DNA from: Caulobacter sp.
GTDB lineage: Bacteria; Pseudomonadota; Alphaproteobacteria; Caulobacterales; Caulobacteraceae
Assembly (NCBI RefSeq): GCF_965279145.1
Contig: NZ_OZ257139.1
Location: 4,011,571-4,075,570, forward strand
Direction: 5' to 3'
Length of the DNA: 64,000 nucleotides
The notes below the pieces were generated by a model. The model had not been told where the DNA came from. It saw only the letters and a program-made list of their open reading frames with translations, and did no database searches. Shown here piece by piece: positions 1 to 64,000 of this stretch. The position numbers were made by a program, and so were the translations under genes. How positions within the stretch are numbered: the first letter of the stretch is position 1; each line of letters begins with the position of its first letter.

Positions 1-2
1 CG

Positions 3-1238
3 GCGCCCGCCGCCGCCCCGGCGCCGCGTCCCAACGCGCTGTCGGAAAGCGTCGCGGCCGTGGTCAACGACGACATCATCTCCAGCTATGACCTGATGCA
101 GCGCATGCGCCTGCTGATGATCAGCTCGGGCCTCCAACCGACCGAGGAAAACCTGCCTCAGCTGGAGCAGGAAGCCCTGCGCTCGCTGATCGACGAGCAC
201 GTCCAGCTGCAGGAGCTGAAGCGCGTCGAGAAGGCCCAGAAGATCACGATCATCTCGACCGACAAGGAAGTCGACGAGCAGATCGACGACATCGCCAAGG
301 GCAACAACGCCAGCATGACCGGCGCACAGCTCCTGGCCCAGCTGGCCTCGCAAGGCGTCGGCGCCGAGACCTTCCGCACCCAGATCCGCATCGACAGCAG
401 CTGGCAGAACTGGATCAGCGGCCGCTACGGCTCCCGCCTTCGGGTGGGCGAAGACCAGATCAAGGCGTTCCAGCGCCGCATGGCCGAGTCGGCCAGCAAG
501 CCGCAATATCAGGTCAGCGAGGTGTTCCTCGACGCCAGCCGGGTCGGCGGCATGGAAACGGCGGTCAACGGCGCAACCCAGCTGGTCACCCAGATGCAGC
601 AGGGCGCGCCCTTCCCGGCCGTCGCCCGCCAGTTCTCGTCTGCTCCCACGGCCGCCAATGGCGGTGACGTGGGCTGGATCAGCCCCGGTGAAATGCCGGC
701 CGAGGTTGACGCGGCGCTCGAGCAGCTTCGCCCCGGCCAGCTGTCGCGTCCGATCCCCGTCAAGGACGGCGTCTACATCATCTACCTCCGCGACAAGCGC
801 GCGGGCGCCAAGGCCGCCCTCGTCGATCTGAAGCAGGTCGCCTATCCGCTGGCCGCCGACGCCACGCCGGCCCAGATCGATGTCGCCAGCAAGGCCCTGC
901 TGGCCCTCAAGCCGCAGATCACCAGCTGCGCGACCCTGGAAGCCACCGCCGGCAAGGTCGACGGACTGGTCGCGGGCGATCTGGGCGAAGCCGAGATCAC
1001 CGACCTGGCGCCCGCCTTCCAGGAAGCCGCCGCCGCCCTGCAGGTGGGTCAGGTCTCCGACCCGATTCGCACCGACGCGGGCCTTCACCTGATCGCCGTC
1101 TGCGGCAAGCGCCAGTCCGGCGCCGCCGCCCCGACGCACGACCAGATCGAGAACCGTTTGCGCGGCCAGCAACTGGCCCTGATCTCGAAGCGCTACCTTC
1201 GTGATCTGCGCAACTCGGCGACCATCGAAACCCGGTGA
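3..1238 (+). CDS. surA: SurA-type periplasmic peptidyl-prolyl isomerase/chaperone (5' end lies outside the window)
   Basis: Frame open from base 3 (..SESVAAVVNDDIISSYD..). SurA N-domain plus parvulin motifs (FPAVARQFS..GGDVGWI). Directly upstream of pdxA-rsmA, the usual order. Confidence 0.9.
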   Translation, partial: APAAAPAPRPNALSESVAAVVNDDIISSYDLMQRMRLLMISSGLQPTEENLPQLEQEALRSLIDEHVQLQELKRVEKAQKITIISTDKEVDEQIDDIAKGNNASMTGAQLLAQLASQGVGAETFRTQIRIDSSWQNWISGRYGSRLRVGEDQIKAFQRRMAESASKPQYQVSEVFLDASRVGGMETAVNGATQLVTQMQQGAPFPAVARQFSSAPTAANGGDVGWISPGEMPAEVDAALEQLRPGQLSRPIPVKDGVYIIYLRDKRAGAKAALVDLKQVAYPLAADATPAQIDVASKALLALKPQITSCATLEATAGKVDGLVAGDLGEAEITDLAPAFQEAAAALQVGQVSDPIRTDAGLHLIAVCGKRQSGAAAPTHDQIENRLRGQQLALISKRYLRDLRNSATIETR

Positions 1239-2239
1239 AACTGACGCCTCTCGCCCTCAGCGCGGGTGATCCCGCCGGCATTGGGGCCGAGATCATCGCC
1301 AAGGCCTGGGCGGCGCTCCGCTGGGAGGGGCCGCCCTTCATGGTGGTGGGCGACGCGCGCTCGCTCGCCTCGGCGGGATCGGGCGTCAAGGTCAAGACCG
1401 TCACCGGGCCCGCCCAGGCCTTGGACGTCTTCCCGGTCGCCCTGCCGGTTCTGGATATCCCCCTGCTCAGCCCGGTGATCGCCGGACAACCGTCCAGCGC
1501 CCATGCGGCCCAGATCATCCGCTGCATCGAGACGGGCGCGGGTCTGGCCCTGTCCGGCGCGGTGTCGGGTCTGGTGACCGCCCCGATCGCCAAGGCGCCC
1601 CTCTACGACGCCGGCTTCAAGTTTCCGGGCCATACCGAGTTCCTGGCGGAACTGACGGCCTCGGCCGTGGTCCACGATGGCGCGCGCGGCCCGATCATGA
1701 TGCTGACGGCCGGTGGGCTGCGCGCCACCCTGGTGACCATCCACAAGGCGCATAACGACGTCTCGGCCGCCCTGTCGGTGGAGGCCATCGTCAATGCCGG
1801 CCTGGTGACCGCCCAGGCCCTGAAGCGTGACTTCGGCGTCGCCCGGCCACGCCTGGCCCTCGCCGCCCTGAACCCCCACGCCGGCGAAAGCGGGGCCCTT
1901 GGTCGCGAGGAGATCGAGATCATCGAGCCGGCGGCCCGCGCCCTGCGCGACCTGGGTGTGGAGGTCATGGGCCCCGCCCCCGCCGACACTCTGTTCCACG
2001 CCGAGGCCCGCGCCCGCTATGACGGGGTGCTGTGCATGTATCACGACCAGGCCCTGATCCCGGTCAAGATGCTCGACTTCTGGGGCGGTGTGAACGTCAC
2101 CCTTGGCCTGCCGATCGTGCGCACCTCGCCCGATCACGGCACAGGGTTCGACATCGCTGGACGCGGGCTTGCCCGACCCGATAGCCTGATCGCCGCCATC
2201 AGGCTGGCGGCCCAGATCGCCGCCCGTCGCGCGGCCTGA
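1235..2239 (+). CDS. pdxA: 4-hydroxythreonine-4-phosphate dehydrogenase
   Basis: GDPAGIG, GHTEFLA, LNPHAGE, MYHDQ and VRTSPDHGT motifs. GTG start overlaps the surA stop. Confidence 0.97.
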   Translation: MKLTPLALSAGDPAGIGAEIIAKAWAALRWEGPPFMVVGDARSLASAGSGVKVKTVTGPAQALDVFPVALPVLDIPLLSPVIAGQPSSAHAAQIIRCIETGAGLALSGAVSGLVTAPIAKAPLYDAGFKFPGHTEFLAELTASAVVHDGARGPIMMLTAGGLRATLVTIHKAHNDVSAALSVEAIVNAGLVTAQALKRDFGVARPRLALAALNPHAGESGALGREEIEIIEPAARALRDLGVEVMGPAPADTLFHAEARARYDGVLCMYHDQALIPVKMLDFWGGVNVTLGLPIVRTSPDHGTGFDIAGRGLARPDSLIAAIRLAAQIAARRAA

Positions 2240-2262
2240 ATTCCTGTAGAGACCTGAAGACC

Positions 2263-3084
2263 ATGAGCCTGGCCGACATGCCGCCGCTGCGCGACGCCCT
2301 GGAGCGTCACGACCTTCTGGCCCGCAAGAGCTTTGGTCAGCACTTCCTGCTGGACCTCAACATCACACGCAAGATCGCGCGGCTGGCGGGCATCGGTCCC
2401 GATGACGTGGTGGTCGAGGTGGGCCCCGGTCCCGGCGGCCTGACCCGGGCGCTGCTGGAGACCGGCGCGCGCGTGGTCGCCATCGAGATGGACAGCCGCT
2501 TCATGCCGATCCTGGCCGAGCTGTCCGAGGCCGCCGACCAGCGGCTGGAGGTCGTGCAGGGCGACGCCCTGAAGGTGGATGCGGCAAAGGCCGTCGGCGG
2601 GGTCCCGGCCCACGTGGTCGCCAACCTGCCCTACAACGTCGGCACCCAGTTGCTGATCAACTGGCTGACCGGTCCGTTCCTGCCGCTGTCGATGACCCTG
2701 ATGTTCCAGAAGGAAGTGGCCGAACGCATCGCCGCCCACGTCAATGACGACGCCTATGGCCGCCTGGCCGTGATCGCCCAGACGGTCTGCGAGGCCAAGG
2801 TGGTGATGGACCTGCCGGCCCGCGCCTTCACGCCGCCGCCCAAGGTCAATTCGGCCGTCATCCGCCTGATCCCCCGCGCCGTGATCCCGCCCCCCCAGGA
2901 ATTGGCCGCCCTGGAACGCGTGACCGCCGCCGCCTTCGGCCAGCGCCGCAAGATGCTGCGCTCCAGCCTCAAGGCGCTGGGCGGCGGCGCACTGTGCGAA
3001 AAGGCCGGGATCAGCCCCGACATCCGCGCCGAGAACGTGCCGATCGACGGGTTTCTGGCTTTGGCGAAGGCGACGCTGAACTAG
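2263..3084 (+). CDS. rsmA: 16S rRNA m6,2A dimethyltransferase (KsgA)
   Basis: GQHFL, EVGPGPGGLT, ANLPYN and FGQRRKML motifs. Confidence 0.97.
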   Translation: MSLADMPPLRDALERHDLLARKSFGQHFLLDLNITRKIARLAGIGPDDVVVEVGPGPGGLTRALLETGARVVAIEMDSRFMPILAELSEAADQRLEVVQGDALKVDAAKAVGGVPAHVVANLPYNVGTQLLINWLTGPFLPLSMTLMFQKEVAERIAAHVNDDAYGRLAVIAQTVCEAKVVMDLPARAFTPPPKVNSAVIRLIPRAVIPPPQELAALERVTAAAFGQRRKMLRSSLKALGGGALCEKAGISPDIRAENVPIDGFLALAKATLN

Positions 3085-3093
3085 GCTGACAGC

Positions 3094-3738
3094 CTAGATT
3101 TCTTCCTTCAGCAGGTCGGCGACCAGATCCCCGATCCACGGGTTGCGGGCCCGCTTCTGGCGTTCCGCATGGTAGATGTGGGCCAGGTCGGCATAGGCCT
3201 TGTCGAAGTCGTCGTTGAGGATGACGTAGTCGAACTGCTCCCAGGCGGCGACCTCGTCCTTGGCGCGCGACAGACGGCGATGGATGACCTCTTCGCTGTC
3301 CTGGCTGCGGGCGTGCAGGCGACGGCTCATCTCGGCCAGCGACGGCGGCAGGATGTAGACCAGCACGCTGTCAGCGCCGGCCTGCTTGTGCACCTTCATC
3401 GCCCCCTGGAAGTCGATGTCGAACAGCGCGCTCTCGCCGCGGTCCAGAGCTTCCATGATCGGCGGCTTGGGGCTGCCGTAGAAGTTGCCATAGACCTCGG
3501 CCCATTCGAGGAAGGCGTCCGCCGCGATCATCTCCTGGAACTTGTCGCGCGTGACGAAGTGATAGTCGCGGCCGTCATGCTCGCCAGGGCGCGGCTCGCG
3601 CGTGGTGGCGCTGATCGACAGGTGCAGGTCGTTGTGGTCGGCGACTAGCCGGCGGGTCAGCGAGGTCTTGCCGACGCCCGACGGGGCCACGACCATCAGC
3701 AGAAGGCCGCGGGTCTTGTGAAGGGAAGGCTTATTCAA
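3094..3738 (-). CDS. gmk: Guanylate kinase
   Basis: P-loop APSGVGKTS, SATTREPRPGE, YGNFYG. TTG start overlaps the yicC stop. Confidence 0.95.
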   Translation of the reverse strand: MNKPSLHKTRGLLLMVVAPSGVGKTSLTRRLVADHNDLHLSISATTREPRPGEHDGRDYHFVTRDKFQEMIAADAFLEWAEVYGNFYGSPKPPIMEALDRGESALFDIDFQGAMKVHKQAGADSVLVYILPPSLAEMSRRLHARSQDSEEVIHRRLSRAKDEVAAWEQFDYVILNDDFDKAYADLAHIYHAERQKRARNPWIGDLVADLLKEEI

Positions 3739-4612
3739 CGTTCTGAACCTGCTCGCGAAACTGCTCGATGGTGGCTTTCAGCTCCAGACCGATCGCGGTC
3801 AAGCTGCTCAGGGCCGATTTCGAGCACAGCGTGTTGGATTCGCGCATGAACTCCTGAGACAGGAAGTCCAGCCGGCGACCGGCGGCGGCTTCGCCGGTCA
3901 GCAGGGCTCGGGCTCCGCTCACATGACCAACCAGTCGATCCAGCTCCTCGCGGACATCGGCCTTCACCGCCATGGCGGCGGCCTCCTGGACGATGCGCTC
4001 CTCCGAGGCGGACTCGCCCAGAAGCTCGGTCATGCGGCGCGCGAAGCGGTCCTTCAGGATGGCGGGCTGACCGGCGGCCTCTGCGCCCGCCTGGGTGGTC
4101 AGGGTCTCGATCGTATCGACCTGGCCGTTCAGCACCGGTGTAAGGGCCGCACCCTCCTCCAGTCGGGCGACCTTGAGGCCGTCCAGCGCCTGGGCGATCG
4201 AGGCGGCCATGGCGGCCTCAAGGGCGGCGCGGGTTTCGCTGTCGTCCTCTTCCTCGCGGACCTCGATGACGCCGCGAAGGGCCAGCAGGCCATCCAGCGA
4301 AGGCTTGGCGACCATGCCAGTGGCGACATAGGGCGCGCCGGCCTTCAGGTAGCGCTCCAGGGTCTCAACGCTGACCTGACTCAGTCCGGTCGCTTCGGCG
4401 CGCTTGGCCTGCAGGTTGACCGTCAACTGGCCCCGCTGGAAACGCGCCTGCGCGCCGTCGCGCGCGGCGCGGTCCAGGGTCTCGAACCCGGGCGGACCGC
4501 GAAAGCGGGTTTCCAGGTTGCGGCCGTTGACGCTGCGGGCCTCCACCGCCCAGGACCAGGCCCCATGCGCGCCTTCGACCCGGGCGAAGCCGGTCATGCC
4601 CGACAGCGCCAC
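3731..4612 (-). CDS. yicC: YicC/YloC family endoribonuclease
   Basis: N-terminal SGMTGF, RSVNGR and C-terminal GRRLDFLSQEFMRESNTLCSK..EQVQNVE. Conserved yicC-gmk pair. Confidence 0.93.
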   Translation of the reverse strand: MALSGMTGFARVEGAHGAWSWAVEARSVNGRNLETRFRGPPGFETLDRAARDGAQARFQRGQLTVNLQAKRAEATGLSQVSVETLERYLKAGAPYVATGMVAKPSLDGLLALRGVIEVREEEDDSETRAALEAAMAASIAQALDGLKVARLEEGAALTPVLNGQVDTIETLTTQAGAEAAGQPAILKDRFARRMTELLGESASEERIVQEAAAMAVKADVREELDRLVGHVSGARALLTGEAAAGRRLDFLSQEFMRESNTLCSKSALSSLTAIGLELKATIEQFREQVQNVE

Positions 4613-4613
4613 C

Positions 4614-5699
4614 TCAGCCTCCGCTCAGCGGCGTGACCGCCGGCTTGGACGGCGCCTTGGCCGCGCGGCTGCGCTCGACCTGCCGCCACTTGGCGACATT
4701 GGCCTCGTGCTCGGCATAGGTGCGGGCGAAGACGTGACCGCCGGTGCCATCGGCGACGAAATAGAGATCGCCGGTCTCCGGCGGATTGAGCACGGCGGCG
4801 ATGGCGGCGCGCCCGGGGTTGGCGATCGGCGTCGGGGGCAGGCCGTCGATGAAATAGGTGTTGTAGGGCGTCTGGCGTTGCAGTTCCGACAGCAGGATGC
4901 CCCGGCCCAGCGGCCGTCCACGGGTCAGGCCGTAGATGATGGTCGGGTCGGAGCCCAGGCGCATGCCGGTGCGCAGGCGGTTGACGAACACGGCGGCGAC
5001 GCGCGGACGCTCCGACGCCAGGCCCGTCTCCTTCTCGACGATCGAGGCCAGGGTGACGGCCTCTTCCTTGGTCGAGAACGGCAGGCCCTTCTGGCGGTGC
5101 GGCCACAGCTCGTCGAGCAACTGATCGCGGTCGTCCATCATCCGCTGCAGGACGGCGGCCCGGTCCTCGCCACGCTGGACCTGATAGGTCTCGGGCAGGA
5201 TCGCGCCCTCCGGCGGGGTCGGGGCGCTGCCGGTCAGGACGGTCGAGCGTTCCAGGATATCCACCGCCATATCCGAGGTGACGCCCTCGGGAATGGTGAT
5301 CATGTGGCGCACGATCCGGCCATGCCGGATGGCGTCGAGGACCCGCGCCATCGAGGCGTGGCTCTTGAAGTCGTATTCGCCCGCCTTCAGCGATCGCGCC
5401 GCGCCGGTGATCTGGGCGGCGGTCATGAAGATCGACGAGGAGCGGATCACGCCGCCCCGCTCGAGGCTGGAGGCGATCTCGGGCAGGCTGGCGCCCTTGC
5501 GCAGCACCACGGTGGTGACATCGCCCGCCTTGGCCGCCGGTCCCGGACCTTGATAGAGCCACAGCGCGCCAAAGATCAGCACCAGGCCGACGACCGCCAG
5601 GGTGGCGACCGCCGAAAAGGTCATGGCGATCAGTCGACGTCCGATGGACGCCGACTCACGCTTGCGGGCCTTGCGAGGCGGGGCGGCTTTGCGGCTCAC
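4614..5699 (-). CDS. mltG: Endolytic transglycosylase MltG (YceG)
   Basis: One N-terminal TM segment, LKAGEY, TIPEG, LASIVEKET (catalytic Glu), NRL..GMRLGSDPT, PYNTY..GLPPTPIANPG. Confidence 0.95.
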   Translation of the reverse strand: MSRKAAPPRKARKRESASIGRRLIAMTFSAVATLAVVGLVLIFGALWLYQGPGPAAKAGDVTTVVLRKGASLPEIASSLERGGVIRSSSIFMTAAQITGAARSLKAGEYDFKSHASMARVLDAIRHGRIVRHMITIPEGVTSDMAVDILERSTVLTGSAPTPPEGAILPETYQVQRGEDRAAVLQRMMDDRDQLLDELWPHRQKGLPFSTKEEAVTLASIVEKETGLASERPRVAAVFVNRLRTGMRLGSDPTIIYGLTRGRPLGRGILLSELQRQTPYNTYFIDGLPPTPIANPGRAAIAAVLNPPETGDLYFVADGTGGHVFARTYAEHEANVAKWRQVERSRAAKAPSKPAVTPLSGG

Positions 5700-6976
5700 G
5701 AGATTTTGCGGAAGACGACGGAAGCGTTGGTGCCGCCGAAGCCGAAGCTGTTGGAAACGGCCACGTCGATCTTCATCGGCACGGCCTTGTTCGGCGCCAG
5801 GTTCATGGCGACTTCGACATCGGGATTGTCGAGATTGATGGTCGGCGGCGCGATCTGGTCGCGGATCGCCAGGATCGAGAAGATGCCCTCGATGGCGCCG
5901 GCCGCGCCCAGCAGGTGGCCCGTCATCGACTTGGTCGACGACATCACCACGTTCTTGGCGTGATCGCCCAGGAAGCGCTCAACGGCCCGGGCCTCGATGC
6001 CGTCGGCCATGGTCGAGGTGCCGTGGGCGTTGACATAGTCGATGTCCGACGGCTGCAGGCCGGCGTCGCGCACGGCGGCCGAGAGGGCGCGGAAGCCGCC
6101 GTCGCCATCTTCCGCCGGGGCGGTGATGTGATAGGCGTCGCCCGACAGGCCGTAGCCGACGACCTCGGCATAGATCTTCGCGCCGCGCGCCTTGGCGTGC
6201 TCGTACTCTTCCAGAACCAGGGCGCCGGCGCCCTCGCCCATCACGAAGCCGTCGCGGTCCTTGTCATAGGGGCGCGAGGCCTTTTCGGGCGTGTCGTTCC
6301 AATCGGTGGAGACGGCGCGGCAGGCGATGAAGCCGGCGATGCCGACCTTGCAGACGGCCGCCTCGGCGCCGCCGGCCACCATCACGTCGGCGTCGCCGTA
6401 CTTGATCAGTCGGGCCGCGTCGCCGATGGCGTGCGCGCCCGTGGCGCAGGCGGTGACCACCGAGTGGTTGGGGCCCTTGAAGCCATAGCGGATGGAGACC
6501 TGACCCGAGATCAGGTTGATCAGCGCCGAGGAGATGAAGAACGGGCTGACCTTGCGCGGCCCCCGGGCTTCCAGCTCGAGCGCCGTGTCGGCGATGGTGG
6601 ACAGGCCGCCGATACCTGATCCGAGGATCACGCCGGTGCGATACCGGTCTTCCTCGGTTTCCGGGACCCAGCCCGAATCCTTGATGGCTTCATCGGCCGC
6701 GGCGATTCCGTACAGGATGAAGTCGTCCACGCGCTTCTGGTCGCGCGGGCTCATGGTCAGGTCGGGATTGAACGCGCCCTCGACGTCAGGGCCGCCGCCG
6801 CCGCGTCCATCGACGCGCGGAACCTCGCAGGCCACCTTGCAGGCATAGTCGGTCGGGTCGAAGGCCGAGATCCGATTGGCGCCGGACTTGCCGGCGAGAA
6901 TGTTCTTCCAGGAAACCTCGACGCCCTGACCCAGGGGGGTCAGCAGGCCAAGTCCGGTGACGACAACTCTACGCAT
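5696..6976 (-). CDS. fabF: 3-oxoacyl-ACP synthase II
   Basis: MRRVVVTGLG, TACATG (active Cys), NAHGTST, KSMTGHLLGAAG, SNSFGFGG. Confidence 0.97.
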   Translation of the reverse strand: MRRVVVTGLGLLTPLGQGVEVSWKNILAGKSGANRISAFDPTDYACKVACEVPRVDGRGGGGPDVEGAFNPDLTMSPRDQKRVDDFILYGIAAADEAIKDSGWVPETEEDRYRTGVILGSGIGGLSTIADTALELEARGPRKVSPFFISSALINLISGQVSIRYGFKGPNHSVVTACATGAHAIGDAARLIKYGDADVMVAGGAEAAVCKVGIAGFIACRAVSTDWNDTPEKASRPYDKDRDGFVMGEGAGALVLEEYEHAKARGAKIYAEVVGYGLSGDAYHITAPAEDGDGGFRALSAAVRDAGLQPSDIDYVNAHGTSTMADGIEARAVERFLGDHAKNVVMSSTKSMTGHLLGAAGAIEGIFSILAIRDQIAPPTINLDNPDVEVAMNLAPNKAVPMKIDVAVSNSFGFGGTNASVVFRKIS

Positions 6977-7063
6977 GGATCACTCCTAACCTTCGTAGTC
7001 GCAAACATGTGGGGATGAATCGACGAATCCCACGCCCCCCAGCCGCGACTCTCGGCCACATAC

Positions 7064-7112
7064 GAAAACCGCCGCGCGCACGATGGCAAGAGCCCGTGCT
7101 GCGCGGCGGTTG
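7064..7112 (-). terminator. Intrinsic terminator downstream of acpP
   Basis: Inverted repeat aaccgccgcgc..gcgcggcggtt followed on the - strand by TTTT, about 30 nt after the acpP stop. Ends approximate. Confidence 0.6.
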
Positions 7113-7143
7113 AAGACCTGTTCGCAAAAGGCGAACGGTGCCG

Positions 7144-7383
7144 TTAGGCGCCGGTCTTTTCCGTGATGAACTTCACGGCGTCGCCAACCGTCTGGATGTG
7201 CTCGGCGGCGTCGTCCGGAATTTCGATGTCGAACTCTTCTTCGAACGCCATCACCAGCTCGACGTTGTCGAGGCTGTCGGCGCCCAGGTCATCGATGAAG
7301 CTGGCCTTCTCGGTAACCTTCTCGGGATCGGCATCCAGATGCTCGATGACGATCTTACGCACGCGCTCGAGAATGTCGGACAT
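7144..7383 (-). CDS. acpP: Acyl carrier protein
   Basis: DDLGADSLD phosphopantetheine motif; acidic 79 aa protein. Confidence 0.98.
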
Positions 7384-7524
7384 TCTGTTAGTCCCTCAGT
7401 TTTGAATCTGTTGTCCGCCAACGGTTTGACCAAAGGTCTCATCGCTAACGGGAATTGTCGGCCACCGCCTATCACGTTCCTTTTCAGGTGACCAGCCGGT
7501 CACCTACCAAGAAAACAGCGGGTG

Positions 7525-8265
7525 CTAGATCATGGCCATGCCGCCGTTGACGTGCAAGGTCTGGCCGGTGACGTAGGCCCCCTCATTGCTGGCGAGGTAG
7601 ACGCAGGCGGCCGCGATATCGCTGCCTTCGCCCAGACGACCAGCCGGAATGCCCGACAGGATACCGGCCTTCTGGGCGTCGGTCAGGGCGTCGGTCATCG
7701 GGCTGGCGATGAAGCCCGGCGCGACGCAGTTGACGGTGACGTTGCGGCTGGCCAGTTCCTGGGCCAAGGCCTTGGAAAACCCGATCATTCCGGCCTTCGA
7801 GGCCGCATAGTTGGTCTGCCCGGCATTGCCCGTGACGCCCACCACCGAGGTGATGCCGATGATGCGGCCAGAGCGGCGCTTCATCATGCCCTTGGCGGCC
7901 GCGCGGGCGAGGCGGAAATAGCCTTCAAGATTGACCTTGATAACGGTGTCCCAGTCCTCGTCTTTCATCCGCACGATCAGACCGTCGCGGGTGATGCCGG
8001 CATTGGCGATCACGATGTCGAGTGGCGCGCCGGCGGCCTCCTCGGCCTTGGCGACCAGACCGTCGACGGCTTCAGCGTCGGAAAGATTGGCGGCCACGGT
8101 CGAAACGCGCTCGCCGAACTGAGCCTTCAGCTCGGCCAGGGCTGATTCGCGGGTGCCGGAGAGCACCACGTGGGCGCCCTGGTCGTGCAGGGCCTTGGCG
8201 ATGGCCCCGCCGATGCCGCCCGTGGCGCCGGTGACGAGGGCGGTCTTGCCGGTGAGATCGAACAT
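7525..8265 (-). CDS. fabG: 3-oxoacyl-ACP reductase
   Basis: TGATGGIG, NAGITRD, YAASKAG. Start placed at ATG 8265 (MFDLTGK). Confidence 0.96.
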   Translation of the reverse strand: MFDLTGKTALVTGATGGIGGAIAKALHDQGAHVVLSGTRESALAELKAQFGERVSTVAANLSDAEAVDGLVAKAEEAAGAPLDIVIANAGITRDGLIVRMKDEDWDTVIKVNLEGYFRLARAAAKGMMKRRSGRIIGITSVVGVTGNAGQTNYAASKAGMIGFSKALAQELASRNVTVNCVAPGFIASPMTDALTDAQKAGILSGIPAGRLGEGSDIAAACVYLASNEGAYVTGQTLHVNGGMAMI

Positions 8266-8287
8266 GGTTGGGTCTCCCAATCCAGAT

Positions 8288-8378
8288 TGTCATCCCGACC
8301 GGAGAGCCGGGATCGCCGGACGCGCCGGCGCGTGTTGCGGTCCCGGGCCGGCGCGCTGCGCGCTGGCCCGGGATGACA
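8288..8378. repeat. REP-like palindromic dimer (TGTCATCCCG...CGGGATGACA)
   Basis: 10-bp terminal inverted repeat enclosing two GC hairpins, between fabD and fabG. Resembles CGTC/TGTC-tagged REPs of alphaproteobacteria. Confidence 0.75.
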
Positions 8379-8382
8379 GCGT

Positions 8383-9327
8383 CTAAAGAGACTTGGCGAA
8401 GGCTTCGAGATCGGCCGGACTGTTCAGCGGCGTGGCCTCGGCGTCGGGCGCGATGCGCTTGGCCATGCCCGACAGCACCTTGCCGGCGCCGGCTTCGGCG
8501 AAGCGGGTGATTCCGCCCTCGCCCGCCAGCCAGATCATGCTTTCGCGCCAGCGGACGCGGCCGGTGACCTGTTCCACCAGAAGCCCGCGAATGACGTCGG
8601 GATCATGGACGGGGGCCGCAGTGATGTTGGCCACCAGCGGCGCGCGCGGCGAGATGATCGTGGTCCCCGCCAGCGCCTCGGCCATCTCGTCGGCCGCCGG
8701 CTGCATCAAGGGGCAGTGGAACGGCGCCGAGACATTCAGCGGAATGGCGCGCGCGCCCAGTTCCTTGGCCTTCTCGATGGCCTTGTCGACCGCGGCCTTG
8801 TCGCCGGAGATCACGACATTGCCGTTGTTGTTGTCATTGGCCACGACGCAGACGCCGACCTCGGAACCGGCCGCGGCGGCGGCTTCGGCCAGGGCCAGGT
8901 CGGTCTTCGGGCCGATCAGCGAGGCCATGGCGCCCTCGCCCACCGGCACCGCGCGCTGCATGGCCTGGCCGCGCAACTTCAGCAGCCGAGCGGTGTCGGA
9001 CAGGGTGATCGCGCCGGCGGCGGCCAGGGCCGAGTATTCGCCCAGGCTGTGGCCAGCCACGAAGGCGGCCCTGTCGATGCCGATCCCGAATTCCTTTTCC
9101 AGAACGCGGGTCACGGCCAGGCTGACGGCCATCAGGGCCGGCTGGGCGTTTTCGGTGAGGGTCAGGTCGCTCTCGGGACCTTCCTTCATCAACGCGAACA
9201 GTTTCTGACCCAGGGCGTCGTCGACCTCCTGGAAGACCTCTCGGGCCGCGGCGAAGGCCTGCGCGAGGTCGGCGCCCATGCCGACCGACTGGCTGCCCTG
9301 GCCGGGAAAAATGAAGGCGATGCTCAT
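8383..9327 (-). CDS. fabD: Malonyl-CoA:ACP transacylase
   Basis: FPGQGSQ, AGHSLGEY, VSAPFH. Start placed at ATG 9327 (MSIAFIF). Confidence 0.97.
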   Translation of the reverse strand: MSIAFIFPGQGSQSVGMGADLAQAFAAAREVFQEVDDALGQKLFALMKEGPESDLTLTENAQPALMAVSLAVTRVLEKEFGIGIDRAAFVAGHSLGEYSALAAAGAITLSDTARLLKLRGQAMQRAVPVGEGAMASLIGPKTDLALAEAAAAAGSEVGVCVVANDNNNGNVVISGDKAAVDKAIEKAKELGARAIPLNVSAPFHCPLMQPAADEMAEALAGTTIISPRAPLVANITAAPVHDPDVIRGLLVEQVTGRVRWRESMIWLAGEGGITRFAEAGAGKVLSGMAKRIAPDAEATPLNSPADLEAFAKSL

Positions 9328-9502
9328 GGAAGCCCGCTCCGTTTCTGAAGATTCAAGTCGTTCTTGGGGGCGGAGGGTTAGGGTAAAGCCCCTCGCCGGG
9401 CAAGTGCGACGGCGTCCAGCGACCATCGCTTGCTTTCCTGTGGCGTGCGTCCAAATTGCCGACCGGCCCGTAGCTAGGGCGACAGAACCCTTGGAGCGTC
9501 TC

Positions 9503-10039
9503 ATGAACCGCCTGACCGCCGGCCTCGCGGCCCTTGCCGTGCTCGCCGCAACCCCCGCCTTCGCCGCGCTGAAGCCCGGCGCCAAGGCCCCCGACTTCAC
9601 CGCTCCGGCCGCCCTCGCCGGGAACGACTTCCAGTTCACCCTGTCCAAGGCGCTGAAGAAGGGCCCGGTGGTCCTCTATTTCTTCCCGGCCGCCTACACC
9701 TCGGGCTGCACCGCCGAGGCGCATGAATTCGCCGAGGCGACGCCGGAGTTCGAAAAGCTGGGCGCCACCGTGATCGGCGTCACCGCCGGCAACGTCGACA
9801 AGATCAAGGACTTCTCCAAGGAGCACTGCCGCGACAAGTTCGCGGTGGCGGCCGCCAGTCCCGACCTGATCAAGAGCTACGACGTCTCGCTGGGCATTCC
9901 GCTCAAGCCGGTGTCCAACCGTACGTCCTATGTGATCGCGCCGGATGGCAAGGTCCTGCTGGCCTACACCGACATGAACTTCGCCGGCCACGTCACCCAG
10001 ACCATGGACGCTGTGAAAGCCTACAAGGCCAAGAAGTAG
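9503..10039 (+). CDS. Peroxiredoxin (BCP/PrxQ-like) with N-terminal signal peptide
   Basis: LYFFPAAYTSGCTAEA peroxidatic motif, RTSYVIAPDG. AxA-type signal peptide from ATG 9503. Confidence 0.88.
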   Translation: MNRLTAGLAALAVLAATPAFAALKPGAKAPDFTAPAALAGNDFQFTLSKALKKGPVVLYFFPAAYTSGCTAEAHEFAEATPEFEKLGATVIGVTAGNVDKIKDFSKEHCRDKFAVAAASPDLIKSYDVSLGIPLKPVSNRTSYVIAPDGKVLLAYTDMNFAGHVTQTMDAVKAYKAKK

Positions 10040-10060
10040 CCAGCACTTTCCGGTTTCGAC

Positions 10061-10090
10061 CAGCCTCGCGGCTTGAACGTCGCGAGGCTG
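10061..10090. terminator. GC hairpin between peroxiredoxin and AraC gene (possible terminator)
   Basis: Perfect 10-bp stem cagcctcgcg/cgcgaggctg with a 10-nt loop; no clear U-tract. Confidence 0.35.
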
Positions 10091-10106
10091 ACGGAGACGA
10101 TCGGCC

Positions 10107-11234
10107 ATGACCGATCCCGCCCAGATTCCGTTCGCCGCCCTCGAAATCGGGGTCCGTGGCGTCGCTGTCGGCGCCTTTGCCGCCACAGCCGTCGCCCTCG
10201 GCGCCAGCCGCAAGATGACCCCAACCCGCTGGGTCGGCGTCCTGCTGATGGCCTGCGCGATCGCTCACGTCGTCGACGGCCATTTCTACTACACCCAAAG
10301 CCGGCACTATGACCTTTTGACCTGGGCCCTATCAGCCTCGGCGGCCGGCGCATTCTGGCTATTCTGCTCGGTGCTTTTCGAGGATGAACCCTCGATCCCG
10401 CTCTGGCGCTTCTCGGTTCCCGGGGCCGTGCTAGCCCTTTGGGCGGCTGGCGCGCTTTTGCCTACGTCTCCCGCGCGCGCAGCCGCATGGTGGCTGTTCG
10501 CCGCCTTCTCGGTGGGCATCCATTGCCACATCCTGCTGACCGCCTGGCGGGGCTGGCGCATTGATCTGGTTGAGCGTCGCCGTCGTCTTCGCGCGCCCCT
10601 CGCCGCTGCGGCGACCGGCTACATGTTCATCCAGAACCTCTGCGATTTCGGCTTTGGACATGGCCCGGTGCTGCCCAGCCTCGTTCAGGCCCTGTCTCTC
10701 GCCGCCCTGGGGATCGGGTCAGCCCTGGCATTGTTGCGCGCCGAGCCCCTCCTCGTGCAGGCGGCCGACGTATCCGCCGACATGCCCGCGCCCAAGCCTG
10801 CTGAGCCGCTTGATCTGACGCCCGCCGATCGCCTCGTTCTGGCGCGCCTGGAAAAGGCCATGACCGAAACCGAAGTCTGGCGGGGCGAGGACCTGTCGAT
10901 CGGCGCCCTGGCCGCCCTGATCGGCGCGCCCGAGCATCGCCTGCGCAGGCTGATCAACGGCCTGCTGGGCCATCGCAACTTCGCAGACTATGTCAACGGC
11001 CGGCGGATAGAGGCGGCCAAGGTCGCGCTGGCCGATCCGGAACAGGCCCTGAAGTCTGTCTCGACCATCGCCTATGAGCTGGGCTTTGGCTCTTTGGGTC
11101 CCTTCAACCGCGCCTTCCGGGCCGCCGTCGGCGTTCCACCGACTACCTGGCGCCAGGAGGCTACGCCGGTCCTCCCGCATCTGCGACTGGTCGAAACCGC
11201 ACATACCGCGTCGAAAGCCGACAAACGCGCCTGA
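10107..11234 (+). CDS. AraC family regulator with N-terminal multi-TM domain
   Basis: About 6-7 hydrophobic segments, then C-terminal AraC HTH (LSIGALAA..HRLRRLIN..IAYELGFGSLGPFNRAF). Confidence 0.9.
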   Translation: MTDPAQIPFAALEIGVRGVAVGAFAATAVALGASRKMTPTRWVGVLLMACAIAHVVDGHFYYTQSRHYDLLTWALSASAAGAFWLFCSVLFEDEPSIPLWRFSVPGAVLALWAAGALLPTSPARAAAWWLFAAFSVGIHCHILLTAWRGWRIDLVERRRRLRAPLAAAATGYMFIQNLCDFGFGHGPVLPSLVQALSLAALGIGSALALLRAEPLLVQAADVSADMPAPKPAEPLDLTPADRLVLARLEKAMTETEVWRGEDLSIGALAALIGAPEHRLRRLINGLLGHRNFADYVNGRRIEAAKVALADPEQALKSVSTIAYELGFGSLGPFNRAFRAAVGVPPTTWRQEATPVLPHLRLVETAHTASKADKRA

Positions 11235-11304
11235 TTTCGAGAACGGCGCGACCCGTCGTTCCCCAACAGCTTCCCTGGCGGCGTCATCCCCCTAGGAGCC
11301 ACCA

Positions 11305-12105
11305 ATGCCCGATGCCCTACTCCCCTTCGCCCAAAACTGGCTGATCGCCATGCAGGCCGATGTCACCCGCTATGTCCTGTTTTCAGTCGGCGTCTGGCTG
11401 ACCCTTTGGGTTCTGCTGGCCCGCCCCCTGGCCGGACGCAGGATCCGCGATACGCGACCGCCGGCCCGCCAGCTTGTCCTGGAGTTCCTGATCTCGATCC
11501 GCTCGATCATGATCTTCTCCACGGCGGGGCTGCTGACCTTCGGCCTGTTCCGCGCCGGCCTGATGCCGGGCCCTTACATCGCGCGCGACCTGGGCCCCTT
11601 CTGGTTCTGGACCAGTCTGGTGCTGATGATCATCGGCCACGACGCCTGGTTCTACTGGACCCACCGGCTGATCCACGACCGGCGACTGTTCCGGACCTTC
11701 CACCGCCGCCATCATCGGTCGCACAACCCCTCGCCGTTCACCGCCTACAGCTTCGATCTGGGCGAGGCGGCGATAAACGCGCTGTTCGTGCCGCTGTGGA
11801 TGCTGATCGTCCCGACCCAGTGGCCGGTCATCGGCCTGTTCGTTCTGCACCAGATCGCCCGCAACACCCTCGGGCACAGCGGCTACGAGCTGTTCCCGGC
11901 CCGCAAGGACGGCCGGCCCCTGCTGCCCTGGCTGACCACCGTGACCCACCACGACCTGCACCACGCGCAGGCGGGCTATAACTACGGTCTCTATTTCACC
12001 TGGTGGGATCGCTGGATGGGCACCGAGCACCCGGAGTATCTGGCGCGGTTCGCCGCCGTGACGGCCCGCAAGCGTCTGGCTACCAGTTCGCCTTCACCAG
12101 CTTGA
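11305..12105 (+). CDS. Sterol desaturase / fatty acid hydroxylase family protein
   Basis: His boxes HDAWFYWTHR, HRRHH, HQIARNTLGH, HHDLHH; TM segments. Confidence 0.92.
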   Translation: MPDALLPFAQNWLIAMQADVTRYVLFSVGVWLTLWVLLARPLAGRRIRDTRPPARQLVLEFLISIRSIMIFSTAGLLTFGLFRAGLMPGPYIARDLGPFWFWTSLVLMIIGHDAWFYWTHRLIHDRRLFRTFHRRHHRSHNPSPFTAYSFDLGEAAINALFVPLWMLIVPTQWPVIGLFVLHQIARNTLGHSGYELFPARKDGRPLLPWLTTVTHHDLHHAQAGYNYGLYFTWWDRWMGTEHPEYLARFAAVTARKRLATSSPSPA

Positions 12106-12748
12106 CCATGAAGCGGCCGTCCTGAACGCGCCAGTCCTGGCCATTGAGGTTGGCGGCGCGCAAGCTGACGGTGAACTCGGCGGGGATGTCGAACGGCCGC
12201 GTCAGGCTGAGATCGACACCCTCGTCGCCCATCGTGCCGCCGCCGACGGCGATGGAACCGACCGGCTTGCCGTCCAGGGTCAGGGCGGAGCGCACATTGG
12301 CCCGCGCCACGGGGATCTGACCGGGGACCGCGATCACCTGGCTGGCGTTCATGTCCATCGAGACGCTGACATAGTTGGCGCGCGGCAGAAGGCCGAAGCC
12401 GAACATCTTCGACATCGACGAGCGCAGCCGGGCCTCGCGGTCGTTCCACGAGGCGCCCAGCGCCAGGGAACGCTTGCCGACTTCGGCTTCATCGGGCTTG
12501 GCCACCAGATTCAGGTCAAGGTCGTAGGTGGGACGTTCGAGGGTGCCGGCCACCCTTGCGGTCAGCTTGGCGCTTTCGGTGTCGGTGGACAGATCGAGCG
12601 GCAGGGCCGCCGAATAGCCGGTGAAACGGCCGTCATTGGCGGAAACCGACAGGGCCGGCTTCTGGATCGCCTGGGCGGCGGCGGATTCGGCGAACATCGC
12701 CAAGGTTCCGCAGGCCGCGAAGGCGCGTATGACAGCGCGAGACAGCAT
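12080..12748 (-). CDS. Hypothetical exported beta-rich protein
   Basis: Signal-peptide-like N-terminus (MLSRAVIRAFAACG..AAAQA), ends in Trp. No family recognised; start chosen at ATG 12748. Confidence 0.6.
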   Translation of the reverse strand: MLSRAVIRAFAACGTLAMFAESAAAQAIQKPALSVSANDGRFTGYSAALPLDLSTDTESAKLTARVAGTLERPTYDLDLNLVAKPDEAEVGKRSLALGASWNDREARLRSSMSKMFGFGLLPRANYVSVSMDMNASQVIAVPGQIPVARANVRSALTLDGKPVGSIAVGGGTMGDEGVDLSLTRPFDIPAEFTVSLRAANLNGQDWRVQDGRFMVKLVKANW

Positions 12749-12872
12749 CCCTCGCTTCCTAGCACAACCGCCCCTTGCGGCAAGGTTAAGCTGCCATGGG
12801 GTTGATGACGGTTTGTGAAGTCGCCGCCTTCGCCCAGGGACAAGGCGTAAGGCGCCGGCTTCCAATGCTTTC

Positions 12873-12901
12873 TTGCCTCCTGACGCCTTCTCCTGTAATA
12901 G
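12873..12901 (+). promoter_or_regulatory. Putative sigma70 promoter of rpsF-rpsR-rplI
   Basis: TTGCCT-N17-TAATAG upstream of rpsF. Confidence 0.45.
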
Positions 12902-13035
12902 CGCGCCCTCTCACGGATGGCGGTCTTGCACGCAGCCCCTAGGGGTCGGGATTTCCCGGTCGCGCTCAGGATCCATCGTGGTGGTCGGACTTCCGCCGAC
13001 AACCGCGCCGCTATCCAAACCGGAAGAAGGAAAAC

Positions 13036-13422
13036 ATGGCGTTCTACGAACACGTGGTCATCGCGCGGCAAGATATCTCGCCGCAACAGGCCGAAGCTCT
13101 GAACGAGCAAATCAAAGCCCTGATCGAAGAAGGCGGCGGTCACATCGCCAAGATCGAATACTGGGGCCTGCGTAACCTCACCTATCGCATCAAGAAGAAC
13201 CGCAAGGGCCACTACTCCCTGCTGGCCATCGACGCTCCGGCGCCGGCCGTCAAGGAAGTCGAGCGCCAGCTGCTGATCAATGAAGACGTCCTGCGCTTCA
13301 TGACCATCCGCGTGGAAGAGCTGGACCTGGAACTGTCGCCGGTTCTGGCCCGTCGTGACCGCGAACGTAGCGAGCGCCCCGAGCGTTCGGACCGTCCGCG
13401 CGAAGACTTCGCGGCCGCGTAA
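13036..13422 (+). CDS. rpsF: 30S ribosomal protein S6
   Basis: [26 protein letters not shown]. Confidence 0.98.
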
Positions 13423-13437
13423 GGGAGAAGAGAGATC

Positions 13438-13716
13438 ATGACCGATACCACTGCTCCCGAAGCCGGCGCTGGCGCGCCCGCCGCTGGCGGCGCCCGCCGC
13501 CCGTTCTTCCGCCGCCGCAAGGTGTGCCCGTTCTCCGGCGCCAACGCTCCGAAGATCGACTACAAGGACGTCAAGCTCCTGCAGCGCTACGTTTCCGAAC
13601 GTGGCAAGATCGTGCCGTCGCGCATCACCGCGGTGTCGGCCAAGAAGCAACGCGAACTGGCCAAGGCCATCAAGCGCGCCCGCTTCCTGGCTCTGCTCCC
13701 CTACGTCGTGAAGTAA
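13438..13716 (+). CDS. rpsR: 30S ribosomal protein S18
   Basis: [37 protein letters not shown]. Confidence 0.98.
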
Positions 13717-13729
13717 GGGAGACACCACG

Positions 13730-14314
13730 ATGAAAGTCATTCTGCTCGAACGCGTCGAAGGCACTGGCGTCCTCGGCGACGTGGTCACCGTGAAGGACGG
13801 CTTCGCCCGTAACTTCCTGCTGCCGCGTCACAAGGCTCTCCGCGCCAATGCGACGAACCTGAAGTCCTTCGAAGTTCAGCGCGCTGAAATCGAAGTGCGC
13901 AACGTGAAGAACCGCGAAGCCGCCGGCGCTGTCGGCGAGACCCTCGACGGCACGCAATACGTGATGATCCGTCAGGCTGGCGAAAGCGGCCAGCTGTACG
14001 GTTCGGTCGCGGGTCGCGACGTCGCCGACGCCATCAAGGCCGAAGGCGGCAAGGTCGATCGCTCGATGATCGTCCTGGACAAGCCGATCAAGACGCTCGG
14101 CGTTCACGAAGTGAAGGTGAAGCTGCATGCTGAAGTGACCGTCACGGTCACCCTCAACATCGCGCGCAGCGCCGACGAAGCCGAGCGTCAAGCGCGCGGC
14201 GAAAACGTCATCGCCGCTCAATTCGAAGAAGACCGCGCGGCTGACGCCGAAGCGGCCTCGGACATGGCCGCCGGTGGCGCCGGTTCGTTCGAAGGCGATC
14301 ACTACGAGTCCTGA
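13730..14314 (+). CDS. rplI: 50S ribosomal protein L9
   Basis: MKVILLERV..GDVVTVKDGFARNFLLP, GQLYGSV. Confidence 0.98.
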   Translation: MKVILLERVEGTGVLGDVVTVKDGFARNFLLPRHKALRANATNLKSFEVQRAEIEVRNVKNREAAGAVGETLDGTQYVMIRQAGESGQLYGSVAGRDVADAIKAEGGKVDRSMIVLDKPIKTLGVHEVKVKLHAEVTVTVTLNIARSADEAERQARGENVIAAQFEEDRAADAEAASDMAAGGAGSFEGDHYES

Positions 14315-14341
14315 TCCTTCCCGGATCGGTGACCTATCGAG

Positions 14342-14373
14342 AAACGGCGCGGAGCAATCCGCGCCGTTTTTTT
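14342..14373 (+). terminator. Intrinsic terminator of the rpsF operon
   Basis: aaacggcgcgga-gcaa-tccgcgccgttt followed by a T-run. Confidence 0.85.
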
Positions 14374-14510
14374 CTGCACCGCAGCCTAGAAATGCTCGTC
14401 TTGTGGGCGGAGCTCTGAATTCCCATCTTCACGGTAGGGGAGGCTCAACTCCCCTGCTCCGGGGCAAAAGAGCGTTCGTCGCCTCCCGGAGACATCCGAG
14501 GGGATTACAC

Positions 14511-16946
14511 ATGCGCTATAGAAACCTGCTACTGGCCGCGGCCTCGTTCACGGCCCTGTCCGGCGTCGCCCACGCCCAGACCGCCTCCGCCGACAACGCC
14601 ATCGTCGATGAAGTCGTCGTCACCGGCACCCGCGTCGTCGGCCGATCGCGCCTCGACACCCTGGCGCCGGTCGATGTCGTCACCGCCAAGACCCTGCAAC
14701 AACGCGGCAGCACCGAACTGGCCACGGCCCTGGCGGCCACCGTGCCGTCGATCACCTTCCCGCGCCCGTCCAACACCGACGGCACCGACTCGGTTCGCCC
14801 TGCGGTGCTGCGCGGCCAGGGCCCCGACCAGACACTGGTGCTGGTCAACGGCACGCGTCGCCACACGACGGCGCTGGTCAATCTGAACGGCTCGGTCGGA
14901 CGCGGCTCGGCCGCCGTCGACCTGAACGCCATCCCCTCGATCGCCCTCGACCGCATCGAAGTCCTGCGTGACGGCGCGGCCGCCCAGTACGGCTCGGACG
15001 CCATCGCCGGCGTCGTGAACCTGCGCCTGCGCGAAGCCGACCACGGCGGCGGCGTCACGATCACCGCCGGCCAGTACCGCACCAGCTTCAAGGGCCTGCA
15101 GACCAACGCCAAGCGCAACATCGACGACGGCACGACCCGCACCGTGGCCGGCTGGCAGGGCCTCAAGCTCGGCTCGGACGGCTTCCTGACCCTATCGGCT
15201 GAATATCGCGACCGCGACTTCACCAACCGCAGCGACATCGACACCCGCGTGACCCCGCAGCGCGTCACCTCGCGGTTCGGTGATCCGGAAACCAACGACG
15301 TCACCTTCTACGCCAATGCCGGCAAGCCCATCGGCGAAAGCTGGGAGGCCTATGGCTGGTACGGCTATCAGCAGCGTGACGCCGAGGCCTCGGCCACCTA
15401 TCGCCTGCCCACCGACGCCAGCCAGAACATCCCCAGCGTCTATCCCAACGGCTATCTGCCCCTGATCACCACCAACACCGAGGATGTCACCGCCGCCGGC
15501 GGCCTGCGCGGCGACTGGAACGGCTTCAAGATCGACGCCAACCTGGTCTACGGCAAGAACGACATCGATTTCGGCGTCAAGAACACCATCAACCCTTCGT
15601 ACGGTCCGACCTCGCCGACCAGCTTCAAGGCCGGCGGCCTGACCTATGACCAACTGGTCCTGGGCGTGGATGTCAGCAAGGAAGTCGAGGTTGGCCTGGC
15701 CGGTCCGCTGAACGTCGCCTTCGGCCTGGAAGCCCGCAAGGAGACCTTCCAGATCAACGCCGGCGAAGTGGCCTCGTATGCGCGCGGCACGGTCTCGCCC
15801 ACCCTGGCCTTCGGCTCGCGCGGCTTCACCGGCTTCACGCCCAGCAACGCGGTCGACGTCGATCGCGACGCCGTCGGGGTCTATCTGGATCTGGAAGGCA
15901 AGCTGACCGAGAAGCTGACCGGCTCGGCCGCCATCCGCTACGAGGACTATTCGGACTTCGGCACCAATACGAGCTGGAAGCTGTCGGGCCGCTACGACTT
16001 CACCCCGGCCTTCGCCATTCGGGGCGCCGCCTCGACCGGCTTCCGGGCCCCCAGCCTGCAGCAGCAATACTTCACCTCGACCTCGATCCTGTACATCAAC
16101 CAGACGGTCGGCGGCGTGACCACGGCGGTGCCGTTCGAGACGGGCACCTTCCCGTCGGTCAGCACCACCGGCAAGGCGCTGGGCGGCAAGCCGCTGGAGC
16201 CTGAGAAGTCGAAGAACTTCTCGCTGGGCGCCGTCTATCACAAGGGCCCGTTCGAGCTGACGATCGACGCCTATCGCATCGACGTCGACAACCGCATCGT
16301 CCTGACCGAGACCCTGACCGGCAGCGCCACCGCCGCCGCCGGGACCAACGCCCGGGTGATCTTCGACCTGCTGTCGCCCTTCGGCGCCTCGGCCGGCCGC
16401 TTCTTCACCAACGGCGTCGACACCGAGACGACCGGCATTGATGTCGTGGCGCGCTATCGCATCGTCGACGAACAGGCCGGCACGTTCGACCTGACGGCCG
16501 CGGGCAATATCAACAGCCTGGACGTCACCCGCACGCCGACCACCTCGGTGCTGCCGACCCCGGTGTCGCTGTTCGCCCGCCAGGCCACCCTGCGCTTCGA
16601 GGAAGGCACGCCCCAGCGCAAGCTGACCCTGCAGGGCGACTGGAGCAAGAACCAGTGGGGCGCCACCTTGCGCACCACGCTCTATGACAACGTCCTGGCG
16701 CCGGGCTCGGCCCTGGACGGCAGCGGCGACTGGCACACCGGCGCGCAGGGCATCGTCGATCTGGAAGCCCGTTATCGCTTCGACGCGGGCGTGACATTGT
16801 CGCTGGGCGCCGACAACCTGTTCGACCAGTATCCCGATCAGGTGCCGCCGAACCTCAACACCAGCGGCGGCAACCCCTGGTCCAGCTTCTCGCCGTTCGG
16901 CTTCAACGGCCGGTTCGTGTACGGCCGCGTCGCCTACAACTGGTAA
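14511..16946 (+). CDS. TonB-dependent outer-membrane receptor
   Basis: Signal peptide from ATG 14511, TonB box EVVVTG, plug (LVLVNG..IERIEVLRDGAAAQYGSDAIAGVVN), C-terminal aromatic (YNW). Confidence 0.93.
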   Translation: MRYRNLLLAAASFTALSGVAHAQTASADNAIVDEVVVTGTRVVGRSRLDTLAPVDVVTAKTLQQRGSTELATALAATVPSITFPRPSNTDGTDSVRPAVLRGQGPDQTLVLVNGTRRHTTALVNLNGSVGRGSAAVDLNAIPSIALDRIEVLRDGAAAQYGSDAIAGVVNLRLREADHGGGVTITAGQYRTSFKGLQTNAKRNIDDGTTRTVAGWQGLKLGSDGFLTLSAEYRDRDFTNRSDIDTRVTPQRVTSRFGDPETNDVTFYANAGKPIGESWEAYGWYGYQQRDAEASATYRLPTDASQNIPSVYPNGYLPLITTNTEDVTAAGGLRGDWNGFKIDANLVYGKNDIDFGVKNTINPSYGPTSPTSFKAGGLTYDQLVLGVDVSKEVEVGLAGPLNVAFGLEARKETFQINAGEVASYARGTVSPTLAFGSRGFTGFTPSNAVDVDRDAVGVYLDLEGKLTEKLTGSAAIRYEDYSDFGTNTSWKLSGRYDFTPAFAIRGAASTGFRAPSLQQQYFTSTSILYINQTVGGVTTAVPFETGTFPSVSTTGKALGGKPLEPEKSKNFSLGAVYHKGPFELTIDAYRIDVDNRIVLTETLTGSATAAAGTNARVIFDLLSPFGASAGRFFTNGVDTETTGIDVVARYRIVDEQAGTFDLTAAGNINSLDVTRTPTTSVLPTPVSLFARQATLRFEEGTPQRKLTLQGDWSKNQWGATLRTTLYDNVLAPGSALDGSGDWHTGAQGIVDLEARYRFDAGVTLSLGADNLFDQYPDQVPPNLNTSGGNPWSSFSPFGFNGRFVYGRVAYNW

Positions 16947-16966
16947 GCCAAGGCGATTGACCCAAG

Positions 16967-16998
16967 GAAAGGCGCGGAGAGCGATCTCCGCGCCTTTC
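16967..16998 (+). terminator. Intrinsic terminator after TonB receptor
   Basis: gaaaggcgcggaga-gcga-tctccgcgcctttc hairpin. Confidence 0.75.
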
Positions 16999-17019
16999 TC
17001 TTGCGGAATCGCCCACCGA

Positions 17020-17034
17020 GAACATACACAAAAC
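17020..17034. promoter_or_regulatory. Putative alphaproteobacterial LexA (SOS) box upstream of dnaB
   Basis: GAAC-ATACACA-AAAC, one mismatch to GAAC-N7-GAAC. Lies just downstream of TTGCGG (17001-17006), where a -10 would fall. Confidence 0.55.
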
Positions 17035-17106
17035 ATCCCCATTCATCTGAAGCGCGCGACCACACGGCGCGCGCGCGACCCCGGGCCGCTGCGTTAACCT
17101 GTGACG

Positions 17107-18621
17107 ATGTCGCTCGTACCCGCTCTAGACTTGCGTCCGCCCCACGCGGACATCACCATCGCCGTCGCGCCGCACAACCTGGAAGCCGAGCAGGCGTTGC
17201 TGGGCGTACTGCTGTACGACAATGCGGCCTATGAGCGACTGACCGACGCCCTGAACGGCCGCCACTTCTACGAGCCCTTCCACCAACGGCTGTTCCAGGC
17301 GATCGAGACCCACATCCGCAAGGGTCAGCTGGCCGAGCCGATCCTGCTGGCCGACGAGTTCAAGAAGGATCCGGCCTTCGAGGAACTGGGCGGCCTGCGC
17401 TACCTCGCCGACCTGGTCGATCGCGCCCCGCCGGCGGCCAATGTCGGCGACTATGCCCGGGCCGTTTTCGACCTGGCCCTGCGCCGCGACCTGATCCGCA
17501 TCGGCGGCGAGATCGCCTCGGTCGCCCACGGCGGCGGCGAGGAGATCAAGCCGGCCCGCGACCAGATCGAGGCCGCTGAACAGCAGCTCTACACCCTGGC
17601 CGAAAGCGGCACGGCCTCGTCGGGCTTCGTCAGCTTCGGCGACGCCCTGCGCGGCGCGGTCGAGATGACCGCCGAGGCCTACAGCCGCGACGGCGGCATG
17701 TCGGGCGTCGCCACCGACCTGACCGACCTGGACCAGAAGATCGGCGGCCTGCACCCTTCCGACCTGATCGTGCTGGCCGGCCGCCCCTCGATGGGCAAGA
17801 CGGCTCTGGCGACCAACATAGCCTTCAATGTCGCCCGCAAGTACGCCTACGAAATCCAGCCCGACGGCACCAAGAAGACGGTCCAGGGCGGCGTGGTTGC
17901 CTTCTACTCGCTGGAAATGAGCGCCGAACAGCTGGCCCTGCGTATGCTGGCCGACGCCTCGGGCGTCTCCGGCGACCGCCTCCGCAAGGGCGAGATCGAC
18001 GCGTCCGAGTTCGGCCGGGTTCGCGACGCGGCCATGGATCTGCAGGAAGCGCCGCTCTACATCGACGCCACCGGTGGTATCTCGATCGCCAAGCTGACGG
18101 CCCGGGCCAGACGCCTGAAGCGCCAGGTGGGCCTGGACCTGGTGGTCGTCGACTACCTGCAGCTGGTGACGGGCAGCGACCTCGGCTCCAACGCCAACCG
18201 CGTGCAGGAAGTCAGCCAGATCACCATGGGCCTCAAGGCCCTGGCCAAGGAACTGGGCTGTCCGGTGATCGCGCTCTCGCAGCTGTCGCGTCAGGTCGAG
18301 CAGCGCGAGGACAAGCGACCGCAACTGTCCGACCTTCGTGAATCCGGCTCGATCGAGCAGGACGCCGACATGGTCTGGTTCGTGTATCGCGAAAGCTATT
18401 ATGTCGGCCGCGCCGAGCCGCGCGAAGGCACGCCCGAGCACCTGACCTGGCAGGAAGACATGGACCGCCTGCAGGGCCTGGCCGAAGTGATCATCGCCAA
18501 GCAGCGCCACGGCCCCATCGGCACCGTGCGCCTGTCGTTCAACAGCGACACCACGCGCTTCGGCAACCTGGCCCGCGACCACTACTTCGCCCAGGCGCGC
18601 AACATTCCGTCGGACGAGTAG
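17107..18621 (+). CDS. dnaB: Replicative DNA helicase
   Basis: PHNLEAEQ, Walker A AGRPSMGKT, VVDYLQL, LSQLSR, DLRESGSIEQDAD, KQRHGP. Confidence 0.98.
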   Translation: MSLVPALDLRPPHADITIAVAPHNLEAEQALLGVLLYDNAAYERLTDALNGRHFYEPFHQRLFQAIETHIRKGQLAEPILLADEFKKDPAFEELGGLRYLADLVDRAPPAANVGDYARAVFDLALRRDLIRIGGEIASVAHGGGEEIKPARDQIEAAEQQLYTLAESGTASSGFVSFGDALRGAVEMTAEAYSRDGGMSGVATDLTDLDQKIGGLHPSDLIVLAGRPSMGKTALATNIAFNVARKYAYEIQPDGTKKTVQGGVVAFYSLEMSAEQLALRMLADASGVSGDRLRKGEIDASEFGRVRDAAMDLQEAPLYIDATGGISIAKLTARARRLKRQVGLDLVVVDYLQLVTGSDLGSNANRVQEVSQITMGLKALAKELGCPVIALSQLSRQVEQREDKRPQLSDLRESGSIEQDADMVWFVYRESYYVGRAEPREGTPEHLTWQEDMDRLQGLAEVIIAKQRHGPIGTVRLSFNSDTTRFGNLARDHYFAQARNIPSDE

Positions 18622-18702
18622 CGGCGGTTTGACGAGCGGCGGCGCGGCGGGCAAGGCTCGCGCGGCCGCTCCCAGTCCCATCCCCCCTGCGACGAGTCAC
18701 CC

Positions 18703-19392
18703 GTGAACTTCAGCCCCCTGCCCGTCTCCAGCTTCATCGGCGCGTTCCTGCTGGCGTTCCCGGCCCTGTTCTCGATCGTCAATCCGGTCGGGGCGTCGCT
18801 GATCTTCGACCAGGCCATGGGCGGGCGCAGCCAGGATCAGCGGCTGAAGCTGGCGCGGGCCATCGGCTTCTACGCCTTCCTGGTGCTGCTCGGCTCGTTG
18901 CTGCTGGGCGGCTATATCCTCAACTTCTTCGGGGTCAGCCTGGGCGCCCTGCGGGTGGCCGGCGGCCTTGTGGTGGCGATCCGCGCCTGGGGCCTGCTGA
19001 TGGATCCGCAGGAACAGGAGGACCGAAAGACCAGCGACACCGAACCAGCGCGCCGGCAGGAAGACATCGCCTTCTTTCCGATGACCATGCCGTTCACGAC
19101 CGGCCCCGGCTCCATCTCGGTCGCCATCGCCCTGTCCTCGCAACGTCCGACCGAGGGCAGCGCCGTGGCGTTCTTCCTCGGCGCCGGCGTGGCGGCGGCG
19201 GGCGTGGCCATCCTGGTCTGGCTGCTCTACAGCGCCTCTGACCGGGTGACGCGGCTGCTGGGCCAGTCCGGCGCACGGGTGCTGTCGCGACTGGTGGCGT
19301 TTCTGCTGCTGTGCATCGGCGTCCAGATCACCGCTTCGGGTTTCGAGAACCTGGTGACGGTCTTCCTGTCCAAGCACCCGGGCCTGTTCTAG
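18703..19392 (+). CDS. MarC family inner-membrane protein
   Basis: IVNPVG, FPMTMPFTTGPGSI, SRLVAFLLLCIGVQ; about 6 TM. Confidence 0.92.
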   Translation: MNFSPLPVSSFIGAFLLAFPALFSIVNPVGASLIFDQAMGGRSQDQRLKLARAIGFYAFLVLLGSLLLGGYILNFFGVSLGALRVAGGLVVAIRAWGLLMDPQEQEDRKTSDTEPARRQEDIAFFPMTMPFTTGPGSISVAIALSSQRPTEGSAVAFFLGAGVAAAGVAILVWLLYSASDRVTRLLGQSGARVLSRLVAFLLLCIGVQITASGFENLVTVFLSKHPGLF

Positions 19393-19433
19393 CTGGAAAA
19401 GCGGGCCGGTGTCGGCTACGCCCTGACCGCGCC

Positions 19434-19549
19434 TTAGAGCGTGGCAGCCGAAAGTGTGAGCGGTTTCGGCGACTGCAACGCTCTACATGTTTGATTTAGA
19501 GCCTATTTTGACGCCCCGCACGATTCCGTGTGGGGCTAAAAGGCTCTAG
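19434..19549. repeat. CIR1/CIR2-like Caulobacter intergenic repeat (BRU-RS/RIME-related)
   Basis: 116 bp from TTAGAGC to CTCTAG with two palindromic arms and a GANTC site at 19522-19526. Confidence 0.7.
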
Positions 19550-19567
19550 CCGGATATCCAGAGCCTC

Positions 19568-20653
19568 GTGACCGATCCCTTCGACACCCGCCTGACGATC
19601 GACCTCGCCGCCCTGGCCAGCAACTATGCGGTGCTGAAGGCCGAAGCCTCGGGAGCCGAGGTCGCGCCGGCCGTCAAGGCCGACGGCTATGGCATCGGCG
19701 CGGCCATCGTCGCCGATCGGCTGTGGGCCGAGGGCGCGCGCGGCTTCTACACCGCGCGCCTTTCCGAGGGCCTGGCCCTGCGCGAAAGCCTGGGCGACCG
19801 CGAGGCGACCATCTACGTCCTGGATGGCGTAACGCCCGGATCGGCCCCGGCCATGGAAGCCGCCCGCCTGACGCCGGTGCTCAACAGCCTGCCGCAGATC
19901 GAGGCCTGGAACAGCCACGCTCGCGGCGGGCGGCTGGCCGCGACGATCCACATCGACACCGGCATGAACCGGCTGGGCCTGCGCCTTGAGGAAGTCCGCG
20001 TGCTGTTGGGCGCGATGGACCGCCTCAAGCACGTCGAGATCACCCAGGTCATGAGCCATCTGGCCTGCGCCAATGCGCCCGCTCACCCGTTGAACGCCAG
20101 ACAGCTGGAGCGCTTCCAGGAAGCCGCCGCGCTGTTCCCGGACGCCCGCAAGAGCCTGGCCAGTTCGGCCGGGATCTTCCTGGGCGCTGACTATGCCTTC
20201 GACCAAGTGCGACCGGGCGTCAGCCTGTATGGCGGCGGACCGCGCGATGTTCCGGATGCTCGCCTCAAGGCCGTCGCCACCCTGGAAGCGCCGGTCCTGC
20301 AGACCCGAAACGTGCCGCGCGGCGAGAGCATCGGCTACGGCGCGACCTATACCGCCACGGAGAACACCCGCGTCGCCATCCTGGCGGCCGGCTATGCTGA
20401 CGGCGTCCCCCGCGCGGCCCATCCGCGAGGCGCGGTCTGGTTCGACGGCAAGCGTCGGCCGATGCTGGGTCGCGTCTCCATGGACCTGATCGCGGTCGAC
20501 ATCACCGACTGCGACGCCGCTCGCCCCGGCGCGATGATGCAGATCATCGGCCCCGACCTGCCGGTGGACGACGCGGCGGCGGCGGCGGGGACAACGGCCT
20601 ATGAACTGCTGACGCGGATCGCGCCCAGAGCCCTGCGAGTAACCAAGCTCTGA
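19568..20653 (+). CDS. alr: Alanine racemase
   Basis: AVKADGYG (PLP Lys), [30 protein letters not shown]. Confidence 0.96.
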
Positions 20654-20663
20654 GTTGGCGGCG

Positions 20664-20703
20664 ATCCTGGCTCGGCGCGCTTCGCACTGGGCCGGGATGA
20701 CAG
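20664..20703. repeat. REP-like half element (ends GGGATGACA)
   Basis: Hairpin resembling the right arm of the 8288-8378 element. Confidence 0.55.
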
Positions 20704-20781
20704 TTTTCAAGGACACGTCCGCCTTTGGCGCAGCGCGGCCCCAGCCTGTAGTCTCCAGTCATTCTCGAATCAGGAGCTTCC

Positions 20782-22164
20782 ATGGCCCGTGACGGCGCCG
20801 TTTACGCCTGCCAGTCCTGTGGCGCGGTCCAGACCAAGTGGTCGGGACAATGCCCGGCCTGCCAGAGCTGGAATACGCTCGTCGAGGAAGTGGGCGCGAG
20901 AGCGCCCGGCGCGCTTTCCGTCACCAAGGCCACCCGCACGCGCGGCCTGCAGTTCACCGATCTGGAAAGCGACACACCCGCCCCGCCCCGTATCATCACC
21001 GGGGTCGACGAGTTCGACCGCGTCTGTGGTGGCGGCGTGGTGCCCGGCTCGGCCATCCTGATCGGCGGCGACCCCGGCGTGGGCAAGTCCACCCTGCTGC
21101 TGGAGGTGGTGGCCAGGGCCTCGCTGAAGGGCGTGTCCTGCGCCTACATTTCCGGCGAAGAGGCCGTGGCGCAGATCCGCGGCCGCGCCCATCGGATGGG
21201 CTTTGAGAAGGCGCCGGTGAAGCTGGCGGCCGAGAGCAGCCTGCGCGACATCCTGGACGGACTGAAACGCGACAATTTCGACCTCGTGGTCATCGACTCC
21301 ATCCAGACCATGTGGAGCGACGCCCACGAGGCCGGCCCCGGCACAGTCACCCAGGTCCGCGCCTGCGCCCAGGAGCTGGTGCGCCTGGCCAAGAAGAAGG
21401 GCGTGGCCATCCTGCTGGTCGGCCACGTCACCAAGGACGGCCAGATCGCCGGTCCGCGCGTGGTCGAGCATCTGGTCGACGCCGTGCTCAGCTTCGAGGG
21501 CGAGCGCGGCTATCCGTTCCGCATCTTGCGCGGCGCCAAGAACCGCTTCGGAGCCACCGACGAGATCGGCGTCTTCGAAATGGGCGATGCGGGCCTGCGC
21601 GAGGTCAAGAACCCCTCGGCCCTGTTCCTCAACGAAGGCGGCGAGCGGGCGGCCGGCGCGGCGGTTTTCGCCGGCATCGAGGGCTCGCGTCCCGTACTGG
21701 TCGAGTTCCAGGCCCTGGTCGCGCCTTCCGCGTACGGAACGCCGCGCCGGGCCGTGGTCGGATGGGATTCCGGACGGCTTGCGATGGTGCTGGCCGTACT
21801 TGAATCACGCTGCGGCCTTGGTTTTGGCGATAAGGACGTCTATCTGAACGTCGCTGGCGGCCTGCGCATAACAGAGCCGGCGGCGGATCTCGCGGCGGCG
21901 GCGGCCCTGGCCTCTTCGGCCCTCGATATCGCCCTGCCCCAGGACTGCGTCGTGTTCGGCGAGGTCAGCCTGTCGGGCGAGGTGCGGCCGGTCAGCCGGA
22001 TGGAGACGCGTTTGAAGGAAGCCGCGAAACTGGGGTTTGGCCGAGCGCTGTCATCGCTGTCGGGCCTGCCTGAAGGTGGCGGCGCCTTGCCGGTGGCGGG
22101 GGTCGCGAGACTTGCCGACGCCGTACGCCGGATCGGCGACGAGATCTGGGGTCAGCTGACGTGA
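20782..22164 (+). CDS. radA: DNA repair protein RadA/Sms
   Basis: Zn finger CQSC..CPAC, Walker A GDPGVGKST, KNRFG, Lon-like C-terminal domain. Confidence 0.97.
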   Translation: MARDGAVYACQSCGAVQTKWSGQCPACQSWNTLVEEVGARAPGALSVTKATRTRGLQFTDLESDTPAPPRIITGVDEFDRVCGGGVVPGSAILIGGDPGVGKSTLLLEVVARASLKGVSCAYISGEEAVAQIRGRAHRMGFEKAPVKLAAESSLRDILDGLKRDNFDLVVIDSIQTMWSDAHEAGPGTVTQVRACAQELVRLAKKKGVAILLVGHVTKDGQIAGPRVVEHLVDAVLSFEGERGYPFRILRGAKNRFGATDEIGVFEMGDAGLREVKNPSALFLNEGGERAAGAAVFAGIEGSRPVLVEFQALVAPSAYGTPRRAVVGWDSGRLAMVLAVLESRCGLGFGDKDVYLNVAGGLRITEPAADLAAAAALASSALDIALPQDCVVFGEVSLSGEVRPVSRMETRLKEAAKLGFGRALSSLSGLPEGGGALPVAGVARLADAVRRIGDEIWGQLT

Positions 22165-22778
22165 CGCCGTTCGACATCATCGCCGGCCTTCTGCTCATCA
22201 CCTCCGGTTCCATCGGCTTCGCGCGCGGCGCGTCGCGGGAACTGACGTCCGCCCTGTCCTTCATCTTCGCAGCCGCGATCTCCCTGTTCAGCCTCAGGAT
22301 CAGCGGACCGCTCTTTCGGGACCTGATGGACCCGGACTGGGCGGCCACCGCCTGCGCCCTTCTGGTGGTGTTCCTGGTCGTCTTCGCCCTGGTGCGCTTC
22401 ATCGGCGGCCGCCTGACCGCCAGTCTGCACGAAAGCGCGCTTGGCCTTCTGGACCGCGCCGTGGGCCTGGGCTTTGGCCTGATGCGGGCCCTGGTGGTCC
22501 TGGGCGTCTTCAACCTGCTGTTCCACATGGCCACACCGCCCGACCGGGTGCCGGCCTGGGTGGAGCGCTCGATCTTCTACCCCCTGTCGGAAGCCAGCGC
22601 CCGGGTGCTGAAAGTCTTCGCGCCGAAAGGTGGCGCCCTGGCGGGCAAACTCGCCCCCGCCATCGAGGGCGCGGTTCGGGGGACCAGCGACAATGCGCCG
22701 GACGGCAAATCCGGCGAACACGGCTATGATCAGAACCAGCGTCAGAACCTCGACGATCTGGTGGAGAAATCGCGATGA
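22161..22778 (+). CDS. cvpA: CvpA family membrane protein
   Basis: GFARGASREL, LDRAVGLGFG; radA-cvpA-purF synteny. Confidence 0.9.
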   Translation: MTPFDIIAGLLLITSGSIGFARGASRELTSALSFIFAAAISLFSLRISGPLFRDLMDPDWAATACALLVVFLVVFALVRFIGGRLTASLHESALGLLDRAVGLGFGLMRALVVLGVFNLLFHMATPPDRVPAWVERSIFYPLSEASARVLKVFAPKGGALAGKLAPAIEGAVRGTSDNAPDGKSGEHGYDQNQRQNLDDLVEKSR

Positions 22779-24274
22779 CCTCTATCGGCCAATCGACCGA
22801 TCGGTACTCCTCCCTCCCGTGGCGTGATCCCGAGGACGACACCCTGCGCCTCGAATGCGGCGTGTTCGGCGTGTTCGGCGTGCGTGACGCCGCCGCCGTC
22901 GCCGCCCTGGGCCTGCACGCCCTGCAGCATCGCGGCCAGGAAGCCTGCGGCATCGCCGCCTTCGACGGCCAGCGCTTCCACACCGAGCGCCATATGGGCC
23001 ATGTCGGCGACGCCTTCACTGGCAACGACCTGGTCGAGCGCCTGCCCGGCGGCATGGCCATCGGCCATACGCGCTATTCCACGGCCGGCGGCAGCGGCAT
23101 CCGGAACGTCCAGCCGATGTTCGCCGATCTGGAGACGGGCGGCGTCGCCATCGCCCACAACGGCAACCTGACCAACTTCCTGAGCCTGCGCGAGCGCCTG
23201 GTGCAGGAAGGCGCGATCTTTCAGTCCACCAGCGACAGCGAGGTGATCCTTCACCTGATCGCCCGCTCGCGGAAGGCCCGCATCGTCGACCGCTTCATCG
23301 ACGCCATCGGCCAGATCGAGGGCGGCTACGCCATCGTGGCCATCACCAACAAGAAGATGATCGGCATCCGCGATCCGCTGGGCATCCGCCCGCTGGTGCT
23401 GGGCGATCTGGACGGCCAGCCGATCCTGGCTTCCGAGACCTGCGCGCTGGACATGATCGGCGCCCGCTTCGTTCGCGACATCGAGCACGGCGAGATGGTG
23501 ATCATCTCCGACACGGGCGTGAAGTCGCTGAAGCCGTTCAGCAATCTCGCGGCCCGTCCCTGCGTGTTCGAATATGTCTATTTCGCCCGTCCCGACAGCG
23601 TCGTGAACGGCCGCTCGGTCTATGACGTGCGCAAGCGCATGGGCCAGCGCCTGGCCATCGAGACCGGCGTCGAGGCCGATGTCGTGGTGCCCGTCCCCGA
23701 CAGCGGCGTGCCCGCCGCCATCGGCTACGCCCAGCAGAGCGGCATCCCCTTCGACCTGGGCATCATCCGCAACCACTATGTGGGCCGCACCTTCATCCAG
23801 CCGACCCAGGGCGTGCGCGAACTGGGCGTGCGCATGAAGCACAGCCCCAACCGCGCCGTGCTGGAAGGCAAGCGCGTGATCCTGATCGACGACTCGATCG
23901 TGCGCGGCACCACCTCGCTGAAGATCGTCCGCATGGTCCGCGAAGCCGGCGCCAAGGAGGTCCATCTCCGCTCGGCCAGTCCGCCGATCAAGTGGCCCGA
24001 CTTCTACGGCATCGACATGCCGGAGCGGGAACAGCTGTTGGCGGCCAACAAGTCGCTGGAAGAAATGGCGCGGTTCCTCGAGGTCGACTCGCTGGGCTTC
24101 CTGTCGGTCGATGGCCTCTATGAAGCCCTGGAAGCCGGCCCGCGCGACCCGGTGACCCCGCAGTTCACCGACCACTATTTCACCGGCGACTACCCCACCC
24201 GCCTGACCGACCGCGAGGTGGCCGAAGGCCGCAACGAGTCCAACGACAGGCAACTGTCGCTGCTCAGCGCGTAA
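22775..24274 (+). CDS. purF: Amidophosphoribosyltransferase
   Basis: ECGVFG, LQHRGQE, PRPP motif ILIDDSIVRGTTS. Confidence 0.97.
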   Translation: MTSIGQSTDRYSSLPWRDPEDDTLRLECGVFGVFGVRDAAAVAALGLHALQHRGQEACGIAAFDGQRFHTERHMGHVGDAFTGNDLVERLPGGMAIGHTRYSTAGGSGIRNVQPMFADLETGGVAIAHNGNLTNFLSLRERLVQEGAIFQSTSDSEVILHLIARSRKARIVDRFIDAIGQIEGGYAIVAITNKKMIGIRDPLGIRPLVLGDLDGQPILASETCALDMIGARFVRDIEHGEMVIISDTGVKSLKPFSNLAARPCVFEYVYFARPDSVVNGRSVYDVRKRMGQRLAIETGVEADVVVPVPDSGVPAAIGYAQQSGIPFDLGIIRNHYVGRTFIQPTQGVRELGVRMKHSPNRAVLEGKRVILIDDSIVRGTTSLKIVRMVREAGAKEVHLRSASPPIKWPDFYGIDMPEREQLLAANKSLEEMARFLEVDSLGFLSVDGLYEALEAGPRDPVTPQFTDHYFTGDYPTRLTDREVAEGRNESNDRQLSLLSA

Positions 24275-24281
24275 CAATAAC

Positions 24282-24375
24282 TGTCATCCCCCGACTTGTT
24301 CGGGGGACCCAAGCCGCGCTAACCGTGCGCCCCGGACGGCCCGCCTGGGTCGCCCGGATCAATCGGGCGATGACG
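24282..24375. repeat. REP-like palindromic dimer (TGTCATC...GATGACG)
   Basis: Two hairpins in inverted orientation with GTCATC/GATGAC termini, between purF and the symporter gene. Confidence 0.65.
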
Positions 24376-24390
24376 AATGAGAGTGGCGGC

Positions 24391-25407
24391 GTGACCAATC
24401 CTGTTTCCAAACTTCTCTCCAGCCTGAAGATCGACGGCTACATCCTGGCCCTGATCGGCATGGTGGTGCTGGCCTCCATTCTGCCGGTGCATGGTCAGGT
24501 CGCGGCGGTCCTGGGCGTGGTGGTCAAGCTGGCCATCGCCCTGCTGTTCTTCCTGCACGGCGCCAAGCTGTCGCGTGAAGCGGTCATCGCCGGGATCACC
24601 CACTGGCGCCTGCACCTGACGATCCTGGCCTTCACCTTCGTGATGTTCCCGATCCTGGGCCTGGCGGTCAGCAAGAGCGGCGTCCTGTCGCCGACCATGG
24701 CGGCGGGCATGGTGTTCCTCGCGTGCCTGCCCTCGACGGTGCAGTCCTCGATCGCCTTCACCTCGATCGCCCGAGGCAACGTCGCGGCCGCCGTCTGCGC
24801 CGCCTCGGCGTCGAACCTGCTGGGCATCTTCCTGACGCCGGTCCTGGTCAGCCTGCTGATGCACAAGACCGGCGGCGCGGGCGACTGGAAATCGATCCAG
24901 GACATCATCGTCCAACTGCTGCTGCCGTTCATCGCCGGCCAGCTGGCGCGTCCCGTCGTGGGCGGCTGGATCGAGAAGCACAAGCCGCTGATCGGCTATG
25001 TTGATCGCGGCTCGATCCTGCTGGTGGTCTATTCGGCCTTCAGCGCCGCAGTGGTGGGCGGCCTGTGGAAGCGGGTCTCGCCGCTGGAACTGGTGACGCT
25101 GCTGGTCGTCTGTGGCGTGCTGCTGGCGGTCGTGATGATCGCCACGACCCTCGGCGCGCGCGCCCTCGGCTTTTCAAAGGCCGACGAGATCGCCATCGTG
25201 TTCTGCGGCTCCAAGAAGAGCCTGGCCACCGGCGTGCCGATGGCCGGCATCCTGTTCCCGGGAGCCACGGCTGGCGTGCTGGTGCTGCCGCTGATGATCT
25301 TCCACCAGATCCAGTTGATGGCCTGCTCGATCCTGGCGCAGCATTACGCCAAGCGTCCGGCCGATGATGTCACGGACGGGGTTCAAGAACCCTCCGCCGC
25401 CCGCTAA
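24391..25407 (+). CDS. Bile acid:sodium symporter family (YfeH-like) transporter
   Basis: LFFLHGAKLS, CLPSTVQSSIAFT, FCGSKKSLA. GTG 24391 preferred; the alternative ATG 24370 lies inside the REP. Confidence 0.9.
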   Translation: MTNPVSKLLSSLKIDGYILALIGMVVLASILPVHGQVAAVLGVVVKLAIALLFFLHGAKLSREAVIAGITHWRLHLTILAFTFVMFPILGLAVSKSGVLSPTMAAGMVFLACLPSTVQSSIAFTSIARGNVAAAVCAASASNLLGIFLTPVLVSLLMHKTGGAGDWKSIQDIIVQLLLPFIAGQLARPVVGGWIEKHKPLIGYVDRGSILLVVYSAFSAAVVGGLWKRVSPLELVTLLVVCGVLLAVVMIATTLGARALGFSKADEIAIVFCGSKKSLATGVPMAGILFPGATAGVLVLPLMIFHQIQLMACSILAQHYAKRPADDVTDGVQEPSAAR

Positions 25408-25415
25408 AAGCCCCC

Positions 25416-26165
25416 ATGGATTCTTCAGCAAAACCGCTCGCGGGCCGCGTGGCCCTGGTCACCGGCGCGACGCGCGGCATCGGGGCGGCGATCGCCCAGG
25501 GCCTGGCCGAGGCCGGCGCCCATATCGTGGCCATCGGACGCACCCAGGGCGCGCTCGAGGCCCTGGACGACGCCATCTTCGCCGCCACCGGCGAGCATGC
25601 CACGCTGGTGCCCATGGACCTGCGCGAAGCCGACGGTCTGGACCAGCTGGGCGCGGCCCTGCACCAGCGCTGGGGCAAGCTGGACATCCTGGTCGGCGCG
25701 GCCGGCGTGCTGGGCGCTCTCACCCCGGTGGGTCACCTCGACCCCAAGGGCTGGGACATGATCCTGTCCACCAACCTGACGGCCAACTGGCGGCTGATCC
25801 GCGCCATGGATCCTCTGCTGCGCGCTTCGGACGCCGGCAGGGCCCTTTTCCTCACCAGCAGCGTCGCCAGGACCCATCCGGCCTTCTGGGGCGGCTACGC
25901 GGCCTCCAAGGCGGGCCTGGAAGCCATTGTCGACTGTTATGCCGACGAGATGGAGAACACCACGGTTCGGGCCTTCTGCGTCGATCCTGGCGCGATGCGC
26001 ACCAAGATGCGCTCAGGCGCCTTCCCCGGTGAGGATCCCATGACCGTGCCGGCGCCCGAGACCATCGCGCCCTACATCGTCGATCTGGTGCGCCCTGATC
26101 GCGCGCCCGCCAAGGGCGTGGCGCGCTTCAAGGATCGCGGTCAGGAATCGCCCAGCCTCGGCTAG
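25416..26165 (+). CDS. Short-chain dehydrogenase/reductase (YciK-like)
   Basis: TGATRGIG, YAASKAG, DPGAMRTKMR..AFPGED. Confidence 0.9.
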   Translation: MDSSAKPLAGRVALVTGATRGIGAAIAQGLAEAGAHIVAIGRTQGALEALDDAIFAATGEHATLVPMDLREADGLDQLGAALHQRWGKLDILVGAAGVLGALTPVGHLDPKGWDMILSTNLTANWRLIRAMDPLLRASDAGRALFLTSSVARTHPAFWGGYAASKAGLEAIVDCYADEMENTTVRAFCVDPGAMRTKMRSGAFPGEDPMTVPAPETIAPYIVDLVRPDRAPAKGVARFKDRGQESPSLG

Positions 26166-26390
26166 CGGATCACGGGGCCAGGTGTTGGACCGAGCGGGCG
26201 ACGGACATCCACGCCTCGCTCTGACCGATCGGGATCACCGAGAGCTGCTGAAGATATAGACCGGATGGGGCCGTCCCCGGGTCCGCTGACGCGGGCTACG
26301 CTTGTACGAAACATGGAGACCGCCAGGCTGATTGCAGCCTGAAGGCGGCGCGAACGAGACTGAAAAACCAACGTTCCGCGACGTGCGCGC

Positions 26391-27326
26391 TCAAATCTCC
26401 AGCAGGTCGCGGCCGACGATGATCTCGCCCGCGAAATGGGCGCGCACGGCTTCCAGCCAGACGCGATCTTCGATGAAGGGATAGCCGCCGGGCACGAAGT
26501 GCGAGAGCACCAGCGTCTTCACGCCGGCCGCGGTGGCAATCTTTCCCACCTGTTCAGTGGTGGTGTGACTGGCCAGCAGATGATCCTTCAGGCGGGTGGC
26601 GTTGGGCTCGGTGGCCAGCAGCGCCTCCATCGCCGGCAGGTACAGAACCTCGTGGACCAGCACGTCCGCTCCCTTCGCCAGGGCGATCAGAGCTTCGGAC
26701 GGCGCGGTGTCTCCGGAAATGACGATCGAGCGGTCGGCCGTGTCGAAACGATAGGCGAAGGCCGGCGCGACCGGCGGGTGACGCACCAGGGCGGCCGTCA
26801 CCTTCACATTGGCGTCCTGCATCACAAGGCCCGGCCCAGTGATCTCGTGCGGATGGATCAGCGGCCCCAGCGGCGGACGGCCCTCGTCGGCGATTCTGGT
26901 CTGGATGTCGAAGGCGTTCAGCGCCAGCGACTGTCGTGTCATGGCCGCCAGGGGCGGCGGACCATAGGTGTCGACCCGGTGATCCAGATCGGCGGCCCAG
27001 GCCAGCAGCAGCAGGTTGCCATAGTCGGCGTTGTGGTCGGAGTGATGGTGGGTGATGAAGACGTCGCGGATCGAGCCCAGCTTCAGCCCCGCCGAGACGA
27101 TCTGGCGCGCGACGCCGTCACCGCAGTCGATGACATAGGTCGCGCCATTGACGACAATCGCCTGGGCGGGGGCCGAGCGGTTCTTCTTGGGCGTGGGTCC
27201 GCCAGCGGTGCCCAGCAGGATCAGCCGGCTCTCCGTGGCGGCCTGCGCCGGAAGGCCGCCGGCCAAAAGCGCGGCGGCGCCAAGCGCCACGCCCCGGGAC
27301 AGCAAATTTCTGCGATCCAGTGACAT
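26391..27326 (-). CDS. MBL-fold hydrolase, RNase Z/AtsA-like, with Tat signal
   Basis: DRRNLL twin-arginine leader; LLGTAGGP, THHHSDH, SGDT, HEV, SHTT, LSHF. Confidence 0.88.
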   Translation of the reverse strand: MSLDRRNLLSRGVALGAAALLAGGLPAQAATESRLILLGTAGGPTPKKNRSAPAQAIVVNGATYVIDCGDGVARQIVSAGLKLGSIRDVFITHHHSDHNADYGNLLLLAWAADLDHRVDTYGPPPLAAMTRQSLALNAFDIQTRIADEGRPPLGPLIHPHEITGPGLVMQDANVKVTAALVRHPPVAPAFAYRFDTADRSIVISGDTAPSEALIALAKGADVLVHEVLYLPAMEALLATEPNATRLKDHLLASHTTTEQVGKIATAAGVKTLVLSHFVPGGYPFIEDRVWLEAVRAHFAGEIIVGRDLLEI

Positions 27327-27346
27327 GACCCCTGGCTCCCTCGCCC

Positions 27347-29107
27347 CTACTTGCCCTTGGGCTTGGCCTTGTTGCCGCGCACGATATTCGAACCCGCAAC
27401 GGGACGCTTGGGCGCGGCCGCCTTGCCGCCGGCGGCCTTGAAGCCGACCTTGTAGCTGGGCGTGGTCGAGACCTTCTTCTGCGCGCGAGGCCCCTGCTTC
27501 TTGATCGACTTGACGGCGGCCTTGCCGGGTTCGGCGGCGGGCGCCGTGGCGGCGCTGGTGGTCTTGGCCTCGGCCTTGACGGGCTTCTTCGGGCCCCTCA
27601 CCGGCGCCTTCTCCGGTGGCGGCAGGCCGGCTGCGGCAGCCGCGGCGGCGGCGGCCTCGTCGGCGATGCGCTTGGATTTCTTGACCGTGTTGCGCGAGGC
27701 GCGGATGCGTTCCTCCTCGCGCTCACGGCGTTCGAATTCGCGCTTGCCGCGACCGCTGTGGCCCTTGGCCTCACCATCGGCATAGGGGTTGGCGCCCGAC
27801 TTGATGGTGATGCGCAGCGGCACCCCCGGCAGGTCGAAGCTCTCGCGCAGACTGTTGATCAGGTAGCGCCGATACTGCTCGGGCATCTGGTCGGCGCGGC
27901 TGGAGAACAGCACGAAGGTCGGCGGGCGGGCCTTGGTCTGGGCCATGTACTTGGGCTTGATGCGCTTGCCGCTGACGGTGGGCGGCGGGTGGCGCTGCAT
28001 GGCCATCTGCAGCCAGTCGTTCAGGTCGCGCGTCTTGACCTTGGTCGCCCAGTCCTTGTGGATCTTCATCACGGCCGGCATCAGCTTTTCGATGCCCTTG
28101 CCGGTTTCGCCCGACAGCGCCACCACCGGCGCGCCGCGCAGCTGGGGCAGCATGCGCTCGGCGTGCTCGCGGAAATCCTTCAGCTGGGCCACGGGATCCT
28201 CGACCAGGTCCCACTTGGCCAGGACGAAGACCAGCGCCCGCCCTTCCCGTTCGGTCAGGTCGGCGATCTGCAGATCCTGGACCTCGAAGGGGTGGGTGGC
28301 GTCCATCACCAGCAGCACCACCTCGGCGAAGGTGACGGCGCGGATCGAGTCCTGGGTGGAGAGCTTTTCCAGCTTCTCCTGAACCTTGGCCTTCTTGCGC
28401 AGGCCGGCGGTGTCGACCAGCCGGACCTTGCGACCATCCCACAGCCAGTCGACCGAGATCGAGTCGCGGGTGATGCCGGCCTCGGGACCGGTCAGCAGGC
28501 GTTGCTCGCCGATCAGGCGGTTGACCAGGGTCGACTTGCCGGCGTTGGGGCGACCGACGATGGCGATGCGGATCGGCTTGTCGTCGTCGTCCTCTTCCTC
28601 GGAATACTGGTCTTCCGGGAAGGCGGCCAGCATGGCGGCGTAGAGCTCGGCCATGCCTTCGCCGTGCTCGCCCGAGATCGGGATCGGTTCGCCCAGACCC
28701 AGCTTGTAGGCCTCGCCGATCCCGGACTGCCCCGCTTTACCCTCGGCCTTGTTGGCGGCGATGATCACCGGCTTGCCGCGACGGCGCAGCAGGGTGGCGA
28801 ACACCTCGTCCAGCGGCGTCACGCCCTCGCGGGCGTCGTAGATGAACAGCGAGACGTCGGCTTCCTCGACGGCCAGTTCGGTCTGGGCGCGCATGCGCGC
28901 TTCCAGGCTTTCGTCCGAGACGTCCTCGAAGCCGGCGGTGTCGATCAGTTCGAGGTCCAGATCGCCGAGGCGACCGGAGGCGTACCGGCGGTCACGGGTG
29001 ACCCCCGGCTGGTCATCAACGATCGCCAGCTTCTTACCGGCGAGACGATTGAACAGCGTGGACTTGCCCACGTTGGGGCGGCCGACGATAGCGAGTTTCA
29101 AAGGCAT
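27347..29107 (-). CDS. der: Ribosome biogenesis GTPase Der/EngA with long basic C-terminal tail
   Basis: Two G domains ([20 protein letters not shown] x2) and a KH-like domain. Start placed at ATG 29107. Confidence 0.97.
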
Positions 29108-29148
29108 GGGTTTGCAGTAGTCGATTTTTCCCGTTCCCGCAAAGCGAC

Positions 29149-29178
29149 GACCCGGGCCGGCTTGCGCCGACCCGGGTC
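29149..29178. repeat. REP-like GC hairpin
   Basis: gacccgggccggc-ttgc-gccgacccgggtc, related to the arm at 8342-8372. Confidence 0.4.
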
Positions 29179-29229
29179 TCGGGAACGTCTGGTTGATGGT
29201 CAACGGGCCGAAAAGCCCGCCGAAAGTCT

Positions 29230-30651
29230 TTAGCGGATGGCGACGACCTGAGCGTCATCGGTCACCAGATAGATCATGCTGCCGACCGCGATCGGCGACA
29301 GCAGAACCGGCGCGCCGATCTTCAGGGTCTTTTCCGCCGCCCCGGTCTTGGGGTTCAGGGCCACGGCCTGGCCGTCGCTGGACACCGTGATCAGACGGCC
29401 CGAGGCCAGGATCGGGGTCGACCACAGACGCGGGTGCTTGGCGAGCTTCTTCTTCTGACGCTTGGTCTGGCCCAGGCCCTCGTTGAGGTCGCGGATCCAG
29501 TAGATCGAGCCGCTTTCGCGGGCCACGCACATCACCTGGCCGGCCTTGTCGATCACGAAGACGACGTCGCCGGCGGCCCAGGGGCTGGTGATTCCGGTGA
29601 CCGGCAGGCTCCAGCGCGCCTGGCCGGTGCGCAGGTCGGTGGCGGTGAACACGCCCGAGTGGCTGACGGCGAAGACGTCGCCCTTGTAGATCACCGGCCG
29701 GCCGGGAATGTCGCGGATCTCGGACAAGGCGTTGGTGCGGCTGGCGCGCGACAGCGCCTCGCTCCACAGGTCATTGCCGTTCGAGGCGCGCAGGGCGACC
29801 AGCTCGCCCGAGGCGAAGCCGGTGACGACCGTGTCGCCGCTGACGGCGGAGCTGGGGGCCGACAGGATGCGGGCCGGCTCGATCAGGGCCTGATAGGTCC
29901 AGCCCGGCGCGCCCGAGGCGGCGGCGTAGGTCAGGAGTTCGTTGTCGGTCGAAACCACGAACACGCGACCATCGACGACCGTCGGGGCGGCGTGGACGGG
30001 CGTGGCCGTCGTCTGTCGCCAGCCTTCAGCGCCGGTCTTGCCATCCAGTTGGGCCACGAAGCGGAAGCCGGACGAGACATAGAGCTTGTCGTCGGGGCCC
30101 AGGGCCAGACCGCCGCCGAAGCCGAGGCGATCGTTCTTGGCGCCGCCGAAACCAAACATGCCGCGTTTGCCGCTCGGACCGGCCGAGGGGCGCAGATCCT
30201 TGCGCCATTCCACAGAGCCGCTCTGGATGTCGAGCGACGACACGGTCGACTCGCCGTCCATCACATAGATATGGCTGGCGCTGGCCACGGGCGGCGCCGT
30301 GATGTGGAACTTGCGGTTGCCCTTCTGGCCGAAACCCTTGCGCCAGGCGATCTCGAACGCCTTGCCGGCGTCGACATGCTCGACCGACTGCTCGGCGTTG
30401 CCGCCCGGCAGACGCCATTCGGTCTGAACGGCGGGTTCCGGCAGGAAGAAGTCCGTGCCCTTGAGAGTCTCGGAGGCCTCGACCTTCTGGTCGAAGGCGA
30501 TGACCGAGATCCGCTGGCCCTGGGTGGCCTTGGACTTGGCCTTCTCATCCGACTTGTCGAACGGATTGATCTTGGAGATCGTCGAGCACCCGCTCACCGT
30601 CACGGCGGCGGACATCAGCGCGATCAACGCGACAGAACGCTTGGAAATCAT
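29230..30651 (-). CDS. bamB: PQQ-like beta-propeller lipoprotein, BamB
   Basis: Lipobox VSGC, repeated W/G propeller blades, position between a yfgM-like gene and der. Start placed at ATG 30651. Confidence 0.8.
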
Positions 30652-30659
30652 GAAGCGGC

Positions 30660-31406
30660 TCATTGGGCGCCAGCGGGCGCGGTTTGCGAGAGGGCCGGCA
30701 TGGCGGGCGCCGGCGGCAGCGCGATGGCGGCCTTGACCGTCGCCGCCAGATTGGCGGCGGACCCGGAGTCGATCAGCTGGATGGCGGCCTGGGCGCGCTG
30801 GCGCACCTCTTCGGACGGGTTGTCGAGCAGGTTGGCCAGGACCGTGAAGTCCTCGCGCGCGCCCTTGGTGTCACCGGCCTGAAGCTTGGCGAACGCCAGG
30901 GCTTCCTTGGCCTTCACCCGATACGGACTTTTTTCCCCCGCCAACGGCGTCAACCTCGCTTCGATATCCTTGAACGAGGCCGTATCCATGAGCGCGAAGG
31001 CGGATTTGAGGCGGGCCAGATCGCCCAGCACCGGATCGTGCGAAAGCTTGGCCGCTTCATCGAAATAAGCCACCGCCTCGGCGGTCTTGCCCTCGTCCAG
31101 GCGGATGCCGCCCATGTGCATCAGGGCCAGGGCGCGATAGCCGGGCGCGCCGCCCTTGGCGATCGCCTGCATGGCCGGGAAACCCTTGGCGGTTCCCTCC
31201 CGGCCCATGGTTTCCAGCGCGGCCTGGTAGGCTTCCGAAGCTGCGGCCGACTGCTTGGCTTGATACGCGGTCCAGCCCCAGTAGCCGCCGACGCCGATGA
31301 CGACCGCCACCGTCAAGGCGCCGAGCCACGGCAGCGCCTTCAGCGCGAGGGTCTTGTAACGGTCGGAGCGCAGTTGCTCTTCGACCTCGTCAAACACATC
31401 GACCAC
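30660..31406 (-). CDS. YfgM-like membrane-anchored TPR chaperone
   Basis: DVFDEVEEQLR, one TM, TPR-like helices, conserved position. GTG 31406 start. Confidence 0.85.
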   Translation of the reverse strand: MVDVFDEVEEQLRSDRYKTLALKALPWLGALTVAVVIGVGGYWGWTAYQAKQSAAASEAYQAALETMGREGTAKGFPAMQAIAKGGAPGYRALALMHMGGIRLDEGKTAEAVAYFDEAAKLSHDPVLGDLARLKSAFALMDTASFKDIEARLTPLAGEKSPYRVKAKEALAFAKLQAGDTKGAREDFTVLANLLDNPSEEVRQRAQAAIQLIDSGSAANLAATVKAAIALPPAPAMPALSQTAPAGAQ

Positions 31407-31574
31407 GAACGAGGCTCCGAAACAGGCGCCGAAGACGCCCTGACACGACAGCGCCGGTGAGTGCCGGCGGCGGCGCATGGTTTACAACAGAATGTGGCCG
31501 GCGGGGGGCCGCCAGCGCAGGCGGCGAACCTATAGCGTGTCCGGGCCAGCCGCAACGGGCGCGAGGCGCGCCGG

Positions 31575-32402
31575 CTAGCCCTTCTTGGCGTAATAGGTCT
31601 CGGCCTCGCCCGGGAAGGTGCGCGCCTTGACGTCGTCGGCGTATTCGCGGGCGGCGCGTTCGATCTCGCCCTTCAGATTGGCGTAGCGACGCACGAACTT
31701 GGGCGTCCAGTCGAACAGGCCCAGCATGTCGTCGGTAACCAGGATCTGGCCGTCGCAGCCGGCCGAAGCGCCGATGCCGATGGTGGGCGGGGCGATGGCG
31801 GCGGTGATGTCGCGCGCGAGGCTCTCGGCCACGCCTTCGACCACGACCGCGAAGGCGCCCGCATCCGCGGTGCGGCGGGCCTCCTCCAGGATCAGCGCCC
31901 TGCCCGCCTCGTCCTTGCCCTTGGCCTTGAAGCCGCCGTCGACCAGCACCGCCTGGGGCCGCAGGCCGACATGGCCCATGACCGGCACGCCGCGCTGGGT
32001 CAGATATTCGATGGTCGCCGGCACGGTGGGACCGCTCTCGACCTTCACCGCCTGGGCGCCGGTCTCCTTCATGATCCGAACGGCGTTGGCGTAGGCGGCC
32101 TCGGGAGAGGCCTCGTAGGAACCGAACGGCATGTCGACCACGACCATGGCCCGGCGAGAGCCGCGCATCACCGCCTGGCCGTGCAGGATCATCATCTCCA
32201 TGGTGACCCCGACGGTGTTGGGCAGGCCATGCACGACCATGCCCACCGAGTCTCCCACCAGAAGCAGGTCGCAGGCCTCGTCCAGCGCCGCCGCGACGGG
32301 GGCGGTGTAGGCGGTGAGACAGACGATGGGCACGCCACCCTTGCGGGCGGCGATATCGGGGGCGGCGAGACGGCGAACCGTCTCCTCACGATGCGAGGAC
32401 AG
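31575..32402 (-). CDS. panB: 3-methyl-2-oxobutanoate hydroxymethyltransferase
   Basis: [34 protein letters not shown]. Frame extends upstream to a CTG at 32402 preceded by GGAG. Confidence 0.95.
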
Positions 32403-32505
32403 AACGATGCTCCAGAGCAGGCCCCCGGCGACATGAGGGCGCGCTGTTGTCGGTCAGAAAGCGCCCCGCCGCAACATGAACAATGATCACTCCTGACGTG
32501 CTCGT

Positions 32506-32886
32506 TCAGAAGTCTTCCATCATCCGCGTGACCGCGAAGCCCAGGGCCAGGAGGGCCAGCCCGGCCGCCAACCAGAGCGCCTCGACGCTGGCGGACGTGG
32601 CGGTGATCTGGTTGAAACGGGTCATGACCTTGTCAACGTCGGCGCTGATATCGCGCGTGCCGTTATGCGACAGGGTCTGCAGCTCCGCCGAAAACCGTGT
32701 CGTGACTAGCTGGAACGCCGCGATCAGGCCCGCAAGGACGCCCGCCCCGCCGATCAGCACACGCCGCATAGCCCAGCCCCGGTCGAGGCTGGCTCCAACC
32801 TGGGCGGCGAAAAGCTCGGCGTCCGGAAAGGACGGAGCCTCGCTGTAGAGTCGCGTCAACTGCGCTTCGAAATCGGGTTCAGCCAT
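32506..32886 (-). CDS. Putative membrane anti-sigma factor (module 1)
   Basis: Overlaps the sigma stop; short soluble N-terminus followed by 2 TM segments. Confidence 0.65.
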   Translation of the reverse strand: MAEPDFEAQLTRLYSEAPSFPDAELFAAQVGASLDRGWAMRRVLIGGAGVLAGLIAAFQLVTTRFSAELQTLSHNGTRDISADVDKVMTRFNQITATSASVEALWLAAGLALLALGFAVTRMMEDF

Positions 32887-33451
32887 GAGCTTCCCTCCTC
32901 GCGCCTTCCGTCTGTGGGGCCAGTCGGACCCGGAGTTTATCCAAACCACGTTTGACATGGGATTTCACCGTGCCGATCGGGATGTTCAAGGCCTCGGCGA
33001 CCTCGGCATGCGACCAGTCACCCCCATAGCAAAGGGATACGCAGAGCCGCTCGCCCCTCGACAGGGCCTTCAGGGCCTCGTCCAGATCGATGCGATTGGC
33101 GGTCCGAGGTTCATTCAGAGCCGTGGGATCGTCGCCATCCTGGGCCTCGTCGGTAAAGATCACGCGAGCTTCCCGCTTGACCTTGCGCAGGTAGAGCCGC
33201 GCCGCGATCCGCTTGATCCAGCCCCCGAAGGCGCCTTCGCCGCGATAGTCGGCCACCTGCTCGAACCCGGCCAGGAAGGCGTCCTGGGCGACATCGTCGG
33301 CCGTGGCCGAGTCCGCGCCCATCCGGCGCAACAGCCCCCGGATCGCCGAGCCGTGACGCCGGACCAGTTCGCCATAGGCGCGCCGGTCGCCCGCCGCGGC
33401 AAGGGCGGCCAGCTCGACATCGTGGCCTGTTGGCAGGCGGTCCATGGACAT
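32879..33451 (-). CDS. ECF RNA polymerase sigma factor (module 1)
   Basis: Region 2 (DDVAQDAFL..WIKRIA) and region 4 (EVAEALNIPIGTVKSHVKRG). Start placed at ATG 33451. Confidence 0.93.
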   Translation of the reverse strand: MSMDRLPTGHDVELAALAAAGDRRAYGELVRRHGSAIRGLLRRMGADSATADDVAQDAFLAGFEQVADYRGEGAFGGWIKRIAARLYLRKVKREARVIFTDEAQDGDDPTALNEPRTANRIDLDEALKALSRGERLCVSLCYGGDWSHAEVAEALNIPIGTVKSHVKRGLDKLRVRLAPQTEGARREAHG

Positions 33452-33479
33452 GCTTTCCCCCTTCCCCAAGGTCCAGCGA

Positions 33480-33863
33480 TCAGACGCGCTTGGCTTTGTT
33501 GGGGTTGAAGAAGCTGAGAACGATATAGGCCAGGCCGATCACGGCCGGGATGCAGGCGATGCCGATGCCTGGCGAATGGAAGTCGTTGTCGCCAAAGTCG
33601 ACGAAGTAGCTGAACGCGGCCAGGCCTATGCCGATCGCCAGCCAGATCACGCCGGCCCGCATGTCGCTCAGCGACGTGGGAGCCACCTTCACGTTGCGGG
33701 TCAGGGCCTCGATCACTTCGGGCGGAACGGGCTGTCCCTTGTCGATCGCGGCGCGCAGGGTCGACTGCATCTCGATGCGCTCGCGGCTCTTCAGATACAC
33801 CGGCACGATGCAGATCGCACCGATGACCAGAAACATGATGATAGGGATCCAGACCTCATCCAT
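33480..33863 (-). CDS. DUF6249-like membrane protein
   Basis: TM, then RAAIDKGQPVPPEV, then 2 TM. Family name recalled from motif, not searched. Confidence 0.7.
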   Translation of the reverse strand: MDEVWIPIIMFLVIGAICIVPVYLKSRERIEMQSTLRAAIDKGQPVPPEVIEALTRNVKVAPTSLSDMRAGVIWLAIGIGLAAFSYFVDFGDNDFHSPGIGIACIPAVIGLAYIVLSFFNPNKAKRV

Positions 33864-33929
33864 GGCGACATTCCTCTTGCGGGGCGCTGTCCACTCAGCG
33901 CCGCATTCTGATGATAAGAGGCGCCGGGA

Positions 33930-33958
33930 CCTTCGTTTGGAGGCGCCCGGCGGGATGA
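33930..33958 (-). promoter_or_regulatory. Putative ECF promoter P1 (TCATCC-N17-CGAAGG)
   Basis: Same -35 core and spacing as the sites at 35252 and 35530; lies upstream of module 1. Confidence 0.55.
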
Positions 33959-33971
33959 AACTTTCGTAACC

Positions 33972-34262
33972 CTAGTCCTGGGACAGCAACCGGCCGCCCA
34001 TCACCGCCAGGGCCAGTATGACGACCAGCATGCCAACGGCTGGCAGCAGCGTGGGCGCAAGGGTGTCGACGGCTAGGTTCAGGACCGGCGAACAGGCCCA
34101 AAGAACCACACTCAGCACCAGGGCGGCGGCGGCGGCGGCCAACAGGCGGTCAAGGAACGCGCGACGCTCCACGGCTTCCATGACCTCGGCCACGAAGACA
34201 TCGGTCGTGGCGGGCGGGGGCGTTTCCCCCAGAAAGGCGGACAAGCGATCATCGGGCGTCAT
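33972..34262 (-). CDS. Putative membrane anti-sigma factor (module 2)
   Basis: Overlaps the sigma stop; MTPDDRLSAFL..FVAEVM, then 2 TM. Confidence 0.65.
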   Translation of the reverse strand: MTPDDRLSAFLGETPPPATTDVFVAEVMEAVERRAFLDRLLAAAAAALVLSVVLWACSPVLNLAVDTLAPTLLPAVGMLVVILALAVMGGRLLSQD

Positions 34263-34774
34263 GACGGTTCTCCCAGGACGACGAGCAGTCTCTCACGGCC
34301 ACGCGTCACATGCGACTTCACAGTGCCCAGCGGCAGACCCAGGGCCTGAGCGACCTCGGCGTGGGTCCAGGCCTGGCCCAGGCACAGGGTGACACAGGCG
34401 CGCTGGTCTTCCGGCAGGGTATCCAGGGCGGCCTGAAGGGCCATCCGATCCTCCCCGGCGACGGTATCCGGCGCTTCCAGGGCTTCCTGGCCGCGCCAGT
34501 CTTCGTCGCGACGGGCCGAACGGCTGGCGGCGCGACGGTGGTCCAGCGCCTTGCGCCAGGCGATGCCATAAAGCCAGGCGCGAAAGCCATCGTCGGCGCG
34601 AAGCCGCCCCAGGCTCGTCCAGGCCGCGACGAAGGCGTCCTGGGCGATGTCATCGGCGTCGATCCAGCCGCTCTTCCGCAGAAACCCCCGCAGGGGCTTC
34701 TCGTGGATCGCGACCAGTCGTGAAAACGCCGCCTGGGATCCCCCCCGCGCCGCCCTGACGAGCGGCGCATCCAT
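34259..34774 (-). CDS. ECF RNA polymerase sigma factor (module 2)
   Basis: DDIAQDAFV..WLYGIAW; EVAQALGLPLGTVKSHVTRG. Confidence 0.92.
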   Translation of the reverse strand: MDAPLVRAARGGSQAAFSRLVAIHEKPLRGFLRKSGWIDADDIAQDAFVAAWTSLGRLRADDGFRAWLYGIAWRKALDHRRAASRSARRDEDWRGQEALEAPDTVAGEDRMALQAALDTLPEDQRACVTLCLGQAWTHAEVAQALGLPLGTVKSHVTRGRERLLVVLGEPS

Positions 34775-35199
34775 CAGACCTTGGGACCCCGGCTGAGAAC
34801 CAGCGACACCAGCGAGGCCAGGCTCAGCGCGCCCATCACGAAGGCCACGATCGTAAAGGCGTCGCCCGAGCCGTAGATGTCAGTGAAGGCCGCATAGCTG
34901 AAACCGGCGCAGAGGGCGCCGAACAGGACGACCCTGTAGACCGGGTCGCCGCTGTAGCGATAACCGCGATAGCGACGCCGGCGCGGCCGATCATCGTAGT
35001 CATAGTCATCTTCATTCCAGCGCTTGTTCAACCGAGCCACCAGCTCCGGCGGGGGCTCACGCCCACTGGCCGCGTAGGACTTGATCAGGTCCAGCGTGTC
35101 GCGATTGGCCTTGTAGGAGAGCCAGCTCTGAAAGCCGCCGAACACGAACCAGCTCAGCGGAAAGATCAGCCACCAGTACGAACGAAACAGGTCTTCCAT
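34774..35199 (-). CDS. Membrane protein, distant DUF6249-like homologue
   Basis: TM, then SGREPPPEL, then 2 TM. TGATG coupling to the sigma gene. Confidence 0.7.
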   Translation of the reverse strand: MEDLFRSYWWLIFPLSWFVFGGFQSWLSYKANRDTLDLIKSYAASGREPPPELVARLNKRWNEDDYDYDDRPRRRRYRGYRYSGDPVYRVVLFGALCAGFSYAAFTDIYGSGDAFTIVAFVMGALSLASLVSLVLSRGPKV

Positions 35200-35251
35200 C
35201 GAATTTGGCCCCTTGTGGGTCTGCGCGCACTTGCGCGTCGGTCTCGGTGAG

Positions 35252-35280
35252 TAGTCGCCGCCGCGGATGCGATTGGATGC
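35252..35280 (-). promoter_or_regulatory. Putative ECF promoter P2 (GCATCC-N17-CGACTA)
   Basis: Both hexamers and the spacing are identical to the site at 35530-35558. Confidence 0.65.
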
Positions 35281-35301
35281 GGACGGCGGAATTATTTCGG
35301 T

Positions 35302-35484
35302 CTAGCGCCGGCCCAGCCTGGCGATCAGTTCCGCCGGCGGCTCGCGGCCATTGCTGGCAAAAGTCCGCAGAACATCGGCGGCGTCGCGATCGGCGCAATA
35401 GGACAGCCAGTTGCGCCACGCGCCGATCACGATCCAGCTCGTCGGAAACACCAGCCACCAGAATGAGGAAAACAGATCTTCCAC
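35302..35484 (-). CDS. 60-aa truncated paralogue of the 34774-35199 protein
   Basis: MEDLFSSFWWLVFPTSW..NGREPPAELIARL aligns with MEDLFRSYWWLIFPLSW..SGREPPPELVARL. GGAGGG SD upstream. Confidence 0.7.
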   Translation of the reverse strand: MEDLFSSFWWLVFPTSWIVIGAWRNWLSYCADRDAADVLRTFASNGREPPAELIARLGRR

Positions 35485-35528
35485 GACAATCCCTCCAGCG
35501 AACGCGAGCCTCTCGCGCCTTCTGAAGA

Positions 35529-36194
35529 CTAGTCGGCGCCGACAGGCGTCCTGGATGCGACCAGGTGGGAAATAATTTCGGACGGCGATTCAAACACGAT
35601 GGTCGGGTGGTGCTCAGCCAGGATCGAACGCTTGGCCGCGCCCCAGGTGACGGCGCCGCTGGCCAGACCCAGTGCGCGGGCGGCCTCGATGTCGCGGGTC
35701 TCGTCGCCGATGCAGATCACCCTGTCGCGCGAGACAACGGCGGTGACCTTCCGGAACTTGCGCGCCTTGCCAAACAGCGAGGCGCCGCAGGCGAACTGAC
35801 TGATCAGGCTCGACAGGTCCGGCCCCAGCACGGCGCGGATGGTGCGCTCGCTGTTGGAGCTGACCACCGCCAGACGCAGACCCGCGTCGTGCAGGGCCCG
35901 CAACATGCCCTCGGTCTCGGGAAACAGCGGAATGGAGTCGCTGTCGGCCGCCATCAGCTTCTTGCCATGGGCGGCGATCATCGGAAGCTTCCACGGCGAG
36001 ATGCCCAGATAGCGGATGACCTCGCGCGTGGCGCGTCCGCGCAGCATGTCGATCTCGTCGTCGGTGACGGTCTTGAAGCCGAACCGGCGCGCCATCGGAT
36101 TGACGGCGCGGATCATCCAGGCCGCGCTGTCGGCCAGCGTGCCGTCGAAGTCAAAGATGACCATGTCATACGACGGGATGGGATGGGCTCCCAC
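35529..36194 (-). CDS. HAD family hydrolase (phosphoglycolate phosphatase-like)
   Basis: IFDFDGTLADS, VSSN, K, IGDETRD motifs. Start uncertain (GTG 36194 or ATG 36164). Confidence 0.88.
   Translation of the reverse strand: MGAHPIPSYDMVIFDFDGTLADSAAWMIRAVNPMARRFGFKTVTDDEIDMLRGRATREVIRYLGISPWKLPMIAAHGKKLMAADSDSIPLFPETEGMLRALHDAGLRLAVVSSNSERTIRAVLGPDLSSLISQFACGASLFGKARKFRKVTAVVSRDRVICIGDETRDIEAARALGLASGAVTWGAAKRSILAEHHPTIVFESPSEIISHLVASRTPVGAD
35530..35558 (-). promoter_or_regulatory. Putative ECF promoter P3 (GCATCC-N17-CGACTA)
   Basis: Copy of P2; overlaps the 3' end of the HAD gene. Confidence 0.65.
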
Positions 36195-36314
36195 GCGATG
36201 GTTTCCTGCGCTCTTCGTGTTCAAATGGACGAGACTAGTCGCAATAGCCCTGCTCGCCCCTGCTTGTCGCCCTAAAGTCGGCCGACTCGCGCTTTCAGCA
36301 AAGCTGCTAGGCCT

Positions 36315-36671
36315 TCAGGCCGCCTTTTGGAACAGGCGGGCATAGACTTCCGGCTTGAAGCCCGCAGTCAGCTTGCCGTCCACGTCAAGCATCGGCCGCT
36401 TGATCATCGAGGGCTGGGCCAGCATCAGGGCGACAGCCTTGTCGGCGTTCAGGTCTTGCCTGTCCGCGTCAGCCAGTTTGCGAAACGTGGTCCCCGCTCG
36501 GTTCAGCACGGTTTCCCAGCCCAGCGCCTCGACCCACCGCTCCAGGCTGGCGGCATCGATCCCGGCGACCTTGTAGTCATGGAAGCGATAGTCAACGCCG
36601 TGCTCGTCGAGCCAGGCGCGGGCCTTCTTCATCGTGTCGCACGCCTTGATGCCGTAGATGGTGACGCTCAA
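36315..36671 (-). CDS. ArsC/YffB (Spx/MgsR-like) family reductase
   Basis: IYGIKACDTMKKA, LNRAGTTFR, PSMIKRP. Confidence 0.92.
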   Translation of the reverse strand: MSVTIYGIKACDTMKKARAWLDEHGVDYRFHDYKVAGIDAASLERWVEALGWETVLNRAGTTFRKLADADRQDLNADKAVALMLAQPSMIKRPMLDVDGKLTAGFKPEVYARLFQKAA

Positions 36672-36730
36672 CGCCCTGCCCCCGGTTGACTGAGCCGCGA
36701 CGGGTAGCGCCCGGCCAGCCAGGGCGCAAG

Positions 36731-37297
36731 TCAGTCGGCCAACGGATAACGGGCCAGCACCTCGTGCCGCCCCTGGCCCTGATGGCTGACCACCAAGGCA
36801 AACTCCCGGACGGTCCAGGTCACCGGCTCGATGGGCGTCACAACGGCGCCAGGCTGTCCGTACAGAACCGTTACGTGCGGCGTGAACGCCAGATTGGCGC
36901 TATCCAGCTTCTCCCAGGCCAGGGCCTGGCGCAGCCCGGCCTGAAAGGCTTCCAGAGCGCCAAGCCCCTCGCCGCCGCGCAGCACGACATTCCTTGGAAA
37001 TCCGCCGATCTGGTCGAACGCAACCTCGAACGGTGCGACGTCCAGCCGCCTGGCGGCCCGCGATATCCTGTCGATCAGGCTTTGAGGCACCTGATCCCAA
37101 TAGTCGAAATGCCCGAGCGTGATGTGCATCAGATCGGGATTGAAGACCGCCCCGCCAAGCTGATGATCCGCCTGATAGCGTCGCCCCGCGGCCCGCGCGG
37201 CGACCCGAGCCTGCTGATCCAGGTAGATCATCAGGATCAGGTGCTTGTCGCGCGGCGCGGCCTCGAAGCCCAGCAGCGAGAGCTGTTCCGCGGCCAT
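36731..37297 (-). CDS. 2H phosphoesterase (RNA 2',3'-cyclic phosphodiesterase / 2'-5' RNA ligase family)
   Basis: Two HxT motifs (HITL, PHVTV); C-terminal V.EFALVVSHQGQGRHEVLARYPL. Confidence 0.85.
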   Translation of the reverse strand: MAAEQLSLLGFEAAPRDKHLILMIYLDQQARVAARAAGRRYQADHQLGGAVFNPDLMHITLGHFDYWDQVPQSLIDRISRAARRLDVAPFEVAFDQIGGFPRNVVLRGGEGLGALEAFQAGLRQALAWEKLDSANLAFTPHVTVLYGQPGAVVTPIEPVTWTVREFALVVSHQGQGRHEVLARYPLAD

Positions 37298-37301
37298 CGT
37301 C

Positions 37302-37640
37302 TCAACCCTTGGCCAGATTGCTCCGCAGGCGGTCGGCGACCGCGCCCAAGGTGATCGCCGAGAGCGCTTCCTCGATGACCAGACGGTCCTCGGTCGAGGC
37401 GATCTGGGCGATGCGGTGGGTGAAGTCGGTCACCGCCGTGATATGCTGGGCCAGAAGATCGACCATGTGCAGTTCCTGCATCACGCGGGCCTGCTGTTCA
37501 GGCGGCGCGGCCTGAAGCATCTGCCCCAGCGCGTCGTCCAGCTTGCCGCAGGCTTCCGCCGCGATCGACATCTCCGCCGACACCGCCGCCAGAATCGCGG
37601 CCGTGCTCGAACCCGCCGTGCTGTCCTGTTCCGAATTCAT
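37302..37640 (-). CDS. Hypothetical helical protein
   Basis: 112 aa, all-alpha pattern, GGGGAA SD-like site; 4 nt from the next gene. Confidence 0.65.
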   Translation of the reverse strand: MNSEQDSTAGSSTAAILAAVSAEMSIAAEACGKLDDALGQMLQAAPPEQQARVMQELHMVDLLAQHITAVTDFTHRIAQIASTEDRLVIEEALSAITLGAVADRLRSNLAKG

Positions 37641-37841
37641 GCTTCCCCCGACGTCTCGTCTGCGGTGTCTTTGTGATTGGCCGGCGCGACAAAGCGCGAC
37701 CGTCGCGCGCAGGTTGGAGTGATCCCACGCCTCACCGCAAGCCTGTTTACGCAGGGGCGCCGAATAGCGGACTCGGAACGGGTTCCGTTTCTTATCGCCA
37801 AAGGAGCCGAACGATCGGCAAACTAGGGGCCGAAACCAGCC

Positions 37842-39005
37842 CTAGAAGGACTTGGGCATGCCCAGCACGTGGGTGGCCACGTGGCTGAGGATCAGGTTGG
37901 TCGAGATGGGCGCCACCTGATAGAGGCGGGTCTCGCGGAACTTACGCTCGATGTCGTACTCCTCGGCGAACCCGAACCCGCCATGGGTCTGCAGGCAGGT
38001 GTCACCCGCCGCCCATGAGGCCTCGGAGGCCAGCAGCTTGCCCATATTGGCCTCCGACCCGCAGGGCCGACCCGCGTCGAACAGGGCCGCGGCGCGTTGC
38101 ACCATCAGTTCGGCGGCGGCGATCTGCACATGCGCTCGGGCGATGGGGAACTGCACGCCCTGGTTCTGGCCGATGGGACGCCCGAACACCTCGCGGTCAC
38201 GGGCATAGGCGCTGGCGCGGTCCACGAAGAACTTGCCGTCGCCGATACATTCCGAGGCGATCAGGATTCTCTCCGCGTTCATGCCGTCAAGAATGTAGCG
38301 AAAGCCCTGCCCCTCCACCCCGATCAGGTTCTCGGCGGGAACGCGCAGATTCTCGAAGAAGAGTTCCGTGGTGGCGTGATTGAGCATGGTGCGCACGGGA
38401 CGGATGGTCAGCCCCTGCCCGACGGCTTCCCGAAGATCGACCAGCAGAACGCTCATGCCGTCGCTGGACTTGGCGGCCTGATCGCGCGGGGTGGTGCGGA
38501 CCAGAAGGATCATCAGGTCGGAATGCTCGGCCCGCGAGATCCACAGCTTCTGGCCGTTCACCACATAGGCGTCGCCGTCGAGGCGCGCCGTCGTGGCGAT
38601 GCGGGTCGTGTCGGTTCCCGCCCCAGGCTCCGTGACGCCGAACGCCTGCAGTCGCAGTTCGCCCGTGGCGATCCTGGGCAGGTATTGCGCCTTCTGGGCC
38701 TGGCTTCCATGCTTGAGCAGGGTGCCCATGGTGTACATCTGGGCGTGACAGGCGCCGCCGTTGCAGCCCGAGCGATGCACCTCTTCCAGGATGGCGATCG
38801 CCGCGCCCAGGCCAAGACCCGACCCGCCATAGGCTTCCGGGATCAGCACCGACAGGAAACCCGCTTCGGTCAGGGCCTGCACGAACCGGGTCGGATAGGT
38901 GCGATCCCGGTCAAGAGCCTGCCAGTAGGTTCCAGGAAACTGTGCGCACAGCCTGCGCACCGACTCGCGGATCTCCGGAAAGCTCTCGTCTGTAATGCTG
39001 GACAT
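37842..39005 (-). CDS. Acyl-CoA dehydrogenase
   Basis: FGVTEPGAGTDT, NGQKLWISR, GMNAERILIA, THGGFGFAEEY. Start placed at ATG 39005. Confidence 0.94.
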   Translation of the reverse strand: MSSITDESFPEIRESVRRLCAQFPGTYWQALDRDRTYPTRFVQALTEAGFLSVLIPEAYGGSGLGLGAAIAILEEVHRSGCNGGACHAQMYTMGTLLKHGSQAQKAQYLPRIATGELRLQAFGVTEPGAGTDTTRIATTARLDGDAYVVNGQKLWISRAEHSDLMILLVRTTPRDQAAKSSDGMSVLLVDLREAVGQGLTIRPVRTMLNHATTELFFENLRVPAENLIGVEGQGFRYILDGMNAERILIASECIGDGKFFVDRASAYARDREVFGRPIGQNQGVQFPIARAHVQIAAAELMVQRAAALFDAGRPCGSEANMGKLLASEASWAAGDTCLQTHGGFGFAEEYDIERKFRETRLYQVAPISTNLILSHVATHVLGMPKSF

Positions 39006-39141
39006 GCGGACTCCTCGATGTGGCCAGCCTGCCTCGCCCCCCCGGCCAAGGCGCAAAGCCTTTCGCAGAGCTAATCCAGTGACGTTGGGTCAAAGCAAAC
39101 GGGCGCTGGACGGCGGACGGTAATTTTCGTCGAATAGGCAC

Positions 39142-39963
39142 ATGTCGCCCGAAGATCTTGAAACTTGGCGTCGCCACGTCGGTCGCAGCGAAGTCCGTCG
39201 CCAGGTGCTGGATGTCGAGACGGTGCGTCGTTTCGCGGCGGCCGTCGACTGCGACCTGGATGTCGAGCGACGGCTTCCGCCACTGGCCCACTGGGCCTTC
39301 TTCCTGGACGCTGCCAGGGCGGAGGATCTCGGCCCCGACGGCCACCCCCGGCGGGGAAAAGGACTGCTGCCGCCGGTCAGTCTGCCGCGACGCATGTTCG
39401 CCGCCAGCGCCATGCGTTTCGAGGCGTCGATGACCCTGGGCCTCCCGGCCGAATTGAGGCTCACGATCGCGGCTGTTCAGCACCGGGCGGGCAAGTCGGG
39501 CGATCTGGTGTTCGTCGAGGTCGACCGGGTCCTCACCCAGGACGGTCACGCTTGCGTGACCGAGCGCCAGACCCTCGTCTATCGCGATGCCGGCGACAGC
39601 ACGCCGGCGATCGTCCCGATCGAGACACTCCCGAACGACGGGGGCGAGATGTGGACGCCCGGGCCAGCCGACCTGTTCCGGTTCTCGGCCGTGACCTTCA
39701 ACGCCCATCGCATCCACTACGATCTGCCCTATGCGCGGGACGAGGAAGGCTATCCTGGCCTTGTCGTGCATGGCCCGTTCACGGCCGTGAAGCTAGCCTC
39801 CCTGGCCGCGCGGGAACAGCCGCTTAAGACCTTCTCATTCCGGGCTGTCGCGCCGTTGTTCGCGGATCAACCCGTGCGGCTGTCGCCCGGAAGTGCGCCC
39901 GGCGTCTATGAGGCGATCCGTTGCGATGGCGTGGTCGCCATGTCGGCCAGGGCCGAGACCTAG
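39142..39963 (+). CDS. Double hot-dog hydratase (MaoC/HTD2; mesaconyl-C4-CoA/itaconyl-CoA hydratase-like)
   Basis: LGPDGHP, RRMFAAS, FRFSAVTFNAHRIHYD, LVVHGP. Confidence 0.88.
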   Translation: MSPEDLETWRRHVGRSEVRRQVLDVETVRRFAAAVDCDLDVERRLPPLAHWAFFLDAARAEDLGPDGHPRRGKGLLPPVSLPRRMFAASAMRFEASMTLGLPAELRLTIAAVQHRAGKSGDLVFVEVDRVLTQDGHACVTERQTLVYRDAGDSTPAIVPIETLPNDGGEMWTPGPADLFRFSAVTFNAHRIHYDLPYARDEEGYPGLVVHGPFTAVKLASLAAREQPLKTFSFRAVAPLFADQPVRLSPGSAPGVYEAIRCDGVVAMSARAET

Positions 39964-40595
39964 ATCCGGCGTTCCAGGCCCTGGAGCGTGACCGCGCCGA
40001 TGGCCGTCATCAATCGATCCGCGGTAAGGCCCTCCACGGTCGGCGCCCATTTTGTCAGCCAGATCAGCATGCCCAGCAGCAGTTGCACCACCAGAGCCGC
40101 CTCGCAGCGCACGATCGAGCCGTCCGCCATGCCCTGATTCAGGAGCTGTTCCAGCAGCCCGCTGAGACGAGCGCTCCAGGCGTCCAGATCGTCCCGCTGG
40201 GGTTTCTCAAGATAGGAATAGTCGCCGAAATAGAGCTGCGGCCCGTTTCGGGCGGAGTCATGCAGCAGGTTCTCGAGGAAGCGCCGCAGCTTTGCGGCCC
40301 CGGTCCCGCCCGCATGGTCAGCCTCATCCAGGATCTGCTCGAAGCGTTCGAGGGAGCTGAGGTGGCAGGCATAGACCAGCGCCTGCTTGTTCGGGAAATA
40401 GTAGTAGAGGGCCGCGTCGCGCAGATCTAGCGTCGCCGCGATCTCGGTCATCGTGGCCTGCGCGAAGCTCTTGGCGTTGATGATCTCGATCGCCGCGCGA
40501 AGAATGGCGTCGCGCTTCTTGGCCGACTTGCGGCTGTGCGACAGCGGCTTTTGCCCCTCGACCTGGGCCAGCGCGACAGGGTCTCCGCCCTTCAA
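39960..40595 (-). CDS. TetR family transcriptional regulator
   Basis: ILRAAIEI..TMTEIAATL..ALYYYFPNKQAL HTH. Start uncertain. Confidence 0.9.
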   Translation of the reverse strand: MKGGDPVALAQVEGQKPLSHSRKSAKKRDAILRAAIEIINAKSFAQATMTEIAATLDLRDAALYYYFPNKQALVYACHLSSLERFEQILDEADHAGGTGAAKLRRFLENLLHDSARNGPQLYFGDYSYLEKPQRDDLDAWSARLSGLLEQLLNQGMADGSIVRCEAALVVQLLLGMLIWLTKWAPTVEGLTADRLMTAIGAVTLQGLERRI

Positions 40596-40773
40596 AACAC
40601 CGCGATCCCACTCAAATTTGACAAACCTGTGAAATTATATTGGGCAGTTCCGTAGCGTTAGCAAGGGCTCCGCTAAAAATTCTAACTTGTGTTAAAATAT
40701 CGGAGCCCTACTAAATATTACCCAACCGCGAAGTGTCGAAACAGGCACCGCGAGCTTTGAGGAAACGGCCACC

Positions 40774-43299
40774 ATGCGGAACATCCATTTTCTGAGTGCA
40801 TCTCTTCTCGCGCTGATCGCCTGCGGCCCTGCCCTGGCGCAGGACAAGGCGGCGCAACCCGCTCCCGCCGCATCGACGGCGCTCGACGAGATCATCGTCA
40901 CAGCCACAAAACGCGAGCAGACACTGCAGGACGTTCCGATCTCGGTGTCGGTGACCGGCGCGCTGGCCGTCGAACGGGCCCAGATCCGCGACCTGATCGA
41001 TCTGCAGTCACTGGTGCCCTCGCTGAAGGTTTCCCAGTTCAACTCGGTCGGCCAGACGAACTTCGTCATCCGCGGCTTCGGCAACGGCAACGGCAACGAC
41101 GGCATCGAAAGCTCGGTCGGCGTCTTCATCGATGGCGTCTACCGCTCGCGGTCATCGGCGGCCCTGGACGATCTGCCCGAAGTCGAACGCATCGAAGTCC
41201 TGCGCGGCCCGCAGTCGACCCTATTCGGCAAGAACGTGTCGGCCGGCGCGATCAGCATCGTGACCAAGAAGCCGGAGTTCGAGTTCGGCGGTAAAGCCGA
41301 GGTCAGCCTCGGCAATTTCGGCCTCAAGCAGGTCAAGGGCACGATCACCGGACCGATCAGCGATACGCTGGCCCTCCGCGTCTCGGGCAGCGTGAACAAG
41401 CGCGACGGCTACGCCACCAACGTCATTACGGGCAACGACGTCAATAATCGCGATCGCTGGTCGATGCGCGCAGACGCCCTCTGGCTTCCGAACGACAAGG
41501 CCTCGATCCGCGTGATCGCGGATTACAACAAGATCACCGAGATCTGCTGCGCGGTCGTGTCGCTCCTAAATGGTCCTGCGACCCAGTTCATCGCCGCGCC
41601 CTCTCCGTTCGGCCTGGGCAAGCGCGTCGGCAATCCCGCCAACAAGTTCGACCGCAACGTCTATTTCAACGCCGATCCCAGCAATGCCCTGGTCGGCAAG
41701 GGCGTGTCGGGACAGCTCGACTATGATCTCGGCTTCGGCGCCCTGACCGCGATCACCGCCTATCGCAAGCAGACCAGCGAATCCCTGCAGGACGTCGACT
41801 TCACCGGCGCCGACCTGGCCAACAACGCCCTGGGCAACAACATCAAGACCTTCACCCAGGAACTGCGCCTGGCCTCGAAGAGCGACGGCCCGCTGAACTG
41901 GCTGATCGGCGGCTTCTATCAGAACGAAAAGCTGGCGACGGGCCGGACCATCAGTTTCGGCACCGATATCCGCGCCTATGCCGATGGCCTGAGCGGTCAG
42001 GTTCCGGCGGCCCTGCTGGGCGCCCTGCCCGCAACCCTGCGCCCCGCTCTGACGGGTCGCTCCAACATCTACGCCCTGGAATTCCTGCAAAGCCTCGTCA
42101 CGCCGTCAATCGTTCCGGGTTCGACCTATTTCAAGACCGGACCGGCCATCGACGACTACTATACGATGAAGCAGACGTCCTATTCGCTGTTTGGTCAGGC
42201 CGACTACAAGGTCACCGATCGCCTGACGTTCACCGGCGGTCTGGCCTATCTGAGCGACAAGAAGGACGCAGCATCGAACGTGGTGCTGTACGACGCGTTC
42301 TCGAAACTGAACCTGCAGGCTGTGCCGCAGTTGGCTGCCCTGGGTCTGCCCGGCAACATCTATGGCGCGTTGGGTGGCCTGCAATTCTACTACGGCAACA
42401 CCACCAACCACGGTCCGGTCAACTTCCCGAACGCGACCGAGTCCGGCAAACTGAAGGGCAACAAGGTCACCTACGCGGTTCGTGGCGCCTATGACTTCGG
42501 CCCCGTGAACGCCTATGTCAGCTATTCGACGGGTTGGAAGGCCGGCGCCTTTAACCTGTCGTCGGACAGCCGTCCGCCGAACGCCAACGGCGTGGGCCGC
42601 ACGGCTGCTCCCGAGCTCGTGGACGTTCTGGAAGCTGGCCTGAAGACCAAGTTCCCGGGCGGCTACATGAACCTCGCGGTCTTCGATCAGGCCATCAAGG
42701 GCTTCCAGTCCAACGCCTTTACCGGCCTGGGCTACAGCCTGGTCAACGCCGGTAAGGAGTCGGTGCGCGGTTTCGAAGTCGACAGCGCCTATCGCCCGAC
42801 CTCGTGGCTGGCCCTTACCGGCGCCGTCACCTATCTCGACCCCAAGTACGACTCCTTCGCCGGTGCGGCCTGCGTGAACTACGACACGGTCCGTTGCCCG
42901 GTGAACCCGCTGACCGGTACGCGGCCCAACTTCCGCAACCTGACGGGCGACAAGCCGGCCGGCATCCCGACCTGGAGCGTTTCGACCTCCGCGACCTTCA
43001 CGCACGACTTTGGCAACGGGTACAACGGTTATCTGCGGGCCGAATATGACTATACCAGCGACACTCAGCTGACCGAGACGACCCCGCCGAACCTGTCGAC
43101 CTGGGGCTCCAACAACGTCAACGCCAGCCTCGGCGTCACCAGCGCCGAACACCAGCTGGAAGCGATGCTGTGGGTTCGTAACATCACGAAGGACGATAGC
43201 CTGATATCGACCTTCCCGACCGTGGCCCAGGATGGCAGCTATAGCGGCTATCCGAGCGCGCCACGCACCTACGGCGTGACCCTGCGCAAGACGTTCTGA
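40774..43299 (+). CDS. TonB-dependent outer-membrane receptor
   Basis: Signal peptide, EIIVTATKRE, IEVLRGPQSTLFGKN..GAI, C-terminal PRTYGVTLRKTF. Confidence 0.94.
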   Translation: MRNIHFLSASLLALIACGPALAQDKAAQPAPAASTALDEIIVTATKREQTLQDVPISVSVTGALAVERAQIRDLIDLQSLVPSLKVSQFNSVGQTNFVIRGFGNGNGNDGIESSVGVFIDGVYRSRSSAALDDLPEVERIEVLRGPQSTLFGKNVSAGAISIVTKKPEFEFGGKAEVSLGNFGLKQVKGTITGPISDTLALRVSGSVNKRDGYATNVITGNDVNNRDRWSMRADALWLPNDKASIRVIADYNKITEICCAVVSLLNGPATQFIAAPSPFGLGKRVGNPANKFDRNVYFNADPSNALVGKGVSGQLDYDLGFGALTAITAYRKQTSESLQDVDFTGADLANNALGNNIKTFTQELRLASKSDGPLNWLIGGFYQNEKLATGRTISFGTDIRAYADGLSGQVPAALLGALPATLRPALTGRSNIYALEFLQSLVTPSIVPGSTYFKTGPAIDDYYTMKQTSYSLFGQADYKVTDRLTFTGGLAYLSDKKDAASNVVLYDAFSKLNLQAVPQLAALGLPGNIYGALGGLQFYYGNTTNHGPVNFPNATESGKLKGNKVTYAVRGAYDFGPVNAYVSYSTGWKAGAFNLSSDSRPPNANGVGRTAAPELVDVLEAGLKTKFPGGYMNLAVFDQAIKGFQSNAFTGLGYSLVNAGKESVRGFEVDSAYRPTSWLALTGAVTYLDPKYDSFAGAACVNYDTVRCPVNPLTGTRPNFRNLTGDKPAGIPTWSVSTSATFTHDFGNGYNGYLRAEYDYTSDTQLTETTPPNLSTWGSNNVNASLGVTSAEHQLEAMLWVRNITKDDSLISTFPTVAQDGSYSGYPSAPRTYGVTLRKTF

Positions 43300-43501
43300 T
43301 CCAAAGCGCCGCGACCTGCCCCATCCGGCGGTCGCGGCGTCCTTGCCTCCAGGCGACGGAGCCGGGACAGCTCGGGCCGTCGACAAATCTTGTTCCATGG
43401 CCGATATCCGTCGCGCGCTGGCGAATGCGGCGAAGGGTCCGGACGGTGCGCCGGCGATCTCCTCGGCGCGGCGCGTCTTGAGCTTGGGAGCACGGACACA
43501 G

Positions 43502-44116
43502 ATGAGCGACGTAACGGTCAAGCGCCGAAGCCTGCTGGGCGCCGCCGGATTGTGGGCGGCCAGCCCGCTCTACGCCCAGGCGGCCTCGCCCAAGTCCAGG
43601 GTCGCGATCCAGACGGCTCAAGGCTTGATCATCGTCGAGCTGGAAGTCGACAGGGCGCCGATCACCTCGGCCAACTTCCTGCGCTATGTCGACGCCCACA
43701 AATATGATGGCGGCGCGATCTATCGGGCGTCTCGCAAGCGAGGCGTTCCTGGAGCCGGGTCGATCCAGGGCGGCCCCGCGCCGCGTTTCCGACACTTCGC
43801 GCCGATCGCGCACGAGAGCACGCGGACAACTGGCCTCAAGCACAAGACCGGGACCATTTCGATGGCGCGCAATGCGCCGGGCACCGCCACCTCGGACTTC
43901 TTCATCTGCGCCAGCCCCGCGCCCTTCCTGGACGCTCACCCGGGCGCGCCCGGTGACAATCAGGGCTTCGCGGCCTTCGGGACAGTCGTCCAGGGCCTGG
44001 ACGTGGTGCGCAGGATCCTCGCCCTGCCGACAACGGGTACGGCGCTGACGCCCGGCATGAGAGGCGAGATGCTCAACCCGCCCGTTCAGATCGTCAGCAT
44101 GAAGCGCTCGTCCTGA
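43502..44116 (+). CDS. Cyclophilin-type peptidyl-prolyl isomerase with twin-arginine-like leader
   Basis: APITSANFLRYV, IQGG, GTISMAR, ATSDFFI, GFAAFG; KRRSLLG leader from ATG 43502. Confidence 0.87.
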   Translation: MSDVTVKRRSLLGAAGLWAASPLYAQAASPKSRVAIQTAQGLIIVELEVDRAPITSANFLRYVDAHKYDGGAIYRASRKRGVPGAGSIQGGPAPRFRHFAPIAHESTRTTGLKHKTGTISMARNAPGTATSDFFICASPAPFLDAHPGAPGDNQGFAAFGTVVQGLDVVRRILALPTTGTALTPGMRGEMLNPPVQIVSMKRSS

Positions 44117-44318
44117 CGGGCGCCATCCCACTCGATCATCAACGGCTCGGCCCTGCCCAACACACTATTCCCCGCGTCAAACCCCTAGCCAACCGTTCGG
44201 ATCTCCGGCGGCCCTCGACCCAGCGCACTTTGGCGCCGACAGCGCACTGCCCGCGGCCGTCACGGCCACGCAACAATCACGGACTAGAAGGGCGCCGCAG
44301 CACGCCGCGCCGAGTCCG

Positions 44319-44903
44319 ATGACCGCCTTACGCCCGATAGACCGCTGGTTCATTGACGAGGTGCTGCCACACGAGGCGCGCTTCATGAAGGTCGCTCGAC
44401 GGCTTGAGCGCGATATCGACGCCGCTAACGACCTGGTCCAGGAAGCCTATGTTAGGCTCTACGCGATGGACGGCTGGGCCTCGATCACGAGTCCAAGCCA
44501 CTATGTGCTGCGTATGTTGCGCAACATATCGATCGAGCGGCTGCGCCGTTCCAAGATCATCGCGTTCCAGCGCATTTCCGACATCGACGATTCCAACTTC
44601 GTCGACGACGCCCCCTGTCAGTTTCGCGTCGCCGCGGGCAAGGAACTCGTCGCGCGGATCGGGGACGCCTTGGCCGCGATGCCGGAGCGTTGCAGGACCG
44701 TTCTGGTGCGCCGTCGCTTCGACAACCAACCCCCGCGCGAGATCGCCCGAGAACTGGGCATTAGCCTGTCGACCATGGAAAAGCGCCTGGCGCGCGCCGT
44801 GGTGCTGCTGTCGCGCGCGCTAGGGCCGGAAGGGAGCGGCGCGCTCGTTTTCGACGAACCCGAGGAAGACATCGCCTACAGGGACGACGCGACCAACGGC
44901 TGA
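44319..44903 (+). CDS. FecI-like ECF sigma factor
   Basis: DLVQEAYVRL; MPERCRTVL..EIARELGISLSTMEKRLARA; upstream of a FecR-like gene. Confidence 0.9.
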   Translation: MTALRPIDRWFIDEVLPHEARFMKVARRLERDIDAANDLVQEAYVRLYAMDGWASITSPSHYVLRMLRNISIERLRRSKIIAFQRISDIDDSNFVDDAPCQFRVAAGKELVARIGDALAAMPERCRTVLVRRRFDNQPPREIARELGISLSTMEKRLARAVVLLSRALGPEGSGALVFDEPEEDIAYRDDATNG

Positions 44904-44979
44904 AGTCGCACAAATATTTCTCCGTCGCTTGGCGGCTCTTTCCACCTGAAGCATCTTATCTCTTGAACGCCCTCCGCGT

Positions 44980-46002
44980 TTGGTTTCGGGGAGACGTCCC
45001 ATATCTTCGCAAGGCGCATTTCACCAAGATCCAATTGCCGACGAGGCCGCCCAATGGCTCGCGCGGCACGATCTGGGAACTGCAGATTCCGTCCAATTCG
45101 AACAGTGGCGCGCCCGCGATCCAAGGCACGCCATAGCTTTCGCGCGCGCCTCGGCCGCTTGGGAGCGAGTGCGGTCGTGCCAGGACTTCGCGGATGTGGC
45201 GGGACGGCCCGAAGGCGGGCGAAGAGCAGCCGATGAGGCCGTGGCGCCTTCCCGGCGAGGGCTTCTACGCGCGGCGGTCGCCAGCGGCGCGGTCCTGGCG
45301 GTGGGCGGCGGTCTGATCGGCTCGCGAGCCTACGCCTGGAGCGCCGCCAAGACCGATGTGGGCGAGACCAGACTTCTGCGGCTGCCGGACGGCAGCGAGC
45401 TCATTCTCAACACCGACAGCGCCGTCGCCTGGAAGTTCGACCGGGAAACCCGCGCCGTTCGGCTCAAGCGCGGCGAGGTCGCGCTGAACGTCCGTCCCGG
45501 AGCGACCAAGCTTGCGTTGATCAGCGAGGGATTGACCGCCGATCTGTCGGAGGGACGTTTCAACGCGCGGCTGAAAGCCGGAACCCTGAACGTCACGGTC
45601 CTGAGCGGCGTGGCTCAACCGGGTAGCACTTCTGATCCGTCATCCTTGCGTGATGCGGCCGCCAAGGACCAGACCCTGTTGCTGACCGATACGGCGGCGA
45701 GCGTCCGTCCCGTATCAAGCCAGCAGGTCGCCGCGACCCTGGCCTGGCAGGACGGCGAAATCCTGTTCCAGGACGAGCCTCTGACCTCGGCCGTTGAGGA
45801 GTACAACCGCTACCTGTCGGCCAAGATTGTCATCATGGATACAAGCTTGGGCGGTATCCGGGTGGGGGGGCGCTTCACCACGACCAACCCCGCGAGCTTC
45901 CTGGAAGCCTTACGGGAAATCCTGGATATCGATGTACAGACCACGAACGAAAACTATCTTCTGACTAGAAAAAATAATTCCCAAATTTGGCGGCAACTAT
46001 AA
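44980..46002 (+). CDS. FecR family anti-sigma/transducer
   Basis: EAAQWLAR..FEQWRARDPRH, TM, LPDGSELILNTDS, AWQDGEILF, RVGGRF. Start uncertain. Confidence 0.92.
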   Translation: MVSGRRPISSQGAFHQDPIADEAAQWLARHDLGTADSVQFEQWRARDPRHAIAFARASAAWERVRSCQDFADVAGRPEGGRRAADEAVAPSRRGLLRAAVASGAVLAVGGGLIGSRAYAWSAAKTDVGETRLLRLPDGSELILNTDSAVAWKFDRETRAVRLKRGEVALNVRPGATKLALISEGLTADLSEGRFNARLKAGTLNVTVLSGVAQPGSTSDPSSLRDAAAKDQTLLLTDTAASVRPVSSQQVAATLAWQDGEILFQDEPLTSAVEEYNRYLSAKIVIMDTSLGGIRVGGRFTTTNPASFLEALREILDIDVQTTNENYLLTRKNNSQIWRQL

Positions 46003-46061
46003 CGCCAACCGTCTCCCCAATGAGAGCCGATTTTCTTGATCGGAAAAACATTGGGGGTTCC

Positions 46062-49000
46062 ATGTTAAATAGAACAACGCGGCATTACGCGCTCTATGCT
46101 TGCGCTATTTCCACCATTATTTCTCCCATCGCCTTCTCAACACCCGCGCGCGCCGAGACGCGTGAGATTTCAACGATCAATTTCGACATTCCGTCTCAAC
46201 CTCTGCCCAGCGCTTTGAACGCCTACGCGAAGCAGGCCGGGATCCAGATCTTCTTTCCGAGCAAACAGATCGCCACGATCCCGTCCGCGCCGCTCAAGGG
46301 CGCTCTCACCGGCGAGGAAGCCCTGCGTCGCCTGATCGCGGGCAGCGGTCTCGAGGTCGCGCAGCGCTCCGGCGGCACGATCATGCTGCGTCTGGCTCGT
46401 CGTCCGACGCCGACGGCCTCCGCCGACGGCGCGCCGCTTTCGGCGGACACCGCCGAGACGGTAGAGGAGATCATCGTCACCGGCTCGCGTATCGCGCGAG
46501 CGGCGCGGGAAAGCTCCACGGCCGTCTCGACCCTCGGTCGTGACGCGATCGAGGCAAGCGGCGCTTCGGTGCTCGAAGATGTCCTCACGCGCGAGCCGCA
46601 GTTCGCGGGCGGCCAGACGTCGCGCTCCAACAATCCGGGCACGGGCGCGGCCCAGATCGACCTGCGAGGCCTGGGCACGGCGCGCAATCTGGTGCTGGTC
46701 AACGGTCGGCGCTACGTCTTCTTTGGCATCGACCAGGTCACCGACATCAACACGATCCCCTCCGCGCTGGTCGAGCGCGTCGAGGTCGTGACCGGCGGCT
46801 CCTCGGCCGTCTACGGCTCCGACGCAATCGCCGGGGTCACCAACTTCATTCTGCGCAAGGACTTCGAGGGCTTCGAAGCCAAGGCCCAAGTCGGCGGTGC
46901 GACTCGCGGTGATGCACGCAGCGGCAACCTCGACCTGACCTGGGGCGCGAACTTCGCCGAGGATCGCGGCAACATCGTGCTGTCGAGCAACTATTACGAG
47001 CGCGACGGCGTGCGCCAGGCTGCCCGCGCATACTCCAACTTCGCGCTGACCGATGGCGCCGACAGCGCCGGCAAGCCGATCCTGACCGCGCGCGGTTCGC
47101 TGCAATCGCCCAACGGCAGCTTTTCCAACATCCCCTACGGATCGCAGCTCAACGCGGCGAACCTGGCCGGCCTGAAGGTGGCGCTGGCGGCCGCGGGTCT
47201 CTCCAATATCGGCTCGGCGGGCTTCACCTTCGACGGCGCCGGATCGGCGGCGCGTGTCTACAGAGATCCCGCCGACCGCTACAATTTCGCGCCGCTCAAC
47301 TACCTGATCATTCCGGCCAAGCGCTATGGCCTGTCAGGCTTCGGTCATTTCGACATCACCGACAAGATCACCGCCTACAGCGAGTTCGCCTACTATCGCA
47401 GCGAGGTCGACATGCAGCTTGCAGAGAGCAACCTGTCGACGATCCTGCCGATCGGGGTGAACAACCCTTACGTCTCGTCGGCGATTCAGGACGTTTTCCG
47501 CCAGCTCGACATGTCGGAGACCGGCGCCAGCAAGAACGACGGGCTCGTCAACCTGCGCATCGCCCGGCGCTTCCAGGAGTTCGGCGCCCGCCAAGCGCTG
47601 GTCACGCGTGACACCTATCGCGTGGGCGGCGGCGTTCGGGGTTCGCTTCCCGATTTCAACGACACCTTTCTGCGCGACAACAAGTTCGACGTCTCGTACT
47701 TCTATGGTCAGGCCGACAGCGTCACTCATCTGAACAATCTGGTCTCGCTGAGCAAGCTCAAGGCGGGCCTGCTGAGCAGCAACGGCGCCAAGCCGCTGGT
47801 CAATATCTTCGGCGAGGGCGGCATCTCCGCCGAGGCCGTCAAGGCGCTGTCGATCGACACCAGCAACCCCTCGACCAGCCGCCAGCACATCGCCTCGGCC
47901 AATGTCTCCAGCAATCTGCTGGCCCTGCCCGCCGGTCCGTTGGGCGTGGCCTTCGGCCTTGAATGGCGCTCGGCCTACGCTCGCTCGCTGCCCGACGCGG
48001 CCTTGGCCAGCGGCGATGGCGTGGGCTTCGACAGCTTCCTGCCGACCAAGGGCAAGGTGAACGTCTACGAGGCGTTCGGGGAAACGCGCGCGCCAATCCT
48101 GTCGAAGGAGTCGCCCGTCGGTTCGGTCACCGCCAACGGCGGCTTCCGTTTCTCGCATTATGACATCCCGGGCGCCGACAGAGTCTGGACATATCTGGGC
48201 GGCCTGGAATGGGCGCCGATCCAGGATCTGCGTCTGCGCGGACAATCACAGCACGCGGTTCGCGCGCCGAACATCGGCGAGTTGTTCGGCGGTCAGTCGG
48301 CCGACCGTCCGCGGGCCAGCGACCCGTGCGCGGCCGCATCGGCGGCCACGGACGCCAAGCTGCGCGCGCTCTGCGTCGCAACCGGCGTGCCGACCGGCAT
48401 GGTGGGCGACGCCAGCTTGCAAAGCGGCGACCGGCTGGACGTGCTTTACGGCGGCAACCTCGACCTGACCGTCGAGACCTCGGACACCTATAGCCTCGGC
48501 TTCACGCTCACGCCGCGCTTCATTCCGGATCTGTCGGTGTCGGTCGACTATTTCAACATCCAGGTGAAAGACGCGATCGCTCCGCTCGCGGGCGGCGTCA
48601 CCAGCATCTTCAACCTGTGCTACTCGGTGATTCAAGACGCCAACAGCGCGGTCTGCAAGGCGGTGCGCCGCAATCCGGCCGATGGCCGCATCGAGGCGCC
48701 CTACAGCGTGCTCGCGGCGAACACCAACATCGGCAAGCTCAAGACCTCTGGTGTCGACTTCAACCTGGCCTGGAAGACCCCCTTGGGCTTTGGCCTGCTG
48801 AGCGCCGACAGCGCGTTGAACCTCGACCTGCGCGGCACTTGGCTGGAATCATACTCGATCACCCCGGTTCAGGATCTGCGGGATCAGGTGAACGCGTGCG
48901 TCGGCGCCTTTGGCCTGACCTGCGGCGACCCCCGCCCACGCCTGAAGACGGTCGCACGCCTCAGCTGGAACACCGGGCCGTTGTCGCTTCGGCTGCAACA

Positions 49001-49298
49001 TCGCTACATCGGTGAGGTCACGGACGATCGGATCGTGATCCCGCGCCGTCGCGGCGTCGCGGGGCCACCGGAGTCCAGCTTCGCGGCCCCGACGATGGGC
49101 GCGCGCAACTACATCGACATCTCGTTCAACTTCAACGTCCCGGGCGAGCGACTGTCCGTCTACGGCGGGGTCAACAACGTGTTCGATATCGACCCGCCGA
49201 TCGTCGGCGCCTCGCAGCAACAGGCGAACACCTATCCGTCGACCTACGACGCGCTGGGGGCCGAGTACTTCCTTGGCGTCAAGGTGCGCTTCCAGTGA
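46062..49298 (+). CDS. TonB-dependent receptor with N-terminal STN signalling domain
   Basis: FDIPSQPL..AL.AYAKQAGIQIF (STN), EEIIVTGSRI, SAVYGSDAIAGVTNFIL, C-terminal Phe. Start placed at ATG 46062. Confidence 0.93.
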   Translation: MLNRTTRHYALYACAISTIISPIAFSTPARAETREISTINFDIPSQPLPSALNAYAKQAGIQIFFPSKQIATIPSAPLKGALTGEEALRRLIAGSGLEVAQRSGGTIMLRLARRPTPTASADGAPLSADTAETVEEIIVTGSRIARAARESSTAVSTLGRDAIEASGASVLEDVLTREPQFAGGQTSRSNNPGTGAAQIDLRGLGTARNLVLVNGRRYVFFGIDQVTDINTIPSALVERVEVVTGGSSAVYGSDAIAGVTNFILRKDFEGFEAKAQVGGATRGDARSGNLDLTWGANFAEDRGNIVLSSNYYERDGVRQAARAYSNFALTDGADSAGKPILTARGSLQSPNGSFSNIPYGSQLNAANLAGLKVALAAAGLSNIGSAGFTFDGAGSAARVYRDPADRYNFAPLNYLIIPAKRYGLSGFGHFDITDKITAYSEFAYYRSEVDMQLAESNLSTILPIGVNNPYVSSAIQDVFRQLDMSETGASKNDGLVNLRIARRFQEFGARQALVTRDTYRVGGGVRGSLPDFNDTFLRDNKFDVSYFYGQADSVTHLNNLVSLSKLKAGLLSSNGAKPLVNIFGEGGISAEAVKALSIDTSNPSTSRQHIASANVSSNLLALPAGPLGVAFGLEWRSAYARSLPDAALASGDGVGFDSFLPTKGKVNVYEAFGETRAPILSKESPVGSVTANGGFRFSHYDIPGADRVWTYLGGLEWAPIQDLRLRGQSQHAVRAPNIGELFGGQSADRPRASDPCAAASAATDAKLRALCVATGVPTGMVGDASLQSGDRLDVLYGGNLDLTVETSDTYSLGFTLTPRFIPDLSVSVDYFNIQVKDAIAPLAGGVTSIFNLCYSVIQDANSAVCKAVRRNPADGRIEAPYSVLAANTNIGKLKTSGVDFNLAWKTPLGFGLLSADSALNLDLRGTWLESYSITPVQDLRDQVNACVGAFGLTCGDPRPRLKTVARLSWNTGPLSLRLQHRYIGEVTDDRIVIPRRRGVAGPPESSFAAPTMGARNYIDISFNFNVPGERLSVYGGVNNVFDIDPPIVGASQQQANTYPSTYDALGAEYFLGVKVRFQ

Positions 49299-49309
49299 GG
49301 CGGGGCCCG

Positions 49310-50884
49310 ATGACTATCGCGCGTCGCGCCCTCCTTCAGGCCGGCGGTCTGGTGCTGGTCACGGGCCTGTCCGCCGGACCGGTTTGGTCGCAAGGCCTGG
49401 GCGCCGATCCCTTCACCTTGGGCGTGGCTTCCGGTGATCCGGCGCCGGACGGTTTCGTGATCTGGACGCGGCTGGCGAACCGCCCGCTGGAGTTCGGCGG
49501 CGGAATGCCCATGCGCGCCATCCCGGTGCGCTGGGAAGTGTCGGCGGATGAGGGCTTCACCAGGATCGTCGCGTCGGGTGAGACACTCGCGCGCCCGGAA
49601 TTGGGCCACTCGGTTCATGTCGAGATCGGGGGGCTAAAATCCGCGACGCGGTATTGGTACCGGTTCTTCGCGGCCGCGGAGACCAGTCGCGTGGGAACCG
49701 CGCGCTCAGCGCCTGAAGCAGGCGCGCAAGCCGACCGGCTTCGTATCGGCGTAGCTGGCTGCCAGCACTACGAGGCCGGTCTCTACACGGCCTATCGCCA
49801 CCTGAGCGAGGAGTCGGACCTGGACGCGATATTCCACTACGGCGACTATATCTACGAGGGGGCTGCGGGTAAGGGGTGCCCCGTCGCGTGGGGCAGCGCC
49901 GACAAGGGGCGCGTGTGCTTCCGCAAGCACGTGGGCGAAGAACTCTATTCGCTCGACGACTACCGGCGGCGATACGCTCAGTACAAGACCGACCCTGACC
50001 TGCAGGCGGCTCACGCCGCGGCCGCCTTCATCGTCTCGTTTGACGACCACGAGGTCGATAACAACTGGGCCGGCGACGACGACCAAGACGCCACGCCACG
50101 CGAGGTGTTCCGCTTGCGTCGCGCCGCGGCCCTGCAGGCTTGGTACGAGAACATGCCGGTCCGAAGGGCGCAGTTCCCCGCTGGAGGCCATGTGCGCATG
50201 CATCGCAGAATCGACTATGGCGACCTTTTGCGCCTTCATGTCCTCGACACTCGGCAGTACCGCAGTGGCCAGATCTGTGGCGCAAAGGCGCCTGACGGTT
50301 GCCTGCCACTGAACGATCCCAGCCGTCCGAGCATCCTGGGCGAAGGCCAGTCAGTCTGGCTGGAGGAGGGGCTCGGCGGCGAGGCGCGCTGGAACCTGTT
50401 GGCCCAACAGGTAATGGTCATGCCTTTGGCGTATCCCGCCAAGGGCATGACCGGCGGCGCGAATACCGACAGTTGGAGCGGCTATCCCGCTAGTCGCGAA
50501 CGCTTGGTCGCCGCGATACAGTCGCGGGGCCTGACCAATGTGGTGATCGCCACCGGGGACGTGCATCAACACCACGCTGGGGTGCTGCCGGCCCGGGCTG
50601 GCGCGCTGGACAGCGCGGCGGTCGCTACCGAGTTCGTTGCCTCCTCGATCAGTTCCGGCAGCGACGGCTTCATTATGGCCGAGGACTGGAAGGACGTTCC
50701 GGCGAATAATCCCCATTGCCAGCTCTTTGACGCCCGACGCGGCTATCAGATTTTCAATGTCGGACGCGATATCTGGCGCACGGAGGTCAAGGTTGTCGAC
50801 AAGGTCACAGCGCCGGGCGGCGCGCTTTCGACCGTGGCGCAGCTTGTCGTTGATCGCCGCCGCCCCGGATTTTCCTTTGCGTGA
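49310..50884 (+). CDS. phoD: PhoD-family alkaline phosphatase/phosphodiesterase, Tat-exported
   Basis: ARRALL leader; LGVASGDP, GDYIYE, DDHEVDNNW, LDTRQYR, DSWSGY, TGDVH. Confidence 0.93.
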   Translation: MTIARRALLQAGGLVLVTGLSAGPVWSQGLGADPFTLGVASGDPAPDGFVIWTRLANRPLEFGGGMPMRAIPVRWEVSADEGFTRIVASGETLARPELGHSVHVEIGGLKSATRYWYRFFAAAETSRVGTARSAPEAGAQADRLRIGVAGCQHYEAGLYTAYRHLSEESDLDAIFHYGDYIYEGAAGKGCPVAWGSADKGRVCFRKHVGEELYSLDDYRRRYAQYKTDPDLQAAHAAAAFIVSFDDHEVDNNWAGDDDQDATPREVFRLRRAAALQAWYENMPVRRAQFPAGGHVRMHRRIDYGDLLRLHVLDTRQYRSGQICGAKAPDGCLPLNDPSRPSILGEGQSVWLEEGLGGEARWNLLAQQVMVMPLAYPAKGMTGGANTDSWSGYPASRERLVAAIQSRGLTNVVIATGDVHQHHAGVLPARAGALDSAAVATEFVASSISSGSDGFIMAEDWKDVPANNPHCQLFDARRGYQIFNVGRDIWRTEVKVVDKVTAPGGALSTVAQLVVDRRRPGFSFA

Positions 50885-50974
50885 AAGCTGGCAGGTTCAT
50901 GCGATCGCGCGGACCTTGATTGGCGATAGTGCGATCAGCGACTGTTCGACGCCAACGCCCAAAAGCTCGCCACG

Positions 50975-51155
50975 GCGAAATCAATATGGCGATGATGACG
51001 AAGCCCATGAAGTTGGCGAGCAGCTTGTCATGGCGGGTGGCGACGCGGCGGAGGTGCTTGAGTTTGTTGAAGAAGCGTTCAACGCGATTGCGCTCTTTGT
51101 GGACGTCGGTGTCTTAGGCGTGCTGGACGCGACGGTTGCGCTTGGGCGGAATGAC
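50975..51155 (-). pseudogene. IS5-family transposase C-terminal remnant
   Basis: - strand reads VIPPKRNRRVQHA*DTDVHKERNRVERFFNKLKHLRRVATRHDKLLANFMGFV, with an in-frame TAA at 51114-51116. Left end approximate. Confidence 0.85.
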
Positions 51156-51528
51156 TAGCGCGGCTCCAGCTTGCGGCATGGCGTTGCGGAGTCGGTCTGC
51201 GCCTTGTCGAGCCACTTATTGGCCCACTCTCCATACGTTCTGGCGTCTTGCAGCTTGGCCATGGCACGCCGCTTGTCGATAATGGGCGAACGCCCTTCCC
51301 GGACCTCCTTGCGAGCGGCCATCGCCAGTTCCCGAGCCCTCACCAGAGTGATGACATCTGGCCCGTACCGGCCCAGAGTCAGGCTCTGGCGGCGACCGTT
51401 CATCCGGTAGCCGAGGCGGAACGAGATCGCTCCAGCCGGAGAGACGGTGACGTAAATGCCGTCACGGTCGCGACCTCGTGGATTTTATCACGGGGTTTCA
51501 GGGACTTGAGCTTGCTGTCGCTCAACAC
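51155..51528 (-). pseudogene. P4-like tyrosine integrase, N-terminal arm-binding fragment
   Basis: GTG 51528: MLSDSKLKSLKPRDKIHEV, a 1-nt frameshift near 51470, then DRDGIYVTVSPAGAISFRLGYRMNGRRQSLTLGRYG. Truncated after about 124 codons; no catalytic domain. Confidence 0.88.
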
Positions 51529-51635
51529 TGACGGTCTCCGGCTGGCCCTGAAAGCGGCCGAAAGCGCGCGAAAACGCCGTCAGCCCTAAAGCCAAACGAA
51601 GAGCGCGCCGGCGATAGCCCCGAAACGACGCCCCG

Positions 51636-53195
51636 TCATTCCCACTCGATCGTGCCGGGCGGCTTGCTCGTCACGTCATAGACGACGCGGTTGACGCCCC
51701 GGACTTCATTGATGATGCGGGTGGCGGTCTTGCCCAGCACGTCCCAGGGGAACTCGAAGAAGTCGGCGGTCATGCCGTCGGTCGAGGTCACGGCACGCAG
51801 GGCCAGGACGTTCTCGTAGGTGCGGGCGTCGCCCATCACGCCGACGGTCTTGACCGGCAGCAGCACCGCGAAGGCCTGCCAGATCTTGTCGTAGAGACCC
51901 GCCTCGCGGATGGCTTCCAGATAGATGGCGTCGGCCTGCTGCAGCACCGCGACCTTCTCGGGCGTGATGTCGCCAGGGATGCGGATGGCCAGACCCGGAC
52001 CCGGGAACGGATGGCGTCCCACGAAAGCCGGAGCCAGGCCCAGTTCGACGCCCAGGGCGCGGACCTCGTCCTTGAACAGCTCGCGCAGCGGCTCGACCAG
52101 CTTCAGCTTCATGAAGTCAGGCAGACCGCCCACATTGTGGTGGCTCTTGATCACCGCCGAGGGGCCGCCGCGCGCCGAGACGCTCTCGACCACGTCCGGA
52201 TAGAGCGTGCCCTGGGCCAGGAAGTCGGCGCCGTCGATCTTGGCGGCTTCGCGGTCGAAGATGTCGATGAACTTGCCGCCGATGATCTTGCGCTTGGTCT
52301 CCGGGTCGCTGACCCCGGCGAGGGCGCCCAGGAACTCGGCCCCGGCGTCCACATGGACCAGCGGAATATTGTAGTGGTCGCGGAACAGGGTGACGACCTG
52401 CTCGGCCTCGTTGTGGCGCAGCAGGCCGGTGTCGACGAACACGCAGGTCAGCTGGTCGCCGATGGCTTCGTGGATCAGCACGGCGGCCACCGAGCTGTCG
52501 ACGCCGCCCGACAGGCCGCAGATCACCTTGCCGGTTCCGACCTGGGCGCGGATCTTCTCGACCATCTCCTGCCGGAACGCGGCCATGGTCCAGTCGCCGC
52601 GCAGACCGGCGAGCTTGAGGAAGTTGCGATAGACCTGTGTGCCGTTGACGGTGTGGACCACCTCGGGGTGGAACTGCACCGCATAGATCTTGCGGGCGTC
52701 GTCGGCGATGGCCGCGAAGGGCGCGCCGTTCGAGGTGGCGATCACCTCGAAGCCGTCCGGGATGGCGGTGACGCGGTCGCCGTGGCTCATCCAGACGGTT
52801 TCCAGCTCGCCGACGCCGGCCAGGCCTTCGAACAGCGGACTGGTCTTGCCGATGGTCAGCTCGGCGCGACCGAACTCGCCGGCGTGGCCGCCCTCGACCT
52901 TGCCGCCCAGCACGTCGCACAGCAGTTGCTGGCCGTAGCAGATGGCCAGCAGCGGCACGCCCAGCTCGAACAGCTTCTTGCCGATGCGGGGGCTGTCGGC
53001 TTCCAACACGCTGGCGGGGCCGCCCGACAGGATGATCGCCGAAGGGGCGTAGTCATCGACAATGGCCTCGGCCTTGTCGAACGGATGGATCTCGCAATAG
53101 ACGCCCGCCTCGCGCACCCGGCGGGCGATGAGCTGGGTCACCTGGCTGCCGAAATCAACGATCAGAACGCGCTGGTGATGGACGGGGGCGGTCAT
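51636..53195 (-). CDS. guaA: GMP synthase (glutamine-hydrolysing)
   Basis: [43 protein letters not shown]. Confidence 0.98.
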
Positions 53196-53223
53196 GGGCG
53201 ATGGGTCTCCGGCGTGTTCAGGA

Positions 53224-53247
53224 CCTCCTCCCCCAAGGGGAGAAGGA
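53224..53247. repeat. CCTTCTCCCC..GGGGAGGAGG-type palindromic repeat (single arm)
   Basis: cctcctcccccaaggggagaagg hairpin between the RsmB-like gene and guaA. Confidence 0.5.
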
Positions 53248-53250
53248 CTC

Positions 53251-54519
53251 TTATGTTCGTTCCAGCACGGCGGCGAAGAAGCCGTCCGTACCGGCGGTGT
53301 GGGGCGTCAGGCGCAGGTAGCCCTGGGCGCTGACATGTCCGGCGACCGCCTCGAAGGCGATCGGCTTGACGGCGAAGTCGGGCCGGCGCGCCAGGAAGGC
53401 GGCGACGCGGTCCTCGTTCTCCTCGACCAGCAGCGAGCAGGTCACATAGACGAGGCGCCCGCCCGGTTTGACGAAGTCGGCGGCGTCGATCAGCACGCTG
53501 TCCTGCTCGATCTGGCGCTTGGCCAGCTGGTCGGGTGACAAACGCCATTTCGCATCAGGGTGACGGCGCCAGGTGCCTGAACCGGTGCAGGGCGCATCGA
53601 CGAAGACGACGTCCAGCTTGCCTTCCAGGCCCTTCAGGGGTTCGGCCTCGATCGGCGAGCGGATCTGCAGGTTGCGGACCCCTGCCCTCTGGCCGCGACG
53701 GATCGTGTCGGCCAGGCGGCGGGCGTCGCTGTCGTGGGCGAAGATCTGGCCGGTGTTGTTCATGGCCGCGGCCAGGGCCAGGGTCTTGCCCCCGCCCCCG
53801 GCGCAGAAGTCCAGCACCTGCTTGCCCTTGATCTCGCCGGCCATCGTGGCGGCGATCTGGGAGCCCAGGTCCTGCACCTCGAACCAGCCCTTGGAGAAGG
53901 CCGGGACGGCCTCGACCGAAGGCGTGCGATCGGCCGCTTGCGGCGCGGGAATGCGGAAAGCGTTTTCCAGCACGCCGGCCGGCTCGCCGCCGATGAGGGC
54001 GACGGCTTTGGCGCCTCGCTCGGCGTCGGTCTTGATGGTGTTGATGCGCAGGTCGACGGGGGCCCGTTGCGACAGGGCCGCCATCTCGTCGCGCACGCCA
54101 TCGCCCAGAGCCCGGGCCAGGAAGGGCTCAAGCCAGTCGGGATAGTCACCCGCGACCGCCGCCCGCGCGTCCGTCAGCGAGGCGGGCGTCGCCAGCGCCT
54201 TGATCTCGGCCTCGGCCAGAGCGCCGGGACCGTGCTCCTCGCCCGCCATCTCGGCGACGCGTTCGGCTGACCAGCCCCAGACATGGGCCAGCACGCCCAG
54301 CACCACGCCGCGCGCGCTGCTGTCGCCCATCATGAAGCCCAGCGAGCGCTTGCGACGCAGGGCGTCCAGCACCAGGCCCGAGACGAACGCCCGGTCCTTG
54401 GAGCCGGCATAGCGCGCGCTCTCGCCCCAGCGCTTAAGCGCCATCTTCACCGGAAAATGCCGCGCCTCGATCTCGGCCAGAACCTCGATCGCTGCTGAAA
54501 CCCGTCCTCCGTCCCGCAT
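53251..54519 (-). CDS. RsmB/NOP2/NSUN family RNA m5C methyltransferase
   Basis: [45 protein letters not shown]. Confidence 0.93.
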
Positions 54520-54523
54520 GGTC

Positions 54524-54919
54524 TCAGACCACCATGGCCGCGAGGACCATCCCGAGACCGATCAAGGACAAAAGCCAGACCAAGCTGCGAACATAGGGAA
54601 TGCCGAACGCATAGAGCGGCATATAGACCACTCGGGCCGCCACATAGAGCAGCGCGCCATGGGCGGTCAGATAGCCGATCCGGCCCGACAGATAGGTGAC
54701 GAGCACGGCGGCGGCGAACAGCGGGAAGGTCTCGCGGAAATTGGCGAAGGCGCGTTCGAGGCGCCCCGCCATTCCGGTCAGGACCACCGGTTCGTCGCGC
54801 GGGCCGACGTTCCACTTCAGACCCCGCTGCGGTTGCGCGGCGGCGGCGGCCCACAGCAGGTGGACCAGTCCGACCAGGACCGCGATGGCGAGGAGTTGAA
54901 GTTCGACGGCGACCCGCAT
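54524..54919 (-). CDS. MAPEG family membrane protein
   Basis: WNVGPRD, RAFANFRETFPLF, ARVVYMPLY. Confidence 0.88.
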   Translation of the reverse strand: MRVAVELQLLAIAVLVGLVHLLWAAAAAQPQRGLKWNVGPRDEPVVLTGMAGRLERAFANFRETFPLFAAAVLVTYLSGRIGYLTAHGALLYVAARVVYMPLYAFGIPYVRSLVWLLSLIGLGMVLAAMVV

Positions 54920-54922
54920 GAT

Positions 54923-57505
<2,583 letters not shown>

Positions 57506-57509
<4 letters not shown>

Positions 57510-58216
57510 CGCCCCCGAAACCCCGTCGCCACCAGGAACACCTCCGAGCTGTCGGCCCGGCTGGCCTTGGGCTTGTAGTGCACCACCTTGTCGAAATGCT
57601 TCTTGAGGCGGGCGATGACGTCCGCCGTCTCGCCGCCCTGGAAGGCCTTGGCGACGAAGGCTCCGCCGGGCTTGAGCACCTCGATGGCGAACTCGGCGCC
57701 CATCTCGATCAGGCCGACAATGCGAAGGTGATCGGTCTCGCGGTGGCCCACGGTATTGGGCGCCATGTCCGACAGCACCAGGTCCGGCGCGCCGCCCAGC
57801 AGCTCGATCAGCTTGGGCGGGCAGGCGTCGTCGGTGAAGTCCATCTCCAGGATGTGGGCCGGCTCGACGGGATCGACCGGCAGCAGGTCCACGCCGACCA
57901 GCTGGGTCACACCCCGCTCCACGGCGATCTGCAGCCAGCCGCCGGGCGCGCAGCCCAGATCGATGACGCGGACGCCCTTCTTGAAGAAGCCGAACTTCTC
58001 GTCGATCTCGCTGATCTTGAACGCCGCGCGGCTGCGATAGCCCATGGCGCGAGCCTTGGCCGAGAACGGATCGTTGATCTGACGCTCCAGCCAGGCCTGC
58101 TGAGAGGTGGTGCGGCCATAGGTCTTCTTCAGGCGCGCGGGCTTGGCGCGGCCGGCTTCGGTTCCCCCGGCGGGCGGCTTGACCATGCGCTTGCGCGGCG
58201 GTTCTTCATCGGTCAT
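57506..58216 (-). CDS. rlmE: 23S rRNA Um2552 methyltransferase (FtsJ/RrmJ)
   Basis: GYRSRAAFK, DLGCAPGGW, LSDMAP, KPKASR..SSE. Confidence 0.96.
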
Positions 58217-59340
58217 TCGGACACCGGCTTTGACTTGGACGCGCCGCCCCGGCGGCGCCGACGCGGGCGACGCTGCTGTTCGGACATCAGGGACATCAGG
58301 AGCCCCTCTCTAAGCCCTCGATCGGCCACACGCACGCGAGAACAGGGCCAAAGCTCCTGAACGGCCTGAAGAATCGCCGCTCCGGCCAGAACCAGATCGG
58401 CGCGGTCGGCGCCGATGCAGGGCTCCTGGGCCCGCTCGGCGGCGGTCAGGCCCAGCAGGCGATCAGCGGCGATCTCGCAGTCCTTGCGGTCCATCCACAG
58501 GCCATCGACGACGTTGCGGTCATAGCGCGGCAGACCCAGATGCAGGCCCGCCAGGCTGGTGATCGCCCCCGAGGTGCCGACCAGATGCGCCCGGTCCTGC
58601 TGGAACATCTCGCGCATGGGTTCGGCGTGCGGAAAGGCCTCGATCCGGGCCTTGACGTCATCGACCATGGCCCTGAACCAGCCCTCTTCGACCCGGTCGC
58701 CTTCCGGGAAGCGTTCGGCCAGGGTCACGACGCCGACCGGAATCGACAGCCAGGCCTTGATCGGCAGCTTCCACGCGGCGAACTGGCGCGGCTTGGCGTC
58801 CAGCCCGCCCCCCTTCAGGTCGACCCAGGACAGCTCGGTCGAGCCCCCGCCGACATCCACCACCAGGGCGCCGTCCGATTCGCGATCGAACAGGCTCATG
58901 CACCCGGCGACCGAGAGCTGGGCCTCCTCGCGCGGACTGATGATCTGCAGCTTCAGACCCGTCTCGTCGGCGACCCTCTGGACAAACTCTGCCCCGTTGT
59001 CTGCGCCCCGGCAGGCCTGGGTGGCCACGGCCTTGATCTTGACCGCCCGCCGGCGGCGGATCTTCTCGGCGCAAACCTTCAGCGCCGCCATCGAGCGATC
59101 CATGGCCGCCTCGGAGAGCCTCCCCGTCTGGGACAGGCCTTCGCCGAGACGCACGATGCGGGAATAGGCCTCGACGACGCGGAAACCGCGCGGAGACGGG
59201 GTCGCCACCAGCAGGCGGCAATTGTTGGTGCCAAGATCGAGCGCCGCATAACACGACGACTCGCCCGGCGGCCGCCGGCGCCGCCCGCTCTCCTCTCGAG
59301 GAGAAGTCGGCGCGCCGGGCGCACGCGGCGCCTCCGACAT
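58213..59340 (-). CDS. ppx: Ppx/GppA exopolyphosphatase (short form)
   Basis: ALDLGTNNCRL, ATQACR, REEA, DVGGGSTE, GLREG. Confidence 0.92.
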   Translation of the reverse strand: MSEAPRAPGAPTSPREESGRRRRPPGESSCYAALDLGTNNCRLLVATPSPRGFRVVEAYSRIVRLGEGLSQTGRLSEAAMDRSMAALKVCAEKIRRRRAVKIKAVATQACRGADNGAEFVQRVADETGLKLQIISPREEAQLSVAGCMSLFDRESDGALVVDVGGGSTELSWVDLKGGGLDAKPRQFAAWKLPIKAWLSIPVGVVTLAERFPEGDRVEEGWFRAMVDDVKARIEAFPHAEPMREMFQQDRAHLVGTSGAITSLAGLHLGLPRYDRNVVDGLWMDRKDCEIAADRLLGLTAAERAQEPCIGADRADLVLAGAAILQAVQELWPCSRVRVADRGLREGLLMSLMSEQQRRPRRRRRGGASKSKPVSE

Positions 59341-59495
59341 GGTCTTTCCACCTTGTCTCGCAGACGCCGCAAATCACGGCGCCTCACTTCGAGGCCGAAC
59401 ATAGCAACGCCCCGGCGGGGGGCGGAAGCCTTGTTATCCGTTCGCGGAACGCTCCGTTCAGGATTCAGTCAGGCGAGCCTGCTATTCTCCACATC

Positions 59496-59825
59496 ATGAA
59501 TTCGAGATTCGCCAAATTCGCGATCGGCCAGGTGGTCAAGCACCGGATCTTTCCGTTCCGGGGCGTGGTGTTCGACGTGGACCCCGTGTTCGCCAACACC
59601 GACGAATGGTGGGAGTCGATCCCCGAGGACATCCGGCCGGTCAAGGACCAGCCCTTCTACCATTTGCTGGCTGAAAACGACGAGAACACCTACGTCGCCT
59701 ATGTGTCGGAGCAGAACCTGCTGGCCGACGAGACCGGCGAGCCGGTGCAGCATCCGCAGACGGCGGTGATCTTCGAGTCCTTCGATCACGGCGCCTACAA
59801 GCTTCGCCCCCGGATCTCGCACTAG
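59496..59825 (+). CDS. hspQ: Heat shock protein HspQ (YccV-like)
   Basis: AKFAIGQVVKHR, GVVFDVDP, QPFYHLL, YVSEQNL. Confidence 0.93.
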   Translation: MNSRFAKFAIGQVVKHRIFPFRGVVFDVDPVFANTDEWWESIPEDIRPVKDQPFYHLLAENDENTYVAYVSEQNLLADETGEPVQHPQTAVIFESFDHGAYKLRPRISH

Positions 59826-59906
59826 GCGCAAGGTCTGACCAGCGAACACTCTATTCAGCGCAAATTCCGAACGATATTTGCCATGAACGGGGCGTAGCGT
59901 CGTTCC

Positions 59907-60788
59907 ATGAGCGCAGACGGCTTCATCACCTCTCCACCGCCCGGAGCCCGGGCGGACTGGACCATCGATCAGGGCTGGGGCGCCTATTCCAGCGCCGAGC
60001 ACGAGGTCTGGATCACGCTGTATGAGCGCCAGACGGCCATGTTGCCCGGCCGCGCCTGCGACGCGTTTCTCAGCGGCCTGGACGCCCTGGACCTGCACCG
60101 GTCGGGCATTCCCGACTTCGCGCGCATCAATGAAGAGCTCCAGCGCCTGACCGGCTGGAGCGTGGTCGCCGTCCCGGGCCTGGTCCCCGACGACGTGTTC
60201 TTCGACCATCTGGCCCATCGCCGCTTTCCCGCCGGCCAGTTCATCCGCAAGCCCGACGAACTGGACTATCTGCAGGAACCCGACATTTTCCACGACGTTT
60301 TCGGCCACGTGCCGATGCTGACCGATCCGGTCTTCGCCGACTACATGCAGGCCTATGGCCGGGGCGGCCAGCGCGCTCTGGAGCTGGGCCGCCTGGCCAA
60401 TTTGGCGCGTCTCTACTGGTACACGGTTGAATTTGGCCTGATGCGCACCGACGCCGGCCTACGCATCTATGGCGCGGGCATCGTCTCGTCGCGCGCCGAG
60501 TCCGTCTTCGCCCTCGACGATCCCTCCCCCAACCGCATCGGCTTCGATCTGGAGCGGGTGATGCACACCCCCTATCGGATCGATGACTTCCAGCAGGCCT
60601 ATTTCGTGATCGACTCGATCCAGACCCTGCAGGAGGTCACCCTCCAGGACTTCGCGCCGATCTATGACCGCCTGGCCATGGCCAGCGACATCGGTATCGC
60701 CGAGATCCTGCCCGGCGACACCGTGTTCACGCGCGGGACCCAGGCTTACGCCAAGACCGGCGGGCGGCTGGCTTCCGCGCGCGGCTGA
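59907..60788 (+). CDS. phhA: Phenylalanine 4-monooxygenase
   Basis: EPDIFHDVFGHVP iron ligands, LYWYTVEFGL, YGAGIVSS. Confidence 0.96.
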   Translation: MSADGFITSPPPGARADWTIDQGWGAYSSAEHEVWITLYERQTAMLPGRACDAFLSGLDALDLHRSGIPDFARINEELQRLTGWSVVAVPGLVPDDVFFDHLAHRRFPAGQFIRKPDELDYLQEPDIFHDVFGHVPMLTDPVFADYMQAYGRGGQRALELGRLANLARLYWYTVEFGLMRTDAGLRIYGAGIVSSRAESVFALDDPSPNRIGFDLERVMHTPYRIDDFQQAYFVIDSIQTLQEVTLQDFAPIYDRLAMASDIGIAEILPGDTVFTRGTQAYAKTGGRLASARG

Positions 60789-61954
60789 GGCTTCAGGCCG
60801 AACAGCCAGCACACCACCGGCAGCCGCCGGGCGATCTCATAGGTGGCGAAGCAGCCGGCGAAGGTGGCGATGATCAGGATCGTCGCTTCCAGTCCCTGAG
60901 GCAGGCCCAGCTTGGCCAGGTGATGGGCCATGACCACGATCAGGGTCTGGTGGACCAGATAGAATGGGAAGACGCCCAGGGTCAGGTAGCGCAACGCCGG
61001 TCCGCCCTTGTTCAGGTGCTTGGCGCCGAAGCCCAGGATGGCGACGATCGCGCACCAGGTGTCAGTGGCGAATACAAACCGCATGACCATCCGCAGCGTC
61101 TCGGGCGGGTTGGCGTCGTCGGCGCGATAGATCCAGACATAGCTGGCCCAGACGGCCCAGGCCGCCACGGCCAGGGCCAGAGCAGGCCAGCGGGCGGCGA
61201 TCAGGCGCTGACGCAGGATCTCCGACTTGGCCAGACCAAAGCCCAGCAGGAAGGCGCTGAACGAGACGGCGTGCACATAGTGGTCGCCGACCAGGGCGTG
61301 GGTCTCGCCGAACCGGGCGTAGAGCAAGGCGCGCATGACGCCCAGGAACAGGACAGGCCAGACGACCAGACCGACGCCCTTCAGCACAAGCTCGGCGCCC
61401 GCCTGGATGTGCTCGCCCGCCTTGCGCCAGACCAGCAGCAGGACCGCCAGGACCAGCGTGTAGAACAGCAGATAGGCGACGAACCACATGTGGTTCCAGG
61501 TCGGGGTGATCAGGCATCCGTCGGCGTCGCACCAGTGACCCGAGGCCGTGACATACTTCACCCAGAACACCGGATAGGCGTCGACGATGATGCTGGGCGT
61601 CGCCGCCGCGGCCTCGACGATCTCATAGTAGGATTGCGGCGGCACGATCACGAACATCGCGAACAAGAGCGGCGGCAGCAGCCGCGCGATCCGCGCGCCG
61701 GTGAACTTTCCCACCGTCATCTTGTCGGCCATGAACCGCGTCGCCGCGCCGGAGACCAGGAACAGCAAGGTCAGGCGCCAAGGATTGGTCAGCAGCATGA
61801 AGGGCATCACCCCGTCGACGGGATGCGGCGTCTTCACGTGCCAGTCCCACGGTACGTAGAACATGCCGACGTGGTAGAGGATCAGCAGGAAGAACGCGCC
61901 GACCCGGATCCAGTCGAGATCGTATCTGCGGTCGGGAGACGTGGTCGTGGTCAT
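60746..61954 (-). CDS. Acyltransferase-3 family (OpgC/MdoC-like) membrane acyltransferase
   Basis: RRYDLDWIR, WRLTLLFLVSG, HMWFVAYL, FPFYLVHQ. Start placed at ATG 61954. Confidence 0.9.
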   Translation of the reverse strand: MTTTTSPDRRYDLDWIRVGAFFLLILYHVGMFYVPWDWHVKTPHPVDGVMPFMLLTNPWRLTLLFLVSGAATRFMADKMTVGKFTGARIARLLPPLLFAMFVIVPPQSYYEIVEAAAATPSIIVDAYPVFWVKYVTASGHWCDADGCLITPTWNHMWFVAYLLFYTLVLAVLLLVWRKAGEHIQAGAELVLKGVGLVVWPVLFLGVMRALLYARFGETHALVGDHYVHAVSFSAFLLGFGLAKSEILRQRLIAARWPALALAVAAWAVWASYVWIYRADDANPPETLRMVMRFVFATDTWCAIVAILGFGAKHLNKGGPALRYLTLGVFPFYLVHQTLIVVMAHHLAKLGLPQGLEATILIIATFAGCFATYEIARRLPVVCWLFGLKPQPRAEASRPPVLA

Positions 61955-61990
61955 GAAGGAACGCCCGGCTTGAAAAGAGATGCCAAGGGG

Positions 61991-62887
61991 GTGCCTCGCG
62001 ATGCCGGCTCGGGCCAAGACCCGGGGGATCGGCGGCGCCTGGCGGGGACAAGCGGAAAGCGCATCGGGATCAACGGCGCGGTTTTCGGGATAAGCGGCGA
62101 GGAGTTTCGCGCCATTCTGCGGGCCTGGATTCTGGGTGTCGGCCTGATCAGCGCAATCTGCGTGGTCAACGTGCTGACGATCCGGCACGACGCGCCTCGG
62201 CTGGGCACGCTGCCGCCCGCCATCTGGGAGGGCAGCAGCGCCCTTGTCACCCTGGTGATCTTCGCGATCCCGGCCGCCGTCGCCCTCTGGGCCGCCCGGA
62301 CATCGCCGCGTTGGTGGCTGGCCGCGCCCGTCCATCTGGTGGCGGTGTTCGTCTATTCGGCGCTGCATGTGGCCGGGTTCGTGGCGCTGCGAAAGCTCGC
62401 CTACCTGACCCTGCTGCACCAGACCTATGACTTCGGCGCCATCTCCAGCGAGTTCCCCTACGAATTCCGCAAGGACCTGATGGCCTACGGCCTGGCCTCG
62501 ATCATCTACTATCTGTCGCTGCGACAGGGCGCTCGGCAGGCCGCTCCCCTCGCCTCGCCGGCCCGGGCGACCTTCGACATCCAGGACGGCGCGCGCCTGG
62601 TCCGGGTGCCGATCGAGGACATTCTCGCCGTCCGATCGGCCGGCAACTATGTCGAGTTCGTGCTGGTCGACCGCCGCCGCCCCCTGATGCGCACGCCGCT
62701 GGCCGCGATCCAGACCGACCTGTCGGCGCATGGCTTCGTGCGCAGCCACCGGTCCTGGCTGGTCAACAAGGCCAGGGTGACCGGCCTGCGGCCCGAGGGC
62801 TCGGGCGACTACGCCGTGGAGCTGGGCGAGCTGGAAGCCCCTCTGTCGCGCCGCTTCCCCGAGGCCCTGGCGGCGCTACGCCGCTAG
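61991..62887 (+). CDS. LytTR family regulator with N-terminal TM domain
   Basis: About 4 TM, then LytTR domain (IEDILAVRSAGNYVE..FVRSHRSWLVN). Start uncertain: GTG 61991 or ATA 62090. Confidence 0.85.
   Translation: MPRDAGSGQDPGDRRRLAGTSGKRIGINGAVFGISGEEFRAILRAWILGVGLISAICVVNVLTIRHDAPRLGTLPPAIWEGSSALVTLVIFAIPAAVALWAARTSPRWWLAAPVHLVAVFVYSALHVAGFVALRKLAYLTLLHQTYDFGAISSEFPYEFRKDLMAYGLASIIYYLSLRQGARQAAPLASPARATFDIQDGARLVRVPIEDILAVRSAGNYVEFVLVDRRRPLMRTPLAAIQTDLSAHGFVRSHRSWLVNKARVTGLRPEGSGDYAVELGELEAPLSRRFPEALAALRR
62025..62097. promoter_or_regulatory. Array of 11-bp direct repeats with 21-bp period (putative LytTR operator)
   Basis: GGGACAAGCGG (62045), GGGATCAACGG (62066), GGGATAAGCGG (62087), and a weaker GGGATCGGCGG (62025). 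Confidence 0.6.
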
Positions 62888-63390
62888 AGCAGCAGGCCCA
62901 GCAGGATGTCGTCCTCGAAGTGGCCGTCCGGATAGAGGCCACGCGCGACCTGCCGCCCTTCGTGCTGGAACCCTAACCGCTCATAGAGCCGGATCGCGCC
63001 GGGATTGCCGGCGCCGGCGGCCAGTTCGATCCGCAGGATCGGCGGCTGCATCGTGCGGGCATGGCCGATCAGCGCCTCGAACAGCCTTGAGCCGACGCCC
63101 AGGCCCTGCCGGTCGGGATGCACCGCGACCGTCAGGTTCGACATTACGTGCGAGAACAGCGCCACGCTTTCGCGACGGCCATGGATCTCGCCCCAGATCG
63201 CGCCATCCGGACCAACCGCGACGAAGCTCACCGCGCCGGGCGCGCCGATCGCCTGCTCGACATAGGCGCGCGAAATCTCTTCGGGCGCGCGGGCCAGGCC
63301 GCCGGGCGTCACGGCGGCGGCGCGGTGCACGGCCAGAACGGCGTCGACGTCATGGGATGTCGCGAGCCGGACCTGAACTCCCGCGCTCAC
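62884..63390 (-). CDS. GNAT family N-acetyltransferase
   Basis: VAVHPDRQGLGVGSRL, NPGAIRLYERLGF. Confidence 0.92.
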   Translation of the reverse strand: MSAGVQVRLATSHDVDAVLAVHRAAAVTPGGLARAPEEISRAYVEQAIGAPGAVSFVAVGPDGAIWGEIHGRRESVALFSHVMSNLTVAVHPDRQGLGVGSRLFEALIGHARTMQPPILRIELAAGAGNPGAIRLYERLGFQHEGRQVARGLYPDGHFEDDILLGLLL

Positions 63391-64000
63391 GCCGACCTCT
63401 GGAACGGGTAGAAATCGCCCCCGAGGTCGAGGATGCCGGTCAGCTCGTCGAGAGCCTCGCGGCTCTCCGTCAGCAGGGCCGGATCGGCCAGATCGGCGGG
63501 CGCGAGGCGATCACGATAGCGACGCTCGATCCAGTCGGCGAGCCGCGCGTGCAGGCTGGCGTCAAACCGCTGGGCCGGATTGGCGGCCGCCAGTTCGGCG
63601 TCGGTCAGCACCACGCGCAGGCGCAGGCAGGCCGGACCGCCGCCATTGCGCATGCTCTGCCGGACATCGACATACTCGACCCGGCCAATCGGACCGTTGG
63701 AGGTCGCAAGGCTTTCGGCCACCGCATGAGCGCGCGGATTGTCCCGCGTCTCGGCGGGCGCCAGCAACACCAGGCGATCCTCGCCCGGGATGACCAGAAG
63801 CTGCGAATTGAACAGGTAGCTGGCGACCAGATCGGCCATCGGCAGGTCGGCTTCCGAGATCTCGACAAAGGCCGGCTCGAAACGGCCCTCGGCCGCCGCG
63901 CGGACCTGCGCCTCCATGTCCTCACGATCCTCGAACGCGCGCTCGTGGAAGAACAGGCATTCCCGCGTGCCGACACAGACCACGTCGTTATGGAACGCCC
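63387..64000 (-). CDS. astB: N-succinylarginine dihydrolase (3' part; start outside window)
   Basis: AFHNDVVCVG, SYLFNSQL, QSMRNGGGPACLRLRV. Confidence 0.93.
   Translation of the reverse strand, partial: AFHNDVVCVGTRECLFFHERAFEDREDMEAQVRAAAEGRFEPAFVEISEADLPMADLVASYLFNSQLLVIPGEDRLVLLAPAETRDNPRAHAVAESLATSNGPIGRVEYVDVRQSMRNGGGPACLRLRVVLTDAELAAANPAQRFDASLHARLADWIERRYRDRLAPADLADPALLTESREALDELTGILDLGGDFYPFQRSA

Follow-up and report, generated by a model that had tools for sequence, protein, structure and literature searches.

The closest described counterparts of the locus analyzed here are ECF sigma/anti-sigma operons of the E. coli RpoE-RseA and B. subtilis SigW-RsiW kind, in which one transcript encodes a two-domain sigma factor (regions 2 and 4) and, downstream, a membrane protein, the genes being joined by a stop/start overlap, induced by stress, and preceded by a promoter of ECF geometry (-35 element, 17 nt, -10 element, start 7 nt later). 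Three-part ECF units with a small multi-pass membrane protein are represented by B. subtilis SigM-YhdL-YhdK and SigY-YxlC-YxlD, where the YhdK and YxlD genes are located downstream in the units and their products, which are not DUF6249 proteins, are negative co-regulators assisting the anti-sigmas. Paralogous ECF sigmas within one Caulobacter genome are exemplified by SigT and SigU of the C. crescentus general stress response, which are encoded at separate loci and form a cascade over one common promoter type (GGAAC-N16-CGTT). In Bacteroidota, DUF6249 genes that neighbour those of an ECF sigma and of a small membrane protein are known from annotation alone, for P. gingivalis PG1662 and for the B. 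fragilis clsB neighbourhood, where the ECF sigma is accompanied by DUF5056 and DUF6249 proteins (bioRxiv 10.1101/2025.05.12.653583). On the promoter side, Pecf18_up1700 combines TGCATCC at -35 with a 17-nt spacer ending in GGCGGCG and a -10 element GTAATG, and is activated by ECF34_1384, a sigma with a PLGTVKSH helix (Rhodius et al. 2013, PMC3817407); it provides a tested precedent for the -35.

The window (the whole 64,000-nt stretch of Caulobacter sp. DNA that was analyzed) contains twin modules that represent an uncharacterised form of a commonplace design, the autoregulated ECF sigma/anti-sigma operon. They share all of the above features with the RpoE-RseA and SigW-RsiW operons, and differ from them by (i) very short anti-sigma candidates matching no described anti-sigma domain, and (ii) a DUF6249 protein leading the operon; unlike in common ECF promoters, one of the -10 elements (CCTCTT) lacks a CGT core. 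The three-part composition is reminiscent of the SigM and SigY units, but the accessory gene is upstream and of the DUF6249 type; in contrast to SigT/SigU, the paralogous sigma genes are neighbours with divergent -10 elements. The Bacteroidota clusters belong to another phylum, with another gene order and partner family (DUF5056), and no duplication is described for them. Likeness to the Pecf18_up1700/ECF34_1384 pair extends to the TGCATCC -35, the 17-nt spacer and its end, and the PLGTVKSH recognition helix, but not to the -10; overall similarity to ECF18/ECF34-type sigmas (80 and 69 bits vs. 74–77 bits to ECF14, ECF01, and ECF02) is not discriminating, and a Pfam search of the ORFs found none of the RskA-like anti-sigmas that partner ECF18/19-type sigmas. 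An undescribed system, as proposed in a preceding sequence-only reading, is thus too strong a term for an ordinary operon plan with a DUF6249-sigma neighbourhood already visible in annotations.

The explanation that we favour, and regard as likely, is that of two paralogous, separately autoregulated ECF operons that go back to an ancient tandem duplication within Caulobacteraceae. Both consist of an ECF-type promoter of their own followed by genes for a DUF6249-type 3-TM protein, an ECF sigma, and a short membrane protein as putative anti-sigma; in module 2, a 60-aa half-copy of the lead protein is added in front. At rest, the sigma would be held at the membrane by the anti-sigma; upon stress (for module 1 in C. 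crescentus, copper in minimal medium) it would be released and would increase transcription of its own operon, both sigmas reading GC(A/C)TCC at -35. The output may be the DUF6249-type protein, a stress-induced inner-membrane protein working via a conserved cytoplasmic GxxPPE helix. The two loops would be kept apart because the sigma-2 domains and the -10 elements (CGACTA and CCTCTT) differ.

Gene layout, sigma factors, and their distribution

All seven ORFs are on the minus strand in the order short2, lead2, sigma-2, anti-sigma-2, and then lead1, sigma-1, anti-sigma-1 (Table 1); ORFs, domains, and strand all fit the two co-oriented three-gene modules that had been proposed. The sigma-2 start overlaps the lead2 stop, the sigma-2/anti-sigma-2 junction is an ATGA overlap, and the anti-sigma-1 ORF overlaps the sigma-1 stop. 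An ATG at 33451 or 33445 is a possible sigma-1 start instead of the TTG.

Table 1. Genes and promoter elements of the two modules, in window coordinates
Feature	Positions	Strand	Description
short2 promoter	35530..35558	(-)	-35 GCATCC 35558-35553; -10 CGACTA 35535-35530; predicted start near 35523
short2	35302..35484	(-)	60 aa, GTG start, GGAGGG Shine-Dalgarno sequence
second module-2 promoter copy	35252..35280	(-)	directly before lead2; -35 GCATCC 35280-35275; -10 CGACTA 35257-35252; predicted start near 35245
lead2	34774..35199	(-)	141 aa, 3-TM membrane protein, divergent DUF6249 relative
sigma-2	34259..34774	(-)	171-aa ECF sigma factor
anti-sigma-2 (putative)	33972..34262	(-)	96 aa, assigned by position and architecture
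A/T-rich upstream element	33955..33969	(-)	TTACGAA-N4-TCAT, about -60..-46 of module-1 promoter
module-1 promoter	33916..33944	(-)	-35 GCCTCC 33944-33939; 17-nt spacer; -10 CCTCTT 33921-33916; predicted start near 33909
lead1	33480..33863	(-)	127-aa DUF6249 protein, 3 TM helices
sigma-1	32879..33469	(-)	ECF sigma factor, 196 aa from TTG 33469
anti-sigma-1 (putative)	32506..32886	(-)	126 aa from ATG 32886, assigned by position and architecture

Both sigma factors contain Sigma70_r2 and r4 domains only (for sigma-2, Sigma70_r2 and r4_2, with TIGR02937 at 86.9 bits vs. a cut-off of 42.9). Their 41% identity, together with the DUF6249-type nature of both lead proteins, bears out the earlier proposal of paralogous ECF circuits with membrane lead proteins. 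The -35-reading helix P-L/I-G-T-V-K-S-H is kept in both; comparison by domain shows no difference between the sigma-1 and sigma-2 families in the sigma-4 helix-turn-helix, whereas the sigma-2 domain is family-specific. The putative anti-sigmas match no Pfam family and no known anti-sigma family. In anti-sigma-2, a cytoplasmic N-terminus of only about 35 aa is combined with two TM helices; anti-sigma-1 has a cytoplasmic N-terminus, a TM helix, a periplasmic segment of about 50 aa, and another TM helix. The N-terminal 50 residues of the former are related to the latter (hhalign 81%, E 1.2e-5).

The tandem of both modules recurs within the Caulobacteraceae. It was seen in the majority of 30 loci representing 11 genera and in 52 of another 80 loci, always in the same order. 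Module 1 alone, with an intact promoter, was found in 27 loci, and occurs without module 2 in Brevundimonas and other Alphaproteobacteria; in five genomes with such a solitary module 1, no lead2 was found genome-wide. Lead2 was detected in 44 of 121 Caulobacteraceae genomes.

DUF6249-type lead proteins: outputs or regulators

Lead1 is a DUF6249 protein (PF19762, 51.9 bits vs. a cut-off of 33, E 8.1e-14). Lead2 has no Pfam match; nevertheless, its profile aligns with the lead1 family (hhalign, 96.7%, E 3.9e-10, 110 columns) and its secondary-structure plan in AF2 models agrees with that of lead1, by which criteria it is a divergent DUF6249 protein; it also has a disordered charged linker. In the AF2 model of lead1 (pLDDT 72) the helix breaks at the GxxPP motif. 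The combination of a TM helix with G(R/Q)xxPPE(L/V), previously pointed out as common to the lead proteins, is seen as GQPVPPEV in lead1 and GREPPPEL in lead2, on the cytoplasmic side in both, with GREPPAEL in short2. Short2, which has one TM helix, is paralogous to the first half of lead2 (58% identity to residues 1-60); it is annotated in C. crescentus as CCNA_01716, and an ORF of 59-63 aa at this position is kept at the protein level in many genera.

Whether these proteins are the main stress output rather than pure regulators is, in our estimate, about evenly balanced, the effector reading being argument-based. It is preferred because the DUF6249 gene is the first and best-expressed in the operon, and because no non-regulatory module-2 products other than short2 and lead2 were found; if they were purely regulators, module 2 would have no output detectable in genome scans. 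An obligatory regulatory partnership, in which the cytoplasmic helix-GxxPPE-helix and the short anti-sigma N-terminus would jointly hold or release the sigma in a YhdK/YxlD-like manner, appears less likely. Near-invariant cytoplasmic residues (G43, P47, and E49) point to a dedicated protein partner, the cytoplasmic part of the anti-sigma candidates amounts to just about 35-50 residues, and a DUF6249 gene immediately precedes an ECF sigma gene in 10 of 12 further alphaproteobacterial loci as well as in Bacteroides annotations; on the other hand, a fold comparison gave no match.

Promoters, specificity, and coupling of the modules

Both module-2 sites carry the full GCATCC-N17-CGACTA. The short2 promoter, which is positioned within the 3' end of a HAD phosphatase gene and has a 17-nt spacer ending in GGCGC, is kept in 30 instances, and of 52 related loci 51 have it, while the second copy is limited to this window and the two relatives nearest to it. 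These two promoters alone exceed 30 bits when the genome is scanned with an orthologue-derived matrix (the lead2-proximal copy having the top score, 34.2 bits). For module 1, GCCTCC-N17-CCTCTT has 1 match vs. 0.12 expected, and GC(A/C)TC(C/T)-N17-CCTCT(T/A/C) is present in 78 of 80 related loci; the same number, loci without module 2 included, have the upstream TTACGAA-N4-TCAT fixed in spacing and sequence, which may be an UP-element-like or activator site. In the orthologous C. crescentus locus, start site 1846571 has GCATCC at -35..-30 and CGACTA at -12..-7, and start site 1848095 has GCCTCC and CCTCTT at the same distances (Zhou et al. 2015, PMC4287350); the positions were transferred with a single constant offset, on which three sequence anchors and eight gene coordinates agree. 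The 5'-RACE start of the short2 promoter orthologue 7 nt past CGACTA (PMC4287350) agrees with the spacing of about 7 nt anticipated earlier; this start and the near-invariance of the motif in relatives support the earlier placement of both module-2 boxes.

The previously suggested principle of one -35 with different -10 elements holds, with -35s that in the studied genome differ by a single base (GCATCC vs. GCCTCC); the discriminating -10 pair, however, is CGACTA vs. CCTCTT, and not CGAC vs. CGAA, because the module-1 box had been misplaced. We infer which sigma reads which promoter from adjacency, from module 1 working alone, and from copper data. RNA-seq of C. crescentus under copper in minimal medium revealed an increase of +5.4 log2 (about 40-fold) for the sigma-1 orthologue CCNA_01721 and +4.6 log2 for the co-induced anti-sigma-1 orthologue CCNA_01722 (FDR 1e-16 or lower for both), module 2 being unchanged (PMC8224329). 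Thus, of the two options considered before (insulated or cascaded), insulation holds in the direction from module 1 to module 2.

The copper result excludes coupling from module 1 to module 2 only. The reverse, a one-way cascade in which activated sigma-2 would also raise module 1 via read-through or weak use of the shared -35, is fairly improbable. No terminator-like site was found in the anti-sigma-2/lead1 gap, so that read-through is possible, and in C. crescentus the co-induction of panB, which lies beyond the downstream end of module 1, means that read-through does occur at the locus; the near-identical -35 hexamers, the identical sigma-4 helix, and the strictly conserved tandem order point the same way. 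Against such coupling, module 1 does without module 2 in other genera, and in C. crescentus it has a strong primary start of its own (lead1 orthologue CCNA_03893).

Strong module-2-type sites in the whole-genome scan are confined to its own operon, although self-regulation as the sole role of module 2 is provisional because a matrix scan may miss weak targets. A further probable target of sigma-1 is the gene for a secreted DUF5694 protein at another place in this genome, which bears GCCTCC-N17-CCTCTA, as in three relatives; in another genome this gene bears GCATCC-N17-CCTCAT, in agreement with the lead1 promoter there.

Other readings of the promoter hexamers

All three CATCC-N17-CGA boxes of the sequence-only reading are literally present, but the module-1 box, TCATCC-N17-CGAAGG (33958-33930), is not the conserved promoter. 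That it drives module 1, with an identical CATCC -35 and circuits split only by CGAA vs. CGAC, is highly improbable, even though CGAA-type -10s are known in other ECF groups (Pecf19_up1315): CGAAGG varies in the nearest relatives (CGCCTG, CGGATG, CGAGAC), its TCATCC, at -51..-46 of the conserved promoter, is the end of the separate upstream element, the minimal CATCC-N17-CGA pattern is at chance frequency (5 matches in the window vs. 5.06 expected), and the mapped C. crescentus orthologue start is 14 nt downstream of the one predicted from this box.

Equally hard to sustain is GCATCC as a -10 of the kind reported for ECF29 promoters in S. meliloti (GGGAAC / GCATCCAA; PMC6180224), with TTACGAA (module 1) or an A/T-rich stretch (module 2) as the -35 and the downstream blocks as 5'-UTR RNA structure: for all the fixed TTACGAA-N18-GCATCC spacing in module 1 and the partial complementarity of the CCTCTT block to the sequence just downstream, no fixed element precedes GCATCC among conserved module-2 instances, the DUF5694 promoter lacks TTACGAA yet keeps both hexamers, neither sigma has the C-terminal extension of ECF29 while both have anti-sigma candidates, and the published starts about 30 nt downstream of GCATCC/GCCTCC identify these hexamers as -35 elements.

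Gene organization and distribution of the tandem modules

The minus-strand block of seven ORFs flanked by a HAD phosphatase gene (35529-36224) and panB (31575-32333) comprises two tandem modules, module 2 (short2, lead2, sigma-2 and putative anti-sigma-2) and module 1 (lead1, sigma-1 and putative anti-sigma-1), with stop/start overlaps between genes within each module. No terminator was found in the window between the two modules, nor any terminator-like site after putative anti-sigma-1, where the gap to panB is 172 nt. The sequence-only reading had put this arrangement forward as a candidate for an undescribed system; the underlying observation is real, although partly mis-annotated, and the design is that of an ordinary autoregulated ECF unit, not a new category of system. 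Compared with such ordinary units, the locus stands out by its DUF6249 lead gene, by anti-sigma candidates that are very short and unclassified, by a -10 (CCTCTT) lacking the usual CGT, and by adjacent paralogues that have diverged at the -10.

Features of the tandem ECF locus (window positions)
Feature	Position	Strand	Description
Module-2 promoter, before short2	35558-35530	minus	GCATCC-N17-CGACTA
short2	35302-35484	minus	60 aa
Module-2 promoter, before lead2	35280-35252	minus	GCATCC-N17-CGACTA
lead2	34774-35199	minus	141 aa
sigma-2	34259-34774	minus	ECF sigma
putative anti-sigma-2	33972-34262	minus	96-aa two-TM protein
Module-1 promoter hexamers	GCCTCC 33944-33939, CCTCTT 33921-33916	minus	conserved in related loci
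lead1	33480-33863	minus	127 aa, DUF6249
sigma-1	32879-33469	minus	ECF sigma
putative anti-sigma-1	32506-32886	minus	126-aa two-TM protein

Relatives of lead2 are present in 44 of the 121 sampled Caulobacteraceae genomes (11 of 27 genera), and most of 30 fetched loci share the order (short2)-lead2-sigma-2-anti-2-lead1-sigma-1(-anti-1). A second set of 80 loci, retrieved with lead1 (a 5-sequence alignment as query), includes 52 with the tandem and 27, mostly from Brevundimonas, with lead1-sigma-1-anti-1 and no module 2; in five genomes having module 1 only, a lead2 relative is absent from the entire genome. The tandem itself goes back to an old duplication in the Caulobacteraceae and their close kin. 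DUF6249 is patchy in Alphaproteobacteria (15/401 genomes), and a profile search of a large protein collection yielded close relatives only. The three-gene unit is widespread, since an ECF sigma gene lies directly downstream of DUF6249 on the same strand in 10 of the 12 loci outside the Caulobacteraceae family, and annotations of Bacteroides and Porphyromonas place DUF6249 in the same ECF-sigma neighbourhood (bioRxiv 10.1101/2025.05.12.653583 for Bacteroides).

Promoter architecture and mapped transcription starts

All three CATCC-N17-CGA strings proposed as promoters from sequence alone are present at their places in the window; this minimal pattern by itself proves nothing, since it occurs 5 times in the window vs. 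5.06 expected. Both module-2 sites carry the longer GCATCC-N17-CGACTA, and 30 instances of the region upstream of the first module-2 gene share an invariant GCATCC, an 11-nt variable stretch and GGCGG-CGA(C/T)(T/C)A, with a conserved (T/C)GAA(A/G) after it. In the second set, GCATCC-N17-CGAC(T/C)(A/T) is found in 51 of 52 loci; the second promoter copy, before lead2, is limited to the window and two near relatives. For module 1, the originally suggested box (TCATCC-N17-CGAAGG, 33958-33930) had to be replaced: the region upstream of lead1 reads TTAC(G/A)AA-N4-TCAT-N10-GC(A/C)TC(C/T)-N17-CCTCT(T/A/C) in 78 of 80 loci, TCATCC being the end of the TTACGAA-TCAT block and CGAAGG falling in the variable spacer, where it is altered even in the closest relatives.

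Global 5'-RACE of C. crescentus NA1000 (Zhou et al., 2015, PMC4287350) provides primary starts at 1846571 (CCNA_01716, the short2 orthologue, that of lead2 being CCNA_01717) and 1848095 (CCNA_03893, the lead1 orthologue, newly called as a gene), as well as internal starts at 1847684 and 1849049. Three promoter strings from the tables of that study were located in L063, the orthologous locus of C. vibrioides, all at a single constant offset, and eight gene coordinates of an independent paper (PMC8224329) fall in frame with the same offset. On this C. crescentus map, transcription of module 2 begins at the G of GAAAG, which places GCATCC at -35 to -30 and CGACTA at -12 to -7, and that of module 1 at the G of GAAGG, which places GCCTCC at -35 to -30 and CCTCTT at -12 to -7. 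Both operons of the C. crescentus orthologue are characterized by a bipartite promoter and a mapped start 7 nt after the -10 hexamer. A start about 7 nt past the originally proposed box was thus confirmed in C. crescentus for module 2, and missed by 14 nt for module 1.

An alternative register with GCATCC as the -10 (ECF29-like, TTACGAA being at a fixed spacing) was rejected in view of the Pecf18_up1700 precedent, the promoter of a DUF5694 gene that keeps the hexamers without TTACGAA and, decisively, the C. crescentus start sites. Pecf18_up1700, activated by ECF34_1384, has TGCATCC at -35 to -29, a 17-nt spacer ending in GGCGGCG and a -10 GTAATG (Rhodius et al., 2013, PMC3817407); both sigmas analyzed here share the PLGTVKSH recognition helix of ECF34_1384. 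The TTACGAA-N4-TCAT block is located at about -60 to -46 of the module-1 promoter, and its interpretation as a putative UP-like element or activator site follows from the A/T-richness of the module-2 and DUF5694 promoters at the same place. The first module-2 promoter lies wholly within the final codons of the HAD phosphatase gene, so that its A/T-rich upstream element is in part also coding-constrained (SEIIS).

A conserved RNA hairpin involving CCTCTT was considered and dropped, since the CCTCTT block is upstream of the transcription start. The same -10 hexamer is complementary to the lead1 Shine-Dalgarno AAGAGG (33873-33880), and in a transcript reading through from module 2 such pairing could mask lead1 translation; a transcript driven by sigma-1 does not contain the hexamer. 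In the nearest relative (L093, a MAG locus with 98% identical lead1), the module-1 promoter reads GCGCCTC-AAAC...GCCCTCTT, with a -35 short of one base and one extra base before the -10, which may reflect a MAG assembly error rather than biology.

Sigma factors, anti-sigma candidates and DUF6249 proteins

Sigma-1 and sigma-2 (41% identical) match only Sigma70_r2 and r4/r4_2 (regions 2 and 4) in Pfam, and score 80.8 and 86.9 bits, respectively, with the ECF superfamily model TIGR02937 (cut-off 42.9). The region-4 helix-turn-helix is identical between the two sigma families and the family-specific residues are in region 2, a pattern that fits a common -35 and differing -10s. BLAST scores vs. 41 library sigmas (for sigma-1, ECF34_1384 on top with 80 bits, nearly tied with ECF14 and ECF01; for sigma-2, ECF02 with 74 bits and ECF34 with 69 bits) and vs. 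PDB do not discriminate among ECF groups. The -35 hexamers GCATCC/GCCTCC agree with the (T)GCATCC or CCTCC that characterizes ECF18/ECF19/ECF34 (as compared with Pecf18_up1700 and Pecf19_up1315). Membership in ECF29, known for a ~30-aa C-terminal extension with an RCE/D motif, the lack of an anti-sigma and a GGGAAC/GCATCCAA promoter (promoter motif: PMC6180224), was rejected because both sigmas end just past region 4, membrane partners follow and GCATCC sits at -35. Among loci L053-L132 of the related set, the -35 GCCTCC(AAAC) is always paired with a sigma-1 region 4 reading W-SH...N-I-P-I-G, and GCATCC with (L/V/M)-SH...x-P-L-G, which is suggestive of a co-change of sigma and promoter (in one clade, hence one event).

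Lead1 is the sole above-cut-off match to DUF6249 (PF19762) in the genome (51.9 bits, cut-off 33). To our knowledge, no role has been assigned to this family of thousands of proteins. No Pfam/NCBIfam family was matched by lead2, short2 or either putative anti-sigma; lead2 and short2 thus fall below the PF19762 gathering threshold, and BLASTP of lead1 vs. lead2 gave nothing meaningful (E = 9). However, the lead1-family and lead2-family profiles align over their full length with GxxPPE in register (hhalign probability 96.7%, E 3.9e-10), which, together with the same predicted helix plan, supports the view of lead2 and short2 as divergent DUF6249 relatives, although by the Pfam rule they fall outside the family. 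Residues 1-60 of lead2 share 58% identity with short2, and an ORF of 59-63 aa is conserved at the short2 position in many genera. AlphaFold2 models of lead1 and lead2, of moderate confidence (pLDDT 72 and 69), have one common plan: a long helix (TM1 extending into the cytoplasm), a GxxPP break, a short helix, a linker (disordered in lead2), TM2 and TM3. Judged from the sequence, the GxxPPE motif is cytoplasmic, given the basic residues that follow TM1 and those at the C-terminus. Foldseek of the lead1 model vs. PDB gave no hit below E 0.4.

The anti-sigma role of both candidates is inferred from gene position, from the overlap of each with its sigma gene and from the topology in the membrane. 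Features of class I anti-sigmas (ASD/zf-HC2, RskA domain, HxxxCxxC zinc motif in the N-terminus) are absent from both candidates, neither sequence contains a Cys/His motif, and the cytoplasmic part is ~35-50 aa. The two anti-sigma families align over the N-terminal 50 residues only (hhalign 81%, E 1.2e-5).

Induction, regulon and proposed mechanism

In the NA1000 copper transcriptome (PMC8224329), the sigma-1 and anti-sigma-1 orthologues are induced by +5.4 and +4.6 log2 in stalked cells (minimal medium) and by +3.2 and +3.0 log2 in swarmers (FDR 1.6e-10 or lower), and the four module-2 genes are unchanged. Module 1 is thus induced by stress without switching on module 2, a conclusion limited to this direction (1 to 2). 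The co-induction of sigma-1 and anti-sigma-1, together with the functioning of module 1 where module 2 is absent, provides an indirect indication of putative autoregulation by the cognate sigma. The co-induction of the downstream panB (+2.8 log2 in C. crescentus under copper, PMC8224329) points to read-through beyond the sigma operon. No mention of the C. crescentus locus tags of this locus was found in paper text.

Scanning the 4.48-Mb genome with a matrix built from module-2 promoters gave just two matches above 30 bits, both of them the sites of the operon, and the next matches (~20 bits) were intragenic. With the module-1 matrix, a second site (25.6 bits, GCCTCC-N17-CCTCTA) was found 20-60 nt before a secreted DUF5694 gene (genome 2886098-2887210). 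In three relatives, GCCTC(C/T)-N17-CCTCTA is retained at the orthologous DUF5694 genes, the spacer being variable; in one genome (G069) the site is GCATCC-N17-CCTCAT, an unusual pair that is also present in its lead1 promoter, and this co-variation argues for a single factor reading both promoters. The DUF5694 gene was not found in C. vibrioides. Other exact matches to the module-1 type precede a DEAD-box helicase gene as well as two others. The helicase site (GCCTCC-N17-CCTCTT at G000:C1:3775912, minus strand, outside the window, ~150 nt upstream of the DEAD-box RNA helicase gene) may be either one more target of sigma-1 or a coincidental match.

Most likely, the locus would work as two self-amplifying loops, one per module, in which the putative membrane anti-sigma holds its sigma until stress frees it, and the freed sigma would transcribe its own operon from a GC(A/C)TCC / 17 nt / CGACTA or CCTCTT promoter. 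Since no module-2 promoter is detectable outside its own operon, DUF6249-type proteins are the only candidate output of module 2, which favours DUF6249 as a stress-induced membrane effector, a reading to which we give about an even chance. A co-regulator role, which would leave module 2 without this candidate output, appears rather unlikely. Still more doubtful is a three-protein membrane switch with DUF6249 as the other half of a split anti-sigma: the sigma would be clamped jointly by the conserved helix-GxxPPE-helix in the cytoplasm and by the downstream membrane protein through its very short N-terminus, and the 60-aa half-copy short2 would tune the clamp. If true, the DUF6249-linked ECF family of several phyla would use a hitherto undescribed switch.

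The locus ties the DUF6249 family firmly to an ECF sigma and, via C. crescentus, to a defined start site and to copper in minimal medium as the inducing condition, so that a laboratory model is available in which the function of this family can be tested directly. The tandem also represents a clean natural case of paralogous sigmas with one -35 reader retained and the -10 diverged, of value for studying how ECF circuits gain independence after duplication and for supplying orthogonal promoter/sigma pairs.

The two internal C. crescentus starts (L063:3536 and L063:4901) are weak and lie one within each sigma gene, in region-4 coding sequence near the GTVKSH codons and just upstream of the anti-sigma gene; their window counterparts fall inside sigma-2 (~34300) and sigma-1 (~32960). 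Such starts could provide sigma-independent basal expression of the anti-sigma.

Follow-up and report, generated by a model that had tools for sequence, protein, structure and literature searches.

What is the DNA that lies between a cyclophilin gene and the housekeeping gene guaA in this Caulobacter chromosome, and by what steps did it come to be there? The window, by which we mean the whole stretch of 64,000 nucleotides analysed here, had been read in an initial annotation as carrying an immobilised, guaA-targeted island at this place. Our analysis bears out the core of that reading and indicates that window positions 44126-51647 are quite probably the fossil of an integrative island of the GIsul2 family, because a 19-mer at the far end matches the arm start of intact islands and because synteny with the closest relative found (G130, about 92% identical to the window at the nucleotide level) breaks there. 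From left to right the locus consists of a distal core, an intact FecI-FecR-TonB transducer-PhoD cassette, the tail of an IS5-family transposase gene, an integrase stump, a short proximal arm and the core in guaA:

43343-44116, + strand: cyclophilin-type peptidyl-prolyl isomerase gene (Pfam Pro_isomerase), the chromosomal left flank, outside the island.
44126-51647, about 7.5 kb adjoining guaA: probable island remnant of GIsul2 type.
44126-44144, + strand: distal att junction, the core followed by 11 nt from the start of the island arm, GATCATCAACG.
44319-44903, + strand: ECF (FecI-type) sigma factor, intact ORF (Pfam Sigma70_r2, Sigma70_r4_2, Sigma70_ECF).
44980-46002, + strand: FecR-type anti-sigma factor/signal transducer, intact ORF (Pfam DUF4880, FecR, FecR_C).
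45987-49298, + strand: TonB-dependent transducer, intact, with N-terminal STN, plug and barrel (Pfam STN, Plug, TonB_dep_Rec_b-barrel).
49295-50884, + strand: PhoD-family phosphodiesterase/alkaline phosphatase, intact (Pfam PhoD_N; PhoD, E = 8e-95).
50930-51200, - strand: tail of an IS5-family transposase gene, roughly the last 80 codons, the outer end (about 50930) being uncertain.
51200-51209, - strand: deletion joint between IS5 tail and integrase stump, CGACAAGGC, readable as either parent.
51200-51529, - strand: integrase stump, arm-DNA-binding domain only (Pfam Arm-DNA-bind_3).
51530-51639, - strand: proximal island arm from integrase to guaA, cut to about 108 nt, with TGACGG/CCGTCA repeats.
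51640-51647, + strand: proximal att core TCCCACTC, within the last codons of guaA.
51636-53195, - strand: guaA (GMP synthase), the intact target gene, ending in ..IEWE and a stop (Pfam GATase, GMP_synt_C).

GIsul2 is a 15-kb integrative mobilisable island described at the 3' end of guaA in Shigella, Acinetobacter pAB3 and IncC ARI-B, with the core GAGTGGGA (PMC9376610); the initial annotation had taken integrases which target such a core at guaA 3' ends to be established. The window's stump is linked to this family through an intact relative in G124, to which it is 74% identical over 96 aa. That integrase has Arm-DNA-bind_3, Phage_int_M and Phage_integrase domains and, over 95% of its length, shares 55.9% identity with the GIsul2 integrase on a plasmid of A. 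baumannii ATCC 17978, where the neighbouring genes are alpA, repA, repC, trbJKL, ars, a recombinase-family gene, ISVsa3 and sul2. Within the genus this integrase occurs in 31 of the 126 other genomes and adjoins guaA in all ten for which both positions are known (10/10), and some guaA islands of the genus lie in tandem arrays or exceed 100 kb. The window shares with GIsul2 an integrase that is homologous as judged from the stump's intact relative, the same guaA end and the same 8-bp core, as well as an integrase that adjoins guaA and reads away from it. It differs from GIsul2 in its alphaproteobacterial host, in having no alpA, rep, trb, resolvase, CR2 or resistance genes, in an integrase cut to its arm-binding domain, in a cargo of ECF, FecR, TonB-transducer and PhoD genes, and in a distal junction without a guaA terminus.

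At the guaA end the insertion lies at the core 5'-GAGTGGGA-3' of the gene's 3' end, and the arm completes the gene, contributing a TGA stop and, before it, the third base of the closing Glu codon. The stop reads TCA, as it does in island arms; the native stop of G130 is CTA. The arm start is nearly identical to that of intact islands of the genus, GAGTGGGA(A/G)TGACGGGGCGTCGTTTC.GGGCTATCG. The CTGACGG/CCGTCAG words at 51528 and 51577, which had been suggested as arm sites, are indeed present and belong to an enriched arm motif, of which the corresponding arm in six other islands has 4-6 occurrences per 330 nt, with about 0.3 expected. In five intact islands the arm measures about 310-330 nt by alignment, and about 200 nt are missing from the window's arm.

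The integrase stump begins at a GTG at 51527-51529, about 106-108 nt past the guaA stop, has a frameshift at about 51469 and comprises some 116 of about 418 codons; this agrees with the start (108 nt) and frameshift (near 51470) read originally. The neighbouring transposase tail with an internal stop had likewise been read correctly: it matches Pfam DDE_Tnp_1_2, and at 51114-51116 the Tyr of relatives gives way to an in-frame TAA. By tblastx and DNA comparison it aligns to IS copies of G079 and G072; the inverted repeats of these copies start with CTAGG. In this comparison, made only with IS copies from other species, its terminal repeat is not clearly recognisable, and its outer end is uncertain because the homologues that exist are only 76-81% identical and belong to those other species. 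The genome as a whole contains neither the catalytic domain of this integrase nor any other copy of the IS5 element or its N-terminal (catalytic) part.

The place where these two pieces meet had been put at a CTAG at 51155-51158, and this proved wrong, since that CTAG lies within the IS5 reading frame (Ala-Leu-Val) and merely gives the out-of-frame integrase ORF its stop. Integrase homology extends to about 51200 and IS5 homology starts from about 51200-51209; over the same bases the integrase frame reads ..KWLDKA and the G079 IS5 homologue ADKAYD. An inversion or translocation that separated the two halves was considered and rejected, the missing halves being found nowhere in the genome: because the genome lacks both the C-terminus of the integrase and the N-terminus of IS5, we read the joint as a deletion rather than a rearrangement. 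The earlier proposal that an IS-mediated deletion had removed the mobility genes thus survives as to the deletion and the loss but not as to the agent; both partners are truncated, with microhomology at the joint, and a deletion that cut both partners is therefore not a classic IS-mediated one.

At the far end the 12-mer TCCCACTCGATC recurs exactly, as had been noticed: its copies at 44126-44137 and 51640-51651 lie on the + strand and form a direct repeat; within the left one the 8-bp core TCCCACTC at 44126-44133 is the reverse complement of GAGTGGGA. Could the left copy be a coincidence, with only stump and arm derived from an island, the rest including the distal att deleted, and the cassette ordinary chromosomal DNA? 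Several observations would fit. In 14 relatives chance matches of 11-13 nt are often seen between upstream DNA and the end of guaA, a second 12-mer lies in the window at 23892, another copy of the core at 40606 is demonstrably due to chance, the outer flank at 44126 is without a stop codon, the composition is not foreign, and cassettes of this type are chromosomal elsewhere. However, the 12-mer occurs only three times in the whole 4.48-Mb genome, and the match at 44126 runs 7 nt past the guaA-derived 12-mer to give a 19-mer, TCCCACTCGATCATCAACG. Intact guaA islands in G004, G050, G119 and G124 have this 19-mer without mismatch at their distal junctions, and those in G031, G037 and G046 have it with a single one. 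The chance that the 7 extra bases match the arm start of same-subfamily islands is about 1e-4. With the 19-mer at the G124 and G004 junctions and the break in synteny with G130 we dropped the coincidence reading, which we regard as highly improbable. What is present at 44126 is a second, directly repeated core joined to a distal arm (a 12-nt repeat and 7 arm-specific nt).

The core copy at 40606 was also tried as a second att scar. It sits in a TetR-TBDR divergent intergenic region, and we rejected it because a control 21-mer around it matches only the orthologous intergenic region, in G130 (as TCCCGCTC), a genome that is collinear with this region. Past 44144 the presumed distal arm has no significant similarity to the arms of intact islands, the matches being at chance level, and this counts against the island reading; however, the arms in G124 and G004 are barely alike too.

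Synteny points to the same boundary. G130 is collinear with the window from 30822 through the cyclophilin gene, at 92.6% nucleotide identity, until about 44123, a few nucleotides past the cyclophilin stop codon and about 3 nt from the 44126 core; homology restarts at the guaA stop (51638 on), guaA itself being 91% identical. Between the two genes G130 has 27.4 kb of unrelated DNA, with no integrase, no cassette and no close PhoD. Two checks suggested with the initial annotation, whether the cargo is vertically inherited in relatives that lack the integrase and whether the junction lies at the 12-mer, both left the island reading unrefuted: the cargo is neither syntenic nor vertically inherited in such relatives, and the break falls at the 12-mer, where the junction is also backed by the island-specific arm start ATCAACG that intact islands have in common. 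In G010, G018 and G124 the conserved backbone stops already at about 37.8 kb, which at first had spoken for the coincidence reading. The 3' flanks of cyclophilin homologues all differ and are uninformative for the junction. An exact protein look-up for strains of the same species returned the same genome only, at 100% identity.

The left junction is nonetheless unlike those of its relatives in one respect. A stop plus Y is present outside the core at 8 of 8 distal junctions of this integrase subfamily, and at four other distal sites in relatives (G011, G007, G008, G017), whereas at 44126 it is absent. The outer flank there reads GCCA followed directly by TCCCACTC, and the frame would give ..IEWDGARQ.., so that the caveat entered originally, that the bases left of this copy recreate no guaA stop, was justified: the original terminus (Glu codon and stop) has not been kept. 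Thus both att sites are readable in the sense that both ends are recognisable, but the proximal arm is short by about 200 nt and the outer guaA-terminus flank of the distal site is gone. The missing stop and guaA terminator outside the 44126 core count against the island reading. An orphan distal site, consisting of stop and core, was searched for elsewhere in the genome and none was found.

How could such a hybrid junction have arisen? The GIsul2 integrase is documented at reduced secondary sites, GGGA and TGGG (PMC9376610), which could explain the odd left junction at 44126. Our leading candidate, which we put forward tentatively, is that the guaA-island integrase brought about recombination between the distal junction and a reduced secondary site immediately beyond the cyclophilin gene, and so deleted the native chromosome between them. 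At the place of the chromosome proposed to be lost, the sister species G130 has 27 kb. It is also possible, if somewhat doubtful, that the distal guaA terminus was lost by an ordinary, integrase-independent deletion that ended at the core edge, or, in a variant, that the island first entered a secondary site next to the cyclophilin gene, its junction at guaA forming only afterwards. The region did suffer other non-specific deletions, at the integrase/IS5 joint and of about 200 nt of arm, and G130 has no obvious TCCC/CCCA pseudo-core at the equivalent position. Yet the break lies about 3 nt from the core edge with core and arm start perfectly kept, as expected of strand exchange within the core, and the documented use of secondary sites by the GIsul2 integrase speaks against an ordinary deletion as well.

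We turn to the cargo. The FecI, FecR and transducer genes are co-oriented and, by Pfam, have the DUF4880 and N-terminal STN domains of a cell-surface signalling unit; judging from its domains, the cassette probably still works as such a unit, inducing a secreted phosphoesterase. The four-gene order including PhoD is also present in relatives. The best PhoD homologues anywhere are at most 78% identical, and close ones (at least 56% identity) occur in 7 of the 126 other genomes of the genus, always in other contexts, the two closest cassettes (78% and 76% identity) being in ordinary chromosomal contexts with neither integrase nor guaA. We found no intact island with this FecI-PhoD cassette, and this too counts against the island reading. 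Could the att junctions then be genuine and the cassette have entered the integrated island later, for instance on a segment bounded by IS5 or through recombination with a second locus of the chromosome? The IS5 tail does abut the PhoD end, the closest cassettes are chromosomal, the GC content and tetranucleotide use of the cassette are near the host norm, and no arm homology is detectable between 44145 and the FecI start. We consider such late entry unlikely, however, since there is a single IS5 remnant, with no second copy flanking the cassette or elsewhere in the genome, since G130 has no cassette anywhere near, and since variable, host-like cargo beside the distal arm is the usual layout of intact islands. 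The genes beside that arm differ in every intact island examined; among them, by our own reading of translated ORFs, are a DinB-like polymerase, a cation-efflux-like protein, an arsenate-reductase-like gene accompanied by an ACR3-like transporter, and an AraC-like regulator accompanied by a short-chain dehydrogenase. The position of the cassette beside the distal arm is therefore normal for the guaA-island family.

As to composition, the DNA at 40-49 kb is only mildly atypical (82nd-94th percentile), which is not decisive for a foreign origin and counts against the island reading.

Among the ORFs with family matches between the cores, namely sigma factor, FecR, TonB transducer, PhoD, IS5 tail and integrase stump only, there are no excision or mobilisation genes (alpA/xis, rep, mobilisation or transfer), and at present the element would be unable to move by itself. 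The intact islands in G124, G004, G119 and G050 share with the window the integrase subfamily, the TGACGG repeats and the identical distal 19-mer. Unlike the window, they are 60 to 134 kb long where delimited, that is 8-18 times larger, and keep a full integrase, an arm of 310-330 nt and a distal ..IEWE-stop; none has the FecI-PhoD cassette.

Taken together, these observations suggest the following history for the island. A tyrosine integrase with an arm-binding domain would have inserted it near the end of guaA, within the core GAGTGGGA, where the last base and stop codon of guaA would have been supplanted by the island's own arm. In the layout of this subfamily, integrase and long TGACGG-rich arm would have lain at guaA and the variable cargo at the far end beside the distal arm, and it is this far end that appears to survive in the window as core, arm start and the intact ECF sigma/FecR/TonB-dependent transducer/PhoD cassette. 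The first loss was the internal deletion that fused integrase codon ~116 to an IS5-family element within the island, of which the last ~80 codons remain; the 9-bp stretch at the joint, readable as either parent, suggests that it proceeded through microhomology, and it took the catalytic domain together with all backbone and mobility genes. The remnant then decayed further, and the frameshift in the stump, the nonsense codon in the IS5 tail and the loss of about 200 nt of proximal arm are all there to be read. A second and separate event removed the native flank downstream of guaA, chromosomal DNA common with the sister species now abutting the core.

The remnant is thus real, but as genomic fossils go it is fairly ordinary and belongs to a known kind of mobile island, and it does not overturn the current understanding of guaA islands. 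More generally, GIsul2-type integrases, most of whose known examples come from gammaproteobacterial resistance islands, act at the same guaA site in roughly a quarter of the species in this alphaproteobacterial genus. The case also shows how an island can be domesticated, its mobility machinery deleted and an intact sensing-and-phosphatase cassette fixed beside an essential gene. Finally, the idea of integrase-driven deletion at a secondary site can be put to the test on the hybrid left junction. If this reading is true, GIsul2-type integrases would, besides inserting islands, prune the chromosome of the host beside their hotspot, and such pruning would partly account for a guaA flank that is different in nearly all species of the genus.

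Our analysis indicates that 44126-51647 is a genuine island remnant, immobilised and of a known family, in which one junction is unusual. The initial annotation, which saw here an island fossil, holds as to the immobilised remnant, while its anatomy has to be corrected at the joint between integrase and IS5. The features concerned are the following.

51636-53195, minus strand: guaA, the target gene, whose 3' end holds the proximal copy of the 8-bp core
51200-51529, minus strand: truncated integrase gene (the stump), with GTG start at 51527-51529 and a single frameshift at ~51469
left of the stump: the ~80 C-terminal codons of a transposase gene of the IS5 family (Pfam DDE_Tnp_1_2)
44319-50884: co-oriented genes for an ECF sigma factor, FecR, a TonB-dependent transducer (STN domain) and PhoD, all four intact

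The 12-mer TCCCACTCGATC is present in exact copies at 44126-44137 and 51640-51651, both on the + strand, just as had been claimed, and the second copy spans the Ile-Glu-Trp codons of guaA and runs partly into its final Glu codon. Adjoining guaA, and matching Pfam Arm-DNA-bind_3, is a partial ORF, the frameshifted integrase of the initial annotation, which by alignment to intact relatives comprises residues 1 to ~116 of a ~418-aa protein. With the intact integrase of 418 aa that adjoins guaA in the relative G124 it shares 74% identity. The G124 protein has the domains Arm-DNA-bind_3, Phage_int_M and Phage_integrase, and shows 55.9% identity, over 95% of its length, to an integrase on a plasmid of A. 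baumannii ATCC 17978. Since the neighbours of the plasmid integrase are alpA, repA, repC, trbJKL, ars, a recombinase-family gene, ISVsa3 and sul2, we identify that element as GIsul2, which inserts at 5'-GAGTGGGA-3' in the guaA 3' end and also accepts the reduced secondary sites GGGA and TGGG (PMC9376610). Within the genus the integrase is present in 31 of the 126 other genomes (59-94% identity to that of G124), and it adjoins guaA in all ten for which both positions were at hand.

Is the copy at 44126 an att site at all? We initially favoured a chance repeat, because the guaA end often shares chance 11-13-mers with upstream DNA (14 control loci), a further core copy lies in the window at 40606, the backbone that the window has in common with G010, G018 and G124 stops near 37.8 kb, and the outer flank at 44126 is neither the guaA Glu-stop nor the native terminator. 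True distal sites elsewhere keep the Glu-stop on the outer flank, as in G011 (15-bp repeat, 28-kb island), or the Glu-stop together with the native terminator, as in G007 (13-bp repeat, 13-kb island). We located distal junctions by a search for the stop+core pattern in genomes with intact integrases; after the core, G124 and G004 read GATCATCAACGAG... and the window GATCATCAACGGC... The 19-mer TCCCACTCGATCATCAACG includes seven bases foreign to guaA, which itself continues GTGCCGG, and it is exact in G004, G050, G119 and G124 and one base off in G031, G037 and G046. Every occurrence in relatives lies at a junction, with a stop codon and pyrimidine on its outer side and, on its inner side, an AT-rich arm that carries CCGTCAAAA motifs, and the integrases of these genomes are 72-94% identical to that of G124, the upper part of the genus range. 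A match of seven bases past the guaA-derived 12-mer to the arm start of relatives' islands argues against chance. In a control search of the same type, the 21-mer around the 40606 core matched only in G130, which reads TCCCGCTC and is collinear with the region, and not at island junctions; the 40606 copy is thus a chance occurrence, and the arm-start test discriminates.

G130, which surfaced through this control, is a much closer relative than those compared before. Its collinearity with the window extends over 30822-44109, with 92.6% nucleotide identity (ACAD, dehydratase, TetR, TBDR and cyclophilin genes). Possible homology reaches as far as GGGCGC, some bases beyond the cyclophilin stop, ends within ~3 nt of the core and restarts at 51638, the guaA stop codon; the interval between the two break points is filled in G130 by 27.4 kb of DNA that is unrelated and has a normal GC content. 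With the arm-start match and this break in synteny, we dropped the chance repeat, which we now regard as highly improbable. The only core in G130 is the one at guaA, flanked by the native CTAT (expected empty-site order CTAT, TCCCACTC, guaA), and neither an integrase of the GIsul2-type family nor a close PhoD was found in this genome. Given the arm-start match and this comparison, neither of the outcomes that the initial annotation held against an island is seen: the cargo is not syntenic in this relative without the integrase, and the junction does not lie away from the 12-mer.

The TetR-TBDR pair of the collinear region (39960-43299) adjoins the dehydratase gene in this genome and in G130, lies in G124 and G010 between orthologues of two genes that are here adjacent at ~851.3 kb (only ~30 nt apart, ~851,275-851,306), and has a third context in G002. 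This two-gene module shifts chromosomal position between species with no visible mobility gene. Besides the stump, the genome has just one tyrosine recombinase with detectable similarity to the guaA integrase (825,172-826,323, outside the window; 26% identity over ~400 aa), at a distance of 13-25 kb from where the pair is located in relatives.

At all eight distal junctions of this integrase subfamily, and also at the distal sites of G011, G007, G008 and G017, a stop codon and a pyrimidine stand directly outside the core. In the window GCCA stands there, 9 nt past the cyclophilin stop codon, which bears out the caveat that no guaA stop lies left of the 44126 copy. Since relatives' junctions keep the stop and pyrimidine and here DNA shared with G130 directly borders the core, we conclude that a second event removed the native flank, with its end-point at the edge of the core. 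The most economical explanation is that the integrase recombined this junction with a reduced secondary site, for which GIsul2 offers a precedent; that the flank was instead lost by random deletion, or that the island initially integrated at a secondary site, seems to us only somewhat less likely.

At several distal junctions the outer flank is not native chromosome and carries a conserved ..GGATGC..ATCCGG..AATGCGGTATTATATTAC right before stop and core (L052 in G124, L054 in G004, L030 in G011, L060 in G046 and L003 in G013, there directly at guaA). This sequence resembles the proximal arm of another, distinct family of guaA-integrating elements that would form tandem arrays. Stop+core copies at G004:C1 2619301, 2698893 and 2833073, G008:C1 4208851 and 4327018, and G017:C123 102140 and 242263 imply very large islands or arrays (134 kb + 80 kb, 118 kb and 140 kb, respectively), and the native guaA terminator hairpin comes after the outermost copy in G008 and G017. 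The 13.2-kb guaA island of G007 (L013, G007:C36 1914-15075), whose 13-bp bounding repeat includes the stop codon, has an outer flank that is almost the same as the terminator at the empty site of G016; it holds no match to the stump, and the genomes with this integrase do not include G007. The pattern scan also turned up, outside the window at 1,338,708 (+) and 1,361,651 (-), inverted sequences identical over at least 110 nt and 23 kb apart, possibly an IS pair or else a bounded element.

Between guaA and the integrase, five intact islands have an arm of 310-330 nt with 4-6 TGACGG/CCGTCA motifs (~0.3 expected), a conserved set to which the inverted words flagged as possible arm sites belong; the window's arm lacks ~200 nt by comparison. 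Beside the distal arm, genes vary from one intact island to another; examples, as read from translated ORFs, are a DinB-like polymerase, a cation-efflux-like protein, an arsenate-reductase-like gene together with an ACR3-like transporter, and a short-chain dehydrogenase together with an AraC-like regulator. Because intact islands hold such variable genes there, the sigma-FecR-transducer-PhoD cassette, abutting the distal arm, occupies a normal cargo position. The IS5 tail lies between distal arm and stump, so the IS5 element sat inside the island and the cassette was island-internal at the time of the deletion. We found no parent island with this cassette, and composition over 40-49 kb is mildly atypical (82nd-94th percentile). 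The nearest PhoD homologues, 78% and 76% identical, belong to sigma-FecR-TBDR-PhoD cassettes whose surroundings are ordinary chromosome. The four-gene order recurs in several genomes (L062, L065, L016, L017) and its partners are not co-inherited: PhoD is far closer than the sigma factor (34%) and transducer (28%), which suggests module shuffling within a fixed architecture.

The claimed IS5 tail with internal stop was recovered, with TAA at 51114-51116 where homologues encode Tyr. Its joint to the integrase, placed initially at CTAG 51155-51158, is not there: the IS5 frame (Ala-Leu-Val-Ile-Pro-Pro...) reads through CTAG to ~51200 (ADRLRNAMPQAGAALVIPP), and integrase homology reaches down to ..KWLDKA at the same point. 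Since CGACAAGGC (51200-51209) can be read as integrase LDKA or as the ADKA(YD) motif of the IS homologue in G079, the joint looks like a microhomology-type deletion. The integrase C-terminus and IS5 N-terminus were found nowhere else in the 4.48-Mb genome, which makes it a true deletion rather than a rearrangement; of the IS-mediated deletion first proposed, the deletion stands, and its making by the transposase does not, both partners being cut with microhomology at the joint. No other copy of this IS5-family element was found in the genome. As a metagenome contig matches the assembly at 100% identity, the single-base frameshift could be an assembly error, irrelevant for a gene already truncated. 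Broken integrase copies, in two pieces with TGA or with single in-frame stops, also lie next to guaA in G002 (C19 20936-22253), G119 (C1 163449-164654) and G068 (C103), and in-place decay of this integrase is thus recurrent in the genus.
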